The translations under genes were made by a program, and so were the position numbers. 64,000 nt of DNA, taken from assembly GCA_045605605.1 (NCBI GenBank), contig JAZUQH010000049.1, positions 12,799 through 76,798 on the forward strand. The letters are read 5' to 3'. Positions 1 to 64,000 of the stretch are shown in pieces (within the stretch, counting starts at the first letter, position 1; each line of letters starts with the position of its first letter). Source of the stretch: Acutalibacteraceae bacterium (GTDB lineage Bacteria > Bacillota > Clostridia > Oscillospirales > Acutalibacteraceae). The notes below the pieces were generated by a model. The model was not told where the DNA came from, made no database searches, and was given only the letters and a program-made list of their open reading frames with translations.

Positions 1-174
1 GCAAAAAAGCTTTCTAAGGATATCCCATTCTTAAGAACAGATTTCTACTCAATAAACGATAAAATTTATTTCGGCGAATTAACCTTCTTCCCCGCTAGCG
101 GCTTTGTACCCTTTGAGCCTGAATTCTGGGATAAAAAATTAGGCGATATGATAAATTTACCTGGTAAAGAGTGA
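1..174 (+). CDS. TupA-like ATP-grasp protein, C-terminal fragment (gene starts upstream of window)
   Basis: Frame 1 is open from base 1 to TGA at 172-174. The tail AKKLSKDIPFLRTDFYSINDKIYFGELTFFPASGFVPFEPEFWDKKLGDMINL aligns by eye (about 34 of 53 identical) with the C-terminus of the ORF at 2689-3612. Confidence 0.6.
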   Translation, partial: AKKLSKDIPFLRTDFYSINDKIYFGELTFFPASGFVPFEPEFWDKKLGDMINLPGKE

Positions 175-182
175 TTTAAAGA

Positions 183-1700
183 ATGAAAAACAAGAGAAGT
201 GTTTATTTTAAGCGAAACACTGTAATGTCCTTAACCTTTGAAGCCCTCACCATTATCTGCGGCTTTATACTACCCAGATTTATTTTAGGGGCTTTCGGCT
301 CGGAGACTAACGGACTTGTATCCTCCATAACCCATTTCTTAGGCTTTATATCCCTTTGTGAGCTTGGAATGGGCGCGGTAGTGCCCGCAAGTCTTTACCG
401 TCCCTTAGCCGAAAAGAATATGGATATAGTAAGCGCTGTTGTAGCTTCTGCCCAAAAGTTTTATAGGATTATTGCCGCAATTCTCTTAGGCTATATTATG
501 GTTTTGGTAGGAGCTTATCCTCTTGCCGTTAAGGATTCCTTTGATTTTATTTTTTCGGCTTCTCTTATACTTATTATTTCCATAAGCACCTTTGCTCAGT
601 ATTATTTTGGTATTACCTATACCCTGCTTTTAAAGTCAGACCAAAAGCAGTATATTTCTTTTATAATAAATTCTGCTACCCTTGTTTTAAATACCGTAAT
701 TTCTATCATTCTTATTAAATGCGGTTTTTCTATTCATATAGTTAAGCTTGCCTCTTCCATTATATTTATTGCAAGACCTCTGTGTTTAAATCTATATGTT
801 AAAAAGCATTACAAGTTAAATCTTAAAGTAAAATATGAGGGTGAGCCTATAAAGCAAAAGTGGAATGGTATTGCTCAGCATTTTGCCTCCACCATTCAGG
901 AAAAAGCCGATACCGTTATTTTAACCCTTCTTTCCTCACTCACATCTGTCAGTGTTTACGGCGTTTACTTTATGGTAGTAAACGGCATTAAGGGACTTAT
1001 CTATTCTCTTACTGCGGGTGTTTCTGCAATGCTTGGCAATATGCTTGCAAAGGAAGAAACCGAACAGCTTAATAAAACCTTTGCAAAATTTGAGTGGCTT
1101 ATGCACACCCTTTCCACATATCTTTTCACCGTTACGGGTATATTGGCGGTACCCTTTGTTAAGGTTTATACCCTAGGTCTTAAAGATGCCAATGAATATA
1201 TAGTTCCCGCCTTTTCTGCAGTGCTTTGTATGGCTCTTGCGGCAAGATGCTTGCAAATGCCATATAACACTATGGTGCATGTGGCAGGTCACTTTAAGCA
1301 AACTCAGAAAAGCGCTATGATAGAGCCCATTTTAAATATTATCGTTTCAGTGGCTTTAGTTTATAAGTTCGGCCTTATAGGCGTAGCCGTTGGCACCCTT
1401 GTTTCTATGGGATACAGAGTTATATACCTTTCTGTGTACCTTATGAAAAATATTCTTTTCACTAAGCCATTTGTATTCATAAAGCAGATTTGTGTTGATG
1501 CGCTTTCTGTTTTAGTTATGGTAGCGGCGGTTTGTTGGTTAAAGCTAAGTTCTTTGAGCTTTGCAGGCTGGATACTTTTAGCCTTACCCGTAGCTTTTAT
1601 ATGCCTTGCAGTATGTCTTTTAATAAATCTTATTTTCTATAAAGAACAGCTTTTCTCAAACATAAGACCTATACTTAACAAGCTAAGGAGGAAAAAATGA
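183..1700 (+). CDS. polysaccharide flippase, MOP/Wzx-like multi-pass membrane protein
   Basis: 505 aa, hydrophobic throughout with about 12-14 predicted helices. It sits at the head of a glycopolymer locus, and its stop overlaps the next start (ATGA at 1697-1700). Confidence 0.7.
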   Translation: MKNKRSVYFKRNTVMSLTFEALTIICGFILPRFILGAFGSETNGLVSSITHFLGFISLCELGMGAVVPASLYRPLAEKNMDIVSAVVASAQKFYRIIAAILLGYIMVLVGAYPLAVKDSFDFIFSASLILIISISTFAQYYFGITYTLLLKSDQKQYISFIINSATLVLNTVISIILIKCGFSIHIVKLASSIIFIARPLCLNLYVKKHYKLNLKVKYEGEPIKQKWNGIAQHFASTIQEKADTVILTLLSSLTSVSVYGVYFMVVNGIKGLIYSLTAGVSAMLGNMLAKEETEQLNKTFAKFEWLMHTLSTYLFTVTGILAVPFVKVYTLGLKDANEYIVPAFSAVLCMALAARCLQMPYNTMVHVAGHFKQTQKSAMIEPILNIIVSVALVYKFGLIGVAVGTLVSMGYRVIYLSVYLMKNILFTKPFVFIKQICVDALSVLVMVAAVCWLKLSSLSFAGWILLALPVAFICLAVCLLINLIFYKEQLFSNIRPILNKLRRKK

Positions 1701-2671
1701 GTTATAACAAAAACTTTCTTTTTCTTGTAAGCGAATATATGTCTAAATATACCATGCGGGATATCTCAGGTAAAGAAAACGTAAAAATAATTTATAAGCG
1801 CGCTTTATCGAAAAACCCCATTTTAAATGCTTTCTTTTGCTTTTATCTCTCTTCGGGAGCAAATAAAAAGATTTCTCTTCCCTTTAAATCCATTATTTAC
1901 AAACAAATTTTCAAACTTAAATTTAAAGAGAATAAGCCTCTATGTATCACATTATCTTCCCCTTGGTACGATAAGCAGTTGATAAAATATTTCAGAAAAC
2001 ATTATCCTGATTGCAAGCTGATTATTCGCTTCGGAGATACGGTGAAAACCGCTCTTAGAAACAACCCTCATTTATCGCTGGATATTATAAAAAATGATTT
2101 TGATAGTGCTATTGCCTATAATCCTGTTGATGCTTCCGATTATAATATTTTATTTCATCCCGTCGGTTATTCGGCAATACCCAAAGAAGAACTTGCTACA
2201 CTACCCAAAAGCGATGTTGCATTTATAGGCGCCGCTAAGGATAGACTGCCCTTAATAAGAAAGCTTTACCACCGTTTTACGAATGCAGGTCTTAAGTGCG
2301 ATTTTTATGTTACCGAAGTGCCAAAAGAAGACAGACTTAATGACGGTATAGTTTACGGGGATAAAAATCTTACCTTCCCCGAGTACATTGCAAGAGAGGC
2401 AGCAAGTGACTGCTTACTCGAAATTCTGCAAAAAGGCTCTACGGGCAGAACCTATCGTATGATGGAAGCTATAATTTATAATAAAAAGCTTATAACAAAT
2501 TGTCCCGAAATTAAGGATACCCCTTATTACAATAAGGATTATGTTCTTTACTTTGAAGATGAAGGTCAAATTACTGCCGACTTTGTAAACAAAGATATTG
2601 GCGTTGTTGATTATAATTATCAAAACGACTTTTCCCCTGTAAAATATCTTGAATTTTTGAGTGAAATTTAA
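1697..2671 (+). CDS. hypothetical protein of the glycopolymer locus (family not recognised)
   Basis: 324-aa ORF, translationally coupled to the flippase gene. It is soluble and has no motif I can name. Confidence 0.55.
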   Translation: MSYNKNFLFLVSEYMSKYTMRDISGKENVKIIYKRALSKNPILNAFFCFYLSSGANKKISLPFKSIIYKQIFKLKFKENKPLCITLSSPWYDKQLIKYFRKHYPDCKLIIRFGDTVKTALRNNPHLSLDIIKNDFDSAIAYNPVDASDYNILFHPVGYSAIPKEELATLPKSDVAFIGAAKDRLPLIRKLYHRFTNAGLKCDFYVTEVPKEDRLNDGIVYGDKNLTFPEYIAREAASDCLLEILQKGSTGRTYRMMEAIIYNKKLITNCPEIKDTPYYNKDYVLYFEDEGQITADFVNKDIGVVDYNYQNDFSPVKYLEFLSEI

Positions 2672-2688
2672 ATTGGAGGTTTACCGTT

Positions 2689-3612
2689 ATGAATAAACTG
2701 AGAAGACTTTTCGGCAGAGTTATAAGCATTCTCGGCAACAGAGGATTCTTTCACAATATGGATGACGGGAAGTATTTGAAGCTTATTTATCCCTACTTTA
2801 TCGGCACCGAATTAAATCTCAATAATCCCATAACCTTTAACGAAAAACTGCAATGGCTTAAAATTCACAACCGCAAGGAAGAATTTACGAAAATGGCTGA
2901 CAAATATGCAGTCAGAGAATATATAGCAGAAAAAATTGGTGAGGAATATTTAATTCCCTTGGTGGCAGGTCCCTTTGAGAATGCAGACCAAATCGATTTT
3001 GATTCGCTACCCAATCAGTTTGTACTTAAATGCAACCACGATAGCGGAAGCGTTATTGTTTGCAAAGATAAGAATAGTCTTGATATTAACTCGACTTGTA
3101 AAAGTCTCAACAGACACCTTAAGAATAACCTTTATTACGGCGGCAGAGAATGGCCGTACAAAAACATAAAGCCGCTTATAATCGCCGAAAAATATATGGT
3201 TGATGAAAATTCCGACCCCTCATTTATAGGTCTTACCGATTATAAGTTTTATTGCTTTAACGGGGAACCTAAATTCGTATATGTATCTAAAGGTTTGGGC
3301 GGAGACCATAGGTTTGCCGAAATAAGCTTTTATGATTTAAACTGGAAGCCAACCGGATTTATAAGAAACGATTTTAAACCCATAAGCACCCAACCCCCCA
3401 AGCCTGAAAATTTTGATAAAATGATAGAGCTTGCAAGTATACTTTCAAAGGATATCCCATTTTTACGTGTGGACCTTTATGAGATAAATAAGAAAATTTA
3501 TTTTTCCGAGCTTACCTTCTATCCATCTGACGGTTTTGTTGATTTTGAACCTAAGGAATGGAACGAAAAAATAGGTAATCTTATAGATTTAGGCTTAGTT
3601 AAAGAAGATTAG
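2689..3612 (+). CDS. TupA-like ATP-grasp family protein
   Basis: 307 aa. The layout and motifs (NPITFNEKLQWLK near the N-terminus, FLRVDLY..IYFSELTFYPSDGF at the C-terminus) match my memory of the ATPgrasp_TupA family. A GGAGG RBS lies upstream. Confidence 0.65.
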   Translation: MNKLRRLFGRVISILGNRGFFHNMDDGKYLKLIYPYFIGTELNLNNPITFNEKLQWLKIHNRKEEFTKMADKYAVREYIAEKIGEEYLIPLVAGPFENADQIDFDSLPNQFVLKCNHDSGSVIVCKDKNSLDINSTCKSLNRHLKNNLYYGGREWPYKNIKPLIIAEKYMVDENSDPSFIGLTDYKFYCFNGEPKFVYVSKGLGGDHRFAEISFYDLNWKPTGFIRNDFKPISTQPPKPENFDKMIELASILSKDIPFLRVDLYEINKKIYFSELTFYPSDGFVDFEPKEWNEKIGNLIDLGLVKED

Positions 3613-3631
3613 CAGTTTAAAGGGTGAGTAA

Positions 3632-4705
3632 ATGAAATCAAGAATAGGTTTTATTGATATTGCAAAATGCATCGCAATTTTAATGATAGTTGATGTTCAT
3701 CAGCAAAGCGGAGCGCTTTTCCCTTTAGGCGAAACCTTTCACGTTGCAGCGTTTTTCGTAATATCGGGAATAATAAGCGGATTTAAAGATGATTTTGCTA
3801 AAGAAGACTTTAGCATCTTTACAAAAAAAAGATTTAAAGGACTTATTTATCCATATATAACCTTAAATATCGCTTATATTCTCTTCAGTTTAGCGCTTTC
3901 CCTCTTGTTTACTCATAAATCTATATTACCCAACATACTTAAATTTGTATCCATTCAGGGTAACGGCACCTTATGGTTTTTGCCCGTGCTGTTTATAGGG
4001 GAAATTATATTCTTTATTCTTTACAAGCACTTAAAAAGCAAGGGTAACATAGTCTGTGTTTTACTCCTATTGCTTGGTGTTTTCGGCGGCGCAGGTCTTG
4101 AAAAATTAAACCTTATAGGAAGAGGGATTTACGGAGTAGGAAGCCTTAAAGGAATATTTATTACAGGTCCTATAACAATTTTGCTTTCTTCCCTTATAGC
4201 ATCAGGCTTTATAGCCTTAGGCTTTGTTTCGTCAAAGCTTATAAAAAGCCTTTCGGTACGAAACGTAAAAAATATTGTTGTTTTAAGTATTGTTTTCGTT
4301 ATATCCTTTATTGTGGATAGACTTTTTATAAGCCTCTATACCGCCGATATTCATAAGATGGCTATAGGCAATCCCTTTGTTTATATTATCTGTACCCTTG
4401 CAGGCTGTGCCCTTTGTTTAAGCCTTGCTTTATTGCTCGATTTTATTCCTAAGGCATCCGGTGTTTTAGGCTTTTACGGTAAAAACTCTATAATTATTAT
4501 GACAACTCATCTTGAGTATTACATAAACTACGCGGTTTTTATAATACTTTCGAGATTTAATATTTTAAACCTTGAGCCAGATGGAATTTTGTTTGATATT
4601 ACTTCCCTTGTTCTCATTATGGCAGTAGAAACTGTGATTATTTTTATTGTTAGTAAAACACCAATTCGCTTCTTATATAAACTTCCCGTTAAAAAGGAGA
4701 TTTAA
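3632..4705 (+). CDS. acyltransferase family 3 membrane protein (probable sugar O-acyltransferase)
   Basis: 357 aa with about 10 TM segments. The N-terminal IDIAKCIAILMIV.DVH pattern is typical of acyltransferase_3. Confidence 0.7.
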   Translation: MKSRIGFIDIAKCIAILMIVDVHQQSGALFPLGETFHVAAFFVISGIISGFKDDFAKEDFSIFTKKRFKGLIYPYITLNIAYILFSLALSLLFTHKSILPNILKFVSIQGNGTLWFLPVLFIGEIIFFILYKHLKSKGNIVCVLLLLLGVFGGAGLEKLNLIGRGIYGVGSLKGIFITGPITILLSSLIASGFIALGFVSSKLIKSLSVRNVKNIVVLSIVFVISFIVDRLFISLYTADIHKMAIGNPFVYIICTLAGCALCLSLALLLDFIPKASGVLGFYGKNSIIIMTTHLEYYINYAVFIILSRFNILNLEPDGILFDITSLVLIMAVETVIIFIVSKTPIRFLYKLPVKKEI

Positions 4706-4751
4706 AATAATTAAAAGCAACGAATTTAAAGATAGAAGGACGGTATAATTT

Positions 4752-5807
4752 ATGTTTTTTTCTCTCATTCTCCCCGTTTATAACATTGATAAGGAAGAAT
4801 TAAAGACTTGTATAGACTCAGTTATAAACCAAACCTTTAAGGATTTTGAGGTTATATTGGTCGATGACGGCTCTAAAGAGGAAACCGCAAAGCTTTGTGA
4901 CCAAATCGCATCTCAGTATAACTTTATGTCGGTCATTCATCAGGAAAACAGCGGTGCTTCAAGAGCAAGGAATACGGGTGTTACCGCCGCTAAGGGCGAA
5001 TATCTTGTGTTTATAGATTCTGACGATTTTGTTGAAACAGATTTGCTTGATACCCTTTATAATTCCTTAAAGGGAAAAGACTGCGATATTATATGCTTCG
5101 GTTACAGTGTTTTAAAGGAGGGTAAATATACCAGATACCTTCTAAAAAATAAGTCCCTTTCCTTTGCAAATTATGATGATATTAAAAGGGATGTTATCTG
5201 CGCCGTTTACCTTGCGGAAAACAAATTTAAAAACATCCCCTTAAACACACCCTGGGGAAAAGCCTTTAAACGAAGCTTTGTAATAGATAACAACCTCACC
5301 TTTGACGAAACGCTTAGAAGAGCCCAAGATGTTATTTATAATCTTTATGCCTTTGATAAGGCAAGTAAAATTGATTATATAGACAAGGCTTTGTATAACT
5401 ACCGAACGGATAATGAATCCCTATCCCGAAGCTATAATAAGGAAACGGCAAAGCGTATGACCTTAACTGCCAATGCCGCTCTTAAATTCGCAGAGCTTCA
5501 CAAGGATACCCCTATATATACCGAAGCTGCTATGAGCTTTTGCAGAAGATGTTTTAGAATTATAGTTAATCTTGACTTCTTAAATAAAGCAAATACCGAA
5601 GACTTTAAGGTTAAAAAAGAGCGTTTTAAAGAAGCGCTTAAAATCGAACCCTTTGCCACCGCCTTTAGTGGCGATTATTTAAAAAACAGTCGCTTTAGCG
5701 GGGATTTGGAAATGAAGCTTATTGCAAGCGGAAGCTTAGGCGCTCTTAGATTGTATCGTTTTGCGCGAAAGATTTTAAGAAATCTAAGAAATGCCATAAA
5801 AAGTTAG
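4752..5807 (+). CDS. glycosyltransferase family 2
   Basis: FSLILPVYNIDKEELKTCIDSVINQTFKDFEVILVDDGS followed by FIDSDD (DxD), the classic GT-A/GT2 N-terminal domain. Confidence 0.85.
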   Translation: MFFSLILPVYNIDKEELKTCIDSVINQTFKDFEVILVDDGSKEETAKLCDQIASQYNFMSVIHQENSGASRARNTGVTAAKGEYLVFIDSDDFVETDLLDTLYNSLKGKDCDIICFGYSVLKEGKYTRYLLKNKSLSFANYDDIKRDVICAVYLAENKFKNIPLNTPWGKAFKRSFVIDNNLTFDETLRRAQDVIYNLYAFDKASKIDYIDKALYNYRTDNESLSRSYNKETAKRMTLTANAALKFAELHKDTPIYTEAAMSFCRRCFRIIVNLDFLNKANTEDFKVKKERFKEALKIEPFATAFSGDYLKNSRFSGDLEMKLIASGSLGALRLYRFARKILRNLRNAIKS

Positions 5808-5822
5808 CCAAAGGAGAACAAA

Positions 5823-6995
5823 ATGAAAGCTGCTTTGAAATTCGAAGAAATTTACGGATATGCGCCCACAGATATAGCCTTTTGTCCCTACCGTATATGT
5901 CCCTTAGGCGCTCATTCCGACCATCAGCTTGGTAAAATCACAGGATTTGCCATTGATAAGGGTATAAATATTGCCTTTGGTCCTAAGCAGAACGGAATTA
6001 TAGAGCTTAAATCTCTTCAGTTCGATAAAAGGGCTCAGTTCCATATAAATTCCGTGCCAAAAGAAAAACAAAACGACTGGGCAGATTATTTAAGAGGCGC
6101 CACCATTTCTCTTTCAAGAAAGTACCCCCTTAGCGTTGGCCTTTGCGGTGTTATTGAGGGACAGCTTCCCATAGGCGGACTTTCCTCTTCCGCGGCAGTT
6201 ATTATTGCGTTTCTTTCTGCGCTCTGCAGAGTTAACAACATAAAACCTTCCCCCGAAGAAATTATAAAATTTGCCCTTAGAGCAGAGAACGAATATGTTG
6301 GTGTTTCCTGCGGAAAGCTTGACCAATCCTGTGAGGTTTACTGCAAAAAGGACCATCTTCTTTATATGGATATGCAGGATGACAGCTTTGAGCTTATTCC
6401 TCAAAGCCCTTCTATGAAGCCTTATAAAATTGCTATTTTCTTTTCAGGTATAGAACGCACCTTGGCAGGCTCTGCCTTTAATATGAGGGTGGATGAATGC
6501 CGCTCTGCCGCCTATGCTCTTAAGGCTTATGCGGGTATAGAATACGGAAAATTCGGGGAAACCCATCTTCGAGATGTGCCCTATGAGGTTTATCTTAAAT
6601 ATAAAGATAGACTTCCTGAAAATTGGGCTAAAAGGGCTGAGCATTGGTACACCGAATATAACCGTGTTTTAAAGGGTGCCGAGGCATTTAAAAAGGGTGA
6701 TATAGAAGAATTTGGCCGCCTATCCTTTGAGAGTGGATATTCTTCCATTTATAACTGGGAAACAGGCTCCCCCGAGCTTAAAAAGCTTTATGAAATTATG
6801 TGCGAAACCAAGGGTATATATGGCGGACGCTTTAGCGGCGCAGGCTTTAAGGGCTGCTGTATGGCGCTTATAGACCCTGATTTCACAGATAGTATTATAG
6901 AAAATGTAAGCCGTAAATATTTAGCTGCCTTCCCAAATTTAGAGGGCAAGTATTCGGCTCATATATGCGAAAGCGCCAACGGAGTGATTATATGA
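5823..6995 (+). CDS. GHMP/galactokinase-family sugar kinase (sugar specificity unknown)
   Basis: 390 aa. It has the GHMP phosphate-binding motif PIGGLSSSAAV, and the galactokinase-like N-terminal signature region reads RICPLGAHSDHQLG. Confidence 0.75.
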   Translation: MKAALKFEEIYGYAPTDIAFCPYRICPLGAHSDHQLGKITGFAIDKGINIAFGPKQNGIIELKSLQFDKRAQFHINSVPKEKQNDWADYLRGATISLSRKYPLSVGLCGVIEGQLPIGGLSSSAAVIIAFLSALCRVNNIKPSPEEIIKFALRAENEYVGVSCGKLDQSCEVYCKKDHLLYMDMQDDSFELIPQSPSMKPYKIAIFFSGIERTLAGSAFNMRVDECRSAAYALKAYAGIEYGKFGETHLRDVPYEVYLKYKDRLPENWAKRAEHWYTEYNRVLKGAEAFKKGDIEEFGRLSFESGYSSIYNWETGSPELKKLYEIMCETKGIYGGRFSGAGFKGCCMALIDPDFTDSIIENVSRKYLAAFPNLEGKYSAHICESANGVII

Positions 6996-7726
6996 AGTGC
7001 TTGATTTTAGCGGCAGGCTATGCCACAAGGCTTTACCCCTTAACCGAAAATTTCCCGAAGCCTTTACTTAAGGTTAAGGATAAAACTATCCTTGATTGGA
7101 TGGTGGATGATATAGATACCCTTGGCGAAATTGATGAGTTTGTGGTTATATCCAACCATAAATTTGCCCATCATTTTGAAGACTGGGCTAAAGATAAAAA
7201 GCAGAAAATCACCGTTGTTGACGATGGAACAAGCTCAAATGAAACCCGTCTTGGCGCCGTTATGGATATTGAATTTGCCCTTAGAAAGCTAAATATTAAG
7301 GATGATATTTTAGTAATTGCAGGGGATAATCTCCTTGATTTCAGCCTTACTGAGTTTATAAAATATGCAAAAATTAAAAACGCCTCTTGCGTTATGAGAT
7401 ATTTTGAGCCTGACTACCAAAAGCTTCTTAAATGCGGTGTTGTTACCATCGATGAGGATGATAAAATACTGAGTATGACCGAAAAATCACCTGAACCTGC
7501 AAGTAATTGGTGTTGTCCCCCTTTTTATTTCTATACTGCCGAGGACACTATGCTTTTAGATAAAGGTATTGCCTCAGGATGTGGTATTGATGCCCCCGGT
7601 AGCTTTGCCGCCTGGCTTTCTACCAAGGTTCCAGTTTACGCTATGGAAATGCCTGGCAAAAGATACGATATAGGAAACATCGAAAGCTACGAAAAAGTGC
7701 AAAAGGAGTATAAGGGTATATGCTAA
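6992..7726 (+). CDS. sugar-1-phosphate nucleotidylyltransferase
   Basis: MKCLILAAGYATRLYPLTENFPKPLL (the GxGTRL-type NTP-transferase signature). The ATG at 6992 overlaps the kinase stop (ATGA). The longer track ORF starting at 6965 is probably an over-extension. Confidence 0.8.
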   Translation: MKCLILAAGYATRLYPLTENFPKPLLKVKDKTILDWMVDDIDTLGEIDEFVVISNHKFAHHFEDWAKDKKQKITVVDDGTSSNETRLGAVMDIEFALRKLNIKDDILVIAGDNLLDFSLTEFIKYAKIKNASCVMRYFEPDYQKLLKCGVVTIDEDDKILSMTEKSPEPASNWCCPPFYFYTAEDTMLLDKGIASGCGIDAPGSFAAWLSTKVPVYAMEMPGKRYDIGNIESYEKVQKEYKGIC

Positions 7727-8784
7727 TCCCAAATGTTGATTTAAAAAATAAAACCGTGCTTATAACAGGTGCTGCAGGTTTTATAGGCTCTAATTTGTGC
7801 AAGGAGCTTTTTAAAACAGTAGAGGGTATTAAAATCGTAGGCCTTGATAACCTTAATGACTATTACGATGTTTCTATTAAAGAGTACCGCCTTAAAGAGA
7901 TTGAAAATCTTAACGGTAATAAAAACTGGATATTTATAAAAGGAAATATTGCCGATAAGCCCCTTATCGATTCCCTTTTTAAAGAATATAAATTTAACGT
8001 GGTTGTGAATCTTGCGGCTCAGGCGGGTGTCCGATATTCGATAACAAACCCCGATGTTTATATTGAAAGCAACATTATAGGCTTTTATAATATTTTAGAG
8101 GCTTGCCGTCATAACCCCGTTGAGCATTTAGTTTACGCCTCATCCTCAAGTGTTTACGGCACTAATAAAAAGATACCCTATTCTACCGAGGATAAGGTGG
8201 ATAATCCCGTATCCCTTTATGCCGCAACAAAGAAGAGCAACGAGCTTTTAGCTCACGCCTATTCAAAGCTTTATAATATTGCTTCTACGGGACTGAGATT
8301 CTTTACGGTTTACGGTCCTGCAGGAAGACCTGATATGGCATATTTCGGTTTCACCAATAAGCTTATAAAGGGTGAAACTATAGAGATATTTAACTTTGGC
8401 AACTGTAAGAGAGATTTCACCTTTGTTGATGATATAGTTGAAGGGGTTAAAAGGGTTATGACCTGCGCTCCCCTAAAAGAACAGGGCGAGGATGGGCTTC
8501 CCATACCGCCTTACAGAGTCTATAACATAGGTAACAACAGCCCCGAAAATCTTCTTGATTTTGTGGATATTTTAAGCGAAGAGCTTGTGAGTGCCGGAGT
8601 TTTACCCGAAGATTTCGATTTCGAAAAACATAAAAAGTTAGTGCCTATGCAGGCTGGCGACGTACCCATAACCTATGCGGATACCTCGAAATTGGAAGAG
8701 GATTTTGGCTTTAAGCCCTCAACATCTTTACGTGAGGGACTAAGAAAATTCGCCCGTTGGTATAAGGAATTTTACAAAGTATAA
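7720..8784 (+). CDS. NAD-dependent epimerase/dehydratase, UDP-glucuronate 4-epimerase-like
   Basis: It has a VLITGAAGFIGS Rossmann motif, a YAATKKS catalytic YxxxK, and the LDNLNDYYDVSIKEYRL segment typical of UDP-GlcA 4-epimerases. Confidence 0.75.
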   Translation: MLIPNVDLKNKTVLITGAAGFIGSNLCKELFKTVEGIKIVGLDNLNDYYDVSIKEYRLKEIENLNGNKNWIFIKGNIADKPLIDSLFKEYKFNVVVNLAAQAGVRYSITNPDVYIESNIIGFYNILEACRHNPVEHLVYASSSSVYGTNKKIPYSTEDKVDNPVSLYAATKKSNELLAHAYSKLYNIASTGLRFFTVYGPAGRPDMAYFGFTNKLIKGETIEIFNFGNCKRDFTFVDDIVEGVKRVMTCAPLKEQGEDGLPIPPYRVYNIGNNSPENLLDFVDILSEELVSAGVLPEDFDFEKHKKLVPMQAGDVPITYADTSKLEEDFGFKPSTSLREGLRKFARWYKEFYKV

Positions 8785-8796
8785 GGGGTTGAAATT

Positions 8797-10029
8797 ATGA
8801 AAATTGCAGTAGCAGGAACAGGCTATGTAGGACTATCTATTGCAGTGCTTCTCTCTCAGTTTAATGAAGTAATTGCCGTAGATGTTGTACCCGAAAAGGT
8901 AGAGCTCATAAACAACCGAAAATCTCCTATAAGGGATGAATACATAGAAAAGTATCTGGCAGAAAAGAAACTTAACTTATTTGCAACACTTGATGCTAAG
9001 CTTGCCTATAAGGATGCTGATTTCGTAGTTGTTGCAACACCTACTAATTATGACAGTCAGAAAAACTATTTCGATACAAGCGCCGTTGAATCGGTTATAA
9101 ATCAGGTAATTGACTTAAATCCCAAAGCAATTATTGTAATTAAATCCACAATACCCGTAGGCTATACCGAAAGTATACGTAAAAAGACCGGCAGCGATAA
9201 TATAATTTTTTGTCCTGAATTTTTGAGGGAAAGTCAGGCGTTATACGATAACCTTTACCCCTCAAGAATTATTTTAGGTACTGATATAAATGATATTCGC
9301 CTTAAATCCGCCGCTGAAACCTTTGCAAAACTACTTAATGAGGGAGCCATAAAGGATAACATTGAAACCTTATATATGGGCTTTACTGAGGCAGAGGCTG
9401 TAAAACTTTTTGCCAACACTTATTTAGCACTCAGGGTATCTTACTTTAATGAGCTTGATACCTATGCCGAAACAAAAGGACTTGATACAAAATCGATTAT
9501 TGACGGTGTTTGCGCAGATACACGCATAGGAAAGCACTATAATAATCCCTCCTTTGGATACGGAGGATACTGCTTACCTAAGGATACAAAACAGCTGCTT
9601 GCAAACTTTTCAGATGTGCCGCAGAATATGATAAGCGCAATAGTAGAATCCAATCGCACCCGCAAAGATTTTATAGCAGATACTGTTCTTAAAATGGCAC
9701 ATTACTACAGCGACAACAGTATGTATGACGCCGCTAAAGAGCGTCAGGTTACCATAGGCGTTTACAGACTTACAATGAAGTCAAATTCCGACAATTTCCG
9801 CCAAAGCTCCATTCAGGGAGTTATGAAGAGGATAAAATCAAAGGGCGCTACCGTTGTGGTTTATGAACCCACCCTTAAAGACGGTGAAACCTTCTTTGGA
9901 AGCCTTATAGTAAACGACCTTAATAAATTCAAAGAAATTTGCGACGCTATTATCGCAAACAGATATGATGAATGCCTTGATGATGTGAAGGAAAAAGTAT
10001 ATACAAGAGATATTTTCAGAAGAGATTAG
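8797..10029 (+). CDS. ugd: UDP-glucose 6-dehydrogenase
   Basis: It has an [14 protein letters not shown] Rossmann motif, the [10 protein letters not shown] catalytic-Cys motif, and a length of 410 aa. Confidence 0.9.
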
Positions 10030-10053
10030 TTATTCTTGAAAGGAGGATTTAAG

Positions 10054-11223
10054 ATGCAGGAGAAAAACACAAAAATTTTGTTTCCACTTCTCAAAAGCGC
10101 GCTTTTGGATACTCAACTTAATGAAGATGAAAAAGCTCGCATAGCATCTTGTGACCTTTTCCTCCTTTATAATATTTCTAAAAAGCACGACCTTGCCCAT
10201 ATTATCGGCGAGGCTCTTCACAAAAACGGACTTTTAAAGGATGATGAATATTCAAAGAAGTTCCAAAACGAGCAGTTTAACGCAATTTTTCGCTGTGAGC
10301 AGATAAACTATCTGCTTAGTAAAGTCTGTAATGCTCTTGAAGAAATCAAGGTCCCCTATATTCTGCTTAAGGGCGCGGTTTTGAGAAATTATTATCCTAA
10401 GCTTTGGATGCGCACAAGTGGAGATGTTGATATTCTCATAGAAAAGGAAAATCTTTCAAAATCCGTAAAGCATCTTACCGAAAACGAGGGCTTTGTAAAA
10501 AAAGCGCAATGCAACCACGACGTAACCCTTGCGGGTAAAAACACTTTAGAGCTTGAGCTTCACTTTGACATTGTTAAAGGTAGCAGAAGTTTGGATTGCC
10601 GTGAGATTTTAGCAGGATTCTTTGAGGCCTCAAAGGCTTCAACAGATTTTAAATTAAGGCGAGAAAGCACAGACGAGATGTTCTATTTTTATCATATCGC
10701 CCATATGGCACAGCATTTTGAGGTAGGCGGATGCGGTATAAGACCGTTTATCGATTTATGGATATTAAACCATAAAATCCCATATAATAAAGAAAAGCGG
10801 GATGCTCTTCTTAAAGAAGGTAGGCTATACGGATTTGCAAAATGCTGTGAAGCCTTAAGTGAGGTTTGGTTTTCAGAAAAAGAGCATACCGAAATGACCA
10901 AAAAAATTGAAAACTTCATACTCTCAGGCGGAGTTTACGGCAGCACCGAAAACAGCGTTCTTGTAAGACACGCCAAAACAGGTGGGAAAATAAGATTCTT
11001 AATTTCAAGAATCATCCCCTCCTTTAAAGCCCTTAAGAAGATTTATCCTGAGCTTGAAAAACGCCCACTGCTTACACCTTTTTACCATATAAAAAGGTGG
11101 ATTCGTATATGTATTGAGGGAAGCGGCAAAAAGGCAGTAAGAGAATTTAAAATAAATAACGAGATTTCAAGTGATTTAAAAGAAGAAATGCAAAAATTTA
11201 TGGATGAAATAGGGTTGTCTTAG
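10054..11223 (+). CDS. uncharacterised nucleotidyltransferase family protein (NTP_transf_5-like)
   Basis: LLKGAVLRNYYPKLWMRTSGDVDILI motif. The start is placed at ATG 10054, behind GAAAGGAGG, rather than the track start 10036. Confidence 0.6.
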   Translation: MQEKNTKILFPLLKSALLDTQLNEDEKARIASCDLFLLYNISKKHDLAHIIGEALHKNGLLKDDEYSKKFQNEQFNAIFRCEQINYLLSKVCNALEEIKVPYILLKGAVLRNYYPKLWMRTSGDVDILIEKENLSKSVKHLTENEGFVKKAQCNHDVTLAGKNTLELELHFDIVKGSRSLDCREILAGFFEASKASTDFKLRRESTDEMFYFYHIAHMAQHFEVGGCGIRPFIDLWILNHKIPYNKEKRDALLKEGRLYGFAKCCEALSEVWFSEKEHTEMTKKIENFILSGGVYGSTENSVLVRHAKTGGKIRFLISRIIPSFKALKKIYPELEKRPLLTPFYHIKRWIRICIEGSGKKAVREFKINNEISSDLKEEMQKFMDEIGLS

Positions 11224-11309
11224 AGGCAATCCTATTATTTTTACAGGACTTGAATTATTAACAATTTAGTGTTATTATTAGTTTAGCTTATATAGGGAGA
11301 TTATGGAAA

Positions 11310-13358
11310 ATGAAGGTAAGCTTTAACACACCTGACTTAAAGAAAATATTTATTAAAAATCTTAATATGCTTTTCTTCCCCCTTTCTGTTTTTTACGGGG
11401 AATTTTTGCTTTTCGCCTTTAATACGAATAATAATCTTTTTTCCGTTTCACTTCTCAGAATATTTTTATTTTCTTGCGTATTAGGATTGTTTTTGCATCT
11501 GATTTTAGATGCTATATCAAATAAAAAGCTGAGCCGAGGTCTTGCTATTACAGCTATGAGCTTCGGTACAGTTTATACCTGCATAGAATATTGCTGCAAG
11601 GATTTCTTTAAATCCTATTTTTCCTTTACCTATATGAAACAAATGGTGGGGGGAGTTGTAGGCGAGTTTTTCAGCAACGTAATATCCTGCATAATTTCAG
11701 GTCTTCCATTTATATTACTTGCCTTTCTGCCTCTCGTTCTGTTTATTATATTTCGCAAAAATATTCTCCCCCAAGAAAGCAACCCAAAAAGCTTTAAAAT
11801 CGGCGCCGTTATAATTCTTGTGTTTTTTCAAATATCGGGTAGCCTTCTTTCTGTGCTTGGAAGCGATAAGGATTTTTATACCTATAATTTTTCTGCCGAT
11901 GCATCTATTCCAAAATTTGGCGCATTTACCTCGCTTCGACTTGAAACTACCTATGCTTTATTTGGTCTGCCTGACTCACCAAAGATAGATATAGATGAAA
12001 TAGTAAACGAAAAGGAAGAAAAGGAAGAGGTTGACAGCGAAAGCATAGAATACGGATATAATACCCTTGATATAGATTTTACGGCTTTAGAGGCGGAGGA
12101 AAACAACGGAACACTCAAATCAATGCATAATTACTTTGGAAGCCTTACCCCTACAAAGCAGAATGACTACACGGGTTATTTTAAGGATAAAAATTTAATT
12201 CTTATAACTGCTGAGGCGTTTTCTCCCTATGCTGTAAACGAGCAGTTAACCCCCACCCTTTACAAGCTATCCCACGAAGGCTTTGTATTTAACAACTTCT
12301 ATCAGCCTAACTGGACTCAGTCCACAACGGGCGGAGAATTCGCAGTTATGACGGGGCTTGTTCCCACCTGGGTAAATCAGCAAACCGCATTTGTGGCAAG
12401 TGCCAACAACAATATGAATATCTCCTTAGCCCACAATATGAAGAAGCTGGGCTACACCGCCAAAGCCTACCATAATAACACCTATTCTTATTATGACAGG
12501 GATAAAACTCATCCGAACCTCCAATATGAATATTACGGCATTGGTAACGGGCTTAGCCTTTCCTCAACTAATTGGCCCGCCTCAGACCTTGAGATGATAA
12601 ATGCTACTGCTGATGAATATATAAACGCCTATGTTAAGGATGGTCAGAAGTTCCATACCTATTATATGACGGTAAGCGGTCACGCCGGCTACACCTTTAG
12701 CGGAAACGCTATGTCAAGAAGGCACCGTGAGGTTATAGAAGCACACTATCCCGATGCCCCCGAACAAATCAAAGCCTACCTTGCCTGTAATTTGGACCTT
12801 GAATATGCTCTTACCGCTCTGTTGCAGAAGCTATGTGATGCAGGCATTGAGGATGAAACGGTAATCGCCCTTTCTGCAGACCATTATCCTTACGGACTTG
12901 TGGAAACCGATAGAGATTATTATGCCGAGCTTTCGGGTGTTAACGATAAAGAGGGAGATACCTCAAGATACAAAAACACCCTTATTATGTGGTGCGGAAG
13001 TATGGATGAGCCTATAATTATAGATACCCCCTGCTCCTCAATAGATATTGTTCCAACCCTTAACAATCTCTTTGCTATTCCCTATGATTCGAGGCTCTAT
13101 TCAGGTAGAGATATTTTTGCTACAAACTTTGAAGCAAATAAGGTTTCAACCTCTATGCCCTTGGTGGTATTTGCCGATTATAGCTGGATAACCGCCGCAG
13201 GCAGATACGAAGCCTCAACCAAAACCTTTTACCCTAATGAAAATATTACGGTGGATGAAAATTATGTAGATGCCGTCAATAAGCTTACAAGAGCTGAATT
13301 CATATACGCAAAATATATAGTCCAATATAATTATTACGATAAGGTCTTGAAAAAATAA
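11310..13358 (+). CDS. LTA-synthase-family / sulfatase-like membrane phosphotransferase
   Basis: 682 aa. An N-terminal block of about 5 TM segments is followed by an extracytoplasmic alkaline-phosphatase/sulfatase-fold domain (LILITAEAFSPY..., TQSTTGGEFAVMTGL). Confidence 0.7.
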   Translation: MKVSFNTPDLKKIFIKNLNMLFFPLSVFYGEFLLFAFNTNNNLFSVSLLRIFLFSCVLGLFLHLILDAISNKKLSRGLAITAMSFGTVYTCIEYCCKDFFKSYFSFTYMKQMVGGVVGEFFSNVISCIISGLPFILLAFLPLVLFIIFRKNILPQESNPKSFKIGAVIILVFFQISGSLLSVLGSDKDFYTYNFSADASIPKFGAFTSLRLETTYALFGLPDSPKIDIDEIVNEKEEKEEVDSESIEYGYNTLDIDFTALEAEENNGTLKSMHNYFGSLTPTKQNDYTGYFKDKNLILITAEAFSPYAVNEQLTPTLYKLSHEGFVFNNFYQPNWTQSTTGGEFAVMTGLVPTWVNQQTAFVASANNNMNISLAHNMKKLGYTAKAYHNNTYSYYDRDKTHPNLQYEYYGIGNGLSLSSTNWPASDLEMINATADEYINAYVKDGQKFHTYYMTVSGHAGYTFSGNAMSRRHREVIEAHYPDAPEQIKAYLACNLDLEYALTALLQKLCDAGIEDETVIALSADHYPYGLVETDRDYYAELSGVNDKEGDTSRYKNTLIMWCGSMDEPIIIDTPCSSIDIVPTLNNLFAIPYDSRLYSGRDIFATNFEANKVSTSMPLVVFADYSWITAAGRYEASTKTFYPNENITVDENYVDAVNKLTRAEFIYAKYIVQYNYYDKVLKK

Positions 13359-13365
13359 AAACCAA

Positions 13366-13399
13366 AAACCACCGATTAAATTTAATTCGGTGGTTTTTT
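13366..13399 (+). terminator. intrinsic terminator after the LtaS-like gene
   Basis: The stem CCACCG (13369-13374) pairs with CGGTGG (13388-13393), with extended flanking pairs, and is followed by TTTTTT. Confidence 0.7.
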
Positions 13400-13445
13400 A
13401 ATGCGAAAATTTGCTCACAAAAAGCATAAAAATAAATCGTGTATA

Positions 13446-13474
13446 TTGACACGGAAAATATTATTAGCTATACT
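13446..13474 (+). promoter_or_regulatory. sigma-A-type promoter of the glycyl-radical enzyme operon
   Basis: TTGACA (13446-13451), a 17-nt spacer, then TATACT (13469-13474). A GGAGAGGG RBS and ATG 13503 lie downstream. Confidence 0.45.
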
Positions 13475-13502
13475 AAAGAAAAGCTTGGAGAGGGTGTGTA
13501 TT

Positions 13503-15632
13503 ATGGATTTCCGTTTTGATATGAGTATTCCAAACAAAAGTTATAACCAACCCGTTTGGACTGCCGACAATTCTGATTGGAAAAAAGTATGTAAAGCTAT
13601 TGCCCAAGATGAAAGCCGTCCTTGGATTGACAGAAAAAGTGAGATGATGGTTAATATTCTCAAAAACGCTCCTATTTCTGTTAATACAGATGATATTTTC
13701 CCATATTTAATAAAAACCGATAACTTTATGGGGGACCTAAGGACACAAAGACATCAGACAGCTATGGCCAAATTGCGCGCAGAATGGAAATTCGATTTTA
13801 ACCACACCGAATTCTCCATTTATCCTGATTTTTCCCACAGCTCTCCAGATTGGGATTTTATTGTAAAGAATGGCCTTGTGGGTATTAGACAAATTTTGAG
13901 CGAAAAAGAAAAAACGACGGAAAATGCAAAGTTTTATCAAAACGCTATTATGATTATTGATGCTGTTTTTGATTTAATCAATCGTTTCATTAAACTTTAT
14001 GAAAAAGACTGCGACAAACCTTCTGCCCGTTTTACCATAGATAACCTAAAAGCATTGTTACAGCACGAGCCACGAACACTTGCTCAGGCTTTCCAATTAT
14101 ATTTTATCATATATTGGGTTGTTGACCAGGTAGAATTTGTAGGCATCCGTTCTTTTGGCCGCATTGATAAGACCCTTCTTCATTTATATGAATCCGACTT
14201 AAAAAGCGGCGTTTACACTAAGCAGGATGAGGAAACCATTATCCGTTTTTTCTATGGACAAATTACGGCGATGAATCATCCCAATAATATTCCCATTTGC
14301 TTAGGCGGATGCGATTCAATAAATGGTGGAATTTCTCATTTCACTCGAGAACTGTTGCGAATTTACAATGATATGAATATCTATTCCCCAAAAATTCAAT
14401 TGCGTATATGTGAGGATACACCAAAGGATATCATCCGTGAGGTTTTAGACAATATACGCAAGGGTAACAACAGCTATGTTCTTGAAAATGACCCCATAGT
14501 TATTGAATCCTTAGTTAAAATAGGTATAGACCGCAAAGATGCTGTTAACTATATACCCATAGGCTGCTACGAACAAGCAGCACAAGGCACAGAGCTTCCT
14601 TGTACCAGCAACGGATTTTTTATAATGCCCCATGCGGTACAGCGAGCCATTGGCGTTAATGATATTGAAAAACGTTTCCAAGGCGAAGGTCAAATTAAAG
14701 AATATGAGGATTTTGATTCATTCTATACTGCAATCAAATCAGCGTTCAAGGAAACGGTTGATTGCGTATTAGACTTAATGAATAGCGCCCTTGACCCAAT
14801 TTGCAACATTGCCCTTACCTCTCCCTTATATTCTGTATTTTTCCCTCCATGTATAGAAAACGGTCGCGAGTTATACGAAGGCGGAGCAAAATACAACAAC
14901 AATTCCCTTTGTTTAGTTGGTTTTTCAACAGCCATAGATAGCATTATGGCAATTAAACAGTTAGTTTTTGATGAAAAGAAATTCACTCTTTCACAATTCA
15001 GGCAGATGATTAACTGCAATTGGGAAGGCTATGAGAAGGAAAGATTATATATACAAAACCGTTGCAAAAAATACGGCAACCAAGATGAGTTCACCGATCG
15101 TATAACCGCAGATTTCACCTCCTATTGTATGAAGCTTGTAAATAACAAGCCCAATCGCAGAGGCGGTGTATTTCGCGCAGGTCTGTGGTCAATTAACGGT
15201 AATCAAACCTTAGGAGCTCTAACCGGCGCTACTGCCGATGGAAGAAAAAAGGGAGAGCCTCTAAACAAAAACCTTAGTGCTACTATTGGAATGGATAAAA
15301 ACGGCGCAATCTCGCTTATGAAATCGGTTACCTCTATAGATGCTACCCTTGCACCGAACGGAGCCGTATTGGATTTGACGCTGCATCCTTCTGCTGTTCA
15401 CGGCGAAAAGGGACTTGACGCCTTTGTTGCATTAGTTGAAATGTTCTTCGCAGATGGCGGTCAGGCTATACAAATCAATGTGCTTGATTACGAAACCCTT
15501 AAAAAAGCGCAGCAAGAACCGGAAAAATATTCCACCCTGCAAATCAGAGTTTGCGGATGGAATTCCTACTTTGTAAATTTAAGTAAGCAAGATCAGGATA
15601 TATTCATAAAAACATCGGAAGGTTTGTGTTAA
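13503..15632 (+). CDS. glycyl radical enzyme (PFL-superfamily), substrate unknown
   Basis: The C-terminal LQIRVCGWNSYFVNL is the glycyl-radical fingerprint (Gly codon 15555-15557). The Cys loop reads NYIPIGCYEQ (Cys codon 14565-14567). The protein is 709 aa from ATG 13503. The track start 13401 lies upstream of the promoter-like and RBS signals. Confidence 0.9.
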   Translation: MDFRFDMSIPNKSYNQPVWTADNSDWKKVCKAIAQDESRPWIDRKSEMMVNILKNAPISVNTDDIFPYLIKTDNFMGDLRTQRHQTAMAKLRAEWKFDFNHTEFSIYPDFSHSSPDWDFIVKNGLVGIRQILSEKEKTTENAKFYQNAIMIIDAVFDLINRFIKLYEKDCDKPSARFTIDNLKALLQHEPRTLAQAFQLYFIIYWVVDQVEFVGIRSFGRIDKTLLHLYESDLKSGVYTKQDEETIIRFFYGQITAMNHPNNIPICLGGCDSINGGISHFTRELLRIYNDMNIYSPKIQLRICEDTPKDIIREVLDNIRKGNNSYVLENDPIVIESLVKIGIDRKDAVNYIPIGCYEQAAQGTELPCTSNGFFIMPHAVQRAIGVNDIEKRFQGEGQIKEYEDFDSFYTAIKSAFKETVDCVLDLMNSALDPICNIALTSPLYSVFFPPCIENGRELYEGGAKYNNNSLCLVGFSTAIDSIMAIKQLVFDEKKFTLSQFRQMINCNWEGYEKERLYIQNRCKKYGNQDEFTDRITADFTSYCMKLVNNKPNRRGGVFRAGLWSINGNQTLGALTGATADGRKKGEPLNKNLSATIGMDKNGAISLMKSVTSIDATLAPNGAVLDLTLHPSAVHGEKGLDAFVALVEMFFADGGQAIQINVLDYETLKKAQQEPEKYSTLQIRVCGWNSYFVNLSKQDQDIFIKTSEGLC

Positions 15633-15633
15633 T

Positions 15634-16545
15634 ATGCCTTTGGATAATAAACCAGAAGGTCTTGTATTTTCTATAAAGCATTTTGAAATACACGATGGCG
15701 ACGGTGTTCGCACTACGGTATTCTTAAAGGGTTGCCCTTTGGAGTGCTTGTGGTGTCATAATCCCGAGGGAATTTCTGCAAAACAAGAAATTGGTATCTT
15801 CCCCGAAAAATGTATCGGTTGTATGGACTGTGCCAATGAGTGCGACTGCCATATTTTTTCAAACAATAAGTGGAATTTTTTACGATCACAATGTAAAGGA
15901 TGTATGAAATGTGCCGAGCTTTGTGTCAGTGGCGCCATTGTAGCTTACGGTAAAAAATACACTGTGGATGAGCTGTTAAAAGAGGTTCTCAAAGACAAGG
16001 ATCTTTATGAAAAAACCGGCGGAGGAATTACCATTTCCGGCGGCGAACCTATGCTACAACACGATTTTGTTTTTGAATTACTTAAGAAATGCAAAAGCGA
16101 AGGGCTTAATACCGCCTTGGATACCTGCGGATATGCGAAATGGGAGCATTACCAAAAAATACTACCCTTCGTGGATACAGTGCTTTATGATATCAAGGCT
16201 TTTAACCCCGAGGTGCATAAACGCTTAACCGGAAAAGATAATGCACTTATATTGCAAAATTTAGAAAAAATATCCGCAAGCGGTGGTAAAATCGCAATAA
16301 GAATACCACTTATACCCACCCTCAATGATACGGAAATTAACGCTATTGGCAAATTTTTATCTTCCCTTGAAAATATAATTGAGGTGCGGTTGTTACCTTA
16401 TCACAATTATTCGTCCTCGGTTTATAATTCCTTAAATAAGCCTTATTCCATTGGCGAAATTCCGCCACCCAACAACGAACAAATAGAAATAGCCTTAAAA
16501 ACCCTAAAATCCTATAAATTAAATGTAGTTGACGGAAGAAAATAA
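15634..16545 (+). CDS. glycyl-radical enzyme activating protein (radical SAM)
   Basis: It has the CPLECLWCHN CxxxCxxC motif plus two ferredoxin-type clusters (CIGCMDCANEC and CKGCMKCAELC), and a GGEP SAM motif. It starts 2 nt after the glycyl radical enzyme stop. Confidence 0.9.
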   Translation: MPLDNKPEGLVFSIKHFEIHDGDGVRTTVFLKGCPLECLWCHNPEGISAKQEIGIFPEKCIGCMDCANECDCHIFSNNKWNFLRSQCKGCMKCAELCVSGAIVAYGKKYTVDELLKEVLKDKDLYEKTGGGITISGGEPMLQHDFVFELLKKCKSEGLNTALDTCGYAKWEHYQKILPFVDTVLYDIKAFNPEVHKRLTGKDNALILQNLEKISASGGKIAIRIPLIPTLNDTEINAIGKFLSSLENIIEVRLLPYHNYSSSVYNSLNKPYSIGEIPPPNNEQIEIALKTLKSYKLNVVDGRK

Positions 16546-16546
16546 T

Positions 16547-16586
16547 AAAAAAGCTACCCAAAGGAATCCCTTCGGGTAGTTTTTTG
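16547..16586. terminator. bidirectional intrinsic terminator between convergent genes
   Basis: GCTACCCAAAGG-AATC-CCTTCGGGTAG hairpin flanked by an A-run and a T-run. Confidence 0.7.
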
Positions 16587-16595
16587 ATTTAATAA

Positions 16596-18218
16596 TTAGA
16601 ATATTACCTCAATAACATCCTTGCCGGTGGGCTCTACTATATCAAAATCAACATAGTTGGAATCGCCAACCTTAGAGGTGGTAAAGGCATATTCCTTATC
16701 GTTAACAAGCACCTTAGAGCAGGTCTTATCTTTGGGAAGAAGAATATGGCACTTAACCTTCTTAGCGGGAGAATAAAGGTCATATCTCATACCCTCATCC
16801 TTTAAGATGAAGCGTAAGTCAACCATTGCCTGACTTACTTCATAGCCTGTAAAGTAACGAAGCTCATTATAATGTGTAACAGGGAAACGGGGGGTAAAGT
16901 AAATTTCATCATAATTTACGCCCACATCGTTAATACCTGCAAGAGCCTCATCTACTGCACTTAAGAATGCAGCCGCACCCCAAGCGCTTGGACCGCCATC
17001 GGGCTGAGGAGTTCCATCGGTATTATAAAGGAAGTATGCAACGTCATCACGTTCAACAAGCTTCATAAAGCGGGAGATAATATCCCAAGCATACTCTTCA
17101 TAACCGTTATTAAACGCAGCCTTTGCAAGTTCTCCTGCAGTAAAGGGAGAAACGGCGCCGTTTACATACTGACCGGGAAGCTTTCCGCCATAGTTTTCAT
17201 ATGGTGGGTCAATACTAAACCACTCAGCAAACTTATCGGTGGTCTCTTTTCTGCGCATATACTCTTCGATAATCTTTCTTGATTCTTCTAAGTTAGTAAC
17301 GCCGCGGTTAATATCATAGGGGTTGGAAAGAGAAATTCTCTGCCTTTCAAGGTCATCAAGGCCCTCGTGGTTAAGGTGAAGCTGATGCATAAAGAAATCG
17401 CCGTTCCAAAGATACTTAAACATATTTGCCTTAAGCTCCTCGGCTCTCTTTTCCCATTCCTTAGCCTTTGCTTCGTTTCCGAGTCTTCTGTTAAACCAAG
17501 CGAGCTGATTCATTGCCTGATAAACACCGGAATTATCGCCGTGCATGATAGACATAGGAGTATCTTCTTCGATTTTTCTGTTATAGCCTGCATCAGGACG
17601 GGGAGTAAAGTCCCACGTATCAATAGTGAAAGCACGCTTGCAAAGACCGTGCTCAGGGTCCCAACGCTTACTATCGCTTGTCATATAATCAATACTTTTT
17701 TCGAGCTTTGGAAGCACCTTTTTAAGCCACTCATCATCACCTGTTGTACGGTAAAGGTACATAGCGCCCTCAACAACAAGATATTCAATATCAGCCTCAA
17801 GCTCAAGGCGAACAAGAGTCTGATTATCTTCGGGGTACATAACACGGCAGTCTTCGTTTACAAATCTCCAGTGACCGTCATCATACTGCTTAATAAGCTC
17901 GTAGAACTGACCGTCTTCCCTCTGAGTATCAATAATGAAATTTAAGAAGGAATGAAGATTATAATCCCAGTGACGCATAGCCTTCATAATATGTACGTGG
18001 TCACGAATCCAGTTAATATTGCACATAAGAATTTTTCCGTCAATAAAAACTAATCTTCTTTCGTGGATAATGCTGTTGCGAAGTCTGTACATAAACATAC
18101 CAAGCTTTGAATCGGTAGCTGTAAGTATTGAGGGGAAGCCCACCTCAACGTTGTTGTAAGTACCGTTTATTTTGCCATCAACATGCATTCCGGGTAATCT
18201 GTTTTTAAATTCAATCAT
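16596..18218 (-). CDS. (alpha/alpha)6 six-hairpin glycosidase-like protein (family uncertain), cytoplasmic
   Basis: 540 aa with no signal peptide. Acidic/aromatic motifs (REDGQFYE, TIDTWDF, HGDNSGVY, GGPSAWGAAAF) are reminiscent of GH63/GH15/GH78-type barrels. The family assignment is from memory only. Confidence 0.4.
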   Translation of the reverse strand: MIEFKNRLPGMHVDGKINGTYNNVEVGFPSILTATDSKLGMFMYRLRNSIIHERRLVFIDGKILMCNINWIRDHVHIMKAMRHWDYNLHSFLNFIIDTQREDGQFYELIKQYDDGHWRFVNEDCRVMYPEDNQTLVRLELEADIEYLVVEGAMYLYRTTGDDEWLKKVLPKLEKSIDYMTSDSKRWDPEHGLCKRAFTIDTWDFTPRPDAGYNRKIEEDTPMSIMHGDNSGVYQAMNQLAWFNRRLGNEAKAKEWEKRAEELKANMFKYLWNGDFFMHQLHLNHEGLDDLERQRISLSNPYDINRGVTNLEESRKIIEEYMRRKETTDKFAEWFSIDPPYENYGGKLPGQYVNGAVSPFTAGELAKAAFNNGYEEYAWDIISRFMKLVERDDVAYFLYNTDGTPQPDGGPSAWGAAAFLSAVDEALAGINDVGVNYDEIYFTPRFPVTHYNELRYFTGYEVSQAMVDLRFILKDEGMRYDLYSPAKKVKCHILLPKDKTCSKVLVNDKEYAFTTSKVGDSNYVDFDIVEPTGKDVIEVIF

Positions 18219-18413
18219 AACACGCTCTCCTTTGCGTTTTATTCGAGTTCATTCTATCACAAACATTTCCTAATTGCAACGAATTTTAATAAAGATTTTT
18301 GGGGAAATTCGGAAATATATCAACCACATTAATTTTATCTTCCCCTATATTTCGTTTTAAGTGTCTGAGCCACCGCAAGTGCTTTTTAACTGATTTAAAC
18401 GGTCTCGAACCGA

Positions 18414-18447
18414 TTCTATTGAATTTTCAATAGAAATATGTTATAAT
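18414..18447 (+). promoter_or_regulatory. licD promoter with overlapping 22-bp palindromic operator-like site
   Basis: TTCTATTGAA-TT-TTCAATAGAA (18414-18435) is a perfect 10-bp inverted repeat. The -35 TTGAAT (18419-18424) is followed by a 17-nt spacer and the -10 TATAAT (18442-18447). Confidence 0.45.
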
Positions 18448-18470
18448 GATAAAAACTTTAGGAGTGTATT

Positions 18471-19292
18471 ATGGATAATTTTGAAATTTTAAATGAGCTT
18501 AAAAAAGCCGAAATCGATATACTCAAAGCTTTTATAAAGGCTTGCAACGAACTTGATTTAAAGTATTATTTAGCATATGGTACCCTTATAGGTGCCATTC
18601 GTCACAAGGGATTTATCCCCTGGGATGACGATATTGACATCGTAATGCCAAGAAAAGACTATGAGGAATTTTTAAAATCAGGCCAAGAGTTATTGCCCGA
18701 TAATTTGTTTATACAGCACATTGGCAGTGAGCCTAATTTCCTCATGACCTTTGCTAAAATCAGAAACAGCAATACAACCTTTATGCAAAAATCCGATCGT
18801 AAATTTAGGATAAATCACGGTGTGTTTATAGATATTATTCCCCTTGATTATTTTCCAGAGGACGAAAAAACTTTTCAAAAAATATTATCTAAGAAGAAAA
18901 AATACGACTTTAGAATTAACAGCGCTCTTAATTACGGAACAAAAAAGAATATTAAAACCAAAATTAAAATCGCTTTATATAAGATAAAATATCCGTCATT
19001 AAAGGTTATTGTAAGAAAAACTGTTAATTTATATAAATCTATACCCGAAAGCAAAAAATTCACTGTTTATTGTTTTTCCCGTCCTGAGCTCAACACCGCA
19101 CCTATAGAATGGTTTGGTAAGGGAATAGAAACGGATTTTGAAGATGTTAAAGCTATAATTCCAAAAGAATATCACAAATGGAATACTCAACTTTACGGCG
19201 ATTATATGCAGTTCCCGCCCGCTGAAGAACAAACCCCACATCATTATACCGAAATAGTGGATTTGACGAAATCTTATAAAGAGTATATATAA
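18471..19292 (+). CDS. licD: LicD-family phosphotransferase (phosphocholine / phospho-alcohol transfer to glycopolymer)
   Basis: LKYYLAYGTLIGAIRHKGFIPWDDDIDIVMPRKDY is the LicD signature, including the DxD motif. Confidence 0.85.
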   Translation: MDNFEILNELKKAEIDILKAFIKACNELDLKYYLAYGTLIGAIRHKGFIPWDDDIDIVMPRKDYEEFLKSGQELLPDNLFIQHIGSEPNFLMTFAKIRNSNTTFMQKSDRKFRINHGVFIDIIPLDYFPEDEKTFQKILSKKKKYDFRINSALNYGTKKNIKTKIKIALYKIKYPSLKVIVRKTVNLYKSIPESKKFTVYCFSRPELNTAPIEWFGKGIETDFEDVKAIIPKEYHKWNTQLYGDYMQFPPAEEQTPHHYTEIVDLTKSYKEYI

Positions 19293-19296
19293 CAGC

Positions 19297-19332
19297 AAAA
19301 ACGCAAAGCAGAATTTACTGCTTTGCGTTTTT
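19297..19332. terminator. bidirectional terminator (licD / symporter convergent)
   Basis: AAAACGCAAAGCAG-AATTTA-CTGCTTTGCGTTTT perfect hairpin with a T-run. Confidence 0.75.
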
Positions 19333-19358
19333 ATTATACAATGTTATTTAGATAAACT

Positions 19359-20942
19359 TTAAAGTGCTCTCAAGTAAGGAATAACCCAGAATACAAGCAA
19401 TTCTACTGTTACTAATGCTCCAAAAATCATAAAAGCAACAAGCGAACGTTTAGTTTTCTTTAGTTCTTTTTCATCCGTCTCTGCCTCTGGAACTATGAAT
19501 AGCTTTTCACGCTCAGCCTTTTCTTCATCAGTAGGCTGAGTGAGGGCTGAACCAATCACTAAGCCGAGTATGTTTGCAACCAAACCTACCACGAATGAAT
19601 CAAGATAAATTGGCAGTGAAATTCCGCCTACCGCGCTTATAATCTTCATAGCTGCGCAGCCGATGAAACCGCAAAGCATACCTGCGAAAGCGCCCGTCTT
19701 GGTAACACGCTTACTCCAAACTGATGCGATGCATACAGGGAACCAAGAGCATACAACAACAGTACCGCTAAGAAGAAGAATAACATATATCTGGGGAGGA
19801 TTAAAGTAAGCCAACAGCATAACAAGAATGCATATTACAAGAATTGCAATTCTGCTGTAACGTAGCTTTTTTTTATCCTCATCAACCGCTACGATATCAT
19901 TAGCTATAGAGGAACCGATAAGTGATAGGAATGTAGTAGCCGATGAAATACCCGCTGCAAGTACGCCGGTAAGAGCAACTACGCCAAGCACTGTTGGCAC
20001 CATATTCATAACGGCCCAAATCATTGAGTGTACAGGACTTGGAATAACATCACTATACACGGTCAAAAGAGCACCTGTAGTGGGAATAAAGAATTCCAAT
20101 GCCGCTACTATAACAGCTGCCCAAACAGACGAACGAACAACCACGTGCTCATTTTTTGCCATTAAATAACGGCTGGACTGCCACGGTGCTACAGCACATA
20201 CTGCGGTCCAGGTAAGACCTGTCATTATAGCCCATGCCATATTTTCGGCACCTGTGGGATAAAGATAATTTAAATCACCGCTCCAGGAAAGTAATACCTC
20301 ATTTAACTTTGTAACATTTTCCACTGCAGTATTCCAACCGCCAAGCTTTCCGATTATAATACCAACCGATATTAAGGAAGCAACCGTGAAAACACTAAAC
20401 ATAAGGGTATCTGTTATTAAAACGCCCTTTGAACCTGAAGTAATAGTCAGAACTGCAAATGTGACAAGCGCCAATAATACGCAAATGTTATAATCAACAC
20501 CTGTTACATAATTCATCAGAGTGCCTATTCCCTGCATAACCGAAAGTAAATAAACAGTCATAGTAATAATAGCTGTAATAGCTGCCAGTATTCTCAAGGG
20601 TTTGGAATTGAATCGGCGACCAAAAAATTCAGGGATAGTAACTGCTTCGCTTCTGCGTAAATATTTTCCAAAAAATACGCTACCAAGCACATAACCTCCT
20701 ACCAGCATCATTACCGTCATCATAAACGGGCTAAACAAACCGCCGTATGCTTCGCCTACGTCTCCCATAAATAAACCCGTTGAGCAATAAGAAGCTACTA
20801 ATGAACCCACAATAAGTAAGGTTGGCGCCTGACGACCTGCTACAAAGAAATCGTTAGCATTTTTTACGCCTCGACTAATAACAAGTCCTAACACCACATA
20901 TAAAATCATAGAAATGACCATACCAATAAAGTATGCGTTCAT
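19359..20942 (-). CDS. sodium:solute symporter (SSS) family transporter
   Basis: 527 aa with about 13-14 TM segments. The N-terminal pattern (...FFVAGRQAP...) is typical of SSS transporters. Confidence 0.8.
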   Translation of the reverse strand: MNAYFIGMVISMILYVVLGLVISRGVKNANDFFVAGRQAPTLLIVGSLVASYCSTGLFMGDVGEAYGGLFSPFMMTVMMLVGGYVLGSVFFGKYLRRSEAVTIPEFFGRRFNSKPLRILAAITAIITMTVYLLSVMQGIGTLMNYVTGVDYNICVLLALVTFAVLTITSGSKGVLITDTLMFSVFTVASLISVGIIIGKLGGWNTAVENVTKLNEVLLSWSGDLNYLYPTGAENMAWAIMTGLTWTAVCAVAPWQSSRYLMAKNEHVVVRSSVWAAVIVAALEFFIPTTGALLTVYSDVIPSPVHSMIWAVMNMVPTVLGVVALTGVLAAGISSATTFLSLIGSSIANDIVAVDEDKKKLRYSRIAILVICILVMLLAYFNPPQIYVILLLSGTVVVCSWFPVCIASVWSKRVTKTGAFAGMLCGFIGCAAMKIISAVGGISLPIYLDSFVVGLVANILGLVIGSALTQPTDEEKAEREKLFIVPEAETDEKELKKTKRSLVAFMIFGALVTVELLVFWVIPYLRAL

Positions 20943-21043
20943 TATTTTTTACCTCCTTTAAAGTCTTTGCTTACCCTGACATAGCACAGGATTCCAATCG
21001 CAAGAAGATAAGCACCAAGGAAAATAGAAATAATAATTTCCAT
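20942..21043 (-). CDS. 33-aa single-TM peptide translationally coupled to the symporter (not in ORF track)
   Basis: The minus-strand ORF encodes MEIIISIFLGAYLLAIGILCYVRVSKDFKGGKK. A GAGG sits 8 nt upstream of the ATG at 21043. Its TAA stop overlaps the symporter ATG (TAATG, sharing base 20942). Confidence 0.5.
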   Translation of the reverse strand: MEIIISIFLGAYLLAIGILCYVRVSKDFKGGKK

Positions 21044-21080
21044 ACGAACAACCTCTTTTCTTTTTTTTCAATATTAGCTT

Positions 21081-22847
21081 TTAATCATCTGATAATGAAT
21101 AAAATTCTTTTTGATAACGCTTAAATACGCTAAGATATTTGAGCATTAAATCAGAATAATCATTGCCGTGCTTAACCATATAAAGTGCCCATATATACCA
21201 ATAATAAAATGACACGGCTGCACAGCCTACTATGTGTCTACGCTCTGTAAAGGTAGGCTTACGCTCAAAGTAAAAGGATAACCATTTATCTATATCCTTA
21301 CCTACTGCATCGTTTTTGACAAATAACTTGCAAAGATCGTATCCTATATCCGTATCGCCGGCATATTCCCAATCTATTAAGTAGAGCTTATCGCCTGAAA
21401 TAAGTAAATTATCTTCATATAAATCATTATGCACCATCTGAACAGGCCAACCGTCAGCCTTTATGATATTATCGATTTCTTTAATGCTGTCTAACTGTTC
21501 AATTCCAATTTGATAAGCCTCTTCATCGATAACCTTTATACCTTTGAGAAGTTTATTGGCTTCCTTCATATAGTCCATCGGCTTACCGCAAGTCAGAGAA
21601 ACCTGATATAAGCTTCTCAGCGCTTGACAGAGCATTTTCACATGATTAGAATTAGAAAAATCGAAAGCATCAGTCACATCGATAAAATGTGATATTTTCC
21701 AGCCCTCTTCTTCATCAGCATAGATGTAAGAATCATCAATTCCTCGCTCTTTAGCGTTGCTTAAGGCCTTTTTTTCACATTTTCTATCCAACCATTCGGA
21801 TGAAATGCTTCCTGGGTTTCTATAAACGTAACTCTGTCCGTTACAAATAAATTTAAACGAACTGTTAGTATATCCTTTTTGTATTGGGCGAATCTCGTGT
21901 ATATCATCAGGATTACAGTTAAGAGTAGTGCATATGTTTTTCGTTAATGAAATACTGTTATACTTGATATAGTCAGGGTCAAAAGCTTCCAACTCTGCCA
22001 CCGAATCAAATTCCATAACCTGTTCAGATGTATAGCGTTTTTCATACAACGGTAATTCATCGACGTGTTCTGCATATACCTGTTCCCAATAAAGTCCTTC
22101 CGAACCGGGAGTATCATACATATCTTCTAATATTACCCTGAATTTATCGCTGAATTCGCGGTTAAAATATGCATAACCGTTCATTACCCACTGGTCAACT
22201 GCTGGACGCTGAGTGGCTGTTATGAGGCCGTTTTTATCTGTAAACACGCCTCTTTCCCCTCGCAATACGCCTTCCATATACAAAGTGGAGTATAGAGAAT
22301 GTGGCTCGTACTTATGAAATACTGATTTTGGGAAATAGTTATCAGCGCAGCATATATAACTTTTTTTTAAATACTCTCTGGAGAAATACAAGCTTGAATG
22401 AGTATTCTTATATCTATATTCTTCATTAAGCACAATTTTCACATTAAATTTATCTACCAGATAAAGAAATTTCTCCATCATGTGACCTAACACAATAATA
22501 ATTTCTTCTACTCCGGCTTCTCTCAATTGACGTATTTGACGTTCTATCAGCACTTCACCCTTTACAACCGTTAAGCCCTTCGGCTTTTCATACGAAAAAG
22601 GAACAAATCGAGTGCTCATACCTGCCGCAAGAATAATAGCGTTTTGAACCCTGTAGCCTTCCATTTTTTCAAGACCTTTTTGAGTAACACTATAATCATC
22701 GGTAATATATAATGATTCCTGTAGTTTTGCTATAGTTTTATTAACAGTGCCTAAAGAAAGCTCTATAGATTCAGCAATCGTTCGTTGGGTTTTTCCGCCT
22801 TTGTTTTCGCAAATATAACGTAAAACTTCGAACTCATTTTTATTCAT
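21081..22847 (-). CDS. wHTH - LicC (CTP:phosphocholine cytidylyltransferase) - LicA (choline kinase) fusion protein
   Basis: 588 aa with three regions. The N-terminus has an HTH (QRTIAESIELSLGTVNKTIAKL). The middle has an NTP-transferase motif (AIILAAGMSTRF). The C-terminus has choline/ethanolamine kinase motifs (HNDLYEDNLLI and LIDWEYAG). An AAGGAGG RBS is present. Confidence 0.8.
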   Translation of the reverse strand: MNKNEFEVLRYICENKGGKTQRTIAESIELSLGTVNKTIAKLQESLYITDDYSVTQKGLEKMEGYRVQNAIILAAGMSTRFVPFSYEKPKGLTVVKGEVLIERQIRQLREAGVEEIIIVLGHMMEKFLYLVDKFNVKIVLNEEYRYKNTHSSLYFSREYLKKSYICCADNYFPKSVFHKYEPHSLYSTLYMEGVLRGERGVFTDKNGLITATQRPAVDQWVMNGYAYFNREFSDKFRVILEDMYDTPGSEGLYWEQVYAEHVDELPLYEKRYTSEQVMEFDSVAELEAFDPDYIKYNSISLTKNICTTLNCNPDDIHEIRPIQKGYTNSSFKFICNGQSYVYRNPGSISSEWLDRKCEKKALSNAKERGIDDSYIYADEEEGWKISHFIDVTDAFDFSNSNHVKMLCQALRSLYQVSLTCGKPMDYMKEANKLLKGIKVIDEEAYQIGIEQLDSIKEIDNIIKADGWPVQMVHNDLYEDNLLISGDKLYLIDWEYAGDTDIGYDLCKLFVKNDAVGKDIDKWLSFYFERKPTFTERRHIVGCAAVSFYYWYIWALYMVKHGNDYSDLMLKYLSVFKRYQKEFYSLSDD

Positions 22848-23007
22848 TGAACCAACCTCCTTAGTTTGTTCATTTTGTGGTTAAAACACCTAAAAAATGA
22901 ACACGATAATAAAAAAAAACAAATGCTAATACAATTATCCATTATCTTGACTATACAATATTTGGTTTAAAAAGTCAATCTTTTTTTACTTGTGTGCAAC
23001 CCAATAA

Positions 23008-23049
23008 AACAATAAGCGAAAACCATTCTTGTAGTTTTCGCTTATTGTT
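23008..23049 (-). terminator. terminator after bcp
   Basis: AACAATAAGCGAAAAC pairs with GTTTTCGCTTATTGTT in a 16-bp hairpin. A T-run follows on the minus strand. Confidence 0.7.
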
Positions 23050-23050
23050 C

Positions 23051-23503
23051 TTATATAAATTCAAGTATCTCTGAAGCATTTGTATCCGGCTTTACCTTTG
23101 GCATAATTTTTTGGATATTTCCCTTTTCATCAATAATAAAGGTTGTACGCACAACACCCATACTCACCTTGCCGCACATCTTCTTTTCCTGCCACACATC
23201 ATAAGCCTTTATAGCCTTAAGCTCCGGGTCAGAAAGAAGAATAAAGGGAAGATTATGCTTTTCGGCAAACTTTATATGACTTGCCACGCTATCCTTACTG
23301 ATACCTATTACCTCTACATTCCTTTTCTTAAACTCAGAGTAAAGTCCTGCAAAGGCGCACGCCTGACGGGTGCAACCCGAAGTATTATCCTTAGGATAGA
23401 AATATAAAACTACCTTTTTACCTAAAAAATCTGAAAGCGAAATACTCTTTCCGTTTTTATCCTCAAGGCAAAAATCGGGAGCCTTCATATTGATTTCCAA
23501 CAT
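23051..23503 (-). CDS. bcp: thioredoxin-dependent thiol peroxidase (Bcp-type peroxiredoxin)
   Basis: 150 aa with VVLYFYPKDNTSGCTRQAC, the peroxidatic Cys motif. Confidence 0.85.
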   Translation of the reverse strand: MLEINMKAPDFCLEDKNGKSISLSDFLGKKVVLYFYPKDNTSGCTRQACAFAGLYSEFKKRNVEVIGISKDSVASHIKFAEKHNLPFILLSDPELKAIKAYDVWQEKKMCGKVSMGVVRTTFIIDEKGNIQKIMPKVKPDTNASEILEFI

Positions 23504-23515
23504 TTTTATTCCCCT

Positions 23516-24433
23516 TTATTTTGTTAAGTACTCTTCGGCAAAGTGAACTGCCACCGCCCCATCAGCCACGGCGGTTACCACCTGACGAAGCGCTTTAGTT
23601 CTCACGTCACCTACTGCATAAACCCCATCTATATTTGTTTTTGTGGATTCATCGGCAATAATATATCCATAGGCATCAATATCTATTTTACCTTTTAAAA
23701 TCTCCGTGGCGGGAGCTCTGCCAATGCTTACAAAAACACCGTCGCAGTTAATTTTGCTTTCTTTTTCGGTTTTTAAATTTTTAACCGTAACGCCTGTTAC
23801 TCTGTCCTCGGTTATAAGCTCTGTAACTACGCTATCCCATATAAACTCTACGTTTTCTGCCTTTAGCAAGGGCTGGTGATATATTTGGGTAGCCTTTAGC
23901 TTATCTCTTCTGTGAACTAAATAAACCTTTTTGCAAAGTCTTGAAAGATATAGGGCATCTGCTGCCGCAGAATTGCCTCCGCCCACAACTAAAACAGTTT
24001 TATCCTTATAAAATCTGCCGTCACAGTGGGCGCAATAATGCACTCCTCTTCCTGTAAACTCAGTCTCTTTATCTAATCCGAGCATTTTAGGGTTAGCCCC
24101 CGTGGCAATAACCACGGTTTTTGAATAAAGCTCGTCCTCATCGGTTTTTACGGTTTTAATTTCCCCCGATAGATCGATATCTACGACCTCGCCGTAATGA
24201 GTCGTAGCGCCGAATTTTTCTGCGCCGGTCTGCATATTCATACCAAGTGTAAAGCCATCTATTCCCTCAGGGAAGCCTGGATAATTATCTATATCCCCCG
24301 TAAGCGCCATCTGACCGCCTGCCGAAAGTCTTTCAACCACCAAAGCATCGAGTCCCGCTCTTGCGGCGTATAGGGCAGCAGTATAGCCTGCAGGACCACC
24401 ACCTATTATAATCATATCATAAATGTGATTCAT
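23516..24433 (-). CDS. trxB: thioredoxin-disulfide reductase
   Basis: It has the IIIGGGPAGY FAD motif, the CAHCDG redox-active disulfide, and VVGGGNSA. The start is placed at MNHIYD (24433), behind AAAGGTG. Confidence 0.9.
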   Translation of the reverse strand: MNHIYDMIIIGGGPAGYTAALYAARAGLDALVVERLSAGGQMALTGDIDNYPGFPEGIDGFTLGMNMQTGAEKFGATTHYGEVVDIDLSGEIKTVKTDEDELYSKTVVIATGANPKMLGLDKETEFTGRGVHYCAHCDGRFYKDKTVLVVGGGNSAAADALYLSRLCKKVYLVHRRDKLKATQIYHQPLLKAENVEFIWDSVVTELITEDRVTGVTVKNLKTEKESKINCDGVFVSIGRAPATEILKGKIDIDAYGYIIADESTKTNIDGVYAVGDVRTKALRQVVTAVADGAVAVHFAEEYLTK

Positions 24434-24468
24434 AATAATTGACACCTTTGACAAATAAATGTATAATA

Positions 24469-24774
24469 CTATTTAATTAAGGCAAGTATCTGCGCTTTAG
24501 GTCTCGCTCCTACGCTACTATTGATTATTTTGCCTTTTTCTACTACGAAGATAGAGGGTATGCTTGATACGCCGAATTTAGCGGCAAGCTCACCTTCTTC
24601 ATCTACGTTAACCTTACAAACAGCAATATCGGGATTCTCATCTGCTATTTCGTCCACCAAAGGAGAAACCATTTTGCAGGGTCCGCACCAATCGGCATAA
24701 AAATCTATAAGCACCTTTTTATCGCCGTTTATTATTTCTTCAAAATTATCCTTATTAAGTTTTATTGCTGACAT
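24469..24774 (-). CDS. trxA: thioredoxin
   Basis: 101 aa with the WCGPC active site. Confidence 0.92.
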   Translation of the reverse strand: MSAIKLNKDNFEEIINGDKKVLIDFYADWCGPCKMVSPLVDEIADENPDIAVCKVNVDEEGELAAKFGVSSIPSIFVVEKGKIINSSVGARPKAQILALIK

Positions 24775-24848
24775 ATTATTAACATCCTTTCTTTTTATCT
24801 ATATTTATTTTACCCTAAATACAAACAAATTTCAATAGTGAGGTAACT

Positions 24849-25406
24849 ATGAAAAAATTAAAAAAGCTTTTTGAGATTTTCCTTGTGTTTTTCCGCATAG
24901 GCGCCTTCACCTTTGGCGGCGGATACGCAATGATTCCCCTCATTCAAAAAGAAACTGTTGAAAACAAAAAATGGATAACCGATGATGATATCTTAGAGAT
25001 TGTAGCTATCGCTGAATCCACACCGGGCCCTATTGCCATTAACTCATCTACATTTGTAGGCTACCGTGTGGCAGGCTTCTGGGGAGCCTTTTTCGGCACT
25101 CTCGGTACGGTTCTTCCCTCCTTTACCATCATTCTTGTTATTTCCTTTGTTCTTAAAGAATTCGGTGATTTAAAGGCTGTTAAATATGCATTTGAGGGTA
25201 TAAGAGCGGGTGTTTTAGCGCTTATTATAAAGGCGCTCGTGACTATGTATAAAAAGGCGCCTAAAAATCTTGTAGCTTATATCGTTATGGCGCTTTCCTT
25301 TATACTTGCCGCCTTTACAAATATAAGCGTACTTTATGTTATAATCATTTGCGCCTTTTTAGGTCTTAGTTCCTCCCTTATGGCTGAAAGGAGGGCTAAA
25401 AAGTGA
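24849..25406 (+). CDS. chromate transporter (CHR) family protein, short-chain half 1
   Basis: FRIGAFTFGGGYAMIPLIQKE... and ESTPGPIAIN are CHR motifs. Confidence 0.8.
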   Translation: MKKLKKLFEIFLVFFRIGAFTFGGGYAMIPLIQKETVENKKWITDDDILEIVAIAESTPGPIAINSSTFVGYRVAGFWGAFFGTLGTVLPSFTIILVISFVLKEFGDLKAVKYAFEGIRAGVLALIIKALVTMYKKAPKNLVAYIVMALSFILAAFTNISVLYVIIICAFLGLSSSLMAERRAKK

Positions 25407-25981
25407 TTTTTCTCAAATTATTTCTGACCTTTTTTAAAATCGGTCTTTTCACCTTTGGCGGCGGATATGCAATGCTTCCCTTAATTCAGGCTGAGGTTAT
25501 AAATAACGGCTGGATGGAAGAGAGTGCTATTATAGATTTTATTGCCGTCAGCGAAAGCACGCCAGGTCCTTTTGCTATAAATATTTCTACCTATATCGGC
25601 TCTGTTATGGGTGGAAACAGCGTTTTAGAAAGCATTTTAGGCTCCTTTTGCGCCACCCTTGGCGTAGTGCTTCCCTCTTTTATAATTATCCTTATTGTTG
25701 CAAGATTCTACGATAAGTTTAAGGAAAGCCATGTGGTAAAGGGCTGTATGGCAGGACTTAAGCCTGCCGTTGTGGGACTTATAAGCGCCGCCTTTGTTTC
25801 TATGGCTATGACGGTTTTCTTCCCCTTAGGCTTTTCCCTTTCGATATTTAAAGATGCTTCCATTTATATATCCCTTGCGATTTTAGGTATCGCCCTTGTG
25901 CTTTCCTTCAAAAAGGTGCATCCCATTATAATAATTTGTATGTCAGCGGTTTTAGGAATAGCGGTAGGATATCTCCTCTAA
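25403..25981 (+). CDS. chromate transporter (CHR) family protein, short-chain half 2
   Basis: FKIGLFTFGGGYAMLPLIQAE... and ESTPGPFAIN. It overlaps half 1 by 4 nt. Confidence 0.8.
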   Translation: MIFLKLFLTFFKIGLFTFGGGYAMLPLIQAEVINNGWMEESAIIDFIAVSESTPGPFAINISTYIGSVMGGNSVLESILGSFCATLGVVLPSFIIILIVARFYDKFKESHVVKGCMAGLKPAVVGLISAAFVSMAMTVFFPLGFSLSIFKDASIYISLAILGIALVLSFKKVHPIIIICMSAVLGIAVGYLL

Positions 25982-25988
25982 AAAATAT

Positions 25989-26019
25989 AGGCTTGAGGTT
26001 AAACCTCAAGCCTGTTTTT
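25989..26019. terminator. bidirectional terminator
   Basis: AGGCTTGAGGT pairs with ACCTCAAGCCT, followed by a T-run. Confidence 0.7.
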
Positions 26020-26033
26020 ATGCTTTATTGAGC

Positions 26034-26822
26034 TTAGCCATCTATACTTGTGATAATTGAATCACTGCCCATAGCCTCGGGAAGCTTACCGTCCCATTTT
26101 TCATAGAACTTTGAGCGAATAACATTATCATCAAGGGAGGCTCTTACCTTGTTATTGGCATCTGCCTCTGCCTCTGCCTTAATTCTGGTGGTTTCGGCCT
26201 CGGCTTCTGCGTTTGTAATAGCAGTCTGCTTTTCCGTCTCCGCCTTTAAAAGCTGCTGCTGAGCAACCTGCTTTTCCTCAATAGCAGTAATGAACGCCTC
26301 TGAGAAATCGAAGTTAATGATATTAACATCAGTTATGTAAAGACCGATATTATTAAGCTTTTCATTAAGACCCTTTATAAGCCCGTCTGAAATAAGGGAA
26401 CGGTTGGTAACGCTTTCCTCGGCAGTATATTGAGCGGTTATTGCCTTTAAAACCTCGTTGACAGCGGGAGCTACCAAGACCTCTTCATAATTAGCGCCGA
26501 TATTTTTATAAATACTATACGACTTAGAGGTATCAACACGGTAGTTTATAGCAAGGGTTGTCTGGACGGTCTGAAGGTCCTTTGAAAATGCCTCGGTATC
26601 AACCTCAAGCTTTACAATTCGGTTATCAATCTTAACTACCTTTTGCACAAAGGGAACCTTTAAATGCATACCCTCCTGCAAAACTCCCTCATTAACCTTA
26701 CCAAGCGTTACCACAACGCCGGTATGACCTGCATCTACAATAGTAAAAGCATTGGCGGCAACTGTAATAACAAACAGCGCAGCAACGAGTATAATTACTA
26801 AAGTTTTAATTTTCTTTGTCAT
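26034..26822 (-). CDS. prohibitin/SPFH (band 7) family membrane protein
   Basis: An N-terminal TM segment is followed by an SPFH domain and an Ala/Glu-rich coiled tail (AEAEAETTRIKAEAEADA). The start is placed at MTKKIK, behind AAGGAG. Confidence 0.8.
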   Translation of the reverse strand: MTKKIKTLVIILVAALFVITVAANAFTIVDAGHTGVVVTLGKVNEGVLQEGMHLKVPFVQKVVKIDNRIVKLEVDTEAFSKDLQTVQTTLAINYRVDTSKSYSIYKNIGANYEEVLVAPAVNEVLKAITAQYTAEESVTNRSLISDGLIKGLNEKLNNIGLYITDVNIINFDFSEAFITAIEEKQVAQQQLLKAETEKQTAITNAEAEAETTRIKAEAEADANNKVRASLDDNVIRSKFYEKWDGKLPEAMGSDSIITSIDG

Positions 26823-26951
26823 AAAAAACATCTCCTTTATTTGATTTTATCACACAAATATTTTGATATCAATATTTTTTTAAATATCTATTGAAAATTT
26901 CGTAAGCTTAGTGATAAAATAATACTATATTTTAAATGGAGATGTTTTTCG

Positions 26952-27878
26952 TTGACCTTGTGGATAATTTTGGGAATTATTGCCTTTTTAGCTCTTGCAG
27001 TGCTTGTAATTTCATATATTTGCTTTCGTATGGCATTTTTCGCTAACCGAAAAAAGCAGAAAAAGGGCTTTACTATGCCCGTTGGGAAAATATACGAAGA
27101 GCATAGCGATGTTATGAGAACGTGGGCAGAAGAAGTAAAGCAAATGCCCTATAAAAAGTTTTCCATAACCTCTTTTGATGGGCTTATGCTTTGCGGCAAA
27201 TACTATGAATATTCCCCCGATGCCCCTATAGAGCTTATGTTCCACGGCTACAGAGGAAGCGCCGAAAGGGACCTTTGCGGCGGAGTTCAGCGCTGCTTTA
27301 AGCTTGGTCACAGCGCATTTTTGGTTGACCAACGCACCAGTGGGGATAGCGAAGGGAACGTTATAAGCTTCGGCGTAAATGAGAGAAAAGACTGTCTTAA
27401 ATGGATAGATTTTTTAATAGAGCATTTTGGTAAGGATGTAAAAATCATCATCTGCGGAATTTCAATGGGCGCCTCCACAGTGCTTATGGCAGCAGGTGAG
27501 GAATTGCCCGATAATGTTATCGGCGTTCTTGCCGACTGCGGATTCAATAGCGCCAAGGATATTATTAAATCGGTAATTGAAAAGATGGGGCTTCCTAAAA
27601 ATATCGCTTACCCATTTGTAAAATTAGGCGCCAGAATTTACGGCGGCTTTGATTTGGAAGAAACCTGCGCCGAAAAGGCGCTTAAAAACTGCAAGGTGCC
27701 CGTAATACTTTTCCACGGGGATGCAGATGATTTTGTACCCGCCGATATGAGTAAAACAAATTACGATGCCTGTCCCACAAGAAAACAGCTTGTAAATATT
27801 AAGGGTGCAGGCCACGGGCTTAGCTATGTAATAGACCCTGATTTATACCTTGATTCCTTAAAAGAATTTTTTGCATAA
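26952..27878 (+). CDS. alpha/beta hydrolase with N-terminal membrane anchor
   Basis: It has the GISMGAS nucleophile elbow, an HGDADDFVP segment, and a C-terminal GAGHG. It uses a TTG start as in the track. Confidence 0.7.
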   Translation: MTLWIILGIIAFLALAVLVISYICFRMAFFANRKKQKKGFTMPVGKIYEEHSDVMRTWAEEVKQMPYKKFSITSFDGLMLCGKYYEYSPDAPIELMFHGYRGSAERDLCGGVQRCFKLGHSAFLVDQRTSGDSEGNVISFGVNERKDCLKWIDFLIEHFGKDVKIIICGISMGASTVLMAAGEELPDNVIGVLADCGFNSAKDIIKSVIEKMGLPKNIAYPFVKLGARIYGGFDLEETCAEKALKNCKVPVILFHGDADDFVPADMSKTNYDACPTRKQLVNIKGAGHGLSYVIDPDLYLDSLKEFFA

Positions 27879-27891
27879 AACAATATATTAT

Positions 27892-27930
27892 AAAGATAAG
27901 CTCCGAGAGCAAACCTCGGAGCTTATCTTT
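27892..27930. terminator. bidirectional terminator
   Basis: AAAGATAAGCTCCGAG pairs with CTCGGAGCTTATCTTT in a 16-bp hairpin. Confidence 0.7.
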
Positions 27931-28774
27931 ATTTCTTATAATTGATTTGAAATTTTTTTGGTGTTATGCCCGTTTTAGCTTTAAAAATTCGAATAAAATA
28001 ACTAACGTCTGTAAAGCCCAGACGATTTGCAACATTGCCCACTGAGCCTTCGCCGTTTTTAAGCATTTTTCTGGCTTTTTCTATACGAATATCAAGTATA
28101 TATTCGCTTACTCCCTTGCCAAAATTCTGCTTCCAAAGATTATAAAGGGCACTGCGGCTTATGTTAAACTCTTTACATATAGAAGATACCGACAACTCTT
28201 CACCGATATTTTTTTTAATATAACAATCTATCCTATATGCCAAATCTTCATTTTTAACGCTTATAAAATCCTTCATCCAAATATAATTTGAGCACATTTC
28301 AAGTAGGGTAGAAATTGAATTTATATAATCCTTCGACCTATATTTTATATTGCCGATTTTTTCATAAAGCGCCTCATTTTCAAAACCGTATTCCTCGCAA
28401 ATTCGGTCAGCAGCTTTATAGATCTCTCCCTTATCCTTATTATCCGTTATCTGTCCAAAAAGCATATACCCTAAAATAATATTATTGTAAATAATAGGGG
28501 TAGCAACCTCGGTAAGACCCATATGGCATTTATATACATAGGTTTCTCCTCTTTTTTTGCACTCCTCAAATGCCCTTTTATCGCATTCTATGCATTTTTC
28601 ATTTATATCTTTATTCTTTCTGATAAAAGAGCAAAATGCCCCTGCCTTTGATGATTTGGAATAAGAGCAAACAGAGTTTTTACCCTCGTCGTATATGTTT
28701 ATGGGTACCCTTGCTATATCAAAAAAGTATTTCGCCAAGTTTTTGAGCTGATTGATATCTCGGTCAAAAATCAT
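27929..28774 (-). CDS. AraC-family transcriptional regulator with PocR-like sensory domain
   Basis: The N-terminal Cys-rich region resembles PocR (CSFIRKN..CIECDKRAFEECKK..YKCHMGLTEV). The C-terminus carries an AraC HTH (SVSSICKEFNISRSALYNLWK). Confidence 0.8.
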   Translation of the reverse strand: MIFDRDINQLKNLAKYFFDIARVPINIYDEGKNSVCSYSKSSKAGAFCSFIRKNKDINEKCIECDKRAFEECKKRGETYVYKCHMGLTEVATPIIYNNIILGYMLFGQITDNKDKGEIYKAADRICEEYGFENEALYEKIGNIKYRSKDYINSISTLLEMCSNYIWMKDFISVKNEDLAYRIDCYIKKNIGEELSVSSICKEFNISRSALYNLWKQNFGKGVSEYILDIRIEKARKMLKNGEGSVGNVANRLGFTDVSYFIRIFKAKTGITPKKFQINYKK

Positions 28775-28910
28775 AATGCCACCACCTTTTATAAATTATA
28801 AAGCATTTTTGATTAAATTACAATAATCAAAAGTCCTATTTTTAAGAACTAAAATGGGTTTTTTTATTTTTGAAAAAATGTTATCCTTTTTAAAAAAAGG
28901 AGGAAATTTT

Positions 28911-30101
28911 ATGTCACTTGCAAAAAAACTTTTAGACGAAGGAAAGGGAATATTACGCCTTAAACCTACTTGGGTACCAAGAAGCTTTTGCCGTCCCGGT
29001 AAAAGAATTAAGCTTCACCCAGATGATTATTATATTTTAGGTCTTGAGCGAGGCGGTATAGATGAACGCTGGTTTGCATCTACTACATGGGCAGAAAACG
29101 GCCCCGATACCCCCGAGGACGAGGGACTTTCCTACATAGTTTCAAAGGATGGAAGCGAAAGAATTTTACTTCGCGATGCGATTGATGAATTAAAGGGAGA
29201 AATCATCGGAGAGAATTTATGGAATAAATATCATAAATGGCCTATGTTCTCAAAGTTTTTTGATAATGCAGGTCCCTTGCCCCATCATATACATCATAGA
29301 GATGAGCACGCAAAGAGGGTAGGCGCTGACGGTAAACCCGAAATGTATTTCTTCCCATCACAGTGTAATAATCACGGCGGAGAGTTCCCCTTCACCTTCT
29401 TCGGACTTAACCCCGAAACCACAAAGGAAGAAATGAAAAAGTGCTTAGAGGATTTTCATAAGGGCGATAACAAGCTTTTAGATTTGTCCCGCGCTTATAA
29501 AATAACCCTCGATACAGGTTGGGATGTGCCTCCCGGAGTATTACACGCCCCCGCAAGTCTTTGCACCTATGAACCTCAGTTCGCAAGTGACGTATACGCT
29601 ATGTATCAATCGGTATTATACGGCGGCCACTGTGTACCCGAGGATTTATTATGGAAAAACTGCCCCGAGGAAGAAAAGGGCAACTTTGATTATCTTATGG
29701 ATGTTATTGACTGGGAGGCAAATACCGACCCCGAATTCAGCAAAAAACGCTTTATGGCGCCTAAAACTATCTGGGAAAACGAAAAGGGCAAAGAAGAATG
29801 GATTTGCTATAAATGTCCCGTTGTATCAGCTAAACGCCTTACCGTTAATCCCGGTCAGACTGTGGTTGTCAAGGATATGGCGGCATACGGCCTTATTAAC
29901 CTTCAGGGTACAGGCACTATAAACCAGTGGCCTTTGGAAACACCCACCCTTATCCGTTACGGTGAGCTTACAAACGATGAATATTTCGTGACCGAGGATG
30001 CGGCAAAGCAGGGCGTTACTATAACTAATACCTCGGCTACCGAGCCCATTGTTATGCTCAAGCACTTTGCTGAAAACCCCGAGCTTGTATTAGAGGATTA
30101 A
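28911..30101 (+). CDS. cupin-fold metal-dependent sugar isomerase-like protein (PMI-like; uncertain)
   Basis: The His cluster PLPHHIHHRDEH and the PPGVLHAP segment resemble the two cupin metal motifs. The start at ATG 28911 lies behind AGGAGG. No signal peptide is present. Confidence 0.4.
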   Translation: MSLAKKLLDEGKGILRLKPTWVPRSFCRPGKRIKLHPDDYYILGLERGGIDERWFASTTWAENGPDTPEDEGLSYIVSKDGSERILLRDAIDELKGEIIGENLWNKYHKWPMFSKFFDNAGPLPHHIHHRDEHAKRVGADGKPEMYFFPSQCNNHGGEFPFTFFGLNPETTKEEMKKCLEDFHKGDNKLLDLSRAYKITLDTGWDVPPGVLHAPASLCTYEPQFASDVYAMYQSVLYGGHCVPEDLLWKNCPEEEKGNFDYLMDVIDWEANTDPEFSKKRFMAPKTIWENEKGKEEWICYKCPVVSAKRLTVNPGQTVVVKDMAAYGLINLQGTGTINQWPLETPTLIRYGELTNDEYFVTEDAAKQGVTITNTSATEPIVMLKHFAENPELVLED

Positions 30102-30102
30102 A

Positions 30103-31128
30103 ATGGTTGTTTTATTTAATAAGAAGTTATCAAAAGCCGAAATATTAAGGCGTGTCGGAGATATTTCTCAAATAGCGGGCGCTATCCCCTTTGAGTATAC
30201 AAGCGGCAAAGCAAAGGGAACATCGGCTATAGAAGTTCGTAACGGCGAATTAAGATTTGTTATCCTCACCGATAGAGGTATGGATATATCCTATGCAGAA
30301 TATAAAGGCACACCCGTGTCTTATATTTCGAAGACAGGTATAGTATCGCCTGCCCATTATGATGAAACGGATTTTTTACGCAGCTTCTCTGCGGGACTTC
30401 TTACCACCTGCGGCCTTACCTATAATGGCGCTCCTTGCATTGATGAGGGTGTTTCTTTAGGTGCCCACGGTAGAATTTCAAATATTCCTGCCTTTGATGT
30501 GGGTATTACTCAGGAATGGCAGGGCGATGACTTTGTTATCTCGGTTAAAGGTAAGGTGCGGGAATCCACCGTTTTTGGCGAAAATATGGTTCTGACACGA
30601 ACGATAACAACCAAATTAGGCGATAACACAATTCAGATAAACGATTCCATAGAAAACGAGAGCTTTGCGCCAACACCACTGATGATGCTTTATCATATGA
30701 ATTTCGGTTACCCGCTTGTTTCGGAAAATACCGTTCTTGAAACTAATTGTAAAAACATCCGTCCGCGCGATGAGATTGCCGCTACTGGAATTGATGATGC
30801 TTGTAGGTTCAGCAATCCTATTCACGGTTACAGTGAGCAGGTGTTTTATAGAGATTCTGTTTCTCAAAGCTACGCAACACTTAAAAATCCAGATTTAAAT
30901 ATAAGCGCTACTGTAAGCTTTTCGGGAGACCAGCTACCGTATCTTATTGAGTGGAAGCAAGTGGGCGAACAAGAATATGTTGTAGGATTAGAACCCGCTA
31001 CATATCCACCCGATGGAAGAGCGAAGGCAAGAGAGAGAAATGAACTTTTATATCTTGCTCCAAACAAATGTAAAGTTCATAACATAACCTTGTCTTTTCA
31101 AAACGGTGAGTCTGCTTTAAAAACATAA
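30103..31128 (+). CDS. aldose-1-epimerase-fold protein (DUF4432-like)
   Basis: 341 aa. The N-terminal RVGDISQIAG...LTDRGMDI pattern matches my memory of DUF4432, a mutarotase-like family. Confidence 0.6.
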   Translation: MVVLFNKKLSKAEILRRVGDISQIAGAIPFEYTSGKAKGTSAIEVRNGELRFVILTDRGMDISYAEYKGTPVSYISKTGIVSPAHYDETDFLRSFSAGLLTTCGLTYNGAPCIDEGVSLGAHGRISNIPAFDVGITQEWQGDDFVISVKGKVRESTVFGENMVLTRTITTKLGDNTIQINDSIENESFAPTPLMMLYHMNFGYPLVSENTVLETNCKNIRPRDEIAATGIDDACRFSNPIHGYSEQVFYRDSVSQSYATLKNPDLNISATVSFSGDQLPYLIEWKQVGEQEYVVGLEPATYPPDGRAKARERNELLYLAPNKCKVHNITLSFQNGESALKT

Positions 31129-31154
31129 ATATGCTAAATTAAGGAGAATCATTC

Positions 31155-33212
31155 ATGAAATGGTATGAGGATAAATTCCGCCGTCATCTTTGCGATATGC
31201 ATATTGATGATTGGAACGAGGAATTTTTAAGCGAATTTTCGGCAGAAAATTACTTTAAAATGCTCAAAAAAGCAAATGTGCAGATGGCAATGATCTATCT
31301 GCAGTCCCACTTAGGACTTTGTAATTGGGAAAGCAAAACAGCAAAGGTGCACCGTTTTTTTGCGAAGCGGCCCAATGAAATCAAAAGGCTTATAGATATG
31401 TGCCGCGCAGACGGTATAAGGGTTATGGGTTATTATAGTCTTAACTTTAATCGCGCGGCATACGACGAACACCCTGAGTGGAGTATGCGAAGAGAGGACG
31501 GTCTTGCTGACCCTGAGCGTTGGTCGGGCGACCGCAAAGGTCTTTGCTGTCCCAATAATTATGAGTACCGCGAATTTGTTTACCGACAGATTGATGAGAT
31601 GTTGGAAGAATATGAGCTTGACGGACTTTTCTTTGATATGCTTTATTGGCCACAGGTCTGCTACTGTGATTCCTGTAAAGCAAGATATAAAAAAGAAACA
31701 GGAAAGGAGGCGCTTCCGATTCAGAAAAGCGCGACTCAAAAGGAATGGATAGAATTTGCGGATATCAGAGCCTATTGGATGGGCGAATGGGCTCAGTCTG
31801 TTACCGATTACGTGCACTCCAAAAACAAAGACCTTGCGGTTGAGCATAATTTTTCCTCTGCCGCATCTCAAAGTCCTTGGGGTTGTTGCAGAGATGGCGT
31901 AAGCGAAGCCAGTGACTTTACAGGCGGAGACCTTTACGGCGGAGCCTTGGAGCAATCCTTTGTTTGCAAAATGTACCAAGCTTTGTCTAAAAATCAACCT
32001 TTTGAATATATGACAGGCAGATGCACCCCAAATCTCTTAACTCATACCGTAACCAAAACCGAGGATAGTTTAATGCGCCACGTTATGCTTACCTGCGCTC
32101 ATCACGGCGCATCTTTGATGATAGATGCCATAGACCCCGTAGGCACCCTTGACGAAAGGGTTTATGACTTAATTGGTAAATGCTTTGGGCAAGAGGCTGA
32201 TTATGAACAGTATTTAAAAGGCGATATGATTGCCGATATTGGAATTTTTTATAATCTTGATTCTAAATTCAATATGCAAAATACGGGCGGCTCTGCCGAG
32301 CAGTTTTTACATTTTAACGTAAATCAGTTGCATCTTACAAACCACACCGCCTCTCTTGGCGCTATGAAAACTCTTGTGGGTGAACACATCCCCAACGCCA
32401 TTACCACAAAGGGTAGAAAGGGCGATTGGGAAAAATACAAGGTGCTTGTGGCTCCCAACATAAACCGCTTAGAAGAGGAAACCGTTGATGCTTTAATAGC
32501 ATACGTTAATGATGGCGGAAATCTTTATTTTAATAACTGCGATGAGCCACGCCTTTTTGAAACCCTCATAGGCGGCAAATATATAGGTCACACCAATGTA
32601 AAGCCCTATATGTTCCCAAAAGAAAACTGCGAGGATTATATACCCAGTTACAATATCAAATACCCACTGCCATTAAGCTTTTCCGCGCCTATGGTTGAGG
32701 GAGTAGAGGATGAATATATTAAGGGTTACTTAAAGTTCCCCTACACGACGAGAATGGAGCGCCGTTGCGCCTCATTCCATTCCGACCCACCCGGTATTGA
32801 TACGAAATATCCTGCTATTATTGATAAGCCCTTCGGAAAAGGCAGAGTTATTTGGTGCGCCGGTTCCCCCGAATTATATGAGGCAAAAGCATACCGAGAT
32901 ATGTTTATAGCTTTGATTTCAAAACTTCATAACGATAAATTCACCGTTTCTTCAACTGCGCCAAGCAGCGTAGAATTAGTTTCCTTCAAAGAGAACAATA
33001 AAATCCGCATAAGCGCTGTAAACCTTATGGATGGCGATACCTTCTTTGCCTACCCCGATTTTTCTGTAACCGTTAAAACAGATAAAAATGTATCATCGGT
33101 TAAATTATTGCCCGATAAAAAAGAAATTCCATTTGAAGTCGAAAAAGACAGGGTGACCTTTAATGTATCAGGTCTTAAAATTATGGAAATGTTTGAAATA
33201 GAAACGGAATAA
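31155..33212 (+). CDS. putative glycoside-hydrolase-like protein (GHL6-type TIM barrel plus GATase-like trimerisation domain; uncertain)
   Basis: 685 aa. The N-terminal FRRHLCDMHIDDW and the later VLVAPNINRLEEETVDALIAYVNDGGNLYF resemble a GHL6 / beta-galactosidase middle-domain architecture. No signal peptide is present. Confidence 0.4.
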   Translation: MKWYEDKFRRHLCDMHIDDWNEEFLSEFSAENYFKMLKKANVQMAMIYLQSHLGLCNWESKTAKVHRFFAKRPNEIKRLIDMCRADGIRVMGYYSLNFNRAAYDEHPEWSMRREDGLADPERWSGDRKGLCCPNNYEYREFVYRQIDEMLEEYELDGLFFDMLYWPQVCYCDSCKARYKKETGKEALPIQKSATQKEWIEFADIRAYWMGEWAQSVTDYVHSKNKDLAVEHNFSSAASQSPWGCCRDGVSEASDFTGGDLYGGALEQSFVCKMYQALSKNQPFEYMTGRCTPNLLTHTVTKTEDSLMRHVMLTCAHHGASLMIDAIDPVGTLDERVYDLIGKCFGQEADYEQYLKGDMIADIGIFYNLDSKFNMQNTGGSAEQFLHFNVNQLHLTNHTASLGAMKTLVGEHIPNAITTKGRKGDWEKYKVLVAPNINRLEEETVDALIAYVNDGGNLYFNNCDEPRLFETLIGGKYIGHTNVKPYMFPKENCEDYIPSYNIKYPLPLSFSAPMVEGVEDEYIKGYLKFPYTTRMERRCASFHSDPPGIDTKYPAIIDKPFGKGRVIWCAGSPELYEAKAYRDMFIALISKLHNDKFTVSSTAPSSVELVSFKENNKIRISAVNLMDGDTFFAYPDFSVTVKTDKNVSSVKLLPDKKEIPFEVEKDRVTFNVSGLKIMEMFEIETE

Positions 33213-33220
33213 CAGAATAA

Positions 33221-33260
33221 AAAGCATAACCCCGAGGTAAAACCTCGGGGTTATGCTTTT
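33221..33260. terminator. bidirectional terminator
   Basis: AAAGCATAACCCCGAGG pairs with CCTCGGGGTTATGCTTT in a 17-bp hairpin with a T-run. Confidence 0.8.
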
Positions 33261-33262
33261 TA

Positions 33263-34294
33263 TTATTCTATCTCATCTGCAAGTTTTAAAATCAGCTTTT
33301 CGGTCTTTTCCCATCCGAGACATGGGTCGGTTATGGATTTACCGTAAATATGCTCACCTATCTTTTGGGCGCCGTCCTCAATATAGCTTTCTATCATAAT
33401 ACCCTTTACTAATTTCTTAATATCGTTATTATGGTTTCTGCTATAAATAACATCCTTGGCAATTCTTATCTGCTCAAGATATTTTTTGCCTGAGTTTGCG
33501 TGATTGGCATCCACTATTGCGGCGGGATTCAGAAGGCCTGATTTTTCATAATCCTCATATAGTCTTACAAGGTCCTCATAATGATAGTTGGAAACGCATC
33601 TTCCGCCGCCATCCACATAGCCTCTGAGTATTGCGTGAGCCATAGGGTTGCCGTTTGAGTGTACCTCCCAGCCTCTGTATATAAAGGTATGCTTACTCTG
33701 AGCCGCCTTTATAGCGTTCATCATAACACTGTTATCGCCACCCGTTGGGTTTTTCATACCTACGGGAACATTGAGTCCGCTGGCAGTTAGGCGGTGCTGT
33801 TGATTTTCAACCGAACGGGCACCCACTGCAACATAGGCTAAAAGGTCGGATAAATAACGGTGATTTTCGGGGTACAGCATCTCATCGGCACAGGTAAAGC
33901 CATAATCCTTAAGGGCGGTCATATGAAGCTCTCTTATGGCTACTATACCCTTAAGCATATCGGGACGTTCATCGGGATTCGGCTGATGAAGCATACCCTT
34001 ATAGCCCTCACCCGTTGTGCGAGGCTTGTTTGTGTAAATACGGGGAATAATAAATATCTTATCCTTTACCTCTTGCGAAACCTTTTTAAGACGGCCTATA
34101 TAATCAAGCACCGCCTCATTATTATCGGCAGAGCAAGGCCCTATAACCAAAATAAGCTTATCCGATTTGCCCTCGAAAATATCCTTGATTTCTTGGCTTC
34201 TTTGCTCTTTAACGATGGCTGACGCCTCATCTAAAGGGTACTGCTCCTTAACCTCTTTAGGCACAGGTAACTTTCTTTCAAAATCTAAATTCAT
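33263..34294 (-). CDS. 3-deoxy-7-phosphoheptulonate (DAHP) synthase, class I-alpha (AroF/G/H type)
   Basis: It has LILVIGPCS, KPRTT and YGKSITDPCLGWEKTE, and is collinear with E. coli AroG. Confidence 0.9.
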   Translation of the reverse strand: MNLDFERKLPVPKEVKEQYPLDEASAIVKEQRSQEIKDIFEGKSDKLILVIGPCSADNNEAVLDYIGRLKKVSQEVKDKIFIIPRIYTNKPRTTGEGYKGMLHQPNPDERPDMLKGIVAIRELHMTALKDYGFTCADEMLYPENHRYLSDLLAYVAVGARSVENQQHRLTASGLNVPVGMKNPTGGDNSVMMNAIKAAQSKHTFIYRGWEVHSNGNPMAHAILRGYVDGGGRCVSNYHYEDLVRLYEDYEKSGLLNPAAIVDANHANSGKKYLEQIRIAKDVIYSRNHNNDIKKLVKGIMIESYIEDGAQKIGEHIYGKSITDPCLGWEKTEKLILKLADEIE

Positions 34295-35160
34295 ATATCC
34301 TTCCTCTTTCCGAAATGTTTTCTTCTCTCAGAGGAAAGTCGCATCATTTGGCGCATATCCTCACGCTCATCATTTTTTATATGCTCATAAAGCTTATCAA
34401 AAGCCCTTCTATATGAATCCATTTCATTTAGTAAGGCCTTTTTATTTTCTAAAAACAGCTCACTCCACATCTCATCGTTAATATCGGCAATTCTTGTTAA
34501 ATCCCTAAAAGAGTCGCCCGTATATTTAACAAGGTCGGGATCCCCGTTTGCGCACATAAGAGATACTGCAATACAGTGGGTAAGCTGAGATAAAAAGGCT
34601 ATCATTTTATCGTGCTCTTCGGGAGAAAGCACAGAAATATTGGCAAAGCCTAAGCTTTCACCCAAAGCCTTGCAGATGTCTATTGCCTCTTCGGTATTTT
34701 TTTCAGTGGGAACAACAATATAGTTTGCTCCTTTAAATATTTCGGGGTCGCTGTTTTTTATACCGCTTGCCTCTCTACCTGCCATAGGGTGCGCCGAAAT
34801 AAATTCTGCCTTTAATTTTTCCTGAACTAAAAAAACTATACTTCCCTTAACACCCGTAACATCGGTAACAACAGTATCCTCATCAATAAGGTGACCGTAA
34901 TTTTCCACCCACTCCAAAAATATTTTAGGATAAAGAGCGAAGATTATAAGGTCTGCCTCTTTTATAAGTCTCTCTTCTACCTCAGTAGTGCCATAGGCTA
35001 TCATTTTTTCCTTTAAAGCGAATTCTATATCCTCTTGGTTTTTGGTAATAGCGCTTACCTTATAGCCGTTACTGCTCAGCGCCTTTGCATAGCTTCCGCC
35101 GAGAAGACCAAGACCTACTATTAAAATATCTAAATTTTTATCAAGTTTCATTGCTAACAA
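34291..35160 (-). CDS. tyrA: prephenate dehydrogenase
   Basis: It has an IVGLGLLGGSYAKAL Rossmann motif and AHPMAG. The length is 289 aa. Confidence 0.85.
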   Translation of the reverse strand: MLAMKLDKNLDILIVGLGLLGGSYAKALSSNGYKVSAITKNQEDIEFALKEKMIAYGTTEVEERLIKEADLIIFALYPKIFLEWVENYGHLIDEDTVVTDVTGVKGSIVFLVQEKLKAEFISAHPMAGREASGIKNSDPEIFKGANYIVVPTEKNTEEAIDICKALGESLGFANISVLSPEEHDKMIAFLSQLTHCIAVSLMCANGDPDLVKYTGDSFRDLTRIADINDEMWSELFLENKKALLNEMDSYRRAFDKLYEHIKNDEREDMRQMMRLSSERRKHFGKRKDI

Positions 35161-36343
35161 ATCCTAATGTGCCAATTTTTTCAAAAAAGTCAGGGAAGCT
35201 TTTGCTTACCGCTTCGGCTCCCTTTATTTCTCCGCCAGTCACAGAGCAAAGAACTGCAAGTGACATTACTATTCTATGGTCATTATGTCCCCATAGCGCT
35301 TCCTTTGGGGCGTAAAGCTTGCCCTTTCCTACCGTAACGCTGTTTTCTTCCACGGTTAATTCTATGCCGAATTTTGAAAGCTCTCGCTTCATAGCATCGG
35401 CTCTATCGCTTTCCTTTATTTTAAGCCTTTTGGTGCCTTTAAAATAAGCTCCTCCCAAAGCGGCTGAGAGGGCAAACATAATGGGCGCTAAATCGGGGCA
35501 ATCCGATAAATCAAAGCTCTTTACCCCGTTTTTTAAATCCTCATACATTCTAAGATAAACCCTATCACCCTGAAGACTTTTTTCATCAAGCCCTAAAACC
35601 TTAACACTTCCGCCTAAAAGATTAAAGGCATCAAGAAAGGCGGCATTTGAATAATCACCCTCAACGGTTACATTCTTATTTCCATACTTCTGATTACCCT
35701 TAATAAAATATCCGTAAGCCTCTTCCTTTATCTCTATACCGAAACGCCTTAGAGTATTTAAAGTCATATCAATATACGGCTTACTTTCGAGTCTACCCTC
35801 TATCACTATTTTGCTATCCTCGGAAATCAGCGGCAAAGTGAAAAGAAGCCCCGTTATAAACTGACTTGAAATATCGCCTCTAACATTATATTCTCCGCCT
35901 TTTAGTTTTCCGCAAACAGTAATACTCTCGCTTGTGCGGTTAAACATAATTCCCTGCTTTTTGCATATATCCTCATATATATCCTGAGGTCTTTCCATAA
36001 GCCTCGGGGAACCTTTAAGAGTAACACTTTTTCCCGAAAGCATACAAAGGGGCAATAAAAATCTAAGGGTACTGCCCGATTCAAAACAATCAATCACAGT
36101 GTTTTCAGGTATATTAAAGGGATTAAATCCGCCTATAATTATGGCATCATTATTTTTTTCTATATTTGCGCCAAGGTCCTTAAGACAATTAAGGGTTGCC
36201 TTAATATCCTCGCTCTCGGCAATATTAAAAACCTTGCTTTCCTTACTTAGCGCCGCCGAAATCAAGCTCCTGTGGGCATCGGATTTTGAGGGGGGCGCAT
36301 TAGTCACACCCGAAAGGACAGACTTTTTAACGGTTACGGTCAT
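35141..36343 (-). CDS. aroA: 3-phosphoshikimate 1-carboxyvinyltransferase (EPSP synthase)
   Basis: PPSKSDAHRSLI, LFLGNAGTA-equivalent regions and KESDR are present. Confidence 0.9.
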   Translation of the reverse strand: MTVTVKKSVLSGVTNAPPSKSDAHRSLISAALSKESKVFNIAESEDIKATLNCLKDLGANIEKNNDAIIIGGFNPFNIPENTVIDCFESGSTLRFLLPLCMLSGKSVTLKGSPRLMERPQDIYEDICKKQGIMFNRTSESITVCGKLKGGEYNVRGDISSQFITGLLFTLPLISEDSKIVIEGRLESKPYIDMTLNTLRRFGIEIKEEAYGYFIKGNQKYGNKNVTVEGDYSNAAFLDAFNLLGGSVKVLGLDEKSLQGDRVYLRMYEDLKNGVKSFDLSDCPDLAPIMFALSAALGGAYFKGTKRLKIKESDRADAMKRELSKFGIELTVEENSVTVGKGKLYAPKEALWGHNDHRIVMSLAVLCSVTGGEIKGAEAVSKSFPDFFEKIGTLGFVSNET

Positions 36344-36780
36344 TATTTATTCCCAACCTTTTCTAAAATTGAGTCAATCGCCTCAAGGTAGCCCTCAAAT
36401 CCGTGACCTGTTATAGTCTTAAAGCAGTAGTATTTAACAAAGCTTATCTGCCTGAATTCTTCCCTTGAGGGTACATCTGAAATATGCACCTCAACTGCAG
36501 GGATATTAACAGATTTTAAAGCATCAAGAATTGCAACGCTCGTATGGGTAAAGGCGGCTGGATTTATAACAATACCCTCAAATTTACCGAGTGCCTTTTG
36601 AATTTCTGTTACAATATCTCCCTCATAGTTAGACTGAAAGAGCTTAACCTTTACTTTCTTTGCTTTGGCATAATTTCTTATGCCCTTTTTAAGCGCCTTA
36701 TAGGTTTTTTCACCGTAAATTTCAGGCTCTCTTATACCTAACATATTAAGATTAGGTCCGTTAATTACAAGAATTTTCAT
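36343..36780 (-). CDS. aroQ: type II 3-dehydroquinate dehydratase
   Basis: MKILVINGPNLNMLGIREPEIYG with NPAAFTHTSVA. Confidence 0.92.
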   Translation of the reverse strand: MKILVINGPNLNMLGIREPEIYGEKTYKALKKGIRNYAKAKKVKVKLFQSNYEGDIVTEIQKALGKFEGIVINPAAFTHTSVAILDALKSVNIPAVEVHISDVPSREEFRQISFVKYYCFKTITGHGFEGYLEAIDSILEKVGNK

Positions 36781-38015
36781 TTCATAAATTCCTCTAAAAT
36801 CATATTTGCAAAATCCTCGGGGGTTTTATCTCCGCAAACTGCGAAATCACAGCTTGATTTATAAATTTCATATCGCTCGTTATACCTTTTTTGAAGGTCG
36901 ATTTTATTACTTGAAAGGGGACGGTCAGGGGTAACAGTCAGGCTCTCTAAGGGTCTATCTATAAAATAAACTCTGCCGTTCTTTTTTAAGTTATCTACAT
37001 TTTCTTTTCTAAGGATAGCTCCGCCGCCTGTGGCTAAAACTAAATTCTGCCTTGAAGAAATGGTTTCTATAGCCTTGCTTTCAAGGGTTCTGAAGCCGCT
37101 CTCTCCCATTTCTTTGAAAATCTGAGGAATATCCTTTCCGAAAAGCCTTACGATTTCTTCATCTGTATCAACAAACTCTTTTTTTAGTTTATCTGCTAAA
37201 ATTCTGCCTACCGTGGTTTTTCCGCTTGATGGCATACCGATTAAAACGATATTTTCTTTTTCCTTAACCATCTCGTTATAAATGCGGTCAACCTTTTTTT
37301 CGGCTACCTTTTCACCCACAAACTCTTCTGCCGCAAAGGCTGCCTGAGAGATAAGCATATAAAGTCCGCCAATAGCCTTAATTCCCTTTTCCCTTGCCTT
37401 TAAAACAAGCTCACTTCTAAGGGGGTTATAAACTGCATCTATAACTCCCGAAAGGGATGGGAATTTATCTATATCAATAGCCGCTCCGCTTATATTCGGA
37501 TGCATTCCGCAGGGGGTGGTATTTATGATAATCTCAGCATCGGTATGGTTTTTAAGAGCCTCATCATAGGTTATCGTATCCTCGCTATCACTTCTTGAAA
37601 GTCTGTAAACTTCCTTAGCGCCAAGACTTTGCGCCACCGCCTTTGCGGTTTTTGAGGTTCCGCCCGAGCCTAAGATAAGCACCTTTTTATTTTTGATTTC
37701 TATCCTTGCTTTTTTGATTAAAGCCGTAAGACCTGAAAAATCAGTATTAAAGCCGTAAAGCTTACCGCCCTTATTCACGATGGTATTTACAGCGCCTATA
37801 CTTTTCGCCCTTTCATCAATAAAATCGAGATAAGGGATAACATCCTGCTTATAGGGTATAGTCACGTTGATAGCCTTAAAATCCTTTGCCTTCATAAAGG
37901 CATCCAAATCCTCTTTGGCTATCTCGAGAAGCTCATATTTATAATCAAAAAGCTTAGGGTGAATCTGAGCCGAAAAGCTATGACCTAACCTTTCGCCTAT
38001 ACAACCGTATTCCAT
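36777..38015 (-). CDS. bifunctional shikimate dehydrogenase / shikimate kinase (AroE-AroK fusion)
   Basis: The N-terminal AroE part has GSGGTSKTA and NVTIPYK. The C-terminal kinase part has the P-loop GMPSSGKTTVGR. Total length is 412 aa. Confidence 0.85.
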   Translation of the reverse strand: MEYGCIGERLGHSFSAQIHPKLFDYKYELLEIAKEDLDAFMKAKDFKAINVTIPYKQDVIPYLDFIDERAKSIGAVNTIVNKGGKLYGFNTDFSGLTALIKKARIEIKNKKVLILGSGGTSKTAKAVAQSLGAKEVYRLSRSDSEDTITYDEALKNHTDAEIIINTTPCGMHPNISGAAIDIDKFPSLSGVIDAVYNPLRSELVLKAREKGIKAIGGLYMLISQAAFAAEEFVGEKVAEKKVDRIYNEMVKEKENIVLIGMPSSGKTTVGRILADKLKKEFVDTDEEIVRLFGKDIPQIFKEMGESGFRTLESKAIETISSRQNLVLATGGGAILRKENVDNLKKNGRVYFIDRPLESLTVTPDRPLSSNKIDLQKRYNERYEIYKSSCDFAVCGDKTPEDFANMILEEFMK

Positions 38016-38017
38016 TT

Positions 38018-39112
38018 TTATTTATTACCTAACCAATCTGTTCCGTATTTCAATGCCAACATATCTGCAAGAGCTATGGCTGTTATACTGTCAACTACCA
38101 CACGGGCTCTGTGAACAATGCAAGGGTCGTGTCTGCCCTTAGCAGAAAGGATAGTATTGCTTTTTTCTTTAAGATTTACACTTTCCTGCTCCTTAGAAAT
38201 GGTAGGTGTCGGACGCATTGCCACACGGAAGATTATAGGACTTCCGTTAGAGATTCCGCCGTTTATTCCCCCGCTATTGTTGGTTTTGGTTTTAACGGAG
38301 CCGTCTTCCATATAAAAGGCATCGTTAGCCTCGCTACCCTTCATATCGCTAATACCGAAGCCTGCGCCAAACTCAACTCCCTTAACACCGGGGATGGAGA
38401 ATAAGGCGTGGGATAAAACGCCCTCCAAAGAATCAAACCAAGGCTCGCCTATACCTGCCTCTAAGCCTAAAACAGCGGTTTCGAGCACTCCGCCAACGCT
38501 ATCGCCCTCGGCTTTAACTGACTCGATTTTTGCAGTCATTTCTTCACCCTTGTTGCTATCAAGAACGGCAAAGGTTAGGCTGTTTAGCTTATCTATATCC
38601 TTTTGGTAATCTGAAAAATCTCTATCCGTTACCCCTGCGCATTTTGCAATATGGGTACCAATGCTAATACCCTTTTCATTAAGAGCAGAAATAACTATAG
38701 CGCCTGCCGCTACTATTGCCGCAGTAATACGTCCGCTAAAATGACCGCCTCCGCAAAAGTTTTCAAAGCCTTTATATTTTATATGGGCGGCAAAATCCGC
38801 ATGAGAAGGACGGGGTATATCCATTTCCTCGCCGTAATCGGCAGAACGGGTATCCTTATTTGGAATAATTATGCAAAGGGGTGAGCCCGTTGTAAAGCCA
38901 TTAAATACTCCGCTTACTATCTTAAACTCATCCTGCTCATTTCTTGGTGTTGAAATCTTGCCGCTTGGACGGCGAAGAGAAAGCTTTTCTTTTATAAACT
39001 CTTCATCTATCTTAATACCTGCGCTAAGGCCGTCAATAACCGCGCCTATGGCTTCCCCGTGGCTTTCACCGAAAAGGGTAATAGCTACCTGATTTCCGAA
39101 GGTGTTTTTCAT
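38018..39112 (-). CDS. aroC: chorismate synthase
   Basis: FGESHG, RPSHADF and GRHDPC motifs are present. Confidence 0.95.
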   Translation of the reverse strand: MKNTFGNQVAITLFGESHGEAIGAVIDGLSAGIKIDEEFIKEKLSLRRPSGKISTPRNEQDEFKIVSGVFNGFTTGSPLCIIIPNKDTRSADYGEEMDIPRPSHADFAAHIKYKGFENFCGGGHFSGRITAAIVAAGAIVISALNEKGISIGTHIAKCAGVTDRDFSDYQKDIDKLNSLTFAVLDSNKGEEMTAKIESVKAEGDSVGGVLETAVLGLEAGIGEPWFDSLEGVLSHALFSIPGVKGVEFGAGFGISDMKGSEANDAFYMEDGSVKTKTNNSGGINGGISNGSPIIFRVAMRPTPTISKEQESVNLKEKSNTILSAKGRHDPCIVHRARVVVDSITAIALADMLALKYGTDWLGNK

Positions 39113-40116
39113 AGTTTCTCCGCCTTTCCTATTTCTTCTTTTAATTCCTCAAAGGATATTTCTGAAAGTGTAAAGCTTCCTATCCTTTCAACCCTTACCG
39201 CCGTAATGCTATCCCCCGATTTTTTCTTATCGTGACTCATAGCATCAATAATTTTTTCTGCCGAAACATTATGACTTATAGGCAGCGATAAGCTATCAAG
39301 CACCTTTAAAAGCCTCTTCCTTACCTCTTCTGAGCACATAGGAAGCATTCCGAGGGCTACACATTCTCCGTGGTAAAGGTTAGGAGAATTCACCTCGATA
39401 GCGTGGCCAACCGTATGGCCGAAATTAAGGGTTTTTCTAAGACCTGATTCCTTTTCATCCTCTTCTACAACCCTTTTCTTTATGTACAAAGAGCGCTCAA
39501 TAATGGTATCAAGGTCCTCTTCGGCTATACCGTCTTCAAAAAGGGAAAACAGTTCGCTATCAAAGGTAAGCGCCATTTTAACGCTTTCGGCAAGTCCGTT
39601 TGAAATCTGCCTTTTCGGTAGCGTTTTTAAAGTATCGGTATCAATAATTACGCACTTAGGGGGATAAAAAGCCCCCACGATATTTTTAACCGAGCAAAAA
39701 TCTATAGCCGTTTTTCCGCCTATGGAGGAATCCACCTGAGAAAGCACAGTGGTGGGAATGTTATAAAAATCAATACCCCTCATAAAGCAGGCGGCGGCAA
39801 AGCCCGCCATATCCCCTGCTACTCCGCCACCTACTGCTACTACGCAGTCGGTACGGGTAAAGCCTTTTTTAACAAGGCTTTCAAGTATTTCCTTAAAGGT
39901 ATCAAAATTCTTAGACTGCTCACCCTCAGGGAAGGTAAATATATATCCTTCTTTGGAGGCGTCGCAAACGGTTTTTGCATATATTTCGGGAACGCCGCTA
40001 TCGGTAACGATAAGCACCTTTCTGTTCAGATTAAGATACTCTCCTACCTTTGATAGCGCACCCTTTTCAAGTATTATGTTGTAACCTGAGGAAGATGTCT
40101 TAACAGGTATAACCAT
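39109..40116 (-). CDS. aroB: 3-dehydroquinate synthase
   Basis: GGGVAGDMAGFAAA and the metal ligands NFGHTVGHAIE are present. Confidence 0.9.
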   Translation of the reverse strand: MVIPVKTSSSGYNIILEKGALSKVGEYLNLNRKVLIVTDSGVPEIYAKTVCDASKEGYIFTFPEGEQSKNFDTFKEILESLVKKGFTRTDCVVAVGGGVAGDMAGFAAACFMRGIDFYNIPTTVLSQVDSSIGGKTAIDFCSVKNIVGAFYPPKCVIIDTDTLKTLPKRQISNGLAESVKMALTFDSELFSLFEDGIAEEDLDTIIERSLYIKKRVVEEDEKESGLRKTLNFGHTVGHAIEVNSPNLYHGECVALGMLPMCSEEVRKRLLKVLDSLSLPISHNVSAEKIIDAMSHDKKKSGDSITAVRVERIGSFTLSEISFEELKEEIGKAEKL

Positions 40117-40125
40117 AAGCTTCTC

Positions 40126-41235
40126 CTAAATTTTAATTTCTTTTTCAAAGCTGCCAACTATTTTTATATTGTTACAGCACTCGCTAAGCTCCTTAAGCAT
40201 TGACTTACCCTCGGGGCTGTTTATATTACCCTCACCCTCGGCGTAGAAGTAATAATCCCATATAAGCTCCTTAGTAGGTCTGCTTTTAAGGGCTTTAAGG
40301 TTAAAGCCGTGGTTACCTATAACCGAAACTGCTCTACCTAATGAGCCTGCGGCATTTTTAACCGTAAAGAGCATTACAAAATGATTATCGTTTTTGCTAA
40401 CCGACTTCTGAGCCTTTGAGAAAACTGCAAAACGGGTTGTGTTTATATTACTCTGATTTATATTTGCTTCAAGTATTTTGAGGCCGAATTCCTCTGCCGC
40501 CTCGGCGCTGCCTATGGCTGCAATACTTAAATCTCCCTTTTCGGCTACCTCTTTAGCGGCTACGGCTGTGTTAACCGCTTCTTTTGCCTCGAAGCCGTGC
40601 TTTTCAATATAAGCGGCGCACTGACCTAAAGCCTGAGGATGACTTAAAACCGTTTTGATACCATCCTTAGTGGCGCCCTTAAGGGCAAGTAAATTCTGTG
40701 TTATCTCGGCATCATAAATTCCGTTTATGTAAAGATTTCCAAAAAAGGAAAGATCCATTACCTTGCCAACATCACCGTTGAAGCTGTTTTCTATGGGAAG
40801 TAAAGCGCAGTCGCACTCCCCCCTGTCAACCGCCTCGTAGGCTTCCTTGAAATCAGAGAAGGGTACGATATTGGCATCGGGGAATATCTTTTTTGCAGCA
40901 AGAGAGGCAAAGGCGCCCTTAACACCGCTATAGGCTACCCGCATACCGTCAAGAAGCCTATGCTGTAAAGCCTTTGATAAATCGATGTTATTTCTTAAAA
41001 ATGAGGTGTAATAGCTTTTATACTCCTCGTTTTTAAGCTCAGCCACATTTTTCTTTATTATTACTTCTTCTCGGGTAAAATCATCCACCGGTATACCGTG
41101 CTCTTTTTTATAGGCGGCTACCAATTTTGCGGCATCCATTCTCTCTTCAAAAAGCCTTGCCATCTCGGCATCCACTTTATTTATAATTTCTCTTGCTTTT
41201 AAAAGGTCATTCATTACTTTGACTATACTCCTCAT
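40126..41235 (-). CDS. pheA: bifunctional chorismate mutase / prephenate dehydratase
   Basis: An N-terminal CM_2 helix region is followed by the PDT domain (TRF..., ESRP-like KSRPTK) and a C-terminal ACT domain. The true start may be the internal ATG at 41214. Confidence 0.85.
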   Translation of the reverse strand: MRSIVKVMNDLLKAREIINKVDAEMARLFEERMDAAKLVAAYKKEHGIPVDDFTREEVIIKKNVAELKNEEYKSYYTSFLRNNIDLSKALQHRLLDGMRVAYSGVKGAFASLAAKKIFPDANIVPFSDFKEAYEAVDRGECDCALLPIENSFNGDVGKVMDLSFFGNLYINGIYDAEITQNLLALKGATKDGIKTVLSHPQALGQCAAYIEKHGFEAKEAVNTAVAAKEVAEKGDLSIAAIGSAEAAEEFGLKILEANINQSNINTTRFAVFSKAQKSVSKNDNHFVMLFTVKNAAGSLGRAVSVIGNHGFNLKALKSRPTKELIWDYYFYAEGEGNINSPEGKSMLKELSECCNNIKIVGSFEKEIKI

Positions 41236-42406
41236 AAAGTTTTTTAAATGCGGGCAGAGAATTTTTTATCTGCTCATATGATACACAGTAGGCTATTCTC
41301 ACATATCCTTCCACGCCGAAGCTATCGCTGGGAACTAAAAGGAGCTCGTGTTTTTTAGCCTTTTCGCAAAATGCCTTTGAATCCTTTTCTAAAGCTTTAA
41401 CGAAAAGATAAAATGCCCCGTCGGGATGCGCCGCAGTATAACCCATATCTTTAAGAGAGCTATACAAAAGCTCACGGTTTTTCTTATATTCTACTATTTC
41501 AGGCTCTAAATCAAGGCACTGGGCCACAGTAAATTGCAAAAGGCTCGGCGCGCAAACAAAGCCTAAGCTTCTTCCTGCACCGCAAACGGCAAAATATATA
41601 TCCTCCCACGCCTTTGATTTGGGACTTACAAGAATATATCCTATTCTTTCTCCGGGAAGAGAAAGGGATTTACTGAAGGAATAGCAAACAATGGTATTAT
41701 CATAAATATTAGGGATAAACACGGGCTTTTTATCAGTGTAAACAAGCTCTCTGTAAGGCTCATCGCTTATGATATAAATATCGTTTCCGAATTTCTCTTG
41801 GTTTTTGTTTAAAAGAGCGGTAAGCTCATTTAATTCTTTTTCGCCGAAGATAACACCCGAAGGATTATTAGGGGAATTTATAATAACTGCCTTTGTATTT
41901 TTATTTATAGCTTTTTCTAAAGCCGATATATCAAGGGCGAAGCTATCCTCTTTGCATTTAACTTCAACTGCTTTAGCCCCTGCATTTGCTATAAAAACCT
42001 TATATTCGGGAAAATAAGGAGCTAAAATAATTATTTCATCTTCTTTGCCCGAAACAATAGCCTTAAGGGATATTGTAAGAGAAGCGGCGGCGCCGCAGGT
42101 CATATAGATATTATCTGCCTCGCACGAAAGCCCGAAACGGCTTTTGATATTTTGGGCGATTTTCTCTCTCACCCTCACATCCCCCTGAGCAGAGGTATAT
42201 CCGTGAAGAAGGGTGGGCGGGGTTTCTTTAATAAGGCGCTGCATAACCTCATTTACCTTATCAGGCGATGGAATGCTCGGATTACCAAGGCTAAAATCGA
42301 AAACGTTATTCTCGCCAATAACTGCCTTTCTCTTACGGGAATATTCAAATATCTGCCTTATAACCGATGGCTCTCTTCCAAGTGACAGCATTTCCTCCGA
42401 AATCAT
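41207..42406 (-). CDS. class I/II pyridoxal-phosphate aminotransferase (aromatic/aspartate type)
   Basis: It has the SFSKSLSLPGERIGY PLP-lysine motif and NPSNPSG-like NSPNNPSG. The start is placed at ATG 42406, behind AAGGGAGGG. The 49 extra codons in the track ORF cover the leader and terminator. Confidence 0.85.
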   Translation of the reverse strand: MISEEMLSLGREPSVIRQIFEYSRKRKAVIGENNVFDFSLGNPSIPSPDKVNEVMQRLIKETPPTLLHGYTSAQGDVRVREKIAQNIKSRFGLSCEADNIYMTCGAAASLTISLKAIVSGKEDEIIILAPYFPEYKVFIANAGAKAVEVKCKEDSFALDISALEKAINKNTKAVIINSPNNPSGVIFGEKELNELTALLNKNQEKFGNDIYIISDEPYRELVYTDKKPVFIPNIYDNTIVCYSFSKSLSLPGERIGYILVSPKSKAWEDIYFAVCGAGRSLGFVCAPSLLQFTVAQCLDLEPEIVEYKKNRELLYSSLKDMGYTAAHPDGAFYLFVKALEKDSKAFCEKAKKHELLLVPSDSFGVEGYVRIAYCVSYEQIKNSLPAFKKLYEEYSQSNE

Positions 42407-42422
42407 TTTAACCCTCCCTTTC

Positions 42423-42470
42423 AAATAAAAAAGCCGCAACTCTATGCAATAAATGCACAAACTGTTGCGG
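42423..42470 (-). terminator. intrinsic terminator inside the aro-operon leader (attenuator)
   Basis: On the minus strand CCGCAAC (42470-42464) pairs with GTTGCGG (42440-42434), with an inner TGCA/TGCA extension. C-TTTTTT-A-TTT follows, 17 nt before the operon RBS. Confidence 0.6.
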
Positions 42471-42491
42471 ACCGTCCCAATTCTATTCCAA

Positions 42492-42566
42492 TTATCTCGC
42501 AGAAGATAAAGAAGAGTCAGGGCAGTCCAAATTAAAGTAATAAAAATACGCATATCTGCTAAACAT
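42492..42566 (-). CDS. candidate 24-aa Tyr/Phe-rich leader peptide MFSRYAYFYYFNLDCPDSSLSSAR
   Basis: On the minus strand the ATG is at 42566. AAGGAG (42582-42577) sits 10 nt upstream and TAA is at 42494-42492. Codons 5-11 are TAT GCG TAT TTT TAT TAC TTT. Confidence 0.4.
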   Translation of the reverse strand: MFSRYAYFYYFNLDCPDSSLSSAR

Positions 42567-42601
42567 TACTTGCCAACTCCTTATATCTTCAAATTTATTA
42601 T

Positions 42602-42630
42602 ATATTACTATCATATATATAATTTGTCAA
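42602..42630 (-). promoter_or_regulatory. sigma-A-type promoter of the aromatic supraoperon
   Basis: On the minus strand TTGACA (42630-42625) is followed by a 17-nt spacer and TAATAT (42607-42602). Confidence 0.5.
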
Positions 42631-42735
42631 GTTTTTTTGCATAAATGCGGGAGTTTTTGATAAACCCCCGCATTTTTTATTGATAAAATAAATAAACCCT
42701 GAGGCTTACCTCAGGGTTATTACTTTTAAATTTTA

Positions 42736-42966
42736 TTATTCCATATGAGCCTGAATATAATCAACTACATCGCCAACGGTTTTAACGTTTTCAATCTCCT
42801 CATCGGGAACCTCAACATCAAACTCATCCTCAATGGACATAAGAAGCTCTACAACATCAAGGCTATCTGCGCCAAGGTCTTCAGCTATCTTTGTTTCAGC
42901 GGTAATAGCCTCTACATCAGCATCGAGCTGTTCTGCAAGAATCTGAGCAATTTTTTCAAATACCAT
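42736..42966 (-). CDS. acpP: acyl carrier protein
   Basis: 76 aa with the [19 protein letters not shown] phosphopantetheine-Ser motif. Confidence 0.92.
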
Positions 42967-43126
42967 AAATTTGCCTCCAAATAAAAGATTACACTCAAAT
43001 TGTATGCCGTTTTTTACCGTTTGTCAATATTTTTTTAAAATTTTGATGCCTTTTAATTAAATGGTTGCAAATTTTGGATAAGTAAATTATAATAATTAGG
43101 AATAACTTTTTAATCAGGTGATTATT

Positions 43127-44563
43127 ATGGCTAAAAACGAAAAGATGGTAAAAGAAATAACCTCTATGGAGGAGGACTTTGCTAAATGGTATACCGATGT
43201 TTGTATCAAAGCAGAGCTAATTGATTACGCCTCTGTAAAGGGATGTATGATAATCAGGCCTTACGGCTACGCCATCTGGGAAAACATTCAGAGCATTATG
43301 GACGGCTTCTTTAAAGAAACAGGTCACGAAAACGTTTATATGCCTCTCTTTATTCCCGAAAGCTTACTTCAGAAGGAAAAGGACCACGTGGAAGGCTTTG
43401 CCCCTGAGGTTGCTTGGGTAACCCACGGTGGTGAAGAGAAATTAGAGGAAAGACTTTGTGTGCGTCCTACCTCAGAAACCCTTTTCTGTGACCACTTTAA
43501 AAATATAGTTCACTCCTACCGCGATCTGCCAAAGCTTTATAACCAGTGGTGCAGCGTTGTTCGTTGGGAGAAGACTACACGCCCCTTCCTTCGTTCAAGA
43601 GAATTTTTATGGCAGGAGGGCCATACCCTTCACGCTACAGCCGATGAAGCAAAGGCTGAGACCGAGCAGATGCTTAATATCTATGCAAAATTTGCCGAAG
43701 AGGCTCTCGCAATGCCCGTAGTTAAAGGCAAAAAGACCGATAAGGAGCGTTTTGCAGGTGCTGAGGCTACCTATACTATTGAGGCTCTTATGCACGACGG
43801 TAAGGCTCTACAGAGCGGTACCTCCCACTACTTTGGCGATGGCTTCTCAAGGGCATTTGATGTTGTTTATACAGATAAAGAAAATAAGCCTGTTCATCCT
43901 CATCAGACCTCTTGGGGAACCACCACAAGACTTATCGGCGCGGTTATTATGACTCATGGAGACGACAACGGCTTAGTTCTTCCCCCTGCAATTGCGCCTG
44001 TTCAGACCGTTATTATTCCTATTGCATCTCATAAAGAGGGCGTTACCGAAAAGGCAACTGAGCTTTATGAGCGTCTTAAAAAGGTTTGCAGAGTTAAGCT
44101 TGATACCTCTGACCAGACTCCAGGTTGGAAGTTTGCCGAATACGAAATGAAGGGCGTGCCCCTTCGCCTTGAAATAGGTCCCCGTGATATTGAGAATAAC
44201 TGCTGTGTTATCGCAAGAAGAGATAATTATGAAAAGATAATCGTATCTCTTGATGAGCTTGAAGAAAAAATTCCTGAGCTTTTAAAGGCAGTTCATACCG
44301 ATATGTATAACAAGGCTCTTGAACGCCGCGAAAATATGACCTATGATGCTCACTCACTCGAAGAAATGAAGGAAATAGCCGATAATAAGCCAGGCTTTAT
44401 ACGAGCTATGTGGTGCGGTGACAGAGAGTGCGAGGATAAGCTAAAAGAAGTAGCAGGCGTTACCTCAAGATGTATCCCCTTTGAACAGGAAGCGCTTACC
44501 GATACCTGCGTTTGCTGTGGCAAAAAGGCAGATAAAATGCTTTATTGGGGCAAAGCCTATTAA
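43127..44563 (+). CDS. proS: proline--tRNA ligase (archaeal/eukaryote-like short type)
   Basis: About 478 aa with class II motifs ([18 protein letters not shown], a C-terminal Zn-type CxxC ...YWGKAY). The ATG at 43127 lies behind AGGTG. Confidence 0.9.
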
Positions 44564-44596
44564 TTGCATTGTTTTCACAATACGTCTATATATAGC

Positions 44597-44632
44597 AAAA
44601 CACCACCCGAAGTTTTGGGTGGTGTTTTTTTT
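44597..44632. terminator. bidirectional terminator (proS / TRAP permease convergent)
   Basis: CACCACCC-GAAGTTTT-GGGTGGTG, followed by T8 and preceded by an A-run. Confidence 0.8.
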
Positions 44633-44667
44633 AGAAACGCGTGGGGACTTATATCCCTACGGTAAAA

Positions 44668-46623
44668 TCATAAAACGGTTAAAGTCGACTTTTTCTTTTT
44701 TGTAAGCAGCTGAACTATAAGCACTATGCCTACTAATCCTACGCCGATAAGGTCGGTTACCATACCGGGATAAATGAGCAACAGTCCGCCAACGGCGCTT
44801 ACAATTCTCTCATACCAGGACATATTATGCAGGAAATAGCCCTCAAGAGAAGCCGATACCGCAAATATGCCAACACAGGAGGTTATGCAGATTAAGATAA
44901 CCTCAGGCACGGTGGTATTTATAAAGAGCATTGCAGGGTTAAGGGCAAACACATAAGGCACTATAAATGCGCCTATGGCAAGCTTGGTAGCCGTAAAAGC
45001 AGTCTTCATAGGATTTGCCTGAGCAATAGCCGCTCCCGCATAAGCCGCAAGGGCAACGGGGGGAGTTAAATCTGCCACGATACCAAAGTAGAACACAAAG
45101 AAATGAGCCGCAAGGTCGGGTACGCCCATCTTAATTAGTATGGGGGCGCAGGTAGCCGCCATAATGCAGTAGTTTGCAGTGGTAGGAACGCCCATACCAA
45201 GAACGATACAGGTAAGCATTGTTAAGAACAGAGCAATTATTACCTTATCCCCTGCTAAAGCTAAAATGCCGTTGATGAGCATCGTAGCAAGTCCTGTCAT
45301 AGTGATGGTACCTGCAATAATTCCTGCAACACCGCAGGCAACCGCAACGGTAATCATACCCTGACCGCCCGCCGCAAGAGCTTCCCATATACGCTTAGGC
45401 GTAATGCGGTTTTCTTTATTGAATATACCAACCACAATAGCCGCAACAATGGCAATAGCGGCGGCGTAAGCTATGGAGCGTGAGCCTGAGCCTACAAGAG
45501 CAATAAGAATAATAAGGGGAAGCAATAAGTATGACTGCTTAAGGAGTGGTAAAAACCTTGGCAACTCTTCCTTTGTTAAGCCTTTGAGTCCTTCCTTCTT
45601 AGCCTCTAAGTGAACAGTTATGAATACGCCTAAGAAATAAAGACAGGCGGGAAGAATAGCGCGGACAACTATATTACTGTAAGAAACACCAATATTTTCC
45701 GCCATTAAAAATGCGGCGGCGCCCATAATGGGGGGCATTATCTGACCTCCCGTGGAAGCCGAAGCCTCAGCGGCGGCGGCAAATTCAGGCTTATAGCCCG
45801 TTTTCTTCATAAGAGGAATGGTGACCGAGCCTGAGCCTACGGTATTTGCAACCGAGGAGCCTGAAACCATACCTTCAAGAGCGCTTGCCACAACGGCAAC
45901 CTTTGCAGGTCCGCCCGAAAATCCGCCAACTATGGAGTTTGATATTTTAATAAAGAAATCTGCGATGCCCGTTCTTTCAAGAAAAGCTCCGAAGATAATA
46001 AATATTGCAATATATTTAGAACAGGTATTAACGGGGGTTGATAAAATACCTGAAGTAGTGGTGTAGAAGAGCTTGCCAACAAGTCCCTCTATACGCTTTA
46101 GCATATCGGGGTTAGTAAGTCCCCAACCGATAGCATAAACTATGAATGCGCCTGCAACCACAATAATAGGGATACCTACACAGCGGCGGCAAAGCTCTAA
46201 AAGACAAAGTATACCTACAACTCCGATAATAATCTGATGCAGTTCAAATTTATTGCCCTGCTGAATAATGGTTACTGCATCAAAGGTGTAGTAAAAGAAT
46301 GACGAGGAGCCTAAAACCATTAAAATTATATCATACCAAGGCATATAATTGGTTTCCTGCTTACCTTTTTTTGCGGGGTATATAAGATAGCCTATAAGCA
46401 CGATGCTGCCCATAAAGCTTGAAAGTCTTATAGCATCAAGCCAGGTTGCAAAAAAGGTTACGTATATGCAAAACAAGGAAAAAACCGCCAAAATGCAGTT
46501 TATGAACATCTTTGGCTTGCCTTCCCAAATTCGAGTGTTAGATTCTCTGTCAAATTTCTTCATTACGGATTCTAAATCCGTAGGCTCTGCAACAACCGAC
46601 GTTTTCTTTTTTGAAAAAAGCAT
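44668..46623 (-). CDS. TRAP transporter fused permease (TAXI-type)
   Basis: 651 aa with about 16-18 TM segments, located downstream of a TAXI binding-protein gene. Confidence 0.85.
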   Translation of the reverse strand: MLFSKKKTSVVAEPTDLESVMKKFDRESNTRIWEGKPKMFINCILAVFSLFCIYVTFFATWLDAIRLSSFMGSIVLIGYLIYPAKKGKQETNYMPWYDIILMVLGSSSFFYYTFDAVTIIQQGNKFELHQIIIGVVGILCLLELCRRCVGIPIIVVAGAFIVYAIGWGLTNPDMLKRIEGLVGKLFYTTTSGILSTPVNTCSKYIAIFIIFGAFLERTGIADFFIKISNSIVGGFSGGPAKVAVVASALEGMVSGSSVANTVGSGSVTIPLMKKTGYKPEFAAAAEASASTGGQIMPPIMGAAAFLMAENIGVSYSNIVVRAILPACLYFLGVFITVHLEAKKEGLKGLTKEELPRFLPLLKQSYLLLPLIILIALVGSGSRSIAYAAAIAIVAAIVVGIFNKENRITPKRIWEALAAGGQGMITVAVACGVAGIIAGTITMTGLATMLINGILALAGDKVIIALFLTMLTCIVLGMGVPTTANYCIMAATCAPILIKMGVPDLAAHFFVFYFGIVADLTPPVALAAYAGAAIAQANPMKTAFTATKLAIGAFIVPYVFALNPAMLFINTTVPEVILICITSCVGIFAVSASLEGYFLHNMSWYERIVSAVGGLLLIYPGMVTDLIGVGLVGIVLIVQLLTKKKKSTLTVL

Positions 46624-46708
46624 CTAACTCCCACCTTTCAATAAAATATTAAAATAGCTGCGACAGTTTGTGCCGCAGCTATCAACTGTTAGTTTTAAAT
46701 AGGGTAAA

Positions 46709-47665
46709 TTATTTAACTTCTACTTCTATATTCTTTTCGGCAAAATACTTTGCAGCACCTGCGTGGAAAGGAACGGTAAGGCCCTCGGTAGCGTTCTGGA
46801 GGCTAAGCTCAGCGCCTTTAGCGTGTTCCTTAGTTATAGCTTCAATGTTATCAAAGATAGCAGCAGTAAGATTATAAACATCATCCTCACTTGCATCTGC
46901 GCTAACGATTAAGGTTGCCTTAACGGTAACGGTGGCAATTTCTTCGGTCTGATTCTTATAAGTTTCTGCGGGAATCTTATAAACAGAATAGAAGGTGTTA
47001 TCCTTCATAAGCTTTTCAGCAATATCTCCATCAATAGCAACTATGCGGGTGTTAGCATTAGTCATACTAAGCTCGGTAATAGCGGGAGTAGGAGCGCCTG
47101 CAACGATAAATGCGGCATCAATTTTGCCGTCCTTTAATGCGTCTGCGCTCTCATCAAAGTTCTGATACTGAGGCTTGATATCCTTTTCGGTAAGACCTGC
47201 AGCGGCAAGAACGTCAACAGCGTTAAAGTAAACACCTGAACCGGGAGCGCCGATAGAAACCTTCTTACCTTTAAGGTCGCTTACAGACTTGATATCAGGG
47301 TTAACGGTAACAAGCTGAACAGCCTCAGCATAAAGACCTGCTACGGTACGGAAGCTATCAATCTTTCCATCCTCTTTGAAAGAGCGGGTGCCGTTCCAAG
47401 CATAGTGCATAACATCAGACTGAACAGTGCCTAACTGATAGTCACCGCTATCAATGCCCTGAATATTATCCTTTGAACCGCCTGTTGATACAGCGTTAAC
47501 AGTTACGCCTGCTTCGTTAGTAATGTACTGGCCAAAAATACCGCCGTAGGCATAATATGTACCTGTGGGGCTGCCTGTACCCATAGTCATAGTGGTACCG
47601 CCGCCACAAGCCGCAAAGGTGAACATTAAAGCGACAACTAATAAAAGTGATAAAATACGTTTCAT
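46709..47665 (-). CDS. TAXI-family TRAP transporter solute-binding lipoprotein
   Basis: The lipobox is LMFTFAACGG. TGSPTGTYYAYGG and VSTGGSKDN are TAXI hallmarks. Confidence 0.85.
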   Translation of the reverse strand: MKRILSLLLVVALMFTFAACGGGTTMTMGTGSPTGTYYAYGGIFGQYITNEAGVTVNAVSTGGSKDNIQGIDSGDYQLGTVQSDVMHYAWNGTRSFKEDGKIDSFRTVAGLYAEAVQLVTVNPDIKSVSDLKGKKVSIGAPGSGVYFNAVDVLAAAGLTEKDIKPQYQNFDESADALKDGKIDAAFIVAGAPTPAITELSMTNANTRIVAIDGDIAEKLMKDNTFYSVYKIPAETYKNQTEEIATVTVKATLIVSADASEDDVYNLTAAIFDNIEAITKEHAKGAELSLQNATEGLTVPFHAGAAKYFAEKNIEVEVK

Positions 47666-47790
47666 AATATAATCCTCCTCAAAATTTCAAATGCCAAATA
47701 TCAACTTTTAAAATAACGTATATATTATATATGAATTTAGGCTATATTGCAAGAAAAATATGAAATAATTCACTGTCGTGAATTATGAAA

Positions 47791-47820
47791 TTTTCAGCTT
47801 GGGCAAACAAGGGAAATAAA
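47791..47820 (+). repeat. 30-nt direct repeat, copy A (TTTTCAGCTTGGGCAAACAAGGGAAATAAA)
   Basis: 27 of 30 positions are identical to 51812-51841 (TTTTTAGCTTGGGCAGACAAGTGAAATAAA) in the same orientation, 4021 bp apart. Confidence 0.8.
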
Positions 47821-47852
47821 TCTATAAGTTTAAAATGTAATTAAGAACGGTT

Positions 47853-48692
47853 TTATTCATCCTTAGAAATGCGTTTACCTTTTCGAAACTCAGAAGGGGA
47901 AACGCCGTTTAATCGACGGAATACATCTCCGAAATAGTTGCTGCTTGAAAAGCCGCAGCGCCCTGCAATCTCAATTATAGATAGATTGGTATCCTTCAAC
48001 ATCCGCCGCGCTGCGCTAATTCGGGTTTGGGTTAAAAACTCCTGAAAGCCAAAGCCTGTAAGCTGTTTAAATCTTTTTGAAAAATAAGTGCGCTCCATAT
48101 ACACCGCTTTTGCAGCGCTATCAAGGGTTATATGAGTATCGTAATTTTCCTGAATGAATTTGCTGATATCCTGAATTTTGTCGGCGCTTTCAACAAAGCT
48201 TGTGCTCTTTTCGTTGCCGTAACGAAGTGCGCATAGCAAAATATCCTGAACAAGATGATTGAGATACACATGAGAGTATGGTGAAACAGCGCGACATTCG
48301 TTGCACAATATCTCCAAATCATTTTCAATTTGACGGGCTGCATTTTGCGGCAGCTTCAGGCATCCGCAATTCATAAGCCTATTAAATTCTTTCTTTCCCA
48401 ACAACTCAATAAACCCGCGCAAGCTTTTTTCATATACGAATAAAACATATCGGTCATAACCGGACATATTTAACGATGTAGTCTTGTGAGTTTCAAAGTG
48501 AGGTATAAAAACGAGATTCTTTGGGGAAACATCGTAAATTTTATGACCGATAAAATACCTCCTTTTACCTGATACAAGGAAATATAATTCGTGATAATCG
48601 TGGGTGTGTGAGGGGTAGGTGTAATTTTTATTTTGCGTTGCGGTTTTATCCGCAAATATGCCGAATTCTTTCATGCATTTATCCATTTCCAT
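47853..48692 (-). CDS. AraC-family transcriptional regulator (cupin sensor + HTH)
   Basis: The C-terminus has SIIEIAGRCGFSSSNYFGDVFRRLNGVSPSEFR. The start is placed at ATG 48692, behind GAAGGTGA. Confidence 0.8.
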   Translation of the reverse strand: MEMDKCMKEFGIFADKTATQNKNYTYPSHTHDYHELYFLVSGKRRYFIGHKIYDVSPKNLVFIPHFETHKTTSLNMSGYDRYVLFVYEKSLRGFIELLGKKEFNRLMNCGCLKLPQNAARQIENDLEILCNECRAVSPYSHVYLNHLVQDILLCALRYGNEKSTSFVESADKIQDISKFIQENYDTHITLDSAAKAVYMERTYFSKRFKQLTGFGFQEFLTQTRISAARRMLKDTNLSIIEIAGRCGFSSSNYFGDVFRRLNGVSPSEFRKGKRISKDE

Positions 48693-48839
48693 ATAAATCA
48701 CCTTCTTGCTTAGTATATCACAAGTGATTTTAAAATGCAATATTTCTGTAGTTTAAGCGGGACAATACCCAAAATATCGGTTGAAAGTACATTATAATTG
48801 CACTATAATTATATTATAAAGTTATTTGAGGTGATTGCT

Positions 48840-50546
48840 GTGAAAAGAATTTACAACGAGCATATAATCCGTAAATCAGAGGACCTTAACGGTATATGGA
48901 GATTTCGTATAGACCCTGATGATTGCGGTAAATCGGAGCAATGGTTTTGCGGCCTTGAGAGCGAGCAAAAGGTAACCGTTCCGTCCGTTTGGAATAATAC
49001 TATGGGACTTTTGGACTATGAAGGCGTGGCTTGGTATGAGAGAGAATTTTTTACCGAGGGCGGAACCCTGCGCTTCTGCTTTGAGGGGGTTATGACCGAA
49101 GCAGATGTCTGGCTTGACGGCGCGTATTTAGGCTATCATTACGGCGGATTTTGTCAGTTTGATTTAATTGCCGCCGATGTATCAAAGGGAAGTCATAGAC
49201 TGACCGTTCGCGTAGATAATCGTTTTAATGCCCATTCTATCCCACAGGCGAGGGTGGATTGGTATCACTACGGCGGTATTACAAGAAGTGTTTCAGTAGA
49301 GGTATTAAAGGGATTATGTGTTTTAAATAACCGCTTGGAATACACTCTTTCGAAGGATATGAATAATGCGCAGTGCCGTTTTGTGTTAGAATTATATAAT
49401 GCTGATGAGGGTAAGATTACAGATACTGTATCGGCGCAGCTTGACGGCGCAGTAGTTTATACAGACAGCGTAACCGTCGAAGCACATACATATGCGGAAA
49501 TAGTCACACCCTGCTTTGCCGTAAATAATATTCGCTTGTGGGATGTCGGCGCTCCTGAGCTTTACTCAATTTATTTAAAAACATCTACTGATGACCTTTA
49601 TGACCGTACAGGCTTCCGCTCGGTAGAGGTAGTAGGCTATGAGATTCATATAAACGGTAAGCCCTGTGAAATATTAGGCGTTAACAGACATGAGGAGCAT
49701 CCCGACTGGGGCATGGCATTCCCTCAGGGACTTATGTATAGAGATATAGATATAATTAAGAATATGGGCTGTAATACCATACGAGGCTCACATTATCCTA
49801 ATTCTCAGATTTTCATTGATATGCTTGATGATGAGGGTATCACCTTCTGGAGCGAGGTTCCCTTCTGGGGAAACGGCTTTAGCGGTGAAACTTCGGGTGA
49901 CCCTGTAGTTGTAGAACGAGGACTTGCAATGCATAAAGAGATGGTAAAGTATTACTATAACCATCCAAGCATTATAATTTGGGGTATGCATAATGAGATG
50001 CCGACAAATGAGCAAACCGTTCTTGATATGACAAAGCTCTATTATCCCTTCTTAAAGGAAAACGGCGGAAACCGTCTTGTAACTTATGCCTCAGATAAAC
50101 CCGGAAAGGATATTTGCTTTGAATATTGCGATATTATAAGCATTAACTGTTATGTGGGTTGGTACGGCCACCCTCGTGAAAATTGGCCTAAGATAGTGGA
50201 GATGCACCACGAGCGTTTTGATAGCTTGGGAGTAGGGGATAAGCCCGTTATTTACAGCGAATTCGGCGGCGCCGCTATCTACGGTCAACATACCTTCGAT
50301 GATATTAAAGGAACCGAGGAGTATCAGGCAGAGCTTCTTTCCTTTGCCTTGCAGACCTTCCATAACGACCCCAAGGTTGCAGGCTTTTATATATGGCAGT
50401 TCTGCGATATAAGAACCTGTCCTCAGATGGGGCTTGACCGTTCAAGAGGCTATAATAATAAGGGACTTCTTAACGAGTATCGCAGACCGAAAATGTCTTA
50501 CCACGCCGTAAGCAAACTATATCACCAATTCGCAGAGGAAAAATAA
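48840..50546 (+). CDS. glycoside hydrolase family 2, beta-glucuronidase-like
   Basis: It is collinear with E. coli GUS (LNGIWRFRIDP.., VPSVWN, YEGVAWYEREF, RGSHYPNS, NEMP, YSEFG). The GTG start at 48840 lies behind GAGGTG, so the start is uncertain. Confidence 0.75.
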   Translation: MKRIYNEHIIRKSEDLNGIWRFRIDPDDCGKSEQWFCGLESEQKVTVPSVWNNTMGLLDYEGVAWYEREFFTEGGTLRFCFEGVMTEADVWLDGAYLGYHYGGFCQFDLIAADVSKGSHRLTVRVDNRFNAHSIPQARVDWYHYGGITRSVSVEVLKGLCVLNNRLEYTLSKDMNNAQCRFVLELYNADEGKITDTVSAQLDGAVVYTDSVTVEAHTYAEIVTPCFAVNNIRLWDVGAPELYSIYLKTSTDDLYDRTGFRSVEVVGYEIHINGKPCEILGVNRHEEHPDWGMAFPQGLMYRDIDIIKNMGCNTIRGSHYPNSQIFIDMLDDEGITFWSEVPFWGNGFSGETSGDPVVVERGLAMHKEMVKYYYNHPSIIIWGMHNEMPTNEQTVLDMTKLYYPFLKENGGNRLVTYASDKPGKDICFEYCDIISINCYVGWYGHPRENWPKIVEMHHERFDSLGVGDKPVIYSEFGGAAIYGQHTFDDIKGTEEYQAELLSFALQTFHNDPKVAGFYIWQFCDIRTCPQMGLDRSRGYNNKGLLNEYRRPKMSYHAVSKLYHQFAEEK

Positions 50547-50570
50547 AATATACCTAATGGAGTGAATTTT

Positions 50571-51731
50571 ATGGAAAAGAATTTTATCAGCGATTATATA
50601 GCGGAGCCTAAGATAATAACGCCTGATGATGGGGGACATTATTTCTTTGGCTATTACGATATGCGGGCTACTCAGGGTAACCGCCATTTAGCTCATAGAG
50701 TTGAATTTATGGACCGATTGCCTGAGGCTGACGATGTTGCGCAATTAGGCTATCTTGAAGACGGTAAATTTACTGCCTTTGCCGAAACTACAGCGTGGAA
50801 TTTTCAGCAGGGAGCAATGCTTCAGTACCATCCTTTTTTAGAAGATACCGTTTATTATAATGTTTTTCGTGACGGTAAAGAATGTACCGTTACCCACAAC
50901 TATGTAACGGGTGAAAAGAAATATACCGATAGAGCCACCGCCTGTGTTTCTCCCGATGGTAAATGGGGTATGGCAATTAATTTCGGTCGTATTTTCGCCT
51001 TCCGAGCAGGCTATGGCTACGCCGCAAGTGTGGATAAAAACGCAAATATAAATATTCCCGCCGATGATGGAATTTTCCTTACCGATATGGAGAGCGGAAC
51101 TTCAAGGATGCTTGTAAATTATGAGGAAATGGCAAAGGTATGCGGATTTGGAAGAGAGTGTAAAATCCTTGTTAACCATATTACCTTTAATACCGCCTCG
51201 AACAGATATGTAGCTTTAGTTCGCGATTTTCCCACACCCGATAGAAAACCGTGGGAGTGGAAAACTGCCATTATGATAGGCGATCTTGAAGGAAAAATTT
51301 GGACAGTGCCCTCAAACGATTACGCTTCCCACTATTACTGGCAGGATGAGAAGCATATTGTTTTCCATAGCTCTACCGCATCTGCCGATACAAAGGGTAT
51401 TTACAATATCAATACCGATGACGGAAGCTTTGTAGAATATATTATGGTAGACAGAGGAGATATTCATTGTATTTTCTCTCCTGACGGTAAATATCTTATC
51501 GGCGACGGCTATCCAACCATTGAAGGATACCGCAGAGTCTACGGTTACAATATGGAAACGGGCGAGGCAAAGGTGTTATTCCGTTCGGCAACGAACCGTC
51601 CGTCTACACAGGATATACGTTGTGATTTGCATAATCTTTTTGCTTTTGACGGTAAGTATATCAGCTATGATACAGTTGAAAACGGACGCCGCCAGATAGC
51701 GCTGGTTCCAATAGAAATTTTAAATTTTTAA
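50571..51731 (+). CDS. beta-propeller protein, oligogalacturonide-lyase-like (uncertain)
   Basis: 386 aa with repeated SPDGK blades (VSPDGKWG, FSPDGKYLIGDG, FDGKYISYD) and no signal peptide. The resemblance to PL22/TolB-type propellers is from memory only. Confidence 0.35.
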   Translation: MEKNFISDYIAEPKIITPDDGGHYFFGYYDMRATQGNRHLAHRVEFMDRLPEADDVAQLGYLEDGKFTAFAETTAWNFQQGAMLQYHPFLEDTVYYNVFRDGKECTVTHNYVTGEKKYTDRATACVSPDGKWGMAINFGRIFAFRAGYGYAASVDKNANINIPADDGIFLTDMESGTSRMLVNYEEMAKVCGFGRECKILVNHITFNTASNRYVALVRDFPTPDRKPWEWKTAIMIGDLEGKIWTVPSNDYASHYYWQDEKHIVFHSSTASADTKGIYNINTDDGSFVEYIMVDRGDIHCIFSPDGKYLIGDGYPTIEGYRRVYGYNMETGEAKVLFRSATNRPSTQDIRCDLHNLFAFDGKYISYDTVENGRRQIALVPIEILNF

Positions 51732-51746
51732 AAACTTAACAAAAAA

Positions 51747-51776
51747 GGACTGGGTCGCAAGACTCGGTCCTTTTCC
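51747..51776 (+). terminator. intrinsic terminator
   Basis: GGACTGGGTC-GCAA-GACTCGGTCC (10 bp including two G-U pairs), followed by TTTT. Confidence 0.7.
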
Positions 51777-51811
51777 AATATATAATGCTTTTAAAAATAA
51801 AATCTTTCGAG

Positions 51812-51841
51812 TTTTTAGCTTGGGCAGACAAGTGAAATAAA
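51812..51841 (+). repeat. 30-nt direct repeat, copy B
   Basis: See copy A at 47791-47820. Confidence 0.8.
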
Positions 51842-51852
51842 ATAAATCCCCC

Positions 51853-51927
51853 ATACGCCGCAGCGTATTTCATAGCGTTGGATATTTCATATGCGGTAGC
51901 ATATTTCACAAATCCCGTCAGGGATTT
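51853..51927. repeat. array of four short hairpins each followed by (A)TTTCAY
   Basis: Four units occur. The first is ATACGC-CGCA-GCGTAT (51853-51868). The second is a degenerate unit at about 51872-51886. The third is ATATGC-GGTA-GCATAT (51889-51904). The fourth is AAATCCC-GTCA-GGGATTT (51910-51927). Each is trailed by TTTCAT or TTTCAC. Confidence 0.6.
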
Positions 51928-51942
51928 ATTTCATTGAAAAAG

Positions 51943-51968
51943 GCACCGACAAAGTCGATGCTTTTTTT
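51943..51968. terminator. bidirectional terminator downstream of the 133-aa gene
   Basis: GCACCGAC-AAA-GTCGATGC followed by T7. An A-run on the other side supports termination of the minus-strand operon. Confidence 0.6.
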
Positions 51969-52037
51969 CTGGAAAGGTCGCACAAATTCGATGCCATTTG
52001 AATTTTTGACCTATGTGTTCAAACCCATACAGATTTT

Positions 52038-52439
52038 TCATTTTTTGGATTTAAGCGCTTTTATAACTTTTTTACACAAAACTAACTCGCTTGTGAAATT
52101 TGAGCGTGCCCTAATTGTTTTGCCATCTATGTTCGTTTCAACAATTTTCTTGTGTCGCTTTTTTAACCTTTTATAATAATTTTTAATCAAAGGAATGAAA
52201 CGAACATCCTTTAATTTTTCAATGACCCAAAGATAAGGAATACCATAATAATCTTTTTCTTCTTCGAAAAGTTCAAGAAACCATTCATCAATTAATGATT
52301 TTTCTTTATCAGAGAGGTTATCAAACTCTATAGCAGCATACTCCGCCGAACGCCCCATAGAAATACCATAAGTTTCGGGAGAAAAAGCATCGTAAAATAT
52401 TTTAAACTCTTTTGAAAGAGCATCAAAATCAAATGTCAT
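52038..52439 (-). CDS. hypothetical protein (133 aa, acidic N-terminal part, basic tail), no recognised domain
   Basis: The ORF starts with an ATGA overlap (52439-52436) onto the upstream four-helix-bundle gene. Confidence 0.6.
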   Translation of the reverse strand: MTFDFDALSKEFKIFYDAFSPETYGISMGRSAEYAAIEFDNLSDKEKSLIDEWFLELFEEEKDYYGIPYLWVIEKLKDVRFIPLIKNYYKRLKKRHKKIVETNIDGKTIRARSNFTSELVLCKKVIKALKSKK

Positions 52440-52786
52440 TTTGAAGTCTCCTTTGCAGTATTTAATGATGCTATTAACATTCTTTTTATTTCTTCTGCAA
52501 GTGAAAGCAAACTATCAAAATCATAATCAATTAAACTTGTTCTTTTTAAAAGTTTAAGCCAATAAATACTTTCGCCTGTCTCTTTAAGGGAAATATGTAA
52601 TTTAGAGATGAAATCAGCTTTGCTGTTACCATAAACAGCTTCATTTATGTTTGCTCCAACACTGGTGGCAGAGCGTAGTAATTGTTTTGCAATAGTTGTA
52701 TCTTTTCTTGTTTTAGAAAATGCCTCATAAAATAAAACAATTTGTGTTGAAAATTCAAGTGATTTTTCAAGTAATGGACTGTTCAT
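52436..52786 (-). CDS. four-helix-bundle protein (23S rRNA intervening-sequence protein / Avd-like family)
   Basis: QLLRSATSVGANINEA...SKADFISKLHISLKETGESIYWLKLL is the family signature. The start is placed at MNSPLLEK (52786), behind AGGTG. Confidence 0.8.
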   Translation of the reverse strand: MNSPLLEKSLEFSTQIVLFYEAFSKTRKDTTIAKQLLRSATSVGANINEAVYGNSKADFISKLHISLKETGESIYWLKLLKRTSLIDYDFDSLLSLAEEIKRMLIASLNTAKETSK

Positions 52787-52984
52787 TATGTTCACCTCTA
52801 AATGAATTATATCATAATTCACTCTTTAAATCAACGCTTTGCGTAGCAAAGCACCTTTTCTCTTATTTCTTCTCTCTTATCTTTTATCTGGAAACGACAA
52901 TTTTAGAGAAGAGAGAAGAATGAAAAGAGAAAAGTTAAAAGAACAAAAAGAAACGACAATCTTCTTGTCGAAAATTGTCGTTTC

Positions 52985-53007
52985 TTTTTGGCTGGGGAAT
53001 AGGGATT
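52985..53007 (-). repeat. displaced copy of the tRNA-Gln 3' end (23-nt exact direct repeat of 53341-53363)
   Basis: TTTTTGGCTGGGGAATAGGGATT is identical at both sites. On the minus strand it is followed by its own strong terminator hairpin (52947-52987). Confidence 0.85.
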
Positions 53008-53306
53008 TTCCGCGCACTACCGTGCGTTATCGCCTCGCTTACGCTCGTTGCCCACGTCGGCGAAAACAACCATTTAGGTTGTTTTCTTCCGCTATCGCTC
53101 CCTCCTTGTTCGAATTGGAATTCCCCTATTTTTATTTGCCATTATCCAATTCTTAACGGGATACTCTGCGCCCCGTGATTTTTCGACTGCTCCGAGCAGT
53201 TACGAAAAATCTGCGTTGCTCGAGACTTCACAGTCTGCAAATGCTATCGCGCATTTGCAGCTGCTTCGCCGAACCCTCCGGGTTCGCATCCCTATGACAC
53301 AGACAA

Positions 53307-53345
53307 GAAAAAACACAACACACCCAAAGGTGTGTTGTGTTTTTT
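53307..53345. terminator. bidirectional terminator at the tRNA-Gln 3' end
   Basis: AACACAACACACC-CAAA-GGTGTGTTGTGTT, a 13-bp perfect hairpin flanked by A- and T-runs. Confidence 0.8.
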
Positions 53346-53418
53346 GGCTGGGGAATAGGGATTCGAACCCCAACAAACAGAGTCAGAGTCTGTCGTGCTA
53401 CCGTTACACAATTCCCCA
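53345..53418 (-). tRNA. tRNA-Gln (anticodon CTG), CCA encoded
   Basis: Hand-folded 74-nt cloverleaf: acceptor TGGGGAA/TTCCCCA, anticodon stem ACAGA/TCTGT with loop CTCTGAC, T-arm TGGGG-TTCGAAT-CCCTA, discriminator G, then CCA. Confidence 0.9.
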
Positions 53419-53440
53419 ATATTTTTTTGACAGCAAGAGT

Positions 53441-53469
53441 ATTATAACCACTTTCTATCAAATTGTCAA
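53441..53469 (-). promoter_or_regulatory. consensus sigma-A promoter of tRNA-Gln
   Basis: On the minus strand TTGACA (53469-53464) is followed by a 17-nt spacer and TATAAT (53446-53441), about 20 nt upstream of the tRNA 5' end. Confidence 0.7.
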
Positions 53470-53537
53470 GCAAATTTTAAAATTTTAATTAGTTGATATT
53501 TATTATTCTATTTAGTATAATGTTTTCGGTGATAAAT

Positions 53538-54437
53538 ATGTCTGATAAATCTCAATTTAAAGGTATGTTGGCAGCCCTTACCGCCAACTTAATTTTTGGC
53601 TTTAGCTTTCTTTTTTCAAAAACTGCTCTAAGCTATGCCCATCCCTTGCTTATATTGGCGGCAAGATTTACCCTTGCTTTTATTGCTCTTAATCTGTTAA
53701 TCCTTTTTGGATTTGTTAAGATAAATCTTAAGGGTAAGAAAAAGACAGGCCTTCTGCTTATGGCTATTGCTCAGCCCTTTTTATACTTTATTTTTGAGCT
53801 TTACGGCATTTCTCATACCTCCTCTGCTCTTTCGGGGCTCATAATCTCTTTAGTGCCCGTAGCGGTTATGCTTCTCTCCTCCTTGCTTTTAAGCGAAAAG
53901 CCGTCACTTTGGCAATGTATTTGCGGAATCGTTTCCCTTTTAGGCGTCTGCGCGGTGAGCATCATATCCGATGATGGAAATGAAAACAAGCTTCTTGGCA
54001 TAATTCTTTTGCTCTTAGCCGTAATTTCTGCCGCTGTTTTTAATATATTAAGCCGCAGAGAATCGGTTAGCTTCTCCCCCTTTGAGCGAACCTATTTTAT
54101 GTTTTTAATAGGCTTTATAGGCTTCAATATTTTAGCCGTTTCCGCCCTAAAAGGTGAGTATATCAGCGGCATTGTTACCGCTTTTTCTAATTACCAGTTC
54201 ATAATCTCAATTCTTTATCTCTCGGTAATTTCATCGGTTGCGGCATTTATTCTGTATAACTATTCAACAAGTAGAATAAGCGTTATCCGCTCGGCTTCAT
54301 TTTCAAATATAATTACAGTAGTTTCCCTTTTTGCAGGGATACTTATTCTCAAAGAAAATTTCACCCTTACTGAAATTTTACTTTGCATACCTATTATATT
54401 AGGTGTTTGGGGTGTAAATATTAAGGATAGCAAATAA
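53538..54437 (+). CDS. DMT-superfamily (EamA-like) transporter
   Basis: Ten TM segments arranged as two EamA repeats. The start is placed at ATG 53538 (MSDKSQFKG). Confidence 0.75.
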   Translation: MSDKSQFKGMLAALTANLIFGFSFLFSKTALSYAHPLLILAARFTLAFIALNLLILFGFVKINLKGKKKTGLLLMAIAQPFLYFIFELYGISHTSSALSGLIISLVPVAVMLLSSLLLSEKPSLWQCICGIVSLLGVCAVSIISDDGNENKLLGIILLLLAVISAAVFNILSRRESVSFSPFERTYFMFLIGFIGFNILAVSALKGEYISGIVTAFSNYQFIISILYLSVISSVAAFILYNYSTSRISVIRSASFSNIITVVSLFAGILILKENFTLTEILLCIPIILGVWGVNIKDSK

Positions 54438-54470
54438 AAAACTCTGGCTTTTTAGCCAGAGTTTTTCCTT

Positions 54471-54962
54471 TTATTTTGCCTTTTTAAAACCGTAACGCAA
54501 GAGCATTGCTGCGCCTATTATACTTAAAAGGTCGCCTGAAACAAGGGCGAGTAATAATGCGCCCGATAAAAACACAACGAAAGCCATAAGACTTGCTAAA
54601 GAGTTGACGGTTATATCAGAAAGCATATTACTGAGCACTCCGTATGTAAGGTGTAAAAGCATAACAACATCTGACGCTATAAGCGTTATTGCCGCCGCCT
54701 TTACACTTTTTTGTGATTTCTCTTTTTTTCTGAGTATTGCCGCAAACACTATTACCAAGGTTGTAAGCGCCACTGAAATCAAAAGGAAAACCACGGTCTG
54801 CCAGCTTTCGTATCCGTAAAACACTTCGTCGTAATTTGATAATGCATCAAAAATCAGTAATCCTACCGATTCAAGAATAGAAAGGCCTCTTCCTATACAA
54901 AACAGGCATAGCGCCCATTTGAAAAATTTATCAGTCTTGTTTGACATAATTATTCGCAACAT
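54471..54962 (-). CDS. hypothetical 4-5 TM membrane protein
   Basis: 163 aa and hydrophobic. Its start overlaps the upstream SPFH gene by 13 nt. Confidence 0.55.
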   Translation of the reverse strand: MLRIIMSNKTDKFFKWALCLFCIGRGLSILESVGLLIFDALSNYDEVFYGYESWQTVVFLLISVALTTLVIVFAAILRKKEKSQKSVKAAAITLIASDVVMLLHLTYGVLSNMLSDITVNSLASLMAFVVFLSGALLLALVSGDLLSIIGAAMLLRYGFKKAK

Positions 54963-55894
54963 TCATCCTTTTTAGCTTTTTTAACAGGCTTTGGAGCCTC
55001 TTTAACAGCATCGCCAATACCCGTGGACTCGGTGAAAATAGCGTTATTTGTAACAGCATTCACAGCATCGGTGGGTACAATAAGCTTAGCGGCGGTACCG
55101 TTTGCCATATTAACTAATGCCTCATATTTTTTAAGCTCGATTACAGCGGCATCTGCTCCCGCTTCCTTTAAAGCCTTAAGACCATCAGCCTCAGCCTTCT
55201 TAGCAAGATAGATAGCCCTTGCCTCACCTTCGGCGCGGGCGATTTTCGCATCTCTTTCACCCTCTGCCTCAAGTATCATAGCCTGCTTATCGCCCTCGGC
55301 TCTGGTAATAGCGGCTGCTTTGTGACCTTCAGCCTGCAAAAGAGTTTCACGGCGGTCACGCTCAGCCTTCATCTGCTTTTCCATTGCATTCTGGATTTCA
55401 GCGGGTGGAATAATATTCTTAAGCTCAACTCGACTTACCTTCATACCCCATTGGTCAGTAGCTTCATCAAGAATTTCTGCCATTTTGGTATTGATTATAT
55501 CTCTTGAAGTAAGGGTTCCGTCAAGCTCCATTTCGCCTACGATGTTACGAAGAGTGGTGGCGGTAAGATTTTCAAGAGCCTTTATGGGATTAACGACGCC
55601 GTAAGCAAAAAGCCTTGCATCAAAAACTCGGAAGAAAACAACCGTATCTATCTGCATGGTAACGTTATCCTTAGTAATAACGGGCTGAGGAGGTGAATCC
55701 ATAACCTGTTCTTTTAAGGTAATGCGCTTTGCAACCTTTTCAAGAAGAGGAATCTTTACGTGAATTCCTGCATCCCACGTGGTCTTATACTTACCCAAAA
55801 ACTCAATGACATACTGAGTAGCTTCAGGCACGATTCTGATGTTTGGAATCACGATGAAAACTATCAACGCCAATAACACATAAAAAATCCACAT
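54950..55894 (-). CDS. SPFH/band-7 (stomatin-like) membrane protein
   Basis: An N-terminal TM segment is followed by IRIVPEATQYVIEFLGKY..., an SPFH core, and an Ala/Glu-rich coiled-coil region. Confidence 0.85.
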   Translation of the reverse strand: MWIFYVLLALIVFIVIPNIRIVPEATQYVIEFLGKYKTTWDAGIHVKIPLLEKVAKRITLKEQVMDSPPQPVITKDNVTMQIDTVVFFRVFDARLFAYGVVNPIKALENLTATTLRNIVGEMELDGTLTSRDIINTKMAEILDEATDQWGMKVSRVELKNIIPPAEIQNAMEKQMKAERDRRETLLQAEGHKAAAITRAEGDKQAMILEAEGERDAKIARAEGEARAIYLAKKAEADGLKALKEAGADAAVIELKKYEALVNMANGTAAKLIVPTDAVNAVTNNAIFTESTGIGDAVKEAPKPVKKAKKDECCE

Positions 55895-55920
55895 AATAAA
55901 TCCTCCAAAAAATTATTTTA

Positions 55921-56667
55921 TTATTTTATAAGTGCTTCGGAAAGCTTCTTATCATTTAAAAGAACCGGAATAAATGCCATTACGGAATTTTTAAGATGAG
56001 CATCCTCGCTTAAAAAGTCCATAGCCTTAGCCTTTAGCTCCTCATCCTTACAAACTGCGGCGGCAAGGCAGGCAACCACTATATTTGAGGTTTCTCTGTC
56101 ACCTGTAGTATAGGCAGTTTCAAGCATATCATAAAGCTTTTTCATAGGCTTTTTGCTTCCCTCGTTCAAAACCAACTTAATCTGAGGAACTAAGGTATTG
56201 GCAAAGAAGTTCATATAAAGGAAGTTGCCGTATTTAGCAACGTGCATTTTATATTCTTCCTTATATACAGGGAAAATATCAAGGACTTTTTTGGCAAAGC
56301 CCGAAACATCCATACTACTGCCCTTTGAACCGGTGGGAAGGTCAACGGCGTTTGATGATGCTTTATACTTAACCTTTATACCCATATTTTTTCGCAAGGT
56401 ATCAACAAAATCAATACCTACCGATTCGGCATCCTTTTCGTTCTGGCTATCATCAAAAAGCCATGAGGTTACCTCGCTGTATTCGCCTACTGTTCCCTCT
56501 TCCACATCTGCAAGAGCAAGTACATACATCTGCCTTGCCTCATCATATTCGACCTTTGCAGATTTGCTTTCGCAGGTAAAACTGCCATCCTCACTTGACT
56601 TAAAGCCGTTCTCATCAAAGAAGGGCTTCATTTCTTTAATTACGCTTTCATAATATCTGTTATCCAA
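55921..56667 (-). CDS. hypothetical soluble protein (248 aa)
   Basis: Long ORF, first gene of the SPFH operon. No domain was recognised. Confidence 0.55.
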   Translation of the reverse strand: MDNRYYESVIKEMKPFFDENGFKSSEDGSFTCESKSAKVEYDEARQMYVLALADVEEGTVGEYSEVTSWLFDDSQNEKDAESVGIDFVDTLRKNMGIKVKYKASSNAVDLPTGSKGSSMDVSGFAKKVLDIFPVYKEEYKMHVAKYGNFLYMNFFANTLVPQIKLVLNEGSKKPMKKLYDMLETAYTTGDRETSNIVVACLAAAVCKDEELKAKAMDFLSEDAHLKNSVMAFIPVLLNDKKLSEALIK

Positions 56668-56811
56668 ATTTATTCACTCCAAAATTTTATTACGAATACT
56701 ATTTCATATATTATACTATATTATCTTTGATTTGTCACCTAAAATTTTCTTGAAAAAACACATCTCATACCTTATAATACTTTATAATATTACCTGTGAG
56801 GTGAATATTTA

Positions 56812-57669
56812 ATGAATCTTGCCGATATAAAGGATGTTAAAGCCTTGCTTTCCTCAGAGGGCTTCGTTTTTAAAAAATCCTTAGGTCAGAATTTTATAGT
56901 TGATGAAACGGTGTGTCCCGCTATGGCGGACTCGTGCTGTGACCAAAATACAGGAGTTATTGAAATAGGCCCCGGTGCAGGGGTGCTTACCTATGAATTA
57001 GGCAAGAGAGCAAAAAAGGTTGTCGCTATAGAAATTGATGAGCGGCTTAAACCCGTTCTTGCAAAGACCGTTGGCGAATTTAAAAACGTAGAGGTTATCT
57101 TCGGGGATGTTTTAAAGCTTGACCTTAACAAAATAATCGAAGAAAAATTTGCAGACTGTGAAAAAATAGCGGTTTGCGCAAACCTTCCTTATTATATAAC
57201 CTCACCCATAATAATATCCTTGCTCGAAAGCAAATTAAATATCGCCTCAATTACCGCTATGGTGCAAAAAGAGGCAGCTCTCAGGCTCTGCGCAAGACTT
57301 GGTGAGCGCACCGCTGGCGCAGTTACGGCGGCAGTGGAATATTATTCCGAAGCCGAAATCCTTTTTGATGTACCGAGAGATTGCTTTTTACCTGTTCCAA
57401 ATGTTGACTCGGCAGTTATAAGGCTCAATATAAGAAAAGAGCCACCTGTTATATTGGGGGATGAAAAGCTATTCTTTGATATTATAAATGCGGGATTTAA
57501 CCAAAGGCGTAAAACCCTTTCAAATTCCCTTTCAAACCGCCTTAAAATTGACAAACAAACCGCAAACGATTATCTTGCAAAAGCGAGTATCAAGCCCTCC
57601 GCCCGAGCCGAAGAGCTTAATATAGAGCAATTTGCCGCTCTTTGCAAGGCTGTAAATGATTATAATTGA
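56812..57669 (+). CDS. rsmA: 16S rRNA (adenine1518/1519-N6)-dimethyltransferase
   Basis: KKSLGQNFIVDE, VIEIGPGAGVLT and ANLPYYITSPI are present. Confidence 0.9.
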   Translation: MNLADIKDVKALLSSEGFVFKKSLGQNFIVDETVCPAMADSCCDQNTGVIEIGPGAGVLTYELGKRAKKVVAIEIDERLKPVLAKTVGEFKNVEVIFGDVLKLDLNKIIEEKFADCEKIAVCANLPYYITSPIIISLLESKLNIASITAMVQKEAALRLCARLGERTAGAVTAAVEYYSEAEILFDVPRDCFLPVPNVDSAVIRLNIRKEPPVILGDEKLFFDIINAGFNQRRKTLSNSLSNRLKIDKQTANDYLAKASIKPSARAEELNIEQFAALCKAVNDYN

Positions 57670-57683
57670 TATTGGGAGATAAA

Positions 57684-58394
57684 ATGTCTGATTCTAAAAA
57701 TATACACGAGGGCCACCGTGACAGAGTAAGAGCCGAATATTTAAGCCACGGCTATGATGAAAACACGCCCGACCATAAAATACTCGAGCATATACTTTTC
57801 TATGCTCTCAGCCGAAAGGATACAAATCCCATTGCCCACGACCTTGTAAGACGCTTTGGCAATCTTGCAGGCGTTTTGGATGCGCCCATAGAGAAGCTTG
57901 TAACGGTGGATGGAATTTCGGAAAAAACCGCTATTATGTTAAAGCTTTATTTGGATGTTTTTCGTATATATACTTACGAGAAGCAAGAGCACGATGTGGA
58001 TTTCGATAGCATCAATACCATAGGCGAATATGTTTATTCGAGATATTTAGGCCTCTCAAAAGAAACCTTTGGCGTACTTGGTATGAGCCCTAAGGGTAAG
58101 CTTTTATTCTTTAAATTTTTATCTGAGGGTGATATATCCTCTGTGGGTGTTTCTGTAAAGGATGTTATTAAGCTCGCCCTTGATTTTGATGCGATAAATA
58201 TCGTTATCGCCCACAATCACCCGGGCGGCGTGGCGTTGCCAAGCTCTGAGGATGTTTTTATAACCGAGCGTATCGCCTCGGCGCTTAATCAGGTTGGTAT
58301 AAAATTATACGACCACATACTTGTGGCAGATGACGACTTTGTTTCTCTGAGACTCAGCGAAAACTATTGCCACCTCTTCCCCAGTGTTACGTGA
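57684..58394 (+). CDS. radC: RadC-family JAB-domain protein
   Basis: It has an N-terminal HhH-like region and the C-terminal JAMM motif IAHNHPGG...PSSED. The ATG at 57684 lies behind GGGAGA. Confidence 0.85.
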   Translation: MSDSKNIHEGHRDRVRAEYLSHGYDENTPDHKILEHILFYALSRKDTNPIAHDLVRRFGNLAGVLDAPIEKLVTVDGISEKTAIMLKLYLDVFRIYTYEKQEHDVDFDSINTIGEYVYSRYLGLSKETFGVLGMSPKGKLLFFKFLSEGDISSVGVSVKDVIKLALDFDAINIVIAHNHPGGVALPSSEDVFITERIASALNQVGIKLYDHILVADDDFVSLRLSENYCHLFPSVT

Positions 58395-58400
58395 GAATTT

Positions 58401-58430
58401 AAAAATAAAAATACCAACCCAAATGGGTTG
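58401..58430 (+). repeat. 30-nt terminator-containing direct repeat, copy 1
   Basis: AAAAATAAAAATACCAACCCAAATGGGTTG matches 58576-58605 (AAAAATAAAAATACCAACCCAAAAGGGTTG) at 29 of 30 positions. Confidence 0.85.
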
Positions 58431-58575
58431 GAGTACACTTTAAAAATTCTTCTTAGCTTAGTACGACTCGCTCGGTGGCAACGCCGCCGACACGCACCCG
58501 CCCTTTCAAACAGTCCACCGGACTATTTGAATTTGTAAGCAAACCGGGCTTTTCGAGTCTCTCCATCAATATCTA

Positions 58576-58605
58576 AAAAATAAAAATACCAACCCAAAAG
58601 GGTTG
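58576..58605 (+). repeat. 30-nt terminator-containing direct repeat, copy 2 (adjacent to the tRNA-Ser 3' end)
   Basis: See copy 1. Confidence 0.85.
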
Positions 58606-58616
58606 CTATTTTTATT

Positions 58617-58707
58617 TGGCGGAGATGGAGAGACTCGAACTCTCGCGCCGGTTACCCGACCTACGCCCTTAGCAGGGGCGCCTCTTCACCAACTTGAGTA
58701 CATCTCC
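58617..58707 (-). tRNA. tRNA-Ser (anticodon GCT), class II with long variable arm, CCA encoded
   Basis: Hand fold of 91 nt: acceptor GGAGATG/CATCTCC, anticodon arm CGCCC-CTGCTAA-GGGCG, T-arm GAGAG-TTCGAGT-CTCTC. Confidence 0.9.
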
Positions 58708-58890
58708 GTATTGATAAAGTATCTATTAATTTATTAAATTTTTAAGCAATAATACTTCAGGGGTTCATCGGCTTCGTGCCCCCTTGCGGTTACCCAAAAT
58801 TTTATTTCGCTTGGAGCGCGATAAAATTTTGACCGCGGCGCCAACAAATCCTCGCTTCACTGTCCACCGGACACGCTCGGATGTGTTGCC

Positions 58891-58928
58891 CTTCACCAAC
58901 TTGAGTACATCTCCGTATTGATAAAGTA
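58891..58928 (-). pseudogene. duplicated 5' fragment of tRNA-Ser(GCT) (nt 1-24 plus 14 nt of upstream flank)
   Basis: The 38-nt string CTTCACCAACTTGAGTACATCTCCGTATTGATAAAGTA is identical at 58684-58721 and 58891-58928. Confidence 0.8.
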
Positions 58929-58951
58929 AATATTACTTATTGATTTTAAAA

Positions 58952-59040
58952 TGGCGGAGAGGATGGGATTCGAACCCATGTGGAGTTGCCCCCAAACGGT
59001 TTTCAAGACCGCCTCGTTATGACCACTTCGATACCTCTCC
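58952..59040 (-). tRNA. tRNA-Ser (anticodon TGA), CCA encoded
   Basis: Hand fold of 89 nt: acceptor GGAGAGG/CCTCTCC, anticodon loop CTTGAAA, T-arm ATGGG-TTCGAAT-CCCAT. Confidence 0.9.
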
Positions 59041-59055
59041 ATTTGTGACCAAATT

Positions 59056-59084
59056 ATTTTAACACAAAGAAAATAAATTGTCAA
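59056..59084 (-). promoter_or_regulatory. promoter of the tRNA-Ser operon
   Basis: On the minus strand TTGACA (59084-59079) is followed by a 17-nt spacer and TAAAAT (59061-59056). Confidence 0.55.
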
Positions 59085-59152
59085 CCAAAAAAGGAATTTA
59101 TTTTAAAATAAATTGACTTTGCGGTAAAAAGGTGTATAATATAAATATCAAT

Positions 59153-59250
59153 TCAGAGTAGATAGCCTTGCGTGAAGTGCTGTGAGGACGGGGAGTTGCC
59201 TCGCAGACGAAGGGTTTAAACCTGCGGTTTGGCTGTCGCATCCCGCTGAC
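59153..59250 (+). promoter_or_regulatory. THF (tetrahydrofolate, folT-motif) riboswitch
   Basis: AGAGTAGAT..GCGTGAAGTG..GGACGGGGAGTTG..ACGAAGG..GCGGT..CGCATCCCGCTGA is collinear with the E. siraeum THF aptamer as I remember it. The promoter TTGACT (59113-59118) and TATAAT (59135-59140) lie upstream, and folT lies downstream. Confidence 0.85.
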
Positions 59251-59312
59251 AATAATATGAAGATATAAATCTCCTTATTATCGTTTGGTTTGGGTAATAG
59301 GAGGTTTTTATT

Positions 59313-59855
59313 ATGCAAAAAAAATATTCGTCCCCTCTTTTTAAAATAGTGTTCACGGGAATACTTATTGCTATGAATATTGTTTTAGAAAGATTTTTAG
59401 CCTATTCCGTCTGGAATCAAACTATAAGCCTAGGCTTTATAACCGTGGCCTTTGCCGCCTCGTTTTTAGGTATTCCTTATGCTATCGCCGTAGCGGGACT
59501 GGGTGACCTTATAGGCTCACTGCTTTTCCCCTTTGGCACGTATTTTGTCGGCTTTACCATTACTAATTGCCTCTATGCATTTATAACAGCTATCTTCATT
59601 TATAAAAATGCAACAGCCTTAAAAGCAACACTCAGTGTTATAATAAATAAGCTTGTTTGCTCACTTACTCTTAACACTATCTGGATATCTTTGCTGTATC
59701 GCGGAGGAATAGATGCCTTCCCTGCCGTATTCATTTCAAGAATTCCACAGCTTGTGTTGATGACGGTTATAGAAATAGCCGTTTTGATTCTTCTTTTTTC
59801 AAGAAAGAGCAAAGTAAGAATTCTTCTCGATAAAAATATGAAAAGAATAGTATAA
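59313..59855 (+). CDS. folT: folate-family ECF transporter S component
   Basis: 180 aa with 5-6 TM segments, directly behind a THF riboswitch. Confidence 0.8.
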   Translation: MQKKYSSPLFKIVFTGILIAMNIVLERFLAYSVWNQTISLGFITVAFAASFLGIPYAIAVAGLGDLIGSLLFPFGTYFVGFTITNCLYAFITAIFIYKNATALKATLSVIINKLVCSLTLNTIWISLLYRGGIDAFPAVFISRIPQLVLMTVIEIAVLILLFSRKSKVRILLDKNMKRIV

Positions 59856-59894
59856 AATAGCAAGAGCCTTCATAAGTGAAGGCTCTTGCTATTT
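59855..59894. terminator. bidirectional terminator
   Basis: AAATAGCAAGAGCCTTCA-TAAG-TGAAGGCTCTTGCTATTT, an 18-bp perfect hairpin. Confidence 0.8.
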
Positions 59895-59931
59895 AAATAT
59901 TAAGAAAAAGGAATTCGAAATCTTGATAAAA

Positions 59932-60150
59932 TTATTTATAAGAATATGCCTCGGCGCCGCCCTTAATAACCTTAAGCTTATTGCGGCGCAGCCTTGCCAT
60001 AATCCTATCTTCAAAGGCTATAAATCTTTCCTCGTGGAAAACTGCCCATATTGTAAAAGAAACAAGGGCTATCTCAAATATAGTAAGTAAAACATCTACG
60101 AAACTCATAATTACCTCCGCCGAACATTTGTTCGTTTTCTGTATTTTCAT
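59932..60150 (-). CDS. hypothetical small membrane protein (72 aa)
   Basis: One central TM segment (VDVLLTIFEIALVSFTIWAVF). The coding status is moderately supported. Confidence 0.45.
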   Translation of the reverse strand: MKIQKTNKCSAEVIMSFVDVLLTIFEIALVSFTIWAVFHEERFIAFEDRIMARLRRNKLKVIKGGAEAYSYK

Positions 60151-60338
60151 TATATATCAGCACTTTTAATTTGTCAAGTGCTTTTTTGTAATTTTATTAT
60201 AATTTTTTCAAAGTCCTAAAATCAGGACTTTGATTGATGAAATTTCAAGATTGCTTTTATATATATTTATATATTGTAATTTAAAAATAAATGTGTTAAA
60301 ATTGATATGAATATAAATTTCTAAAAGGAATGTTCTAT

Positions 60339-61340
60339 ATGTGTGAATCCGAAAACAAAAAATCCGTGCTCAGTTGTATTCAGCCAAGCGGTATGCTTAC
60401 CCTTGGCAATTACTTGGGAGCGCTTAAGAATTGGCTTTATATGCAAGATGAGTTTGACTGCACCTATGCCGTAGCTGACCTTCACGCTATAACCGTAAGG
60501 CAGGAGCCTTCTAAGCTTCGCTCACAAATTTACTCTACCGGCGCTCTGCTCTTAGCCTTAGGTCTTGACCCTGAGAAATCCACCCTATTTATTCAATCCC
60601 ACGTACCTGAGCATACTGCGCTTTCGTGGTTATTATCCTGTAACACTCAGTTTGGCGAGCTTTCCCGTATGACTCAGTTTAAGGATAAGTCGGCAAAGCA
60701 TGCCGATAACGTAAATGCAGGTCTTTTCACCTACCCCGTGCTTATGGCGGCGGATATACTTTTATATAAGCCTGACTTTGTGCCCGTTGGCGCAGACCAA
60801 AAGCAGCATCTTGAAATTGCAAGAGATATTGCTACCCGCTTTAATCATATTTACGGCGATGTGTTTAAAATTCCTGAGCCGTATATTGCAAAGGTGGGCG
60901 CCAGAGTTATGTCCTTGCAGGACCCCTCTAAGAAGATGTCAAAATCTGATGAAAATATAAACTCTTGGGTTGCTATGCTTGATGATAGGGATACCATTAT
61001 CCGCAAGTTTAAGCGTGCCGTAACCGATAGCGAGGCAAGTGTTCGTCTAAGCGAGGATAAGCCGGGTGTCAGCAACCTTATAAATATATACAGCGCTGTT
61101 ACAGGCAAGTCTGCCGATGAGGTAGAAAAGGAATTCGATGGCAAAGGCTACGGTGACTTTAAGTTAGCTGTTGGTGAAGCCGTTGCAGATGAGCTTGCCC
61201 CCATTAAAGAAAGCTATGATAAGATAATCACCGATAAGGGTGAGCTTGAGCGCATCTTCCGTGAGGGCGCCGAAAGGGCCGAAAGAGTAGCCCGAAAGAC
61301 CTACTTTAAGGCAATGAAAAAGGTTGGATTTGTTTTATGA
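60339..61340 (+). CDS. trpS: tryptophan--tRNA ligase
   Basis: SCIQPSGMLTLGNYLGA is the HIGH-region analogue and KMSKSD is the KMSKS motif. The start is either 60330 or 60339. Confidence 0.92.
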   Translation: MCESENKKSVLSCIQPSGMLTLGNYLGALKNWLYMQDEFDCTYAVADLHAITVRQEPSKLRSQIYSTGALLLALGLDPEKSTLFIQSHVPEHTALSWLLSCNTQFGELSRMTQFKDKSAKHADNVNAGLFTYPVLMAADILLYKPDFVPVGADQKQHLEIARDIATRFNHIYGDVFKIPEPYIAKVGARVMSLQDPSKKMSKSDENINSWVAMLDDRDTIIRKFKRAVTDSEASVRLSEDKPGVSNLINIYSAVTGKSADEVEKEFDGKGYGDFKLAVGEAVADELAPIKESYDKIITDKGELERIFREGAERAERVARKTYFKAMKKVGFVL

Positions 61341-62281
61341 TTTTTCCGCTTAAAGGAAACGAAAACCTAAAAGCATCCGTTTTTAATATGATAGCATCAA
61401 ACAGGCTCCCCCACGCCATAATTATCGAGGGTGATGAGGGCACGGGAAGGCATACTCTTGCTTACTTTTTAGCAAAATCGGCAGTCTGTGAAGCAAACGT
61501 TAAGCCTTGCGGAAGCTGTAAGGGTTGCAGTATGGCGCAATCCTCTAACCATCCTGATATTATCACCGTTACTCCTGAGGATAATAAAAAAAGCATCACG
61601 GTAAAAAAAGCCCGTGAGCTTCGCGCCGATGCCTTTGTTAAGCCCCATTCGGCAGAAAAAAAGGTTTATATTATAGACCGTGCCGAGCATATGAGAGAGG
61701 ATGCGCAAAACGCTCTTTTAAAGGTTTTGGAGGAGCCCCCTCGGGCTGTTGTTTTTATTATTATAACCACATCAAGAACTGAGCTTCTCGAAACCATTGT
61801 TTCAAGATGTGTTCCCCTTTCTTTAACCGTACCTGATTTTAATACTGCCTTTGAGGCTGTAAAGGAACAGCTTTCAAAAGAGGTGGAGGATTCTGTAATT
61901 TCTGATGCTGTTAAATCAGCGGAAAATAATATAGGCGTTGCCCTTTCACTGATTGATAGCAAGAGCGAAAATAAGGCTAAATCCTGCGCCACAGAATTTC
62001 TAAGGCTTTTATTTGAGGGTAGTGAATACGAAATGCTAAAGCTACTTATCCCCTTTGAAAAGGATAGAGTAGGAACCGACCAATTTTTCGAATATTTAAA
62101 AATAGAAATCGCAAAATCACTTAAAAAGGATTATAAAAGAATAGTGAGAGCCAAAGCCCTCACCGCTATTTATGACTGCATCGGCGAGTGGCAGAGCCTT
62201 TTAAAAACCAACATCAATTTACCCCTGCTTTTCAGTGCAGTGGTATGTAAATCTAAAGGTATAATCGGAGGAAATTTATGA
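61337..62281 (+). CDS. holB: DNA polymerase III subunit delta'
   Basis: NRLPHAIIIEGDEGTGRHTLA, the Zn module CGSCKGC, and the SRC motif TIVSRC are present. Confidence 0.85.
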   Translation: MIFPLKGNENLKASVFNMIASNRLPHAIIIEGDEGTGRHTLAYFLAKSAVCEANVKPCGSCKGCSMAQSSNHPDIITVTPEDNKKSITVKKARELRADAFVKPHSAEKKVYIIDRAEHMREDAQNALLKVLEEPPRAVVFIIITTSRTELLETIVSRCVPLSLTVPDFNTAFEAVKEQLSKEVEDSVISDAVKSAENNIGVALSLIDSKSENKAKSCATEFLRLLFEGSEYEMLKLLIPFEKDRVGTDQFFEYLKIEIAKSLKKDYKRIVRAKALTAIYDCIGEWQSLLKTNINLPLLFSAVVCKSKGIIGGNL

Positions 62282-63129
62282 CAACAGTTATATCTGTTAA
62301 ATTTAAAGAGGGCGGCAGAGCCTACTTCTTTAGTCCTGACGGAAAGGCTTATTCCGTAGGCGATAAGGTTATTGTAGAAACCTCGGCAGGCAACGCCTTC
62401 GGCTTTGTTTCCAAAGGAAATCACGAGGTTAATGAGGATTCTATCGTAGGTGAGCTTAAAAGTGTTTTAAGAAAGGCTACCGATAAGGATTTAAGCCGCA
62501 TAAAAGAAAATGAGGAGAAGCAAAAGGAAGCCTTTTCTATCTGCGAAAAAAAGATAGCAGAGCATAAGCTCGATATGAAGCTTGTTGAAGTGGAGTATTC
62601 CTTTGACGGCTCCAAAATCACCTTCTTCTTTACTGCTGACGGAAGAGTGGACTTCCGTGAGCTTGTAAAGGACCTTGCAGCTTCTTTCCATACAAGAATT
62701 GAGCTAAGACAAATAGGTGTTCGTGATGAAGCGAGGATGCTCGGCGGCATAGGTATATGCGGTCAGCCCTATTGCTGTAAGCGTTTTCTTGATGATTTTC
62801 AGCCCGTTTCAATCAAAATGGCTAAGGAGCAGGGACTTTCCCTTAACCCCACAAAAATTTCAGGCAGCTGCGGAAGACTTATGTGTTGTCTTAAATACGA
62901 GCAAAATTCTTATGAGCATCTGCTTAGCATTACCCCCACCGTAGGCTCGGTTGTTAAAATCCCTGAGGGAACGGGAACGGTGGTTGACTGCAACCTTATC
63001 ACAGGCAATCTTTTAGTTAAGCCTGACAATAGCGAGGGCGCTCCCTTTAAGATTCACAGAAGCGCAGTTAAGCTTATATCCCGCCCTAAACGCAAGAAAA
63101 ACGATGCGGAAGAAGAAAGGGAAGAATAA
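62278..63129 (+). CDS. PSP1-domain protein (YaaT/RicT-like stage 0 sporulation protein)
   Basis: It has a PSP1 domain with the Cys cluster CGQPYCCKRF...GSCGRLMCCLKYE. Its position after holB matches the arrangement in Bacillus. Confidence 0.85.
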   Translation: MTTVISVKFKEGGRAYFFSPDGKAYSVGDKVIVETSAGNAFGFVSKGNHEVNEDSIVGELKSVLRKATDKDLSRIKENEEKQKEAFSICEKKIAEHKLDMKLVEVEYSFDGSKITFFFTADGRVDFRELVKDLAASFHTRIELRQIGVRDEARMLGGIGICGQPYCCKRFLDDFQPVSIKMAKEQGLSLNPTKISGSCGRLMCCLKYEQNSYEHLLSITPTVGSVVKIPEGTGTVVDCNLITGNLLVKPDNSEGAPFKIHRSAVKLISRPKRKKNDAEEEREE

Positions 63130-63195
63130 AAACCTTGATTTTTTGCAGTAATACTGCTAAAATATATTCAATGAAGCTTTATGGAGGTGTTTTGA

Positions 63196-63366
63196 ATGGC
63201 TTACAAAATTTCTGATGAATGCATAAACTGCGGAGCATGCGCAGCAGGTTGTCCTGTTGAGGCTATTGCAGAGGGTGATGCTCATTATGAGATCGATCCC
63301 GATAAGTGCGTTGACTGTGGTGCTTGCGCAGCAGGTTGCCCTGTTGAAGCTATCTCTGAGGGTTAA
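63196..63366 (+). CDS. 2x[4Fe-4S] clostridial-type ferredoxin (56 aa; below ORF-track cutoff)
   Basis: MAYKISDECINCGACAAGCPVEAIAEGDAHYEIDPDKCVDCGACAAGCPVEAISEG has two CxxCxxCxxxCP motifs. A GGAGG RBS is present and a terminator lies at 63391-63424. Confidence 0.85.
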   Translation: MAYKISDECINCGACAAGCPVEAIAEGDAHYEIDPDKCVDCGACAAGCPVEAISEG

Positions 63367-63390
63367 TTAACCCACACCAATTGAACATAA

Positions 63391-63424
63391 AAGCACGGGG
63401 AATTAAAAATTCCCCGTGCTTTTC
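63391..63424 (+). terminator. intrinsic terminator after the ferredoxin gene
   Basis: AAGCACGGGGAATT-AAA-AATTCCCCGTGCTT followed by a T-run. Confidence 0.8.
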
Positions 63425-63543
63425 TTTTATTAATTATTTGTAAACAATAATTAACACATTGTAAATTTATACCAAATTTAATTGACCGAAGTTGATAGTC
63501 AGTGTATAATATTTATGCAAAATAAAATAAAGGGGACGGTTTT

Positions 63544-64000
63544 GTGAAAAGGTTATTTAGTTGTTTGCTTTGTGTTCTTTTTATCGTAGGTCTTTTTACA
63601 GGTTGCAGTAAAGAGCCCGAAGAATATAGCGAATGGATATCCTATTATGAAGTTGTATCCGAAAGTGATGATGCCTACACTGAAAAGGATATACCCGAAG
63701 CTTCTCTACAGTCTTCCCCTGAGCCTGAAAAAATTAAATATGAAAGCTCGGTGCCTACCCCTAAATATGTAAATTTTTATAAAGGCGGAATGTGGGCAGA
63801 AAGCAAGGATAAAAGTCTAAACCGCAAAATTGCAAAGCATATTGAAAATTGGTTTTATGATTATACTCAGGATAATCTGCCTGTAGTAGATATGGAGGTA
63901 ACACCTCAGTTTATATGGGAAACCAGACTTAATGAAACTGTAATAGAGCTTGACTTTAATTTGTCTTACGATGAAAAACTTAATTTCTTAGGTAAAATAA
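63544..64000 (+). CDS. putative lipoprotein, N-terminal part (runs off window)
   Basis: A GTG start lies behind AAAGGGGA. The signal peptide plus lipobox reads FIVGLFTGCS, and the frame stays open to base 64000. Confidence 0.55.
   Translation, partial: MKRLFSCLLCVLFIVGLFTGCSKEPEEYSEWISYYEVVSESDDAYTEKDIPEASLQSSPEPEKIKYESSVPTPKYVNFYKGGMWAESKDKSLNRKIAKHIENWFYDYTQDNLPVVDMEVTPQFIWETRLNETVIELDFNLSYDEKLNFLGKI

Follow-up and report, generated by a model that had tools for sequence, protein, structure and literature searches.

Closest described systems

To our knowledge, PflD and YbiW are the sole characterised glycyl radical enzymes (GREs) with sugar substrates. They are the isomerases of 'anhydroglycolysis' (structures 8ID0, 8YJO and 8ID7), converting 1,5-anhydromannitol-6-phosphate or 1,5-anhydroglucitol-6-phosphate to 1-deoxyfructose-6-phosphate with a Cys-x-Glu (CXE) motif for C-O cleavage (PMC13450708). 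The CXE motif of GREs as set out there is common to glycerol dehydratase (GD), propanediol dehydratase (PD), CutC, PflD and HypD, which cleave C-O or C-N bonds, and occurs in C-N- and C-S-cleaving GREs as well (PMC13450708). We analysed a GRE gene and its activase in a 64,000-nt stretch of a contig from an Acutalibacteraceae bacterium, hereafter the window.

The GRE and its activase form an insulated transcription unit

The GRE is encoded by a 709-aa ORF (13503..15632, forward strand) matching Pfam PFL-like (E=1.7e-76) and Gly_radical (E=1.3e-22). An alternative start exists upstream at 13401; since that frame reads through a terminator and the promoter, and since orthologues P0002-4 begin at the position corresponding to 13503, the latter was preferred. 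The glycyl radical motif R682-V-C-G685-W-N (15546..15563, +) lies within IRVCGWNSYF, with the Gly685 codon at 15555-15557. The Cys loop Cys355-Tyr356-Glu357 (14565..14573, +), within PIGCYEQ, holds the thiyl radical site, Cys355 (codon 14565-14567), and the general base, Glu357 (codon 14571-14573).

A GRE-activating radical SAM enzyme of 303 aa (15634..16545, +; Pfam Radical_SAM, Fer4_12 and Fer4_6) starts 1 nt past the GRE stop codon and scores 332 bits against TIGR02494 (cut-off 174). Its translation contains the radical SAM motif CX3CX2C (C34-x3-C38-x2-C41) and two CX2CX2CX3C auxiliary [4Fe-4S] motifs (C60-x2-C63-x2-C66-x3-C70 and C87-x2-C90-x2-C93-x3-C97).

Upstream, an intrinsic terminator (13366..13399, +; hairpin of -16.2 kcal/mol, z = -5.7, then a U6 run) closes an LtaS-like gene and insulates the cassette. 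The region's best sigma-70-type promoter, TTGACA-17-TATACT (13446..13474, +), matches the consensus at 11/12 positions. Both hexamers are invariant across four orthologous cassettes despite ~70% protein identity, and an AAAAG[CT]ATAAA box 5' of the -35 is conserved in the same four. Direct reading of the sequence placed a ribosome-binding site, GGAGAGGG (13487..13494, +), 8 nt 5' of the ATG, with AGGAGG at the equivalent position in orthologous cassettes. Downstream, a bidirectional terminator (16547..16586, both strands; -20.5 kcal/mol on + and -20.3 on -, z ~ -6, U runs on both strands) is common to the cassette and a convergent glycoside hydrolase (GH) gene. GRE and activase are thus one transcription unit with its own promoter, bracketed by terminators. 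Everything that the first-pass annotation had read from the letters was borne out, namely the GRE ORF, its Gly, Cys and Glu codons, the activase motifs, the promoter and both terminators. Motifs, Pfam matches, promoter and terminators confirmed a genuine CXE-type (eliminase/isomerase) GRE-activase unit.

The cassette is accessory and strain-variable

From terminator to terminator, the unit behaves as a strain-variable accessory cassette of ~3.2 kb (13362..16594, +), carried by the window and by contigs L098 and L099. Contig L094 has flanks 96-98% identical to the window and ~172 unrelated bp where the cassette sits; in L091, which is more distantly related, 532 unrelated bp take its place. The GC content of the cassette showed no anomaly. 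In near-identical strains, the same LtaS-like and GH genes lie back-to-back without the cassette, and the GH occurs ubiquitously (2440 homologues). The window neighbours are therefore uninformative as partners, and the weight first given to them as context was misplaced. Likewise, the nearby Lic genes are biosynthetic and present also in strains without the cassette.

Among the ~39 of 53 window ORFs of >=150 aa that were annotated, none encoded a microcompartment shell protein or an aldehyde or alcohol dehydrogenase, in agreement with the reported lack of usual GRE partners. The window copy also has no AraC gene, transporter or co-transcribed/adjacent co-oriented CAZyme gene, whereas its closest orthologues have an AraC gene right behind the activase.

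The missing AraC gene, together with the absence of the pair from sister strains, could indicate a decaying or non-functional remnant. This is extremely improbable, as both ORFs are intact with complete catalytic motifs, the promoter and ribosome-binding site are near-consensus and conserved, two other samples hold a 99.7%-identical copy, and dN/dS is 0.06-0.10 for the GRE among orthologues of 68-72% identity. Judged from these sequences, the GRE appears intact, functional and under purifying selection.

The GRE belongs to a large compact clade

Placement of the window GRE in the PFL superfamily assigned it, by sequence, to a large uncharacterised clade of compact proteins (680-760 aa; 29-43% full-length identity to it), within which it nested in an NJ tree. 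The clade comprises at least 592 loci in GTDB species genomes and ~130 clade-like members among the best 150 50%-identity representatives (named sequences and loci P0005-P0017, L011-L090 and P0192-P0340). Its hosts are uncultured glycan-degrading lineages: Oscillospiraceae, other Clostridia, Victivallales, Verrucomicrobiota, Planctomycetes and Armatimonadia. The window subclade, which includes P0002-4, forms a rare and long branch: it has a single representative at 50% identity and four clusters at 90%, and no member was found in JGI metagenomes. The GRE is indeed shorter than characterised eliminases/isomerases (709 versus 764-843 aa), as first noted. Compactness is, however, a trait of the entire clade and not a peculiarity of the window gene.

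Gly685 and Cys355 were conserved in all 114 clade sequences and Glu357 in 112 of them; together with the low dN/dS, this spoke against gene decay. Trp686 was also invariant (114/114) and Cys684 nearly so (108/114), where other GREs have RVAGY/F. His112 and Arg216 were each present in 107/114 members, the latter position being Ile/Leu/Val in other GREs, and Tyr356 in 105/114 (Val in other GREs). His112, Arg216, Cys-Tyr-Glu and RVCGW thus appear to be the hallmarks of the clade. Several paralogues are found per genome with variable pocket-adjacent residues, suggesting many substrates rather than one diol.

The clade is linked to AraC regulators and CAZymes

A divergent AraC gene lay directly upstream of 43 of the 80 clade GREs having an upstream gene on their contig, and an activase directly downstream in 37/83. 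Typically, a clade locus has the order AraC-GRE-activase, with genes for CAZymes and transporters next to it. Same-strand adjacent genes encoded GH3, GH106, GH78-like, GH95, GH2 and RHGA/GH28-like enzymes, as well as SASA and SGNH esterases, BNR, CBM32, and MFS and EamA transporters; ~11 of 20 annotated adjacent neighbours, a hand-picked subset, were carbohydrate-linked. Other relatives' loci held GH2, GH20 with NagA/NagB, GH28, GH38, GH95 with FucU, GHL6 and MFS_2. All five long clade fusions joined the GRE to a GH78-like, GH2-mannosidase-like, SASA, AXE1/CE7 or 3-keto-disaccharide-hydrolase domain, although these are metagenomic gene calls that may include mis-joined ORFs. One of them, P0309, has a signal-peptide-like N-terminus. 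The clade is thus linked to AraC regulators and CAZymes. Its neighbours vary widely, with 154 Pfam families in a set of 97 genes and none dominant, and some adjacent genes are not sugar-related (citrate synthase, beta-lactamase, nucleoside hydrolase). Since the window GRE is only 32-43% identical to CAZyme-linked members and its branch is long, its function may have diverged. PocR-type AraC regulators were seen in the window (27929-28774) and beside homologue P0007.

The annotated lack of regulator and pathway context therefore applies to the window copy and not to the clade, with its AraC-GRE-activase units, CAZymes and transporters. Across relatives, the AraC/activase/CAZyme linkage is what is conserved; the window's own GH neighbour is cassette-independent.

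The cassette shares its strand with a hypervariable polysaccharide/teichoic-acid-like cluster (GT2, GHMP kinase, nucleotidyltransferase, epimerase, Ugd, LtaS-like protein, LicD) and sits at the 3' edge of that cluster, which raised the idea that it is part of this cell-surface glycopolymer biosynthesis locus, the GRE making or modifying a polymer sugar or head group. The cassette moreover co-varies with the Ugd gene, both being present in the window and L098 and neither in L094-L096, but this involves five contigs only, perhaps just two lineages. We consider such a role very unlikely, given that the cassette has its own promoter and terminators on both sides, that orthologous cassettes and the clade at large are under AraC control and surrounded by catabolic GH and transporter genes, and that GREs are not known to take part in glycan biosynthesis (PMC13450708). 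A substrate derived from a glycan or a head group had originally been suggested. Clade-level neighbours and fusions support the former; the Lic/phosphocholine neighbourhood lends no support to the latter, since the CutC-defining Asp is replaced by His and TIGR04394 scores 234 bits (cut-off 1050).

Comparison with characterised GREs

The window GRE shares 19-23% identity with solved structures and scores far below the cut-off of every NCBIfam equivalog: TIGR01774 (310 bits, cut-off 678), HypD (272, 1100), HpfG (274, 1000), HPAD (180, 1150), CutC, as given above, and the formate C-acetyltransferase model NF007437 (254, 1109). It thus neither closely resembles nor co-clusters with a characterised GRE. 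Assignment as a PFL was rejected on the lack of Cys-Cys, in line with the first-pass annotation. An AF2 model (pLDDT 91, pTM 0.92) matched PD, GD, PflD, CutC and HypD in Foldseek with TM 0.84-0.88.

The top solved matches of the clade profile were GD (2e-163) and PD (3e-158), followed by CutC, PflD and HypD. GD (C. butyricum, PDB 1R8W/1R9D) and PD (R. inulinivorans, 5I2A/5I2G) resemble the window GRE in fold (TM 0.85-0.88), in the Cys-x-Glu loop, in an activase with two auxiliary clusters and in His112 (codon 13836..13838, +), the equivalent of GD His164 and PD His166 in HMMER alignments and the proposed proton donor to the leaving group. The aromatic residue at GD Tyr640 is kept as Trp562. 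In contrast, identity is only 22-23%, the window GRE is ~80-130 aa shorter (~46 aa absent at the N-terminus, plus loop deletions), it has CYE and RVCGW where GD and PD have CVE and RVAGY, and its locus is without microcompartment or aldehyde-processing genes. GD Ser282, Tyr339 and Asp447, the substrate-binding positions of GD, are not conserved, aligning with Ile215, Asn262 and Ser369, the last two clade-variable. The clade-specific Arg216 (codon 14148..14150, +) aligns with GD Ile283, adjoining Ser282, on the barrel strand carrying GD Ser282 and HypD Asp278; its side chain probably faces the pocket.

These likenesses could mean that the GRE is a miniaturised, isofunctional glycerol/1,2-propanediol dehydratase that converts a diol to an aldehyde outside any microcompartment; 1,2-propanediol formed by fermentation of fucose or rhamnose would be one example. 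The recurrence of fucosidase/rhamnosidase families (GH95, GH78, GH106, FucU) near clade members and the PocR-type regulators are consistent with this. Nevertheless, the altered substrate-binding positions, the TIGR01774 score, the paralogues with variable pocket-adjacent residues and the lack of aldehyde/alcohol dehydrogenase or shell genes, both among the annotated window ORFs and as conserved partners, make this quite unlikely.

HypD (trans-4-hydroxy-L-proline dehydratase, 6VXC) and CutC (choline TMA-lyase, 5FAU) are alike in fold (TM 0.86-0.88), CXE loop and activase type. However, His112 replaces the CutC-defining Asp216, HypD Asp278 has no equivalent, and proline- or choline-utilisation genes are not co-transcribed with the window GRE. 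Other CXE-type chemistry on a non-carbohydrate substrate (C-N or C-S lysis, decarboxylation, dehydration of an amino-acid derivative) was also weighed. The GRE is equidistant from CXE enzymes (TM 0.84-0.88 and 19-23% identity to HypD, CutC, HplG, IslA and HpsG), the top equivalog-like match of the activase is the hydroxyproline-dehydratase (HypD) activase (334 bits, below the cut-off of 425), NagA-like amidohydrolases adjoin two clade members, hinting at amino-sugar C-N chemistry, and the conserved Arg could bind a carboxylate. We regard this alternative as rather unlikely, the HypD, CutC, HpfG and HPAD models all being far below cut-off and sulfite reductase or amino-acid pathway genes being absent nearby. 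Moreover, the positions of CutC Asp216 and, presumably, of IslA Gln193 are both occupied by His112, and that of IslA Arg189 presumably by Pro108, a column with Pro/Ile/Ser/Leu/Val in the clade and never Arg.

Proposed reaction and substrate

On balance, we favour a functional two-gene accessory cassette in which a compact GRE and its dedicated activase perform radical C-O cleavage on a small carbohydrate-derived substrate. The reaction is most likely Cys/Glu/His-assisted, of eliminase or isomerase type, and the substrate glycan-derived. The CX3CX2C cluster of the activase, with S-adenosylmethionine, would take a hydrogen from Gly685, and the glycyl radical would pass to Cys355 as a thiyl radical. 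Cys355 would then take a hydrogen from the hydroxyl-bearing carbon of the substrate, deprotonation of the hydroxyl by Glu357 would give a ketyl radical, and protonation by His112 of an oxygen leaving group (OH or OR) on the adjacent carbon would break the C-O bond. Return of the hydrogen from Cys355 to the product radical would complete the reaction, in net terms a dehydration or other 1,2-elimination, or else an isomerisation that opens a ring or an ether. Such a net reaction matches those of the B12-independent glycerol/propanediol dehydratases and of PflD/YbiW. C-O cleavage is not guaranteed, since the CXE motif is also found in HPAD, a decarboxylase, and in C-N- and C-S-cleaving enzymes. 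A new GRE reaction is plausible but unproven.

PflD and YbiW are comparably similar to the window GRE in fold (TM 0.85-0.86; 21-22% identity), and PflD is relatively small too (764-781 aa in solved chains), but the window GRE has no partner of the PTS, kinase or aldolase kind. Clade members from other gut and sediment anaerobes adjoin or are fused to sugar-degrading enzymes, so that the window GRE probably carries out radical chemistry on a sugar-derived molecule. Among the molecules that glycoside hydrolases or esterases set free, a monosaccharide, a sugar acid, a polyol or a sugar in deoxy, anhydro or otherwise modified form would be the most likely substrate, and the conserved Arg216 may point to an anionic one.

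Gene pair and transcription unit

The gene for the glycyl radical enzyme (GRE) occupies window positions 13503-15632 and encodes 709 aa, with GGAGAGGG found 8 nt 5′ of its ATG. The activase gene follows at 15634-16545 (303 aa), starting one base past the GRE stop codon. Pfam searches detected PFL-like (E=1.7e-76) and Gly_radical (E=1.3e-22) domains in the first product, and Radical_SAM plus 4Fe-4S families including Fer4_12, Fer4_6 and Fer4_16 in the second, which scored 332 bits against the GRE activase model TIGR02494 (cut-off 174). The activase cysteines form C34x3C38x2C41 and two CX2CX2CX3C motifs. In the GRE, the codon of Gly685 (15555-15557) lies in IRVCGWNSYF, and the PIGCYEQ loop holds Cys355 (14565-14567) and Glu357. 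The reading frame, the Gly, Cys and Glu motifs and the activase clusters described in the first-pass annotation were all confirmed by ORF listing and direct reading.

The promoter and flanking terminators proposed at the same time were also confirmed. TTGACA-17-TATACT (13446-13474) matches 11 of 12 consensus positions and is the top-scoring site of the region, and both flanking hairpins, at -16.2 and -20.5 kcal/mol, are much stabler than shuffled sequence (z ~ -5.7 to -6.0). The promoter hexamers and RBS are kept in four orthologous cassettes. An A/T-rich box, AAAAG[CT]ATAAA, was seen ∼20 nt 5′ of the -35 in all four (window 13420-13445, and contigs L008, L010 and L093 of relatives). This box could be a UP element, or an AraC operator retained by the window copy despite the absence of an AraC gene.

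Superfamily and class membership

The gene pair carries the marks of the GRE superfamily: a Gly domain of the form RVxG[FWY] (R682-V-C-G685-W), a catalytic Cys on the Cys loop (Cys355, invariant in 136 aligned sequences) and a nearby CX3CX2C radical-SAM activase, encoded by the adjacent ORF. It also fits the Cys-x-Glu (CXE) class, whose motif is defined in PMC13450708. The loop reads C355-Y-E357, placing Glu as putative general base, and the activase insert has two auxiliary [4Fe-4S] motifs. From the conserved His112, Cys355 and Glu357, we infer that the enzyme would cleave a C-O, C-N or C-S bond beside a carbinol carbon, by elimination or isomerisation.

A compact RVCGW clade

A word-indexed search returned few relatives of the GRE, and more sensitive searches returned many. 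The pattern [NTQ]L[QI]VR[VLI][CW]GW[NS], scanned over one genome per GTDB species, gave at least 592 loci encoding relatives, and phmmer over 1.84 billion 50%-identity representatives recovered 1587 GREs at E<=1e-30. About 130 of the best 150 among these 1587 fit an uncharacterised group that we call the compact RVCGW clade; most are 680-760 aa long and 28-41% identical to the window protein, and the remainder are fragments and fusions. Among the matches listed in the phmmer search, P0004 was the sole representative to exceed 50% identity to the window protein. Clade members occur in uncultured Clostridia (Oscillospiraceae, Eubacteriales, Monoglobus-like), Victivallales/Lentisphaerae, Verrucomicrobiota, Planctomycetes and Armatimonadia. 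The window protein fits the clade definition of 680-760 aa with His112, Arg216, C-Y/W-E and R-V/L-C-G-W-N. In a neighbour-joining tree, it forms a subclade with its closest orthologues, P0002-P0004, on a long branch nested within the clade. The contigs bearing these orthologues measure only 3-4.5 kb, and scans of JGI metagenome contigs yielded no close-subclade relatives.

In an alignment of 114 clade sequences, the radical glycine Gly685 and the putative thiyl radical site Cys355 were each conserved in 114/114 and the putative general base Glu357 in 112/114. The loss of these residues in close homologues, named in the first-pass annotation as the sign of a decaying gene, was thus not observed. 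Trp686 was likewise invariant (114/114), and Cys684 (108/114), His112 (107/114), Tyr356 (105/114; Val in other GREs) and Arg216 (107/114; Ile, Leu or Val in other GREs) were nearly so. HMMER aligned His112 with His164 of B12-independent glycerol dehydratase (GD) and His166 of GRE 1,2-propanediol dehydratase (PD), and Arg216 with GD Ile283, which adjoins Ser282. Within the clade, the positions matching GD Tyr339, Asp447 and the 565-567 stretch are variable, and that of GD Tyr640 remains aromatic. The clade seems to keep its catalytic core constant and to vary at the periphery.

Two clade or related GREs were seen in tandem or a few kb apart in many genomes (e.g., L001 10001-19647 and L013 9665-14045; also L048, L057, L058, L065 and L073). 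Each often has its own AraC gene, and a single activase is sometimes common to both. Such pairing suggests paralogue expansion toward different substrates.

Integrity of the window copy

An AlphaFold2 model of the GRE (41 sequences) had a mean pLDDT of 91 and a pTM of 0.92. It matched every solved CXE-type GRE at TM 0.84-0.88 with 19-23% identity, and Foldseek paired it with >40 GRE chains (probability 1.00, TM 0.84-0.88), consistent with a predicted ten-stranded beta/alpha barrel. No motif is missing from the three closest orthologue clusters, P0002-P0004 (68-72% identity), which are all full length, and a 99.7%-identical copy is present in two other samples. Decay of the gene is ruled out by a dN/dS of 0.06-0.10 inside the window subclade (Nei-Gojobori; synonymous sites saturated). 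Since motifs, model, dN/dS and promoter/RBS conservation agree, the GRE gene is judged to be intact, to be transcribed from a conserved promoter of its own and to evolve under purifying selection. The locus almost certainly encodes a functional GRE and activase pair.

Exclusion of characterised GRE functions

No NCBIfam equivalog came near its cut-off with the window GRE: HpfG scored 274 bits (cut-off 1000), hydroxyproline dehydratase HypD (NF043068) 272 (1100), the formate C-acetyltransferase model NF007437 254 (1109), choline TMA-lyase CutC (TIGR04394) 234 (1050), HPAD 180 (1150) and pyruvate formate-lyase (PFL, TIGR01255) 81 (994). TIGR01774, the broad PFL2/glycerol-dehydratase subfamily model, gave 310 bits (678). 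The HypD assignment was rejected on its score. Active-site mapping combined HMMER alignments with the known active-site residues of GD, HypD, CutC and IslA. The diol-binding residues of GD are Ser282, Tyr339, Asp447 and His164 (GD numbering). His164 alone is retained, as His112, the others being Ile215/Arg216, Asn262 and Ser369, and together with the TIGR01774 score this argues against a GD or PD assignment. CutC was rejected because Asp216, the residue that binds the trimethylammonium group, aligns with His112, and because of its score; a CutC or phosphocholine link through the nearby Lic genes was dropped on the same two grounds. A PFL or keto-acid formate-lyase would carry Cys-Cys on the loop, which here reads G-C-Y-E. 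Motif and score together rule out PFL, decarboxylase and X-succinate synthase.

The first-pass annotation had also noted a lack of microcompartment (BMC) shell and aldehyde dehydrogenase genes. None was found among the annotated ORFs of the window, which make up ∼39 of the 53 of >=150 aa (all but three at 38-41 kb and eleven past ∼52 kb), and none recurred as a neighbour in 85 clade loci. A 2026 superfamily review covers every characterised GRE, and none of them corresponds to the window protein (PMC13450708). The review describes entire GRE clades as still without annotation (PMC13450708), and such uncharacterised clades are an acknowledged gap. An unassigned GRE alone would not surprise a specialist, and the window locus by itself points to no substrate.

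Genomic context of the clade

We called ORFs in 85 clade loci and clustered them. Two neighbour families only were recurrent, an AraC-type regulator and the activase. The AraC gene lies divergent and immediately 5′ in 43/80 GRE genes whose contigs include an upstream gene, and within three genes in 55/90; the activase gene is immediately 3′ in 37/83. In the orthologous contigs L008 and L010, the AraC gene sits directly 3′ of the activase gene. The AraC genes nearest to the window copy, at 27929-28774 and 47853-48740, are more than 11 kb away.

No single metabolic neighbour is conserved across the clade: 97 neighbours fell into 154 Pfam families, the commonest seen 4 times. These remaining neighbours are hypervariable, yet strongly carbohydrate-flavoured. 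Precomputed annotations near four homologues included GH2, GH32/43, GH28, GHL6, MFS_2, GH5/42, GH95, GH38, FucU, and GH20 with NagA and NagB. Among 20 annotated same-strand adjacent genes, whose selection was not blind, ∼11 encoded GH3, GH106, GH78-like, GH95, GH2, RHGA/GH28-like, SASA/SGNH esterase, BNR or CBM32 proteins or MFS/EamA transporters. Furthermore, each of the five long fusion proteins found in the clade representatives (940-1530 aa; metagenomic gene calls, possibly mis-joined ORFs) joins a carbohydrate-active domain to the GRE as its rear part: GH78-like in P0282, GH2 mannosidase-like in P0302, 3-keto-disaccharide hydrolase in P0309, SASA esterase in P0312 and AXE1/CE7 in P0331. 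The N-terminus of P0309 resembles a signal peptide, which is odd for a GRE and hard to square with cytoplasmic activation.

We found no paper tying GREs to AraC and glycoside hydrolase (GH) neighbourhoods. What is new is a compact, large and phylogenetically broad clade within the CXE GREs, with the signature H112, R216, CYE and RVCGW, AraC as its usual partner and a repeated link to CAZymes. In uncultured glycan degraders of gut and sediment, its members have glycoside hydrolases and carbohydrate esterases as neighbours and at times as fusion partners. This clade-level link to glycan degradation, domain fusions included, is a concrete and testable lead.

Proposed mechanism and substrate class

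Following established GRE chemistry (PMC13450708), the activase would generate a glycyl radical at Gly685, and its transfer to Cys355 would give a thiyl radical. Cys355 would then abstract hydrogen at the carbinol carbon of the substrate, Glu357 would deprotonate the hydroxyl to yield a ketyl radical, a vicinal O-leaving group would depart with the aid of His112, and Cys355 would give the hydrogen back. Given the clade context, a glycan-derived sugar, sugar derivative or polyol is the most likely substrate class. Arg216 and a frequent Arg/Lys558 in the aligned sequences hint at an anionic group on the substrate. On balance, we lean towards this mechanism in combination with a glycan-derived substrate class. 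Were its substrates sugars, the clade would carry radical chemistry in the anaerobic breakdown of carbohydrates past the two known sugar-phosphate isomerases.

A further reading, which we consider rather improbable, is that the compact RVCGW clade, the cassette included, consists of radical carbohydrate-active enzymes whose direct substrates are sugars or glycosides. A hydrogen would be abstracted at a ring carbinol, and a C-O bond (glycosidic, methyl-ether or ring) would then be lost by beta-elimination; alternatively, a monosaccharide would be dehydrated to a deoxy-keto sugar. This would account for the fusions to GH78, GH2, carbohydrate esterase and 3-keto-disaccharide-hydrolase domains, and for the multiple AraC-controlled paralogues per genome. 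If true, it would add an O2- and NAD-independent route beside glycoside hydrolases, lyases and the 3-keto-glycoside pathway.

The cassette is strain-variable

On the strand of the cassette, the genes upstream form a surface-glycopolymer cluster encoding a TupA-like ATP-grasp protein, an acyltransferase, GT2, a GHMP kinase, a nucleotidyltransferase, an epimerase, Ugd, NTP_transf_5 and an LtaS-like sulfatase-fold protein. Downstream are a convergent MGH1-like six-hairpin GH, LicD, an SSF transporter and an HTH-LicC-LicA fusion. Four contigs with flanks 96-98% identical to the window (L094-L097) have the LtaS-like gene and the GH gene back-to-back, ∼172 bp apart; in the window, 13362-16594 stands in place of these ∼172 bp. 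In a more distant relative (L091, GH 94% identical), 532 unrelated bp fill the site. Because these near-identical contigs, and L091 in addition, lack it, the GRE-activase pair is a strain-variable accessory cassette, seen so far in the window, L098 and L099. The first-pass annotation had taken the flanking LtaS-like, GH and Lic genes as a clue to function. This view did not survive the comparison, as the LtaS-like and GH genes also adjoin without the cassette, and the window neighbours are bystanders. Neither a base-composition signature of horizontal transfer (GC is 35-42% throughout) nor an evident target-site duplication was found at the cassette. As a representative of the clade, the window copy is unusually pared down and looks mobile. 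Its small size, self-contained layout and strong predicted promoter are practical advantages, and natural strains with and without it are available for comparison.

The GH at 16596-18218 was considered as a dedicated partner and rejected: it has 2440 homologues, with >120 clusters at 71-77% identity, and keeps its position in GRE-less strains. A GH 70% identical to it lies beside an AraC-GRE pair in L070, which is not statistically meaningful, and it has no detectable relationship to the GH78-like domains of P0282 and L040. Encoded on the minus strand, this GH is extraordinarily conserved and common in Clostridia MAGs and carries no NCBIfam name. No signal peptide was noticed, and the protein resembles a cytoplasmic glycosidase of the housekeeping type.

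L094 also lacks the Ugd gene (window 8797-10029) and most of LicD (18320-19239 missing; gene at 18471-19292). With Ugd, most of LicD and the GRE cassette missing from this contig, the surface-polymer locus is a gene-cassette mosaic. Ugd is present in cassette-bearing L098 and absent from cassette-less L094-L096, co-varying with the GRE over five contigs only. The L091 filler (reverse complement ∼9460-9640) carries, on the opposite strand, a degenerate C-terminal AraC-type HTH ending in FKLATGFSPTEYKK*, with stop codons upstream. This remnant, which matches the L008 AraC by tblastn at E=0.003, may mark the loss of a regulator.

Other units of the window

In the Lic fusion (21081-22847, minus strand; 588 aa), a winged-helix/MarR-like HTH at the N-terminus is combined with LicC-type nucleotidyltransferase and LicA-type choline kinase parts; the fusion gene adjoins the SSF transporter and LicD. 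A separate module at 27929-33212 encodes a PocR-AraC regulator, a 415-aa protein, a DUF4432 protein and a GHL6/fucosidase-like GH. The 415-aa protein (28854-30101) carries an HHIHH motif and has no Pfam match and no sequence relative in the PDB. The same module, minus the DUF4432 gene, adjoins the activase-GRE-MFS_2 operon of the homologue P0007 in L004 (13733-17957), where the 415-aa protein is 76% and the GH 41% identical to those of the window. The module may be functionally linked to the GRE clade, or the association may be coincidence. Finally, a further sugar-inducible unit of the window, at 47853-51731, comprises a regulator gene of the AraC type (AraC_binding domain) and, divergent from it, a GH2 gene and an ORF of 389 aa without a Pfam match.

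Follow-up and report, generated by a model that had tools for sequence, protein, structure and literature searches.

How is the aromatic amino acid operon on the minus strand of this Clostridia DNA controlled? The window, meaning the whole stretch of DNA that was analyzed, comprises 64,000 nt from an Acutalibacteraceae bacterium (GCA_045605605.1, contig JAZUQH010000049.1, forward-strand positions 12,799-76,798), and the data sets listed as containing this DNA are ruminant and other gut DNA metagenomes, with no RNA run among them. Pfam scans and ORF lists place a nine-gene operon at 33263..42420. Its first gene encodes an aminotransferase (42406-41207) and is followed by genes for chorismate mutase-prephenate dehydratase, aroB, aroC, an aroE-aroK fusion, aroQ, aroA, tyrA (35160-34291) and, last, DAHP synthase (34294-33263), all on the minus strand. 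The operon ribosome binding site AAGGGAGGG (42420-42412, minus strand) was read directly from the sequence and precedes the operon ATG at 42406, while the acyl carrier protein gene acpP lies upstream. A run of regulatory codons in a short leader ORF ahead of a terminator is the hallmark of classical attenuation, as in pheL and trpL of Proteobacteria, and the sequence-only reading of this locus had proposed such an attenuator for Tyr and Phe in a Clostridia-like genome.

Inspection of the minus strand between acpP and the operon reveals a sigma-70-type promoter (42602..42630) composed of TTGACA (42630-42625), a 17-nt spacer and TAATAT (42607-42602). A promoter scan also picks out the site, with 10 matches out of 12, and the transcript probably starts near 42596. 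Direct reading of the sequence then gives a leader Shine-Dalgarno (SD) site, AAGGAG, at 42582-42577. The start codon ATG 42566 opens MFSRYAYFYYFNLDCPDSSLSSAR, a 24-codon leader ORF that closes with TAA (42492..42566, with the stop at 42494-42492), all on the minus strand. Codons 5-11 (42534..42554, minus strand) read TAT GCG TAT TTT TAT TAC TTT, that is to say four Tyr and two Phe codons in seven, and codon 2 contributes an additional Phe. The sequence-only reading had listed the promoter, the SD site, the ORF, its codon run, the hairpin arms and the operon ribosome binding site and ATG, and each was confirmed at its coordinates. It had also placed the hairpin downstream of the leader stop, which holds, with a gap of 22 nt, which we count as 21 nt. 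Its caution that TTT and TAT codons arise by chance is well founded: a density of at least six Phe/Tyr codons in seven occurs at 75 places in this genome of 40% G+C, and the aromatic run alone was therefore rejected as a statistical signal.

The leader RNA can be divided into four segments on the minus strand that pair in three mutually exclusive ways. Segment 1 (42567..42591) is the 5' end of the transcript, with the leader SD site and spacer, and pairs with segment 2 (42501..42530), which consists of UUGGACUGCCC and the sequence that follows it. The 1:2 duplex is computed at -20.9 kcal/mol and the corresponding hairpin at -24.1 kcal/mol (z -3.4 versus shuffled sequence). The SD region finds its partner immediately downstream of the aromatic run, which places both the start codon and the run within the 1:2 loop. 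Judged from the sequence, helix 1:2 is very probably an anti-antiterminator, in which the leader SD region is paired with segment 2. Segment 2 can alternatively pair with segment 3 (42455..42489), where positions 42489-42467 provide the partner strand and positions 42474-42455 form the 5' arm of the terminator. The 3' arm belongs to segment 4 (42423..42448), which runs from 42448-42431 into a U tract (T6 at 42432-42427, A, T3).

Like hairpin 1:2, the terminator and antiterminator hairpins are far more stable than shuffled sequence. The terminator hairpin 3:4 (-20.2 kcal/mol, z -4.1 versus shuffled sequence) has the arms CCGCAAC (42470-42464) and GTTGCGG (42440-42434), which are followed by C, T6, A and T3, and the stem extends two pairs further at its base (GG-U-CCGCAAC with GUUGCGG-CU). 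A simple terminator scan did not pick up this hairpin, which we ascribe to the length of its stem and an internal bulge. The antiterminator hairpin 2:3 (-22.5 kcal/mol, z -3.9 versus shuffled sequence) shares GGUCCG (42473-42468) with the terminator and uses the lowest 5-6 nt of the terminator 5' arm. Both GGACTGCCC (42528-42520) and GGGACGGTCC (42477-42468) are present on the minus strand. The possible upstream pairing mentioned in the sequence-only reading corresponds to this antiterminator, which overlaps the terminator 5' arm and covaries; the same reading found no convincing antiterminator by eye, and on this point it is superseded.

To describe the distribution of the leader, a covariance model (R1) was built from 15 orthologous leaders. 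These come from 25 orthologous aminotransferase loci, 15 of which carry the leader. The other 10 have no leader of any kind; eight were inspected and have unrelated upstream sequence, and in the one leaderless genome that was checked the element precedes pheA instead. R1 matches the genome of the window once, 19 of 151 sampled genomes of the order (spanning 9 families), 6 of 150 genomes in a sample of the class and 22 of 75 loci from named gut and rumen Clostridia. The first gene downstream of the element always belongs to aromatic biosynthesis, being that of an aminotransferase-pheA-aro operon, a DAHP synthase gene or pheA (chorismate mutase-prephenate dehydratase). The promoter recurs as well, with TTGACA and a TAnAAT box at equal spacing in eight orthologous leaders (L002, L003, L012, L014, L015, L020, L021 and L022).

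Comparison of the 48 distinct leaders recovered points to translation of the leader ORF. Every one of the 48 has both an SD site and a start codon, and each ORF is 18-30 codons long; the ORF, its Tyr/Phe run and the terminator, the features on which orthologous leaders had been proposed as a test, are all retained in this set. Column by column, the core run reads T-[A/T]-[T/C], a pattern that can encode nothing but Phe or Tyr, and position 3 has almost none of the A or G that would make Leu or stop codons. Phe and Tyr account for 313 of the 558 residues before segment 2, and no Trp codon occurs in any of the 48 leaders. The start codon lies 32, 35, 38, 41, 44 or 47 nt from GGAC, so that the leader stays in one frame with respect to segment 2; the 39 nt recorded for L012 and L014 reflects an alignment shift. 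The stop codon falls inside the loop of the antiterminator in 48 of 48 leaders.

The pairings are likewise maintained, and the comparisons indicate that all three helices covary. The base of terminator helix 3:4 is paired in 98.5% of cases across the 48 leaders, compared with 24-55% when the strands are slid, and shows covariation from U:A to C:G. Helix 2:3 is paired in 83%, compared with 25-38% when slid, and six of its pairs are changed on both sides. Helix 1:2 was examined with an alignment-free comparison of cognate and non-cognate duplexes, because MAFFT and the model alignment both leave segment 1 out of structural register. Cognate duplexes average -16.8 kcal/mol versus -12.1 kcal/mol for non-cognate partners and no permutation out of 20000 gave a value as extreme as the one observed, although such permutation statistics, like the shuffle statistics above, overstate independence because the compared sequences are relatives. 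In 42 of the 48 leaders, helix 1:2 takes in half or more of the SD bases.

The leader thus combines a codon-enriched short ORF, an intrinsic terminator before the first gene and an antiterminator that excludes it. Taken with the conservation across 48 leaders, this anatomy supports the proposal made from the sequence alone, and we consider it highly likely that the element is a classical ribosome-mediated leader-peptide attenuator that monitors charged tRNA-Tyr and tRNA-Phe and controls transcription of the nine-gene operon for Phe/Tyr and shikimate synthesis. We infer the dependence of the antiterminator on ribosome position from geometry, as the 1:2 loop holds the codon run and the 2:3 loop holds the stop codon. 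When Phe and Tyr are plentiful, the ribosome would cross segment 2 to the stop codon, and because it would then sit inside the 2:3 loop, helix 2:3 could not close, such that helix 3:4 would form and transcription would end. When charged tRNA-Phe or tRNA-Tyr is scarce, the ribosome would stall in the run within the 1:2 loop, blocking helix 1:2 and leaving segment 2 free to capture newly made segment 3. The base of the terminator would then be blocked and RNA polymerase would read into the operon. Without a loaded ribosome, helix 1:2 would form first and the terminator next.

Equilibrium folding is not counted as support for this model. For the window copy, the antiterminator state is predicted at -46.6 kcal/mol versus -44.6 kcal/mol for the terminator state, and the conditions represented by masked nucleotides (no ribosome, a stalled ribosome and a ribosome at the stop codon) are not told apart by folding. 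Because folding already yields helix 2:3 in the absence of a ribosome, only a kinetic or steric switch would work, and the window copy may show high basal read-through. With its A site 8-11 nt before GGAC, a ribosome halted on the final one or two codons of the aromatic run would itself cover the 5' end of segment 2, so that only stalls at earlier codons fit the model.

The near-equal energies of the two states could also be expected of a terminator that works constitutively, leaks in part and merely shields the operon from acpP transcription, with the short ORF translated to no regulatory consequence. Proximity is in keeping with this, as acpP ends only ~100 nt before the leader promoter; however, acpP has a terminator of its own (42718-42695) and the leader its own conserved promoter. 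Insulation needs neither a covarying antiterminator, nor a helix that pairs with the SD site, nor a conserved run of aromatic codons, and it would not accompany three different aromatic first genes. We regard this explanation as very improbable.

A translation-independent RNA switch, in which the helices answer a small molecule or an RNA-binding protein (riboswitch-like, or TRAP/PyrR-like) and the ORF is incidental, is in our estimate very improbable. It would suit the strong conservation in segments 2 and 3, where GGACUG (nearly invariant across leaders) and CAGUCCGC stand out, and the formation of helix 2:3 at equilibrium without a ribosome. Against this, the competing helices account for all of the conserved bases and the helix loops are not conserved. 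In 48 of 48 leaders the SD site and start codon persist along with the frame, the place of the stop and the T-[A/T]-[T/C] periodicity, none of which an untranslated RNA would need to maintain.

Rfam searches give such a switch no match either. No T-box or other Rfam family reaches its gathering threshold in the window, and on the leader strand no Rfam model scores at E <= 10, including T-box (RF00230), Phe_leader, Leu/phe_leader, His_leader, Trp_leader and Thr_leader; a significant score for a T-box or another riboswitch model had been proposed as grounds for refuting the attenuator, and this result does not go against it. The sole His_leader match (30.6 bits against a threshold of 49) falls on the other strand, where it covers the acpP terminator. 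Searches of eight other family members with Rfam, including T-box, gave nothing at E <= 0.05, and a T-box was not found upstream of aminotransferase orthologues in Clostridium, Lachnospiraceae and Synergistaceae.

That the region instead codes for protein, either as an N-terminal extension of the aminotransferase or as a functional 24-residue micro-protein, can be set aside as extremely improbable: ATG 42553 shares the frame of ATG 42406, the ORF list gives 41207-42553 as open (448 aa) and the leader peptides end in a recurrent D-C-L/P motif, but the open frame before the orthologues (394-426 aa) is not conserved, which led us to reject the extension, a terminator and a strong ribosome binding site intervene between the two ATGs, the D-C-L/P codons are segment 2 (GGACUGYC) read in frame, and the peptide tail beyond the motif is not conserved. 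Gene callers can nevertheless extend the aminotransferase wrongly through the leader, which deserves attention in annotation.

The ribosome-mediated attenuator can be compared with several known systems. T-box leaders are the usual RNA control of Firmicutes amino acid genes; they bind uncharged tRNA directly and need a Stem I and a specifier codon. Both T-box leaders and leader attenuators sense tRNA charging to choose between terminator and antiterminator, and the window leader differs in having no T-box match. A closer likeness is to the E. coli pheL-pheA attenuator, which we take to be Rfam Phe_leader (RF01859), and to trpL and hisL, which share a leader peptide with regulatory codons and four segments that pair as 1:2, 2:3 and 3:4. 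As in pheL-pheA, an intrinsic terminator precedes an operon that contains pheA. In contrast to pheL-pheA, the codons here are mixed Tyr and Phe rather than Phe alone, and the host belongs to the Clostridia rather than the Gammaproteobacteria. In contrast to pheL, trpL and hisL together, segment 1 is the SD region, the regulatory codons occupy the 1:2 loop instead of lying inside segment 1, and the leader strand has no sequence or structure match to the Rfam leaders at E <= 10. The aroR leader of Corynebacterium glutamicum, reportedly the work of Neshat et al. 2014, resembles the element as a ribosome-mediated attenuator with an F-Y-F type consensus, located upstream of the aroF operon and thus of DAHP synthase/shikimate genes. 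The diversity of pheL is treated elsewhere (PMC3082878), and the supplementary text of PMC6429828 sets aroR (Actinobacteria) apart from the Firmicutes motifs in both its peptide and its RNA structure.

The nearest relatives by description are found in Firmicutes. The sequence-only reading held that aromatic operons in this group mostly use T-boxes or TRAP, a background that is outdated given that F/Y uORF attenuators were reported in 2019 (PMC6429828). There, uORF-12 and uORF-13 are F/Y-rich "aromatic amino acid attenuators" predicted, by computation only, before shikimate genes in Firmicutes (BMC Microbiol 19:66, 2019, PMC6429828, supplementary text and Table S1). They occur in Clostridiales and environmental sequences, where they precede aroF (DAHP synthase), tyrA and other shikimate genes, and have in common with our element a short F-Y-rich ORF placed upstream of the stem of a terminator, and the F-Y-F stretch of uORF-13 in its P1 loop has the geometry of helix 1:2. 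Architecture and gene context agree with these published descriptions. The relevant supplementary passages describe P1 and the terminator and, within their extent, mention no antiterminator 2:3, SD sequestration or stop codon in an antiterminator loop. Searches of four Clostridium sensu stricto genomes with R1 gave nothing significant (E >= 0.09 only), and a DAHP synthase query had no match in two of the four. Rather doubtful, and offered tentatively, is the proposal that occupation of the loop by the ribosome decides the outcome instead of masking of segment 1, such that the element would also register whether any ribosome has loaded on the nascent leader, would sense both translation-initiation capacity and Phe/Tyr-tRNA charging and would form a lineage distinct from uORF-12 and uORF-13.

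Also comparable by description is uORFC-13-1, from a Breaker laboratory study of structured noncoding RNAs in 26 bacterial genomes (RNA Biol 2021, PMC8632094), which lies upstream of aroF in Acholeplasma and environmental sequences, to which it is restricted. Like our element, it has a promoter, a ribosome binding site, a short ORF with Phe codons (its U-run encodes at least one Phe) and an adjacent terminator before DAHP synthase, and attenuation has been proposed. The mechanism proposed here is classical, F/Y uORF attenuators had already been predicted in Firmicutes, and the understanding of attenuation is unchanged. Beyond these precedents, the uncatalogued family, which has no Rfam entry, is now represented by 48 examples and a covariance model fit for use, and it provides a concrete, testable model in which many Clostridia of the gut and rumen that have not been cultured (Acutalibacteraceae and neighboring families) would control the whole Phe/Tyr pathway via one leader.

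The leader ahead of the aromatic operon is a predicted Phe/Tyr leader-peptide attenuator, real, well conserved and uncatalogued, as judged from comparative sequence analysis. Inspection of the minus strand bears out each element that the sequence-only reading had placed there: a promoter (TTGACA-17 nt-TAATAT, 42630-42602; 10/12 matches in a promoter scan), the leader Shine-Dalgarno (SD) site AAGGAG (42582-42577), a 24-codon ORF running from ATG 42566 to TAA 42494-42492, a terminator hairpin (arms 42470-42464 and 42440-42434) followed by C-T6-A-T3, and the operon RBS and ATG 42406. Codons 5-11 of the ORF read Tyr-Ala-Tyr-Phe-Tyr-Tyr-Phe. The upstream acyl carrier protein gene ends at its own terminator (42718-42695), so that the leader has its own promoter.

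Pfam assignments downstream of the leader reveal a minus-strand operon whose gene junctions overlap or nearly touch, with a class I/II aminotransferase first, then chorismate mutase-prephenate dehydratase, aroB, aroC, an aroE-aroK fusion, aroQ, aroA, tyrA (prephenate dehydrogenase) and DAHP synthase. The operon thus spans the common pathway and both the Phe and Tyr branches, which fits the mixed Phe/Tyr codons of the leader. The fusion (36777-38015, minus strand) joins a shikimate dehydrogenase N-terminal domain and shikimate kinase in one 412-aa protein. A 448-aa mechanical ORF (41207-42553, minus strand) opens at ATG 42553, shares the reading frame of the aminotransferase (ATG 42406), and crosses the leader, terminator and RBS. 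It was rejected as the aminotransferase N-terminus because orthologues do not keep the extension, the open frames before them measuring 394 to 426 aa. Automatic gene calling could start the aminotransferase too early in this way, inside the leader. Elsewhere in the window lie a tetrahydrofolate (THF) riboswitch aptamer (59152-59250, plus strand; 85.5 bits, gathering threshold 36) and two minus-strand tRNA genes (53348-53418 and 58955-59040). The runs recorded as containing window positions 41200-42700 include no RNA data set; they are DNA metagenomes of gut or faeces, from sheep, cattle and other sources (14 studies), which suggests a ruminant or animal gut habitat for the source organism.

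The caution that aromatic codons are common by chance in AT-rich leaders was right for the codon run taken alone: the 1.97-Mb genome (40% G+C) holds 75 places with at least 6 Phe/Tyr in 7 codons, 41 of them in short frames. The codon run being insufficient, the case for an attenuator is one of sequence conservation. An aminotransferase search of 40 relatives returned 25 orthologous loci, and at 15 of these a short ORF with a Tyr/Phe run and a terminator are present, together with a conserved GGACUGYC box and a complementary box. A covariance model built from these 15 leaders (R1) finds exactly one significant copy in the genome of the window, and matches in 19/151 sampled genomes of the order (9 families), in 6/150 genomes sampled across the class (one tandem pair included) and in 22/75 loci of named assemblies (Acutalibacteraceae, Oscillospiraceae, 'Ruminococcus' or Clostridia MAGs, from gut and rumen). 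Three kinds of first gene follow the element: DAHP synthase, chorismate mutase-prephenate dehydratase, or an aminotransferase that heads a pheA-aro operon. The RNA therefore travels with aromatic biosynthesis rather than with any single gene. At one locus in another family of the class (L126:1501-1866, plus strand, genome G222), two complete copies stand in tandem directly upstream of a DAHP synthase gene, and both copies have an F/Y leader ORF and a terminator of their own.

Across 48 distinct leaders, the ORF bears the marks of a translated sequence. All 48 carry an SD-like site and start codon, encode 18-30 residues and place a stop codon between segments 2 (the GGAC box and following bases) and 3 (the 5' arm side of the terminator). 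Of the 558 residues that separate the initiator from segment 2, 313 are Phe or Tyr, and no leader has Trp. Spacing from start codon to GGAC takes six values (32, 35, 38, 41, 44 and 47 nt), all in one frame, and the seeming exceptions L012 and L014 reflect a one-column alignment shift. Columns of the core run are strictly codon-periodic, with T at position 1 (42-48 of 48), A or T at position 2, and T or C at position 3; A or G there, making a Leu or stop codon, is nearly absent. An untranslated RNA element has no reason for such periodicity. A translation-independent riboswitch or protein-controlled switch leaves the frame, the codon periodicity and the placement of the stop codon unexplained.

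Truncated-transcript folding and local duplexes of all 15 first leaders provided the alternative folds that had been called for, namely three mutually exclusive helices. In the window, the hairpins 1:2, 2:3 and 3:4 have energies of -24.1, -22.5 and -20.2 kcal/mol, and all three beat shuffled sequence by 3.4-4.1 standard deviations. The base of the terminator helix 3:4 extends to AGUCCGC:GCGGAUU or AGCCCGC:GCGGGCU (RNAalifold and pair counts), with a clean U:A to C:G exchange (7 vs 7 in the first set, 27 vs 18 in the larger) and 98.5% of cells paired against 24-55% with the partner slid. Helix 2:3 pairs UGGACUGCCC with GGGACGGUCCG and takes GGUCCG, the bottom of the terminator 5' arm, such that the terminator stem would end several nt short of the U tract. 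From what is established about intrinsic terminators, one with such a stem should be disabled. Over the 48 leaders, 83% of helix 2:3 is paired versus 25-38% slid, with both-sided changes at six pairs. The upstream pairing noted as possible in the sequence-only reading, which had found no convincing antiterminator by eye, is thus this antiterminator, recovered by duplex computation. A mere insulating terminator ahead of the operon does not explain a covarying antiterminator, nor the link to three different aromatic first genes. At the segment 3 base shared by the two helices (alignment columns 94/178 and 178/247), ~18/48 leaders have C in place of U. The terminator then gains a G:C pair, but the antiterminator is left with an A.C mismatch, and such leaders seem to be set for stronger termination.

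In helix 1:2, the transcript's 5' end, which contains the SD of the leader itself, pairs with the 3' part of segment 2; the start codon and aromatic run therefore lie in the loop of this helix. As column alignment fails for segment 1, the duplex energy of every segment 1 with its cognate segment 2 was compared with that for foreign partners, using 31 representatives that share less than 70% identity. Means were -16.8 (cognate), -12.1 (non-cognate) and -9.3 kcal/mol (shuffled), and 0/20000 partner permutations were as good as observed, a figure that overstates independence among related sequences. In 42/48 leaders, helix 1:2 takes in half or more of the SD bases. With this predicted SD-pairing anti-antiterminator and the antiterminator, folding completes the earlier proposal of Phe/Tyr-sensing attenuation, which conservation, codon periodicity and covarying helices support as a computational prediction.

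The layout is most likely that of a classical four-segment attenuator, with the twist that ribosome position is read out by the loop occupied. A ribosome on a hungry Tyr/Phe codon would sit inside the 1:2 loop, beside the SD, holding helix 1:2 open and freeing segment 2 to pair with segment 3; helix 2:3 would then block the terminator base and transcription would continue into the operon. An undelayed ribosome would unwind segment 2 and run on to the stop codon, which lies in the 2:3 loop, such that helix 2:3 could not close and the terminator would form. Without a ribosome, helix 1:2 would form first, as it is transcribed first, and the terminator would follow. Equilibrium folding does not distinguish these states: in the window copy it slightly favours the antiterminator state (-46.6 vs -44.6 kcal/mol for the terminator state), and it predicts helix 2:3 even without a ribosome. 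In masked-state modeling, a ribosome held up on the final one or two aromatic codons (8-11 nt ahead of GGAC) would hide segment 2, so productive stalls should occur at earlier codons. Phe or Tyr appears already at codon 2 or 3 in 32/48 peptides (MF..., MLF..., MY...; a raw count in AT-rich sequence), where a stalled ribosome would cover segment 1 and the SD region directly. The main value of the element lies in annotation and in a clean model for experimental test.

Neither a T-box nor any other catalogued RNA matched the leader, which excludes them as far as covariance models can; the Rfam leader families likewise gave no match. The proposed mechanism is the same as that of pheL-pheA, trpL and hisL of Enterobacteria. 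Related reports include uORFC-13-1 of Acholeplasma (PMC8632094) and, from 2022, a new proposal of His leader-peptide attenuators in some Firmicutes (PMC9413887). Starting from Clostridium novyi, Stav et al. 2019 (PMC6429828) describe two 'aromatic amino acid attenuators', and their supplement cites a further related element, the aroR leader of Corynebacterium glutamicum. Of the two, uORF-12 (1258 examples) lies mostly before transporters, and uORF-13 (336 examples; Bacillales, Clostridiales, Thermoanaerobacterales, Negativicutes and environmental sequences) lies about half the time before aroF. R1 gave nothing significant in four Clostridium genomes. As described there, in uORF-13 a terminator stem follows a short ORF, and the F-Y-F stretch lies 'within the loop of P1' (PMC6429828), which by description is the geometry of helix 1:2 in the window. 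By its sequence features, the predicted element belongs to an attenuator kind already predicted in Firmicutes and, set beside those Phe/Tyr attenuators by description, is possibly a subfamily of them.

Follow-up and report, generated by a model that had tools for sequence, protein, structure and literature searches.

Two probable tRNA-linked-repeat-like RNA units in tandem behind a tRNA-Gln gene of an Acutalibacteraceae bacterium

Introduction

The tRNA-linked repeats (TLRs) have been known since 1978 (Egan & Landy 1978 and Rudd 1999, as cited in PMC8144298) and are a curiosity of Escherichia coli still without a function or an origin. E. coli K-12 carries 22 TLRs at ten loci, whose hallmark is that 18–19 bp exactly match the upstream tRNA or rRNA gene at its 3' end, and their function is reported as unknown (PMC8144298). 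RrA/B/F, found behind 5S rRNA, are made when transcription passes through a first terminator and lie between two terminators (PMC8144298). A further system with which the present locus can be compared is that of the inverted triplications, or tandem inversion duplications, which a published model derives from snap-back and template switching at short palindromes (PMC4689423).

The window described here is the whole stretch of DNA that was analysed, 64,000 nucleotides from an Acutalibacteraceae bacterium whose genome assembly comprises 1.97 Mb in 55 contigs (39.9% G+C, 98.8% complete). A preliminary description of a hairpin-dense block behind a tRNA-Gln gene in this window had offered two readings, a 356-bp degenerate remnant of an integrative element, or a tRNA-derived structured RNA or element for which it had no name. 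The analysis rejects the reading as an integrase scar and supports that as a structured tRNA-derived element, for which a named relative exists in the tRNA-linked repeats, or RtT, of E. coli. The best explanation, and one that is probably correct, is that 53005–53344 represents two tandem TLR/RtT-like units (B, then A) trailing tRNA-Gln. The window presents the TLR architecture with unrelated cores in uncultured gut Clostridia; beside the architecture it shows clear covariation of RNA type, insertion polymorphism between species, tandem arrays of subtypes and the use of tmRNA as a target.

The 3' end of tRNA-Gln is repeated between two terminators

The gene for tRNA-Gln(CTG), with its CCA encoded, occupies 53345–53418 on the minus strand (59.9 bits) and is preceded by a promoter of the form TTGACA-17-TATAAT that matches at 12 of 12 positions (53441–53469, minus strand). 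In the promoter scan this was the only minus-strand promoter-like site upstream of the block. The 23-mer TTTTTGGCTGGGGAATAGGGATT is present in exactly two copies, at 52985–53007 and 53341–53363, with none expected by chance (100 shuffles, even with three mismatches allowed), and the copy at 53341–53363 is indeed the true 3' end of tRNA-Gln. Read on the tRNA strand it is AATCCCTATTCCCCAGCCA followed by AAAA, comprising 19 nt of tRNA-Gln, from A58 of the T-loop to CCA76, and four A. The exact direct copy of these last 19 nt (52989–53007, minus strand) is the displaced original tail of tRNA-Gln or else the tail of a module unit.

Each copy of the 23-mer is followed by a minus-strand terminator, as previously proposed, and the terminator scan placed these from 53345 to 53308 (T1) and from 52990 to 52944 (T2). 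T1 (53308–53345, minus strand, hairpin 53312–53341) is an inverted repeat with a 17-bp stem and then a T run, and is bidirectional in form because an A run is present on its other side. T2 (hairpin 52947–52987) is unrelated to T1. The G+C content is about 0.5 across 52950–53350 versus about 0.3 in the surroundings, the sense-strand RNA fold of 52985–53307 gives z = –6.0 against shuffles, and GAAACGACAAT occurs twice in the block as a direct repeat. No integrase or other credible open reading frame (ORF) was found in the block. In these respects the features reported from first inspection were reproduced. A neighbour of the block is an EamA gene, for which an exact-protein lookup found no record.

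The repeat unit holds two unrelated modules

The 356-bp unit contains two unrelated modules of ~100–140 nt, both on the tRNA strand and in the order module B (53154–53295), then module A (53005–53107). On its left, module B is framed by tRNA positions 51–66 in inverted copy, which reads ATAGGGATGCGAACCC on the tRNA strand (53280–53295, minus strand, 15 of 16 positions matching). This inverted T-arm copy, already pointed out in the preliminary description, is real and falls inside an inverted pair (I1) that is 76% complementary over 38 nt. Reading of the sequence also identified a junction hairpin, CGAACCC-GGA-GGGTTCG (53270–53286, minus strand), in which the inverted T-stem 5' half is joined to a direct copy of tRNA 51–57, and module B begins directly after the TTCG of this hairpin. 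Including its tRNA-derived frame, the module B unit spans 53154–53295 on the minus strand (C49:65952–66093) and has a multi-helix RNA fold with covariation, scoring 153.7 bits with R2, the covariance model of module B. The hairpins 53177–53211, 53235–53260 and 53270–53286 are its helices. The tail of module B is decayed, with ATCCCGT at 53156–53162 and neither acceptor strand nor CCA, and its closing helix has 5 bp only and lacks a CCA tail.

An AT-rich linker (53131–53155, minus strand) lies between the units and was delimited by reading the sequence. The left frame of module A, ATAGGGGAATTCCAATTCGAAC (53108–53129, minus strand), was recognized from direct and inverted repeats and consists of the inverted acceptor 3' strand (GGGGAAT) and the inverted T-loop (ATTCGAAC), with the T-stem part mutated. 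Together with 52993–52999 this frame can close a 7-bp acceptor-like stem, and the closing helix in the window is imperfect. Within it, AATTCCCC at 53119–53126 had been taken to repeat the 5' acceptor strand of the tRNA; the copy is real but does not represent the tRNA 5' end independently, being the reverse complement of the acceptor 3' strand, and this equals the 5' strand in a paired stem. The core of module A (53005–53107, minus strand; 113.2 bits with R1, the covariance model of module A) has four helices, among them a 10-bp helix at 53062–53086 and the helix at 53013–53026, together with the conserved single-stranded motifs AAGGAGGGAGCG, CGCCGACGTGGGCAACGAGCG and GCGAGGCGATA. The tail of module A is a complete 19 nt. 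Every hairpin listed in the preliminary description proved real and could be assigned to module A, module B, T1, T2 or a cassette encoding an IVS protein. The interval 52823–53370 does not hold together as one block, given that its lower third (52823–52990) belongs to that separate cassette.

Modules of the same layout lie behind many tRNA genes and tmRNA

The whole assembly was searched with 53008–53340 as the query. Query positions 43–106 recur beside tRNA-Leu(CAA) at 95% and beside tRNA-Glu at 89%, positions 21–60 recur beside tmRNA, and positions 152–268 recur at 78% beside tRNA-Gln(TTG), so that the dispersed family for which a BLASTN search had been suggested does exist in this genome. 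The loci share a layout of tRNA, A run, terminator 1, short AT-rich spacer, left frame, core, right frame and terminator 2. The left frame is an inverted copy of the T-loop and T-stem 3' strand of the local tRNA, with some of its acceptor 3' strand, the core is G+C-rich, ~100–120 nt long and folds into three to four helices, and the right frame is a direct copy of the local tRNA from approximately position 58 to CCA, usually exactly the last 19 nt (58–76). Among the R1 matches described below, the inverted copy measures 8–18 nt and always fits the local tRNA, including the T-loop variants TTCAAGT and TTCGATT. The commonest length of the direct copy is exactly 19 nt, and most related copies have 18–21 nt.

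A duplicated local tail, an inverted copy of the T-arm or both were found at ten of the 38 genes scanned in the genome (37 tRNA genes and tmRNA): Met, Arg(CCG), tmRNA, Pro(GGG), Glu, Leu(CAA), Tyr, Gln(CTG), Ser(GCT) and Gln(TTG). The recurrence of the architecture at the tRNA-Ser locus, noted previously, was seen here too. At least four core types can be told apart, namely A (AAGGAGGGAGCG...GCGAGGCGATAG-hairpin-GGAAAA), A' (AAGGGCGGTTTGC..., with a right half that is that of A), B (GCGAAGCAGC...GCGCAGAGTA) and C (ACGACCTCCAAACT...GATAGCCGGAGAAGA). The cores are 78–95% identical between the loci of different tRNAs, and the frames differ.

At the level of the genus, DNA matches were found in many species with nearly all copies behind tRNA genes, the hosts being Arg(TCT), Arg(ACG), Ser(CGA), Ser(GGA), Gln(CTG), Met, Tyr and Gly(TCC). 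Relatives in the genus and family carry modules behind Arg, Ser, Gln, Met, Tyr, Gly, Ala, Leu, Pro, Thr, Trp and tmRNA genes. Within the family, R1 identified module A in 13 of 150 other genera; among 299 genomes of other Clostridia it did so in only 2, one of these copies being 67 nt behind tRNA-Trp, while R2 identified module B in 6 of the 150 genera. At the loci examined, 36 of 46 R1 matches are downstream of a tRNA or tmRNA gene on the same strand, mostly at a distance of 51–73 nt, or of ~215–257 nt as a second unit, and in all 36 of these tRNA-linked copies of module A the orientation relative to the tRNA is fixed.

These distributions bear directly on the possibility of a tyrosine-integrase scar of the CIME type, in which an island would have entered the T-loop of tRNA-Gln, restored the tRNA and later lost all but 333 bp. 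A direct repeat that extends from the T-loop to the 3' end is what attL and attR classically look like, and the insert brings its own terminator. As at the attL/attR sites of tRNA islands and prophages and at CIMEs, the tRNA is restored and the old tail displaced. However, the insert in the window differs from these in lacking a recombinase, in being 100–350 bp in size and in having a conserved RNA fold, and modules of one family occur at many tRNA identities, each unit having a tail and an inverted copy that match its locus. At least 12 tRNA species, and tmRNA as well, are followed by homologous modules that carry the tail of the respective gene, and given that the cores are common to different tRNA loci and the frames are local, a single fixed attP cannot explain them. 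Furthermore, the size is always ~100–140 nt with conserved covariation of RNA type, unlike random deletion remnants, and a search of 50,697 phage and 72,556 plasmid records gave no match. An integrase scar is therefore considered highly improbable. In annotation, duplications of this kind are easily mistaken for the att sites of prophages or islands.

Filled and empty loci indicate discrete gains

The sequence of tRNA-Gln(CTG) is identical in all relatives examined, and filled and empty loci were compared between species. The syntenic relatives are Acutalibacteraceae metagenome-assembled genomes from gut and rumen. In seven species (L023, L026, L028, L029, L030, L032 and L033) no module is present behind the syntenic or orthologous tRNA-Gln(CTG), which is the absence that alignment with relatives had been proposed to reveal. 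In six others (L013, L014, L016, L022, L031 and L076) module A or A' follows tRNA-Gln(CTG) in one to several units, and in the window B and A do so. The locus L031 contains units A', A and A' in succession; the same terminator recurs with every unit, and here the inverted tail copy extends to TGGC; at L012 and L024 the tail and terminator have been duplicated together. The empty and filled loci, the differing subtypes and the duplicated terminators indicate discrete gains and not gradual decay.

Part of the integrative reading in the preliminary description is retained in this result: a discrete insert supplied tRNA-Gln with a new tail and T1 and pushed the old tail distally. The integrase or CIME origin that went with it is not. 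The structured tRNA-derived element, offered there as the alternative, is the better reading.

A further explanation is that of a decayed tandem tRNA gene, whereby a second copy of tRNA-Gln, or its 3' third, would have degenerated, with the hairpins as leftovers and the resemblance due to common tRNA descent. Direct copies of tRNA 51–57 and of position 58 onwards flank module B, which thus looks as though it lay within the T-loop of an incomplete gene copy, and the whole 5' part of a second copy is kept at tRNA-Gln(TTG) on contig C35 of the same genome and at tRNA-Ser(GCT) in the window (58684–58929). Against this, the cores lack similarity to tRNA, with nothing found there by ARAGORN or Rfam, they retain their 78–95% identity across the loci of different tRNAs where the frames differ, and presence or absence is discrete between species and not the gradual sequence decay that had been named as evidence to the contrary. 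Decay of a tandem gene is thus very unlikely, and the TLR/RtT-like units are preferred.

Covariation points to the tRNA strand as the probable source of an RNA

Strong covariation was present in both modules, A and B, in alignments that were fitted to the models and for which the pair counts lean towards the structure. For module A (46 sequences), 95.5% of cells pair versus 74.6% in shuffles, double changes occur in 17 of 19 pairs, and in slid controls pairing collapses to 32–50%. The pairs include 47 G-U or U-G versus 2 A-C or C-A, or 27 versus 1 when the one conserved U-G pair is left out. In module B (11 copies), 17 G-U compare with 3 A-C and compensatory changes affect nearly every pair. 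The small hairpins of module A have loops of GTAA, GCAA or GGAA type, with longer helices instead in some copies, and such GNRA-type loops appear in the small hairpins on the tRNA strand only. These loops, like the preponderance of G-U pairs over A-C (47:2 and 17:3), are consistent with selection of the fold on the tRNA strand. Taken together, the covariation and the G-U excess point to an RNA that would be read from the tRNA strand. Because the tRNA promoter is the only promoter-like site found upstream of the block on this strand, transcription of the modules would need read-through of the strong T1.

The same data weigh on the suggestion of a DNA-level repeat without RNA function, a REP- or MITE-like hairpin at a tolerant site that an enzyme of the host or of a helper possibly mobilizes in single-stranded form. 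Selfish repeats typically show insertion polymorphism, tandem arrays and mosaics of left and right halves, as seen here, repeats of several other types have accumulated behind the same tRNAs, and even for the E. coli TLRs no function is known. Single-stranded DNA of the same strand would, moreover, give the same G-U bias. Nevertheless, the G-U excess and GNRA-type loops fit a fold selected on one strand, and orientation is invariant across the tRNA-linked copies. A repeat acting purely as DNA is accordingly judged unlikely, and the RNA units remain the preferred interpretation.

The units resemble E. coli TLRs in architecture and not in sequence family

Similarities to the E. coli TLRs extend to several features. 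Both are protein-less units of ~100–180 nt in the trailer of stable-RNA genes, on the same strand as the gene and between two terminators (here T1 and T2), both can be tandem, and the 3' end of each repeats the last 18–19 nt of the upstream tRNA (19 nt in module A of the window). In the MG1655 sequence, the tyrT-tyrV-rttR units read GGGGAAGG-ATGAGAAG-CTTC-GAC-CAAGG-TTCGA-core-AATCCTTCCCCCACCACCA, giving the order inverted acceptor/T-stem strand, altered inverted T-loop, T-stem 5'-half hairpin, TTCG, core and 19-nt tail. On this reading of the E. coli sequence the order of parts is that of module B, which runs [inverted T-stem]-ATGAGAAC-[hairpin]-TTCG-core-tail, and the inverted T-loop is altered alike, to ATGAGAAC. 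The differences are that the cores are unlike, those of the window being lineage-restricted, that module A has no direct copy of the T-stem 5' half, and that the genome has no tpr-like ORF.

The Infernal/Rfam scan that had been recommended for the block returned only tRNA and chance matches at permissive thresholds in the region and the module B loci. In particular, Rfam RtT (RF00391; gathering score 45 bits) had no match at E ≤ 10 in the window or at five module B loci, in the same run in which four E. coli units scored 133–137 bits. Conversely, R2 ranks the four E. coli RtT units first, on the right strand and in register, at 4–6 bits (E 0.2–0.7). Homology of module B to E. coli RtT is not accepted, given these R2 scores of just 4–6 bits and the lack of a match to RF00391, and for the same reasons the block is assigned to the same kind by its architecture, without being placed in the RtT sequence family. 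In layout, it appears to be a variant of the known and poorly understood TLR/RtT kind and its counterpart in gut Clostridia.

The comparative problem can now be posed as one of separating the parts common to phyla from the lineage-specific cores. Common to both are junctions at T-loop position 54 or 57/58, the 19-nt tail, the altered ATGAGAAC and the two terminators. This split offers a handle on the idea of a processing mimic and on the copying mechanism.

Two roles or origins known from other systems were rejected. CsrA (PF02599) is absent from the genome, in a search to which positive controls responded; the genome differs in this from the setting of RrA/B/F in E. coli, and the CsrA-titration idea put forward for RrA/B/F, a CsrA-sponge role, therefore cannot apply to this host. 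Reverse transcriptase (PF00078) is absent from the 98.8%-complete genome and from most carriers, among them the module-bearing relatives G006, G007, G009, G010, G015 and G019, and a retroelement (retron, group II intron or SINE-like) with a resident reverse transcriptase was rejected on these grounds.

Proposed working and spread of the modules

A route from gene to small RNA can be proposed. The strong tRNA promoter would drive transcription and a fraction of transcripts would read through T1. The inverted and direct tRNA pieces could then pair, closing the module by a helix with a single-stranded NCCA tail, and this end would imitate the acceptor/T-arm end of a tRNA. The enzymes that process tRNA ends might in this way excise and stabilize a small RNA, as has been reported for RtT and RrA/B/F.

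With regard to spread, the junctions are always in the T-loop, at position 54 or 57/58, every unit has a second terminator behind it, some copies have duplicated the terminator too, and some loci hold arrays of different module subtypes. The family moves between tRNA and tmRNA gene ends. No dedicated mobility enzyme was found. Judged by the anatomy of the junctions, the tRNA 3' third in the order direct, inverted, direct looks like a small inverted triplication. As in the described inverted triplications, the junctions fall at palindromes, here those of the terminator and T-arm, and perfect palindromic junctions are present in some copies: CCTGCCAC|GTGGCAGG on contig C35 of the same genome, TTTTGGTGGGAGATGG after T1 at L104, where T1 is followed by TTGGTGGGAGATGG, and TTTTTGGC at L031. 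Unlike the described cases, the scale in the window is tens of bases and not kilobases, and the T-loop junction always holds a foreign structured core. Such an arrangement could be created by snap-back or template switching at the two palindromes, the terminator and the TTCGAA T-arm, and the module core may have been copied in at the T-loop junction.

More speculatively, TLR-type modules, including E. coli RtT, may be widespread, protein-less and self-targeting RNA genes. The antisense and sense T-arm pieces would serve as a guide, the module would home to T-loop position 57/58 as RNA or single-stranded DNA by host replication and repair alone, renewing the tail and terminator, and its tRNA-like end would hijack tRNA processing. 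This generalization is conceivable, if doubtful.

A second mobile cassette lies beyond the displaced tail

Sequence comparison defined an IVS-protein cassette of 1,021 bp at 51970–52988 on the minus strand. T2 (52944–52990, minus strand; terminator scan) is the first part of this cassette and not of the module, and is followed by a CT/AG palindrome (52856–52934), a hairpin (52836–52852), the cassette promoter (52806–52834, minus strand), the gene for a four-helix-bundle "IVS" protein (52436–52786, minus strand; PF05635, TIGR02436) and an ORF of 133 aa (52038–52439, minus strand). The cassette ends in a T-arm-like hairpin. In another species of the genus a copy 97% identical is located immediately after the CCA of tRNA-Arg(CCG), between that tRNA and the tRNA's own terminator with a module C unit. 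Copies that are 86–88% identical follow tRNA-Arg(CCG) (L105), tRNA-Arg(ACG) (L106) and tRNA-Leu(GAG) (L107). Because copies follow the CCA of other tRNAs, this is another mobile cassette, independent of the modules and directed at the CCA end. T2 was considered as the ancestral terminator of tRNA-Gln and ruled out, as it travels with the cassette to other tRNAs.

The cassette also frames the idea of a cis-regulatory leader for the downstream IVS gene, with the alternative pairings offered by the two copies of GAAACGACAAT acting as a switch between terminator and antiterminator. A repeat of the T2 3' arm lies 59 nt further downstream, within the CT/AG palindrome's loop, and this arrangement is kept in other species. 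However, such a leader would account for 52836–52990 only, a segment that travels with the cassette to other tRNAs, and modules A and B are found at many loci where no IVS gene lies downstream. As an explanation of the whole block, a leader is scarcely credible, and the tandem TLR/RtT-like units continue to be favoured.

Beyond the cassette (51968–51810) are a terminator and a GAAAT-repeat element, and in genome G018 (L028) the GAAAT-repeat element sits directly behind tRNA-Gln(CTG). With the modules, the IVS-protein cassette and the GAAAT-repeat element in succession, the locus is a stack of successive insertions at the tRNA end.

Putatively mobile and repeated elements at tRNA 3' ends

A 1,021-bp cassette on the minus strand (51970-52988) consists of a terminator, a CT/AG palindrome, a gene for a four-helix-bundle 'IVS' protein (PF05635/TIGR02436), a 133-aa ORF that was assigned to no family and an end hairpin, ATGTAGGGGTTCGAACACAT, that resembles a T-arm. 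Further copies were located at loci L103, L105, L106 and L107. In another species the cassette lies directly 3' of the CCA of tRNA-Arg(CCG) at 97% identity, copies of 86-88% identity trail tRNA-Arg(ACG) and tRNA-Leu(GAG), and a second copy in the source genome (82%, contig C31) adjoins tRNA-Arg(ACG). No transposase was recognisable within the cassette, which looks like a mobile element with tRNA CCA ends as its target.

On the minus strand, 51810-51968 holds the terminator GCATCGACTTTGTCGGTGC and, after it, repeats that contain GAAAT. Rfam Gut-1 matches within this element at 51862-51936 with a sub-threshold score of 46 bits (cut-off 50). The GAAAT element is found directly 3' of tRNA-Gln(CTG) in the related genome G018 (locus L028), of the tRNA-Arg(CCG) module on contig C23 of the source genome and of tRNA-Tyr (L018), and is a third type of tRNA-trailing repeat.

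Behind tRNA-Ser(GGA) of a related genome (L027, G002:C46, locus positions about 1450-1650), a series of nested, AT-rich hairpins about 200 nt long interrupts a unit of module A, one of the folded-RNA modules lacking protein genes, between GCGAGGCGATAA and the unit's last helix. This series is a nested insertion of another small repeat. Several species have AT-rich repeats that form hairpins, TTCATTATTCATT...AATGAATAATGAA, in the vicinity of tRNA genes and also upstream of genes of the IVS type, as at L004 (source genome, C27:140730-140830) and L026.

Module arrangements at other tRNA genes

A 5'-type arrangement involving module B, a second folded-RNA module, was observed at tRNA-Gln(TTG) of the source genome (L003, C35:28460-28744) and of the related genome G003 (L115). 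A first tRNA copy, running from the leader to position 57, is followed by module B and then by positions 61-68. After these come a junction that forms a perfect palindrome, CCTGCCAC|GTGGCAGG, the leader and finally the intact tRNA. The broken copy has a mutated anticodon region in the source genome and an intact one in G003.

Module B loci were compared with the E. coli RtT units (L073, MG1655 1286700-1287540). Both carry an altered inverted T-loop, ATGAGAAC rather than the expected ATTCGAAC, and CTCGAGC ... GCGCAG..GAGTA directly before the tRNA tail. Neither covariance model, of RtT or of module B, detects the other family significantly.

The surroundings of tRNA-Ser(GCT) (58447-58551 and 58684-58929, minus strand) include, behind the gene, a weak module-A-type unit (30.8 bits with R1, the module A covariance model), accompanied by a duplicated terminator and by an inverted copy of the T-arm that is perfect over 16 nt. 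On the upstream side, a 38-nt duplication of the tRNA 5' end and leader frames another G+C-rich core with a GAGCG...GCGAGG motif.

Separately, a THF riboswitch (RF01831, 85.5 bits) is located on the plus strand at 59152-59250, upstream of an ORF at 59313-59855.
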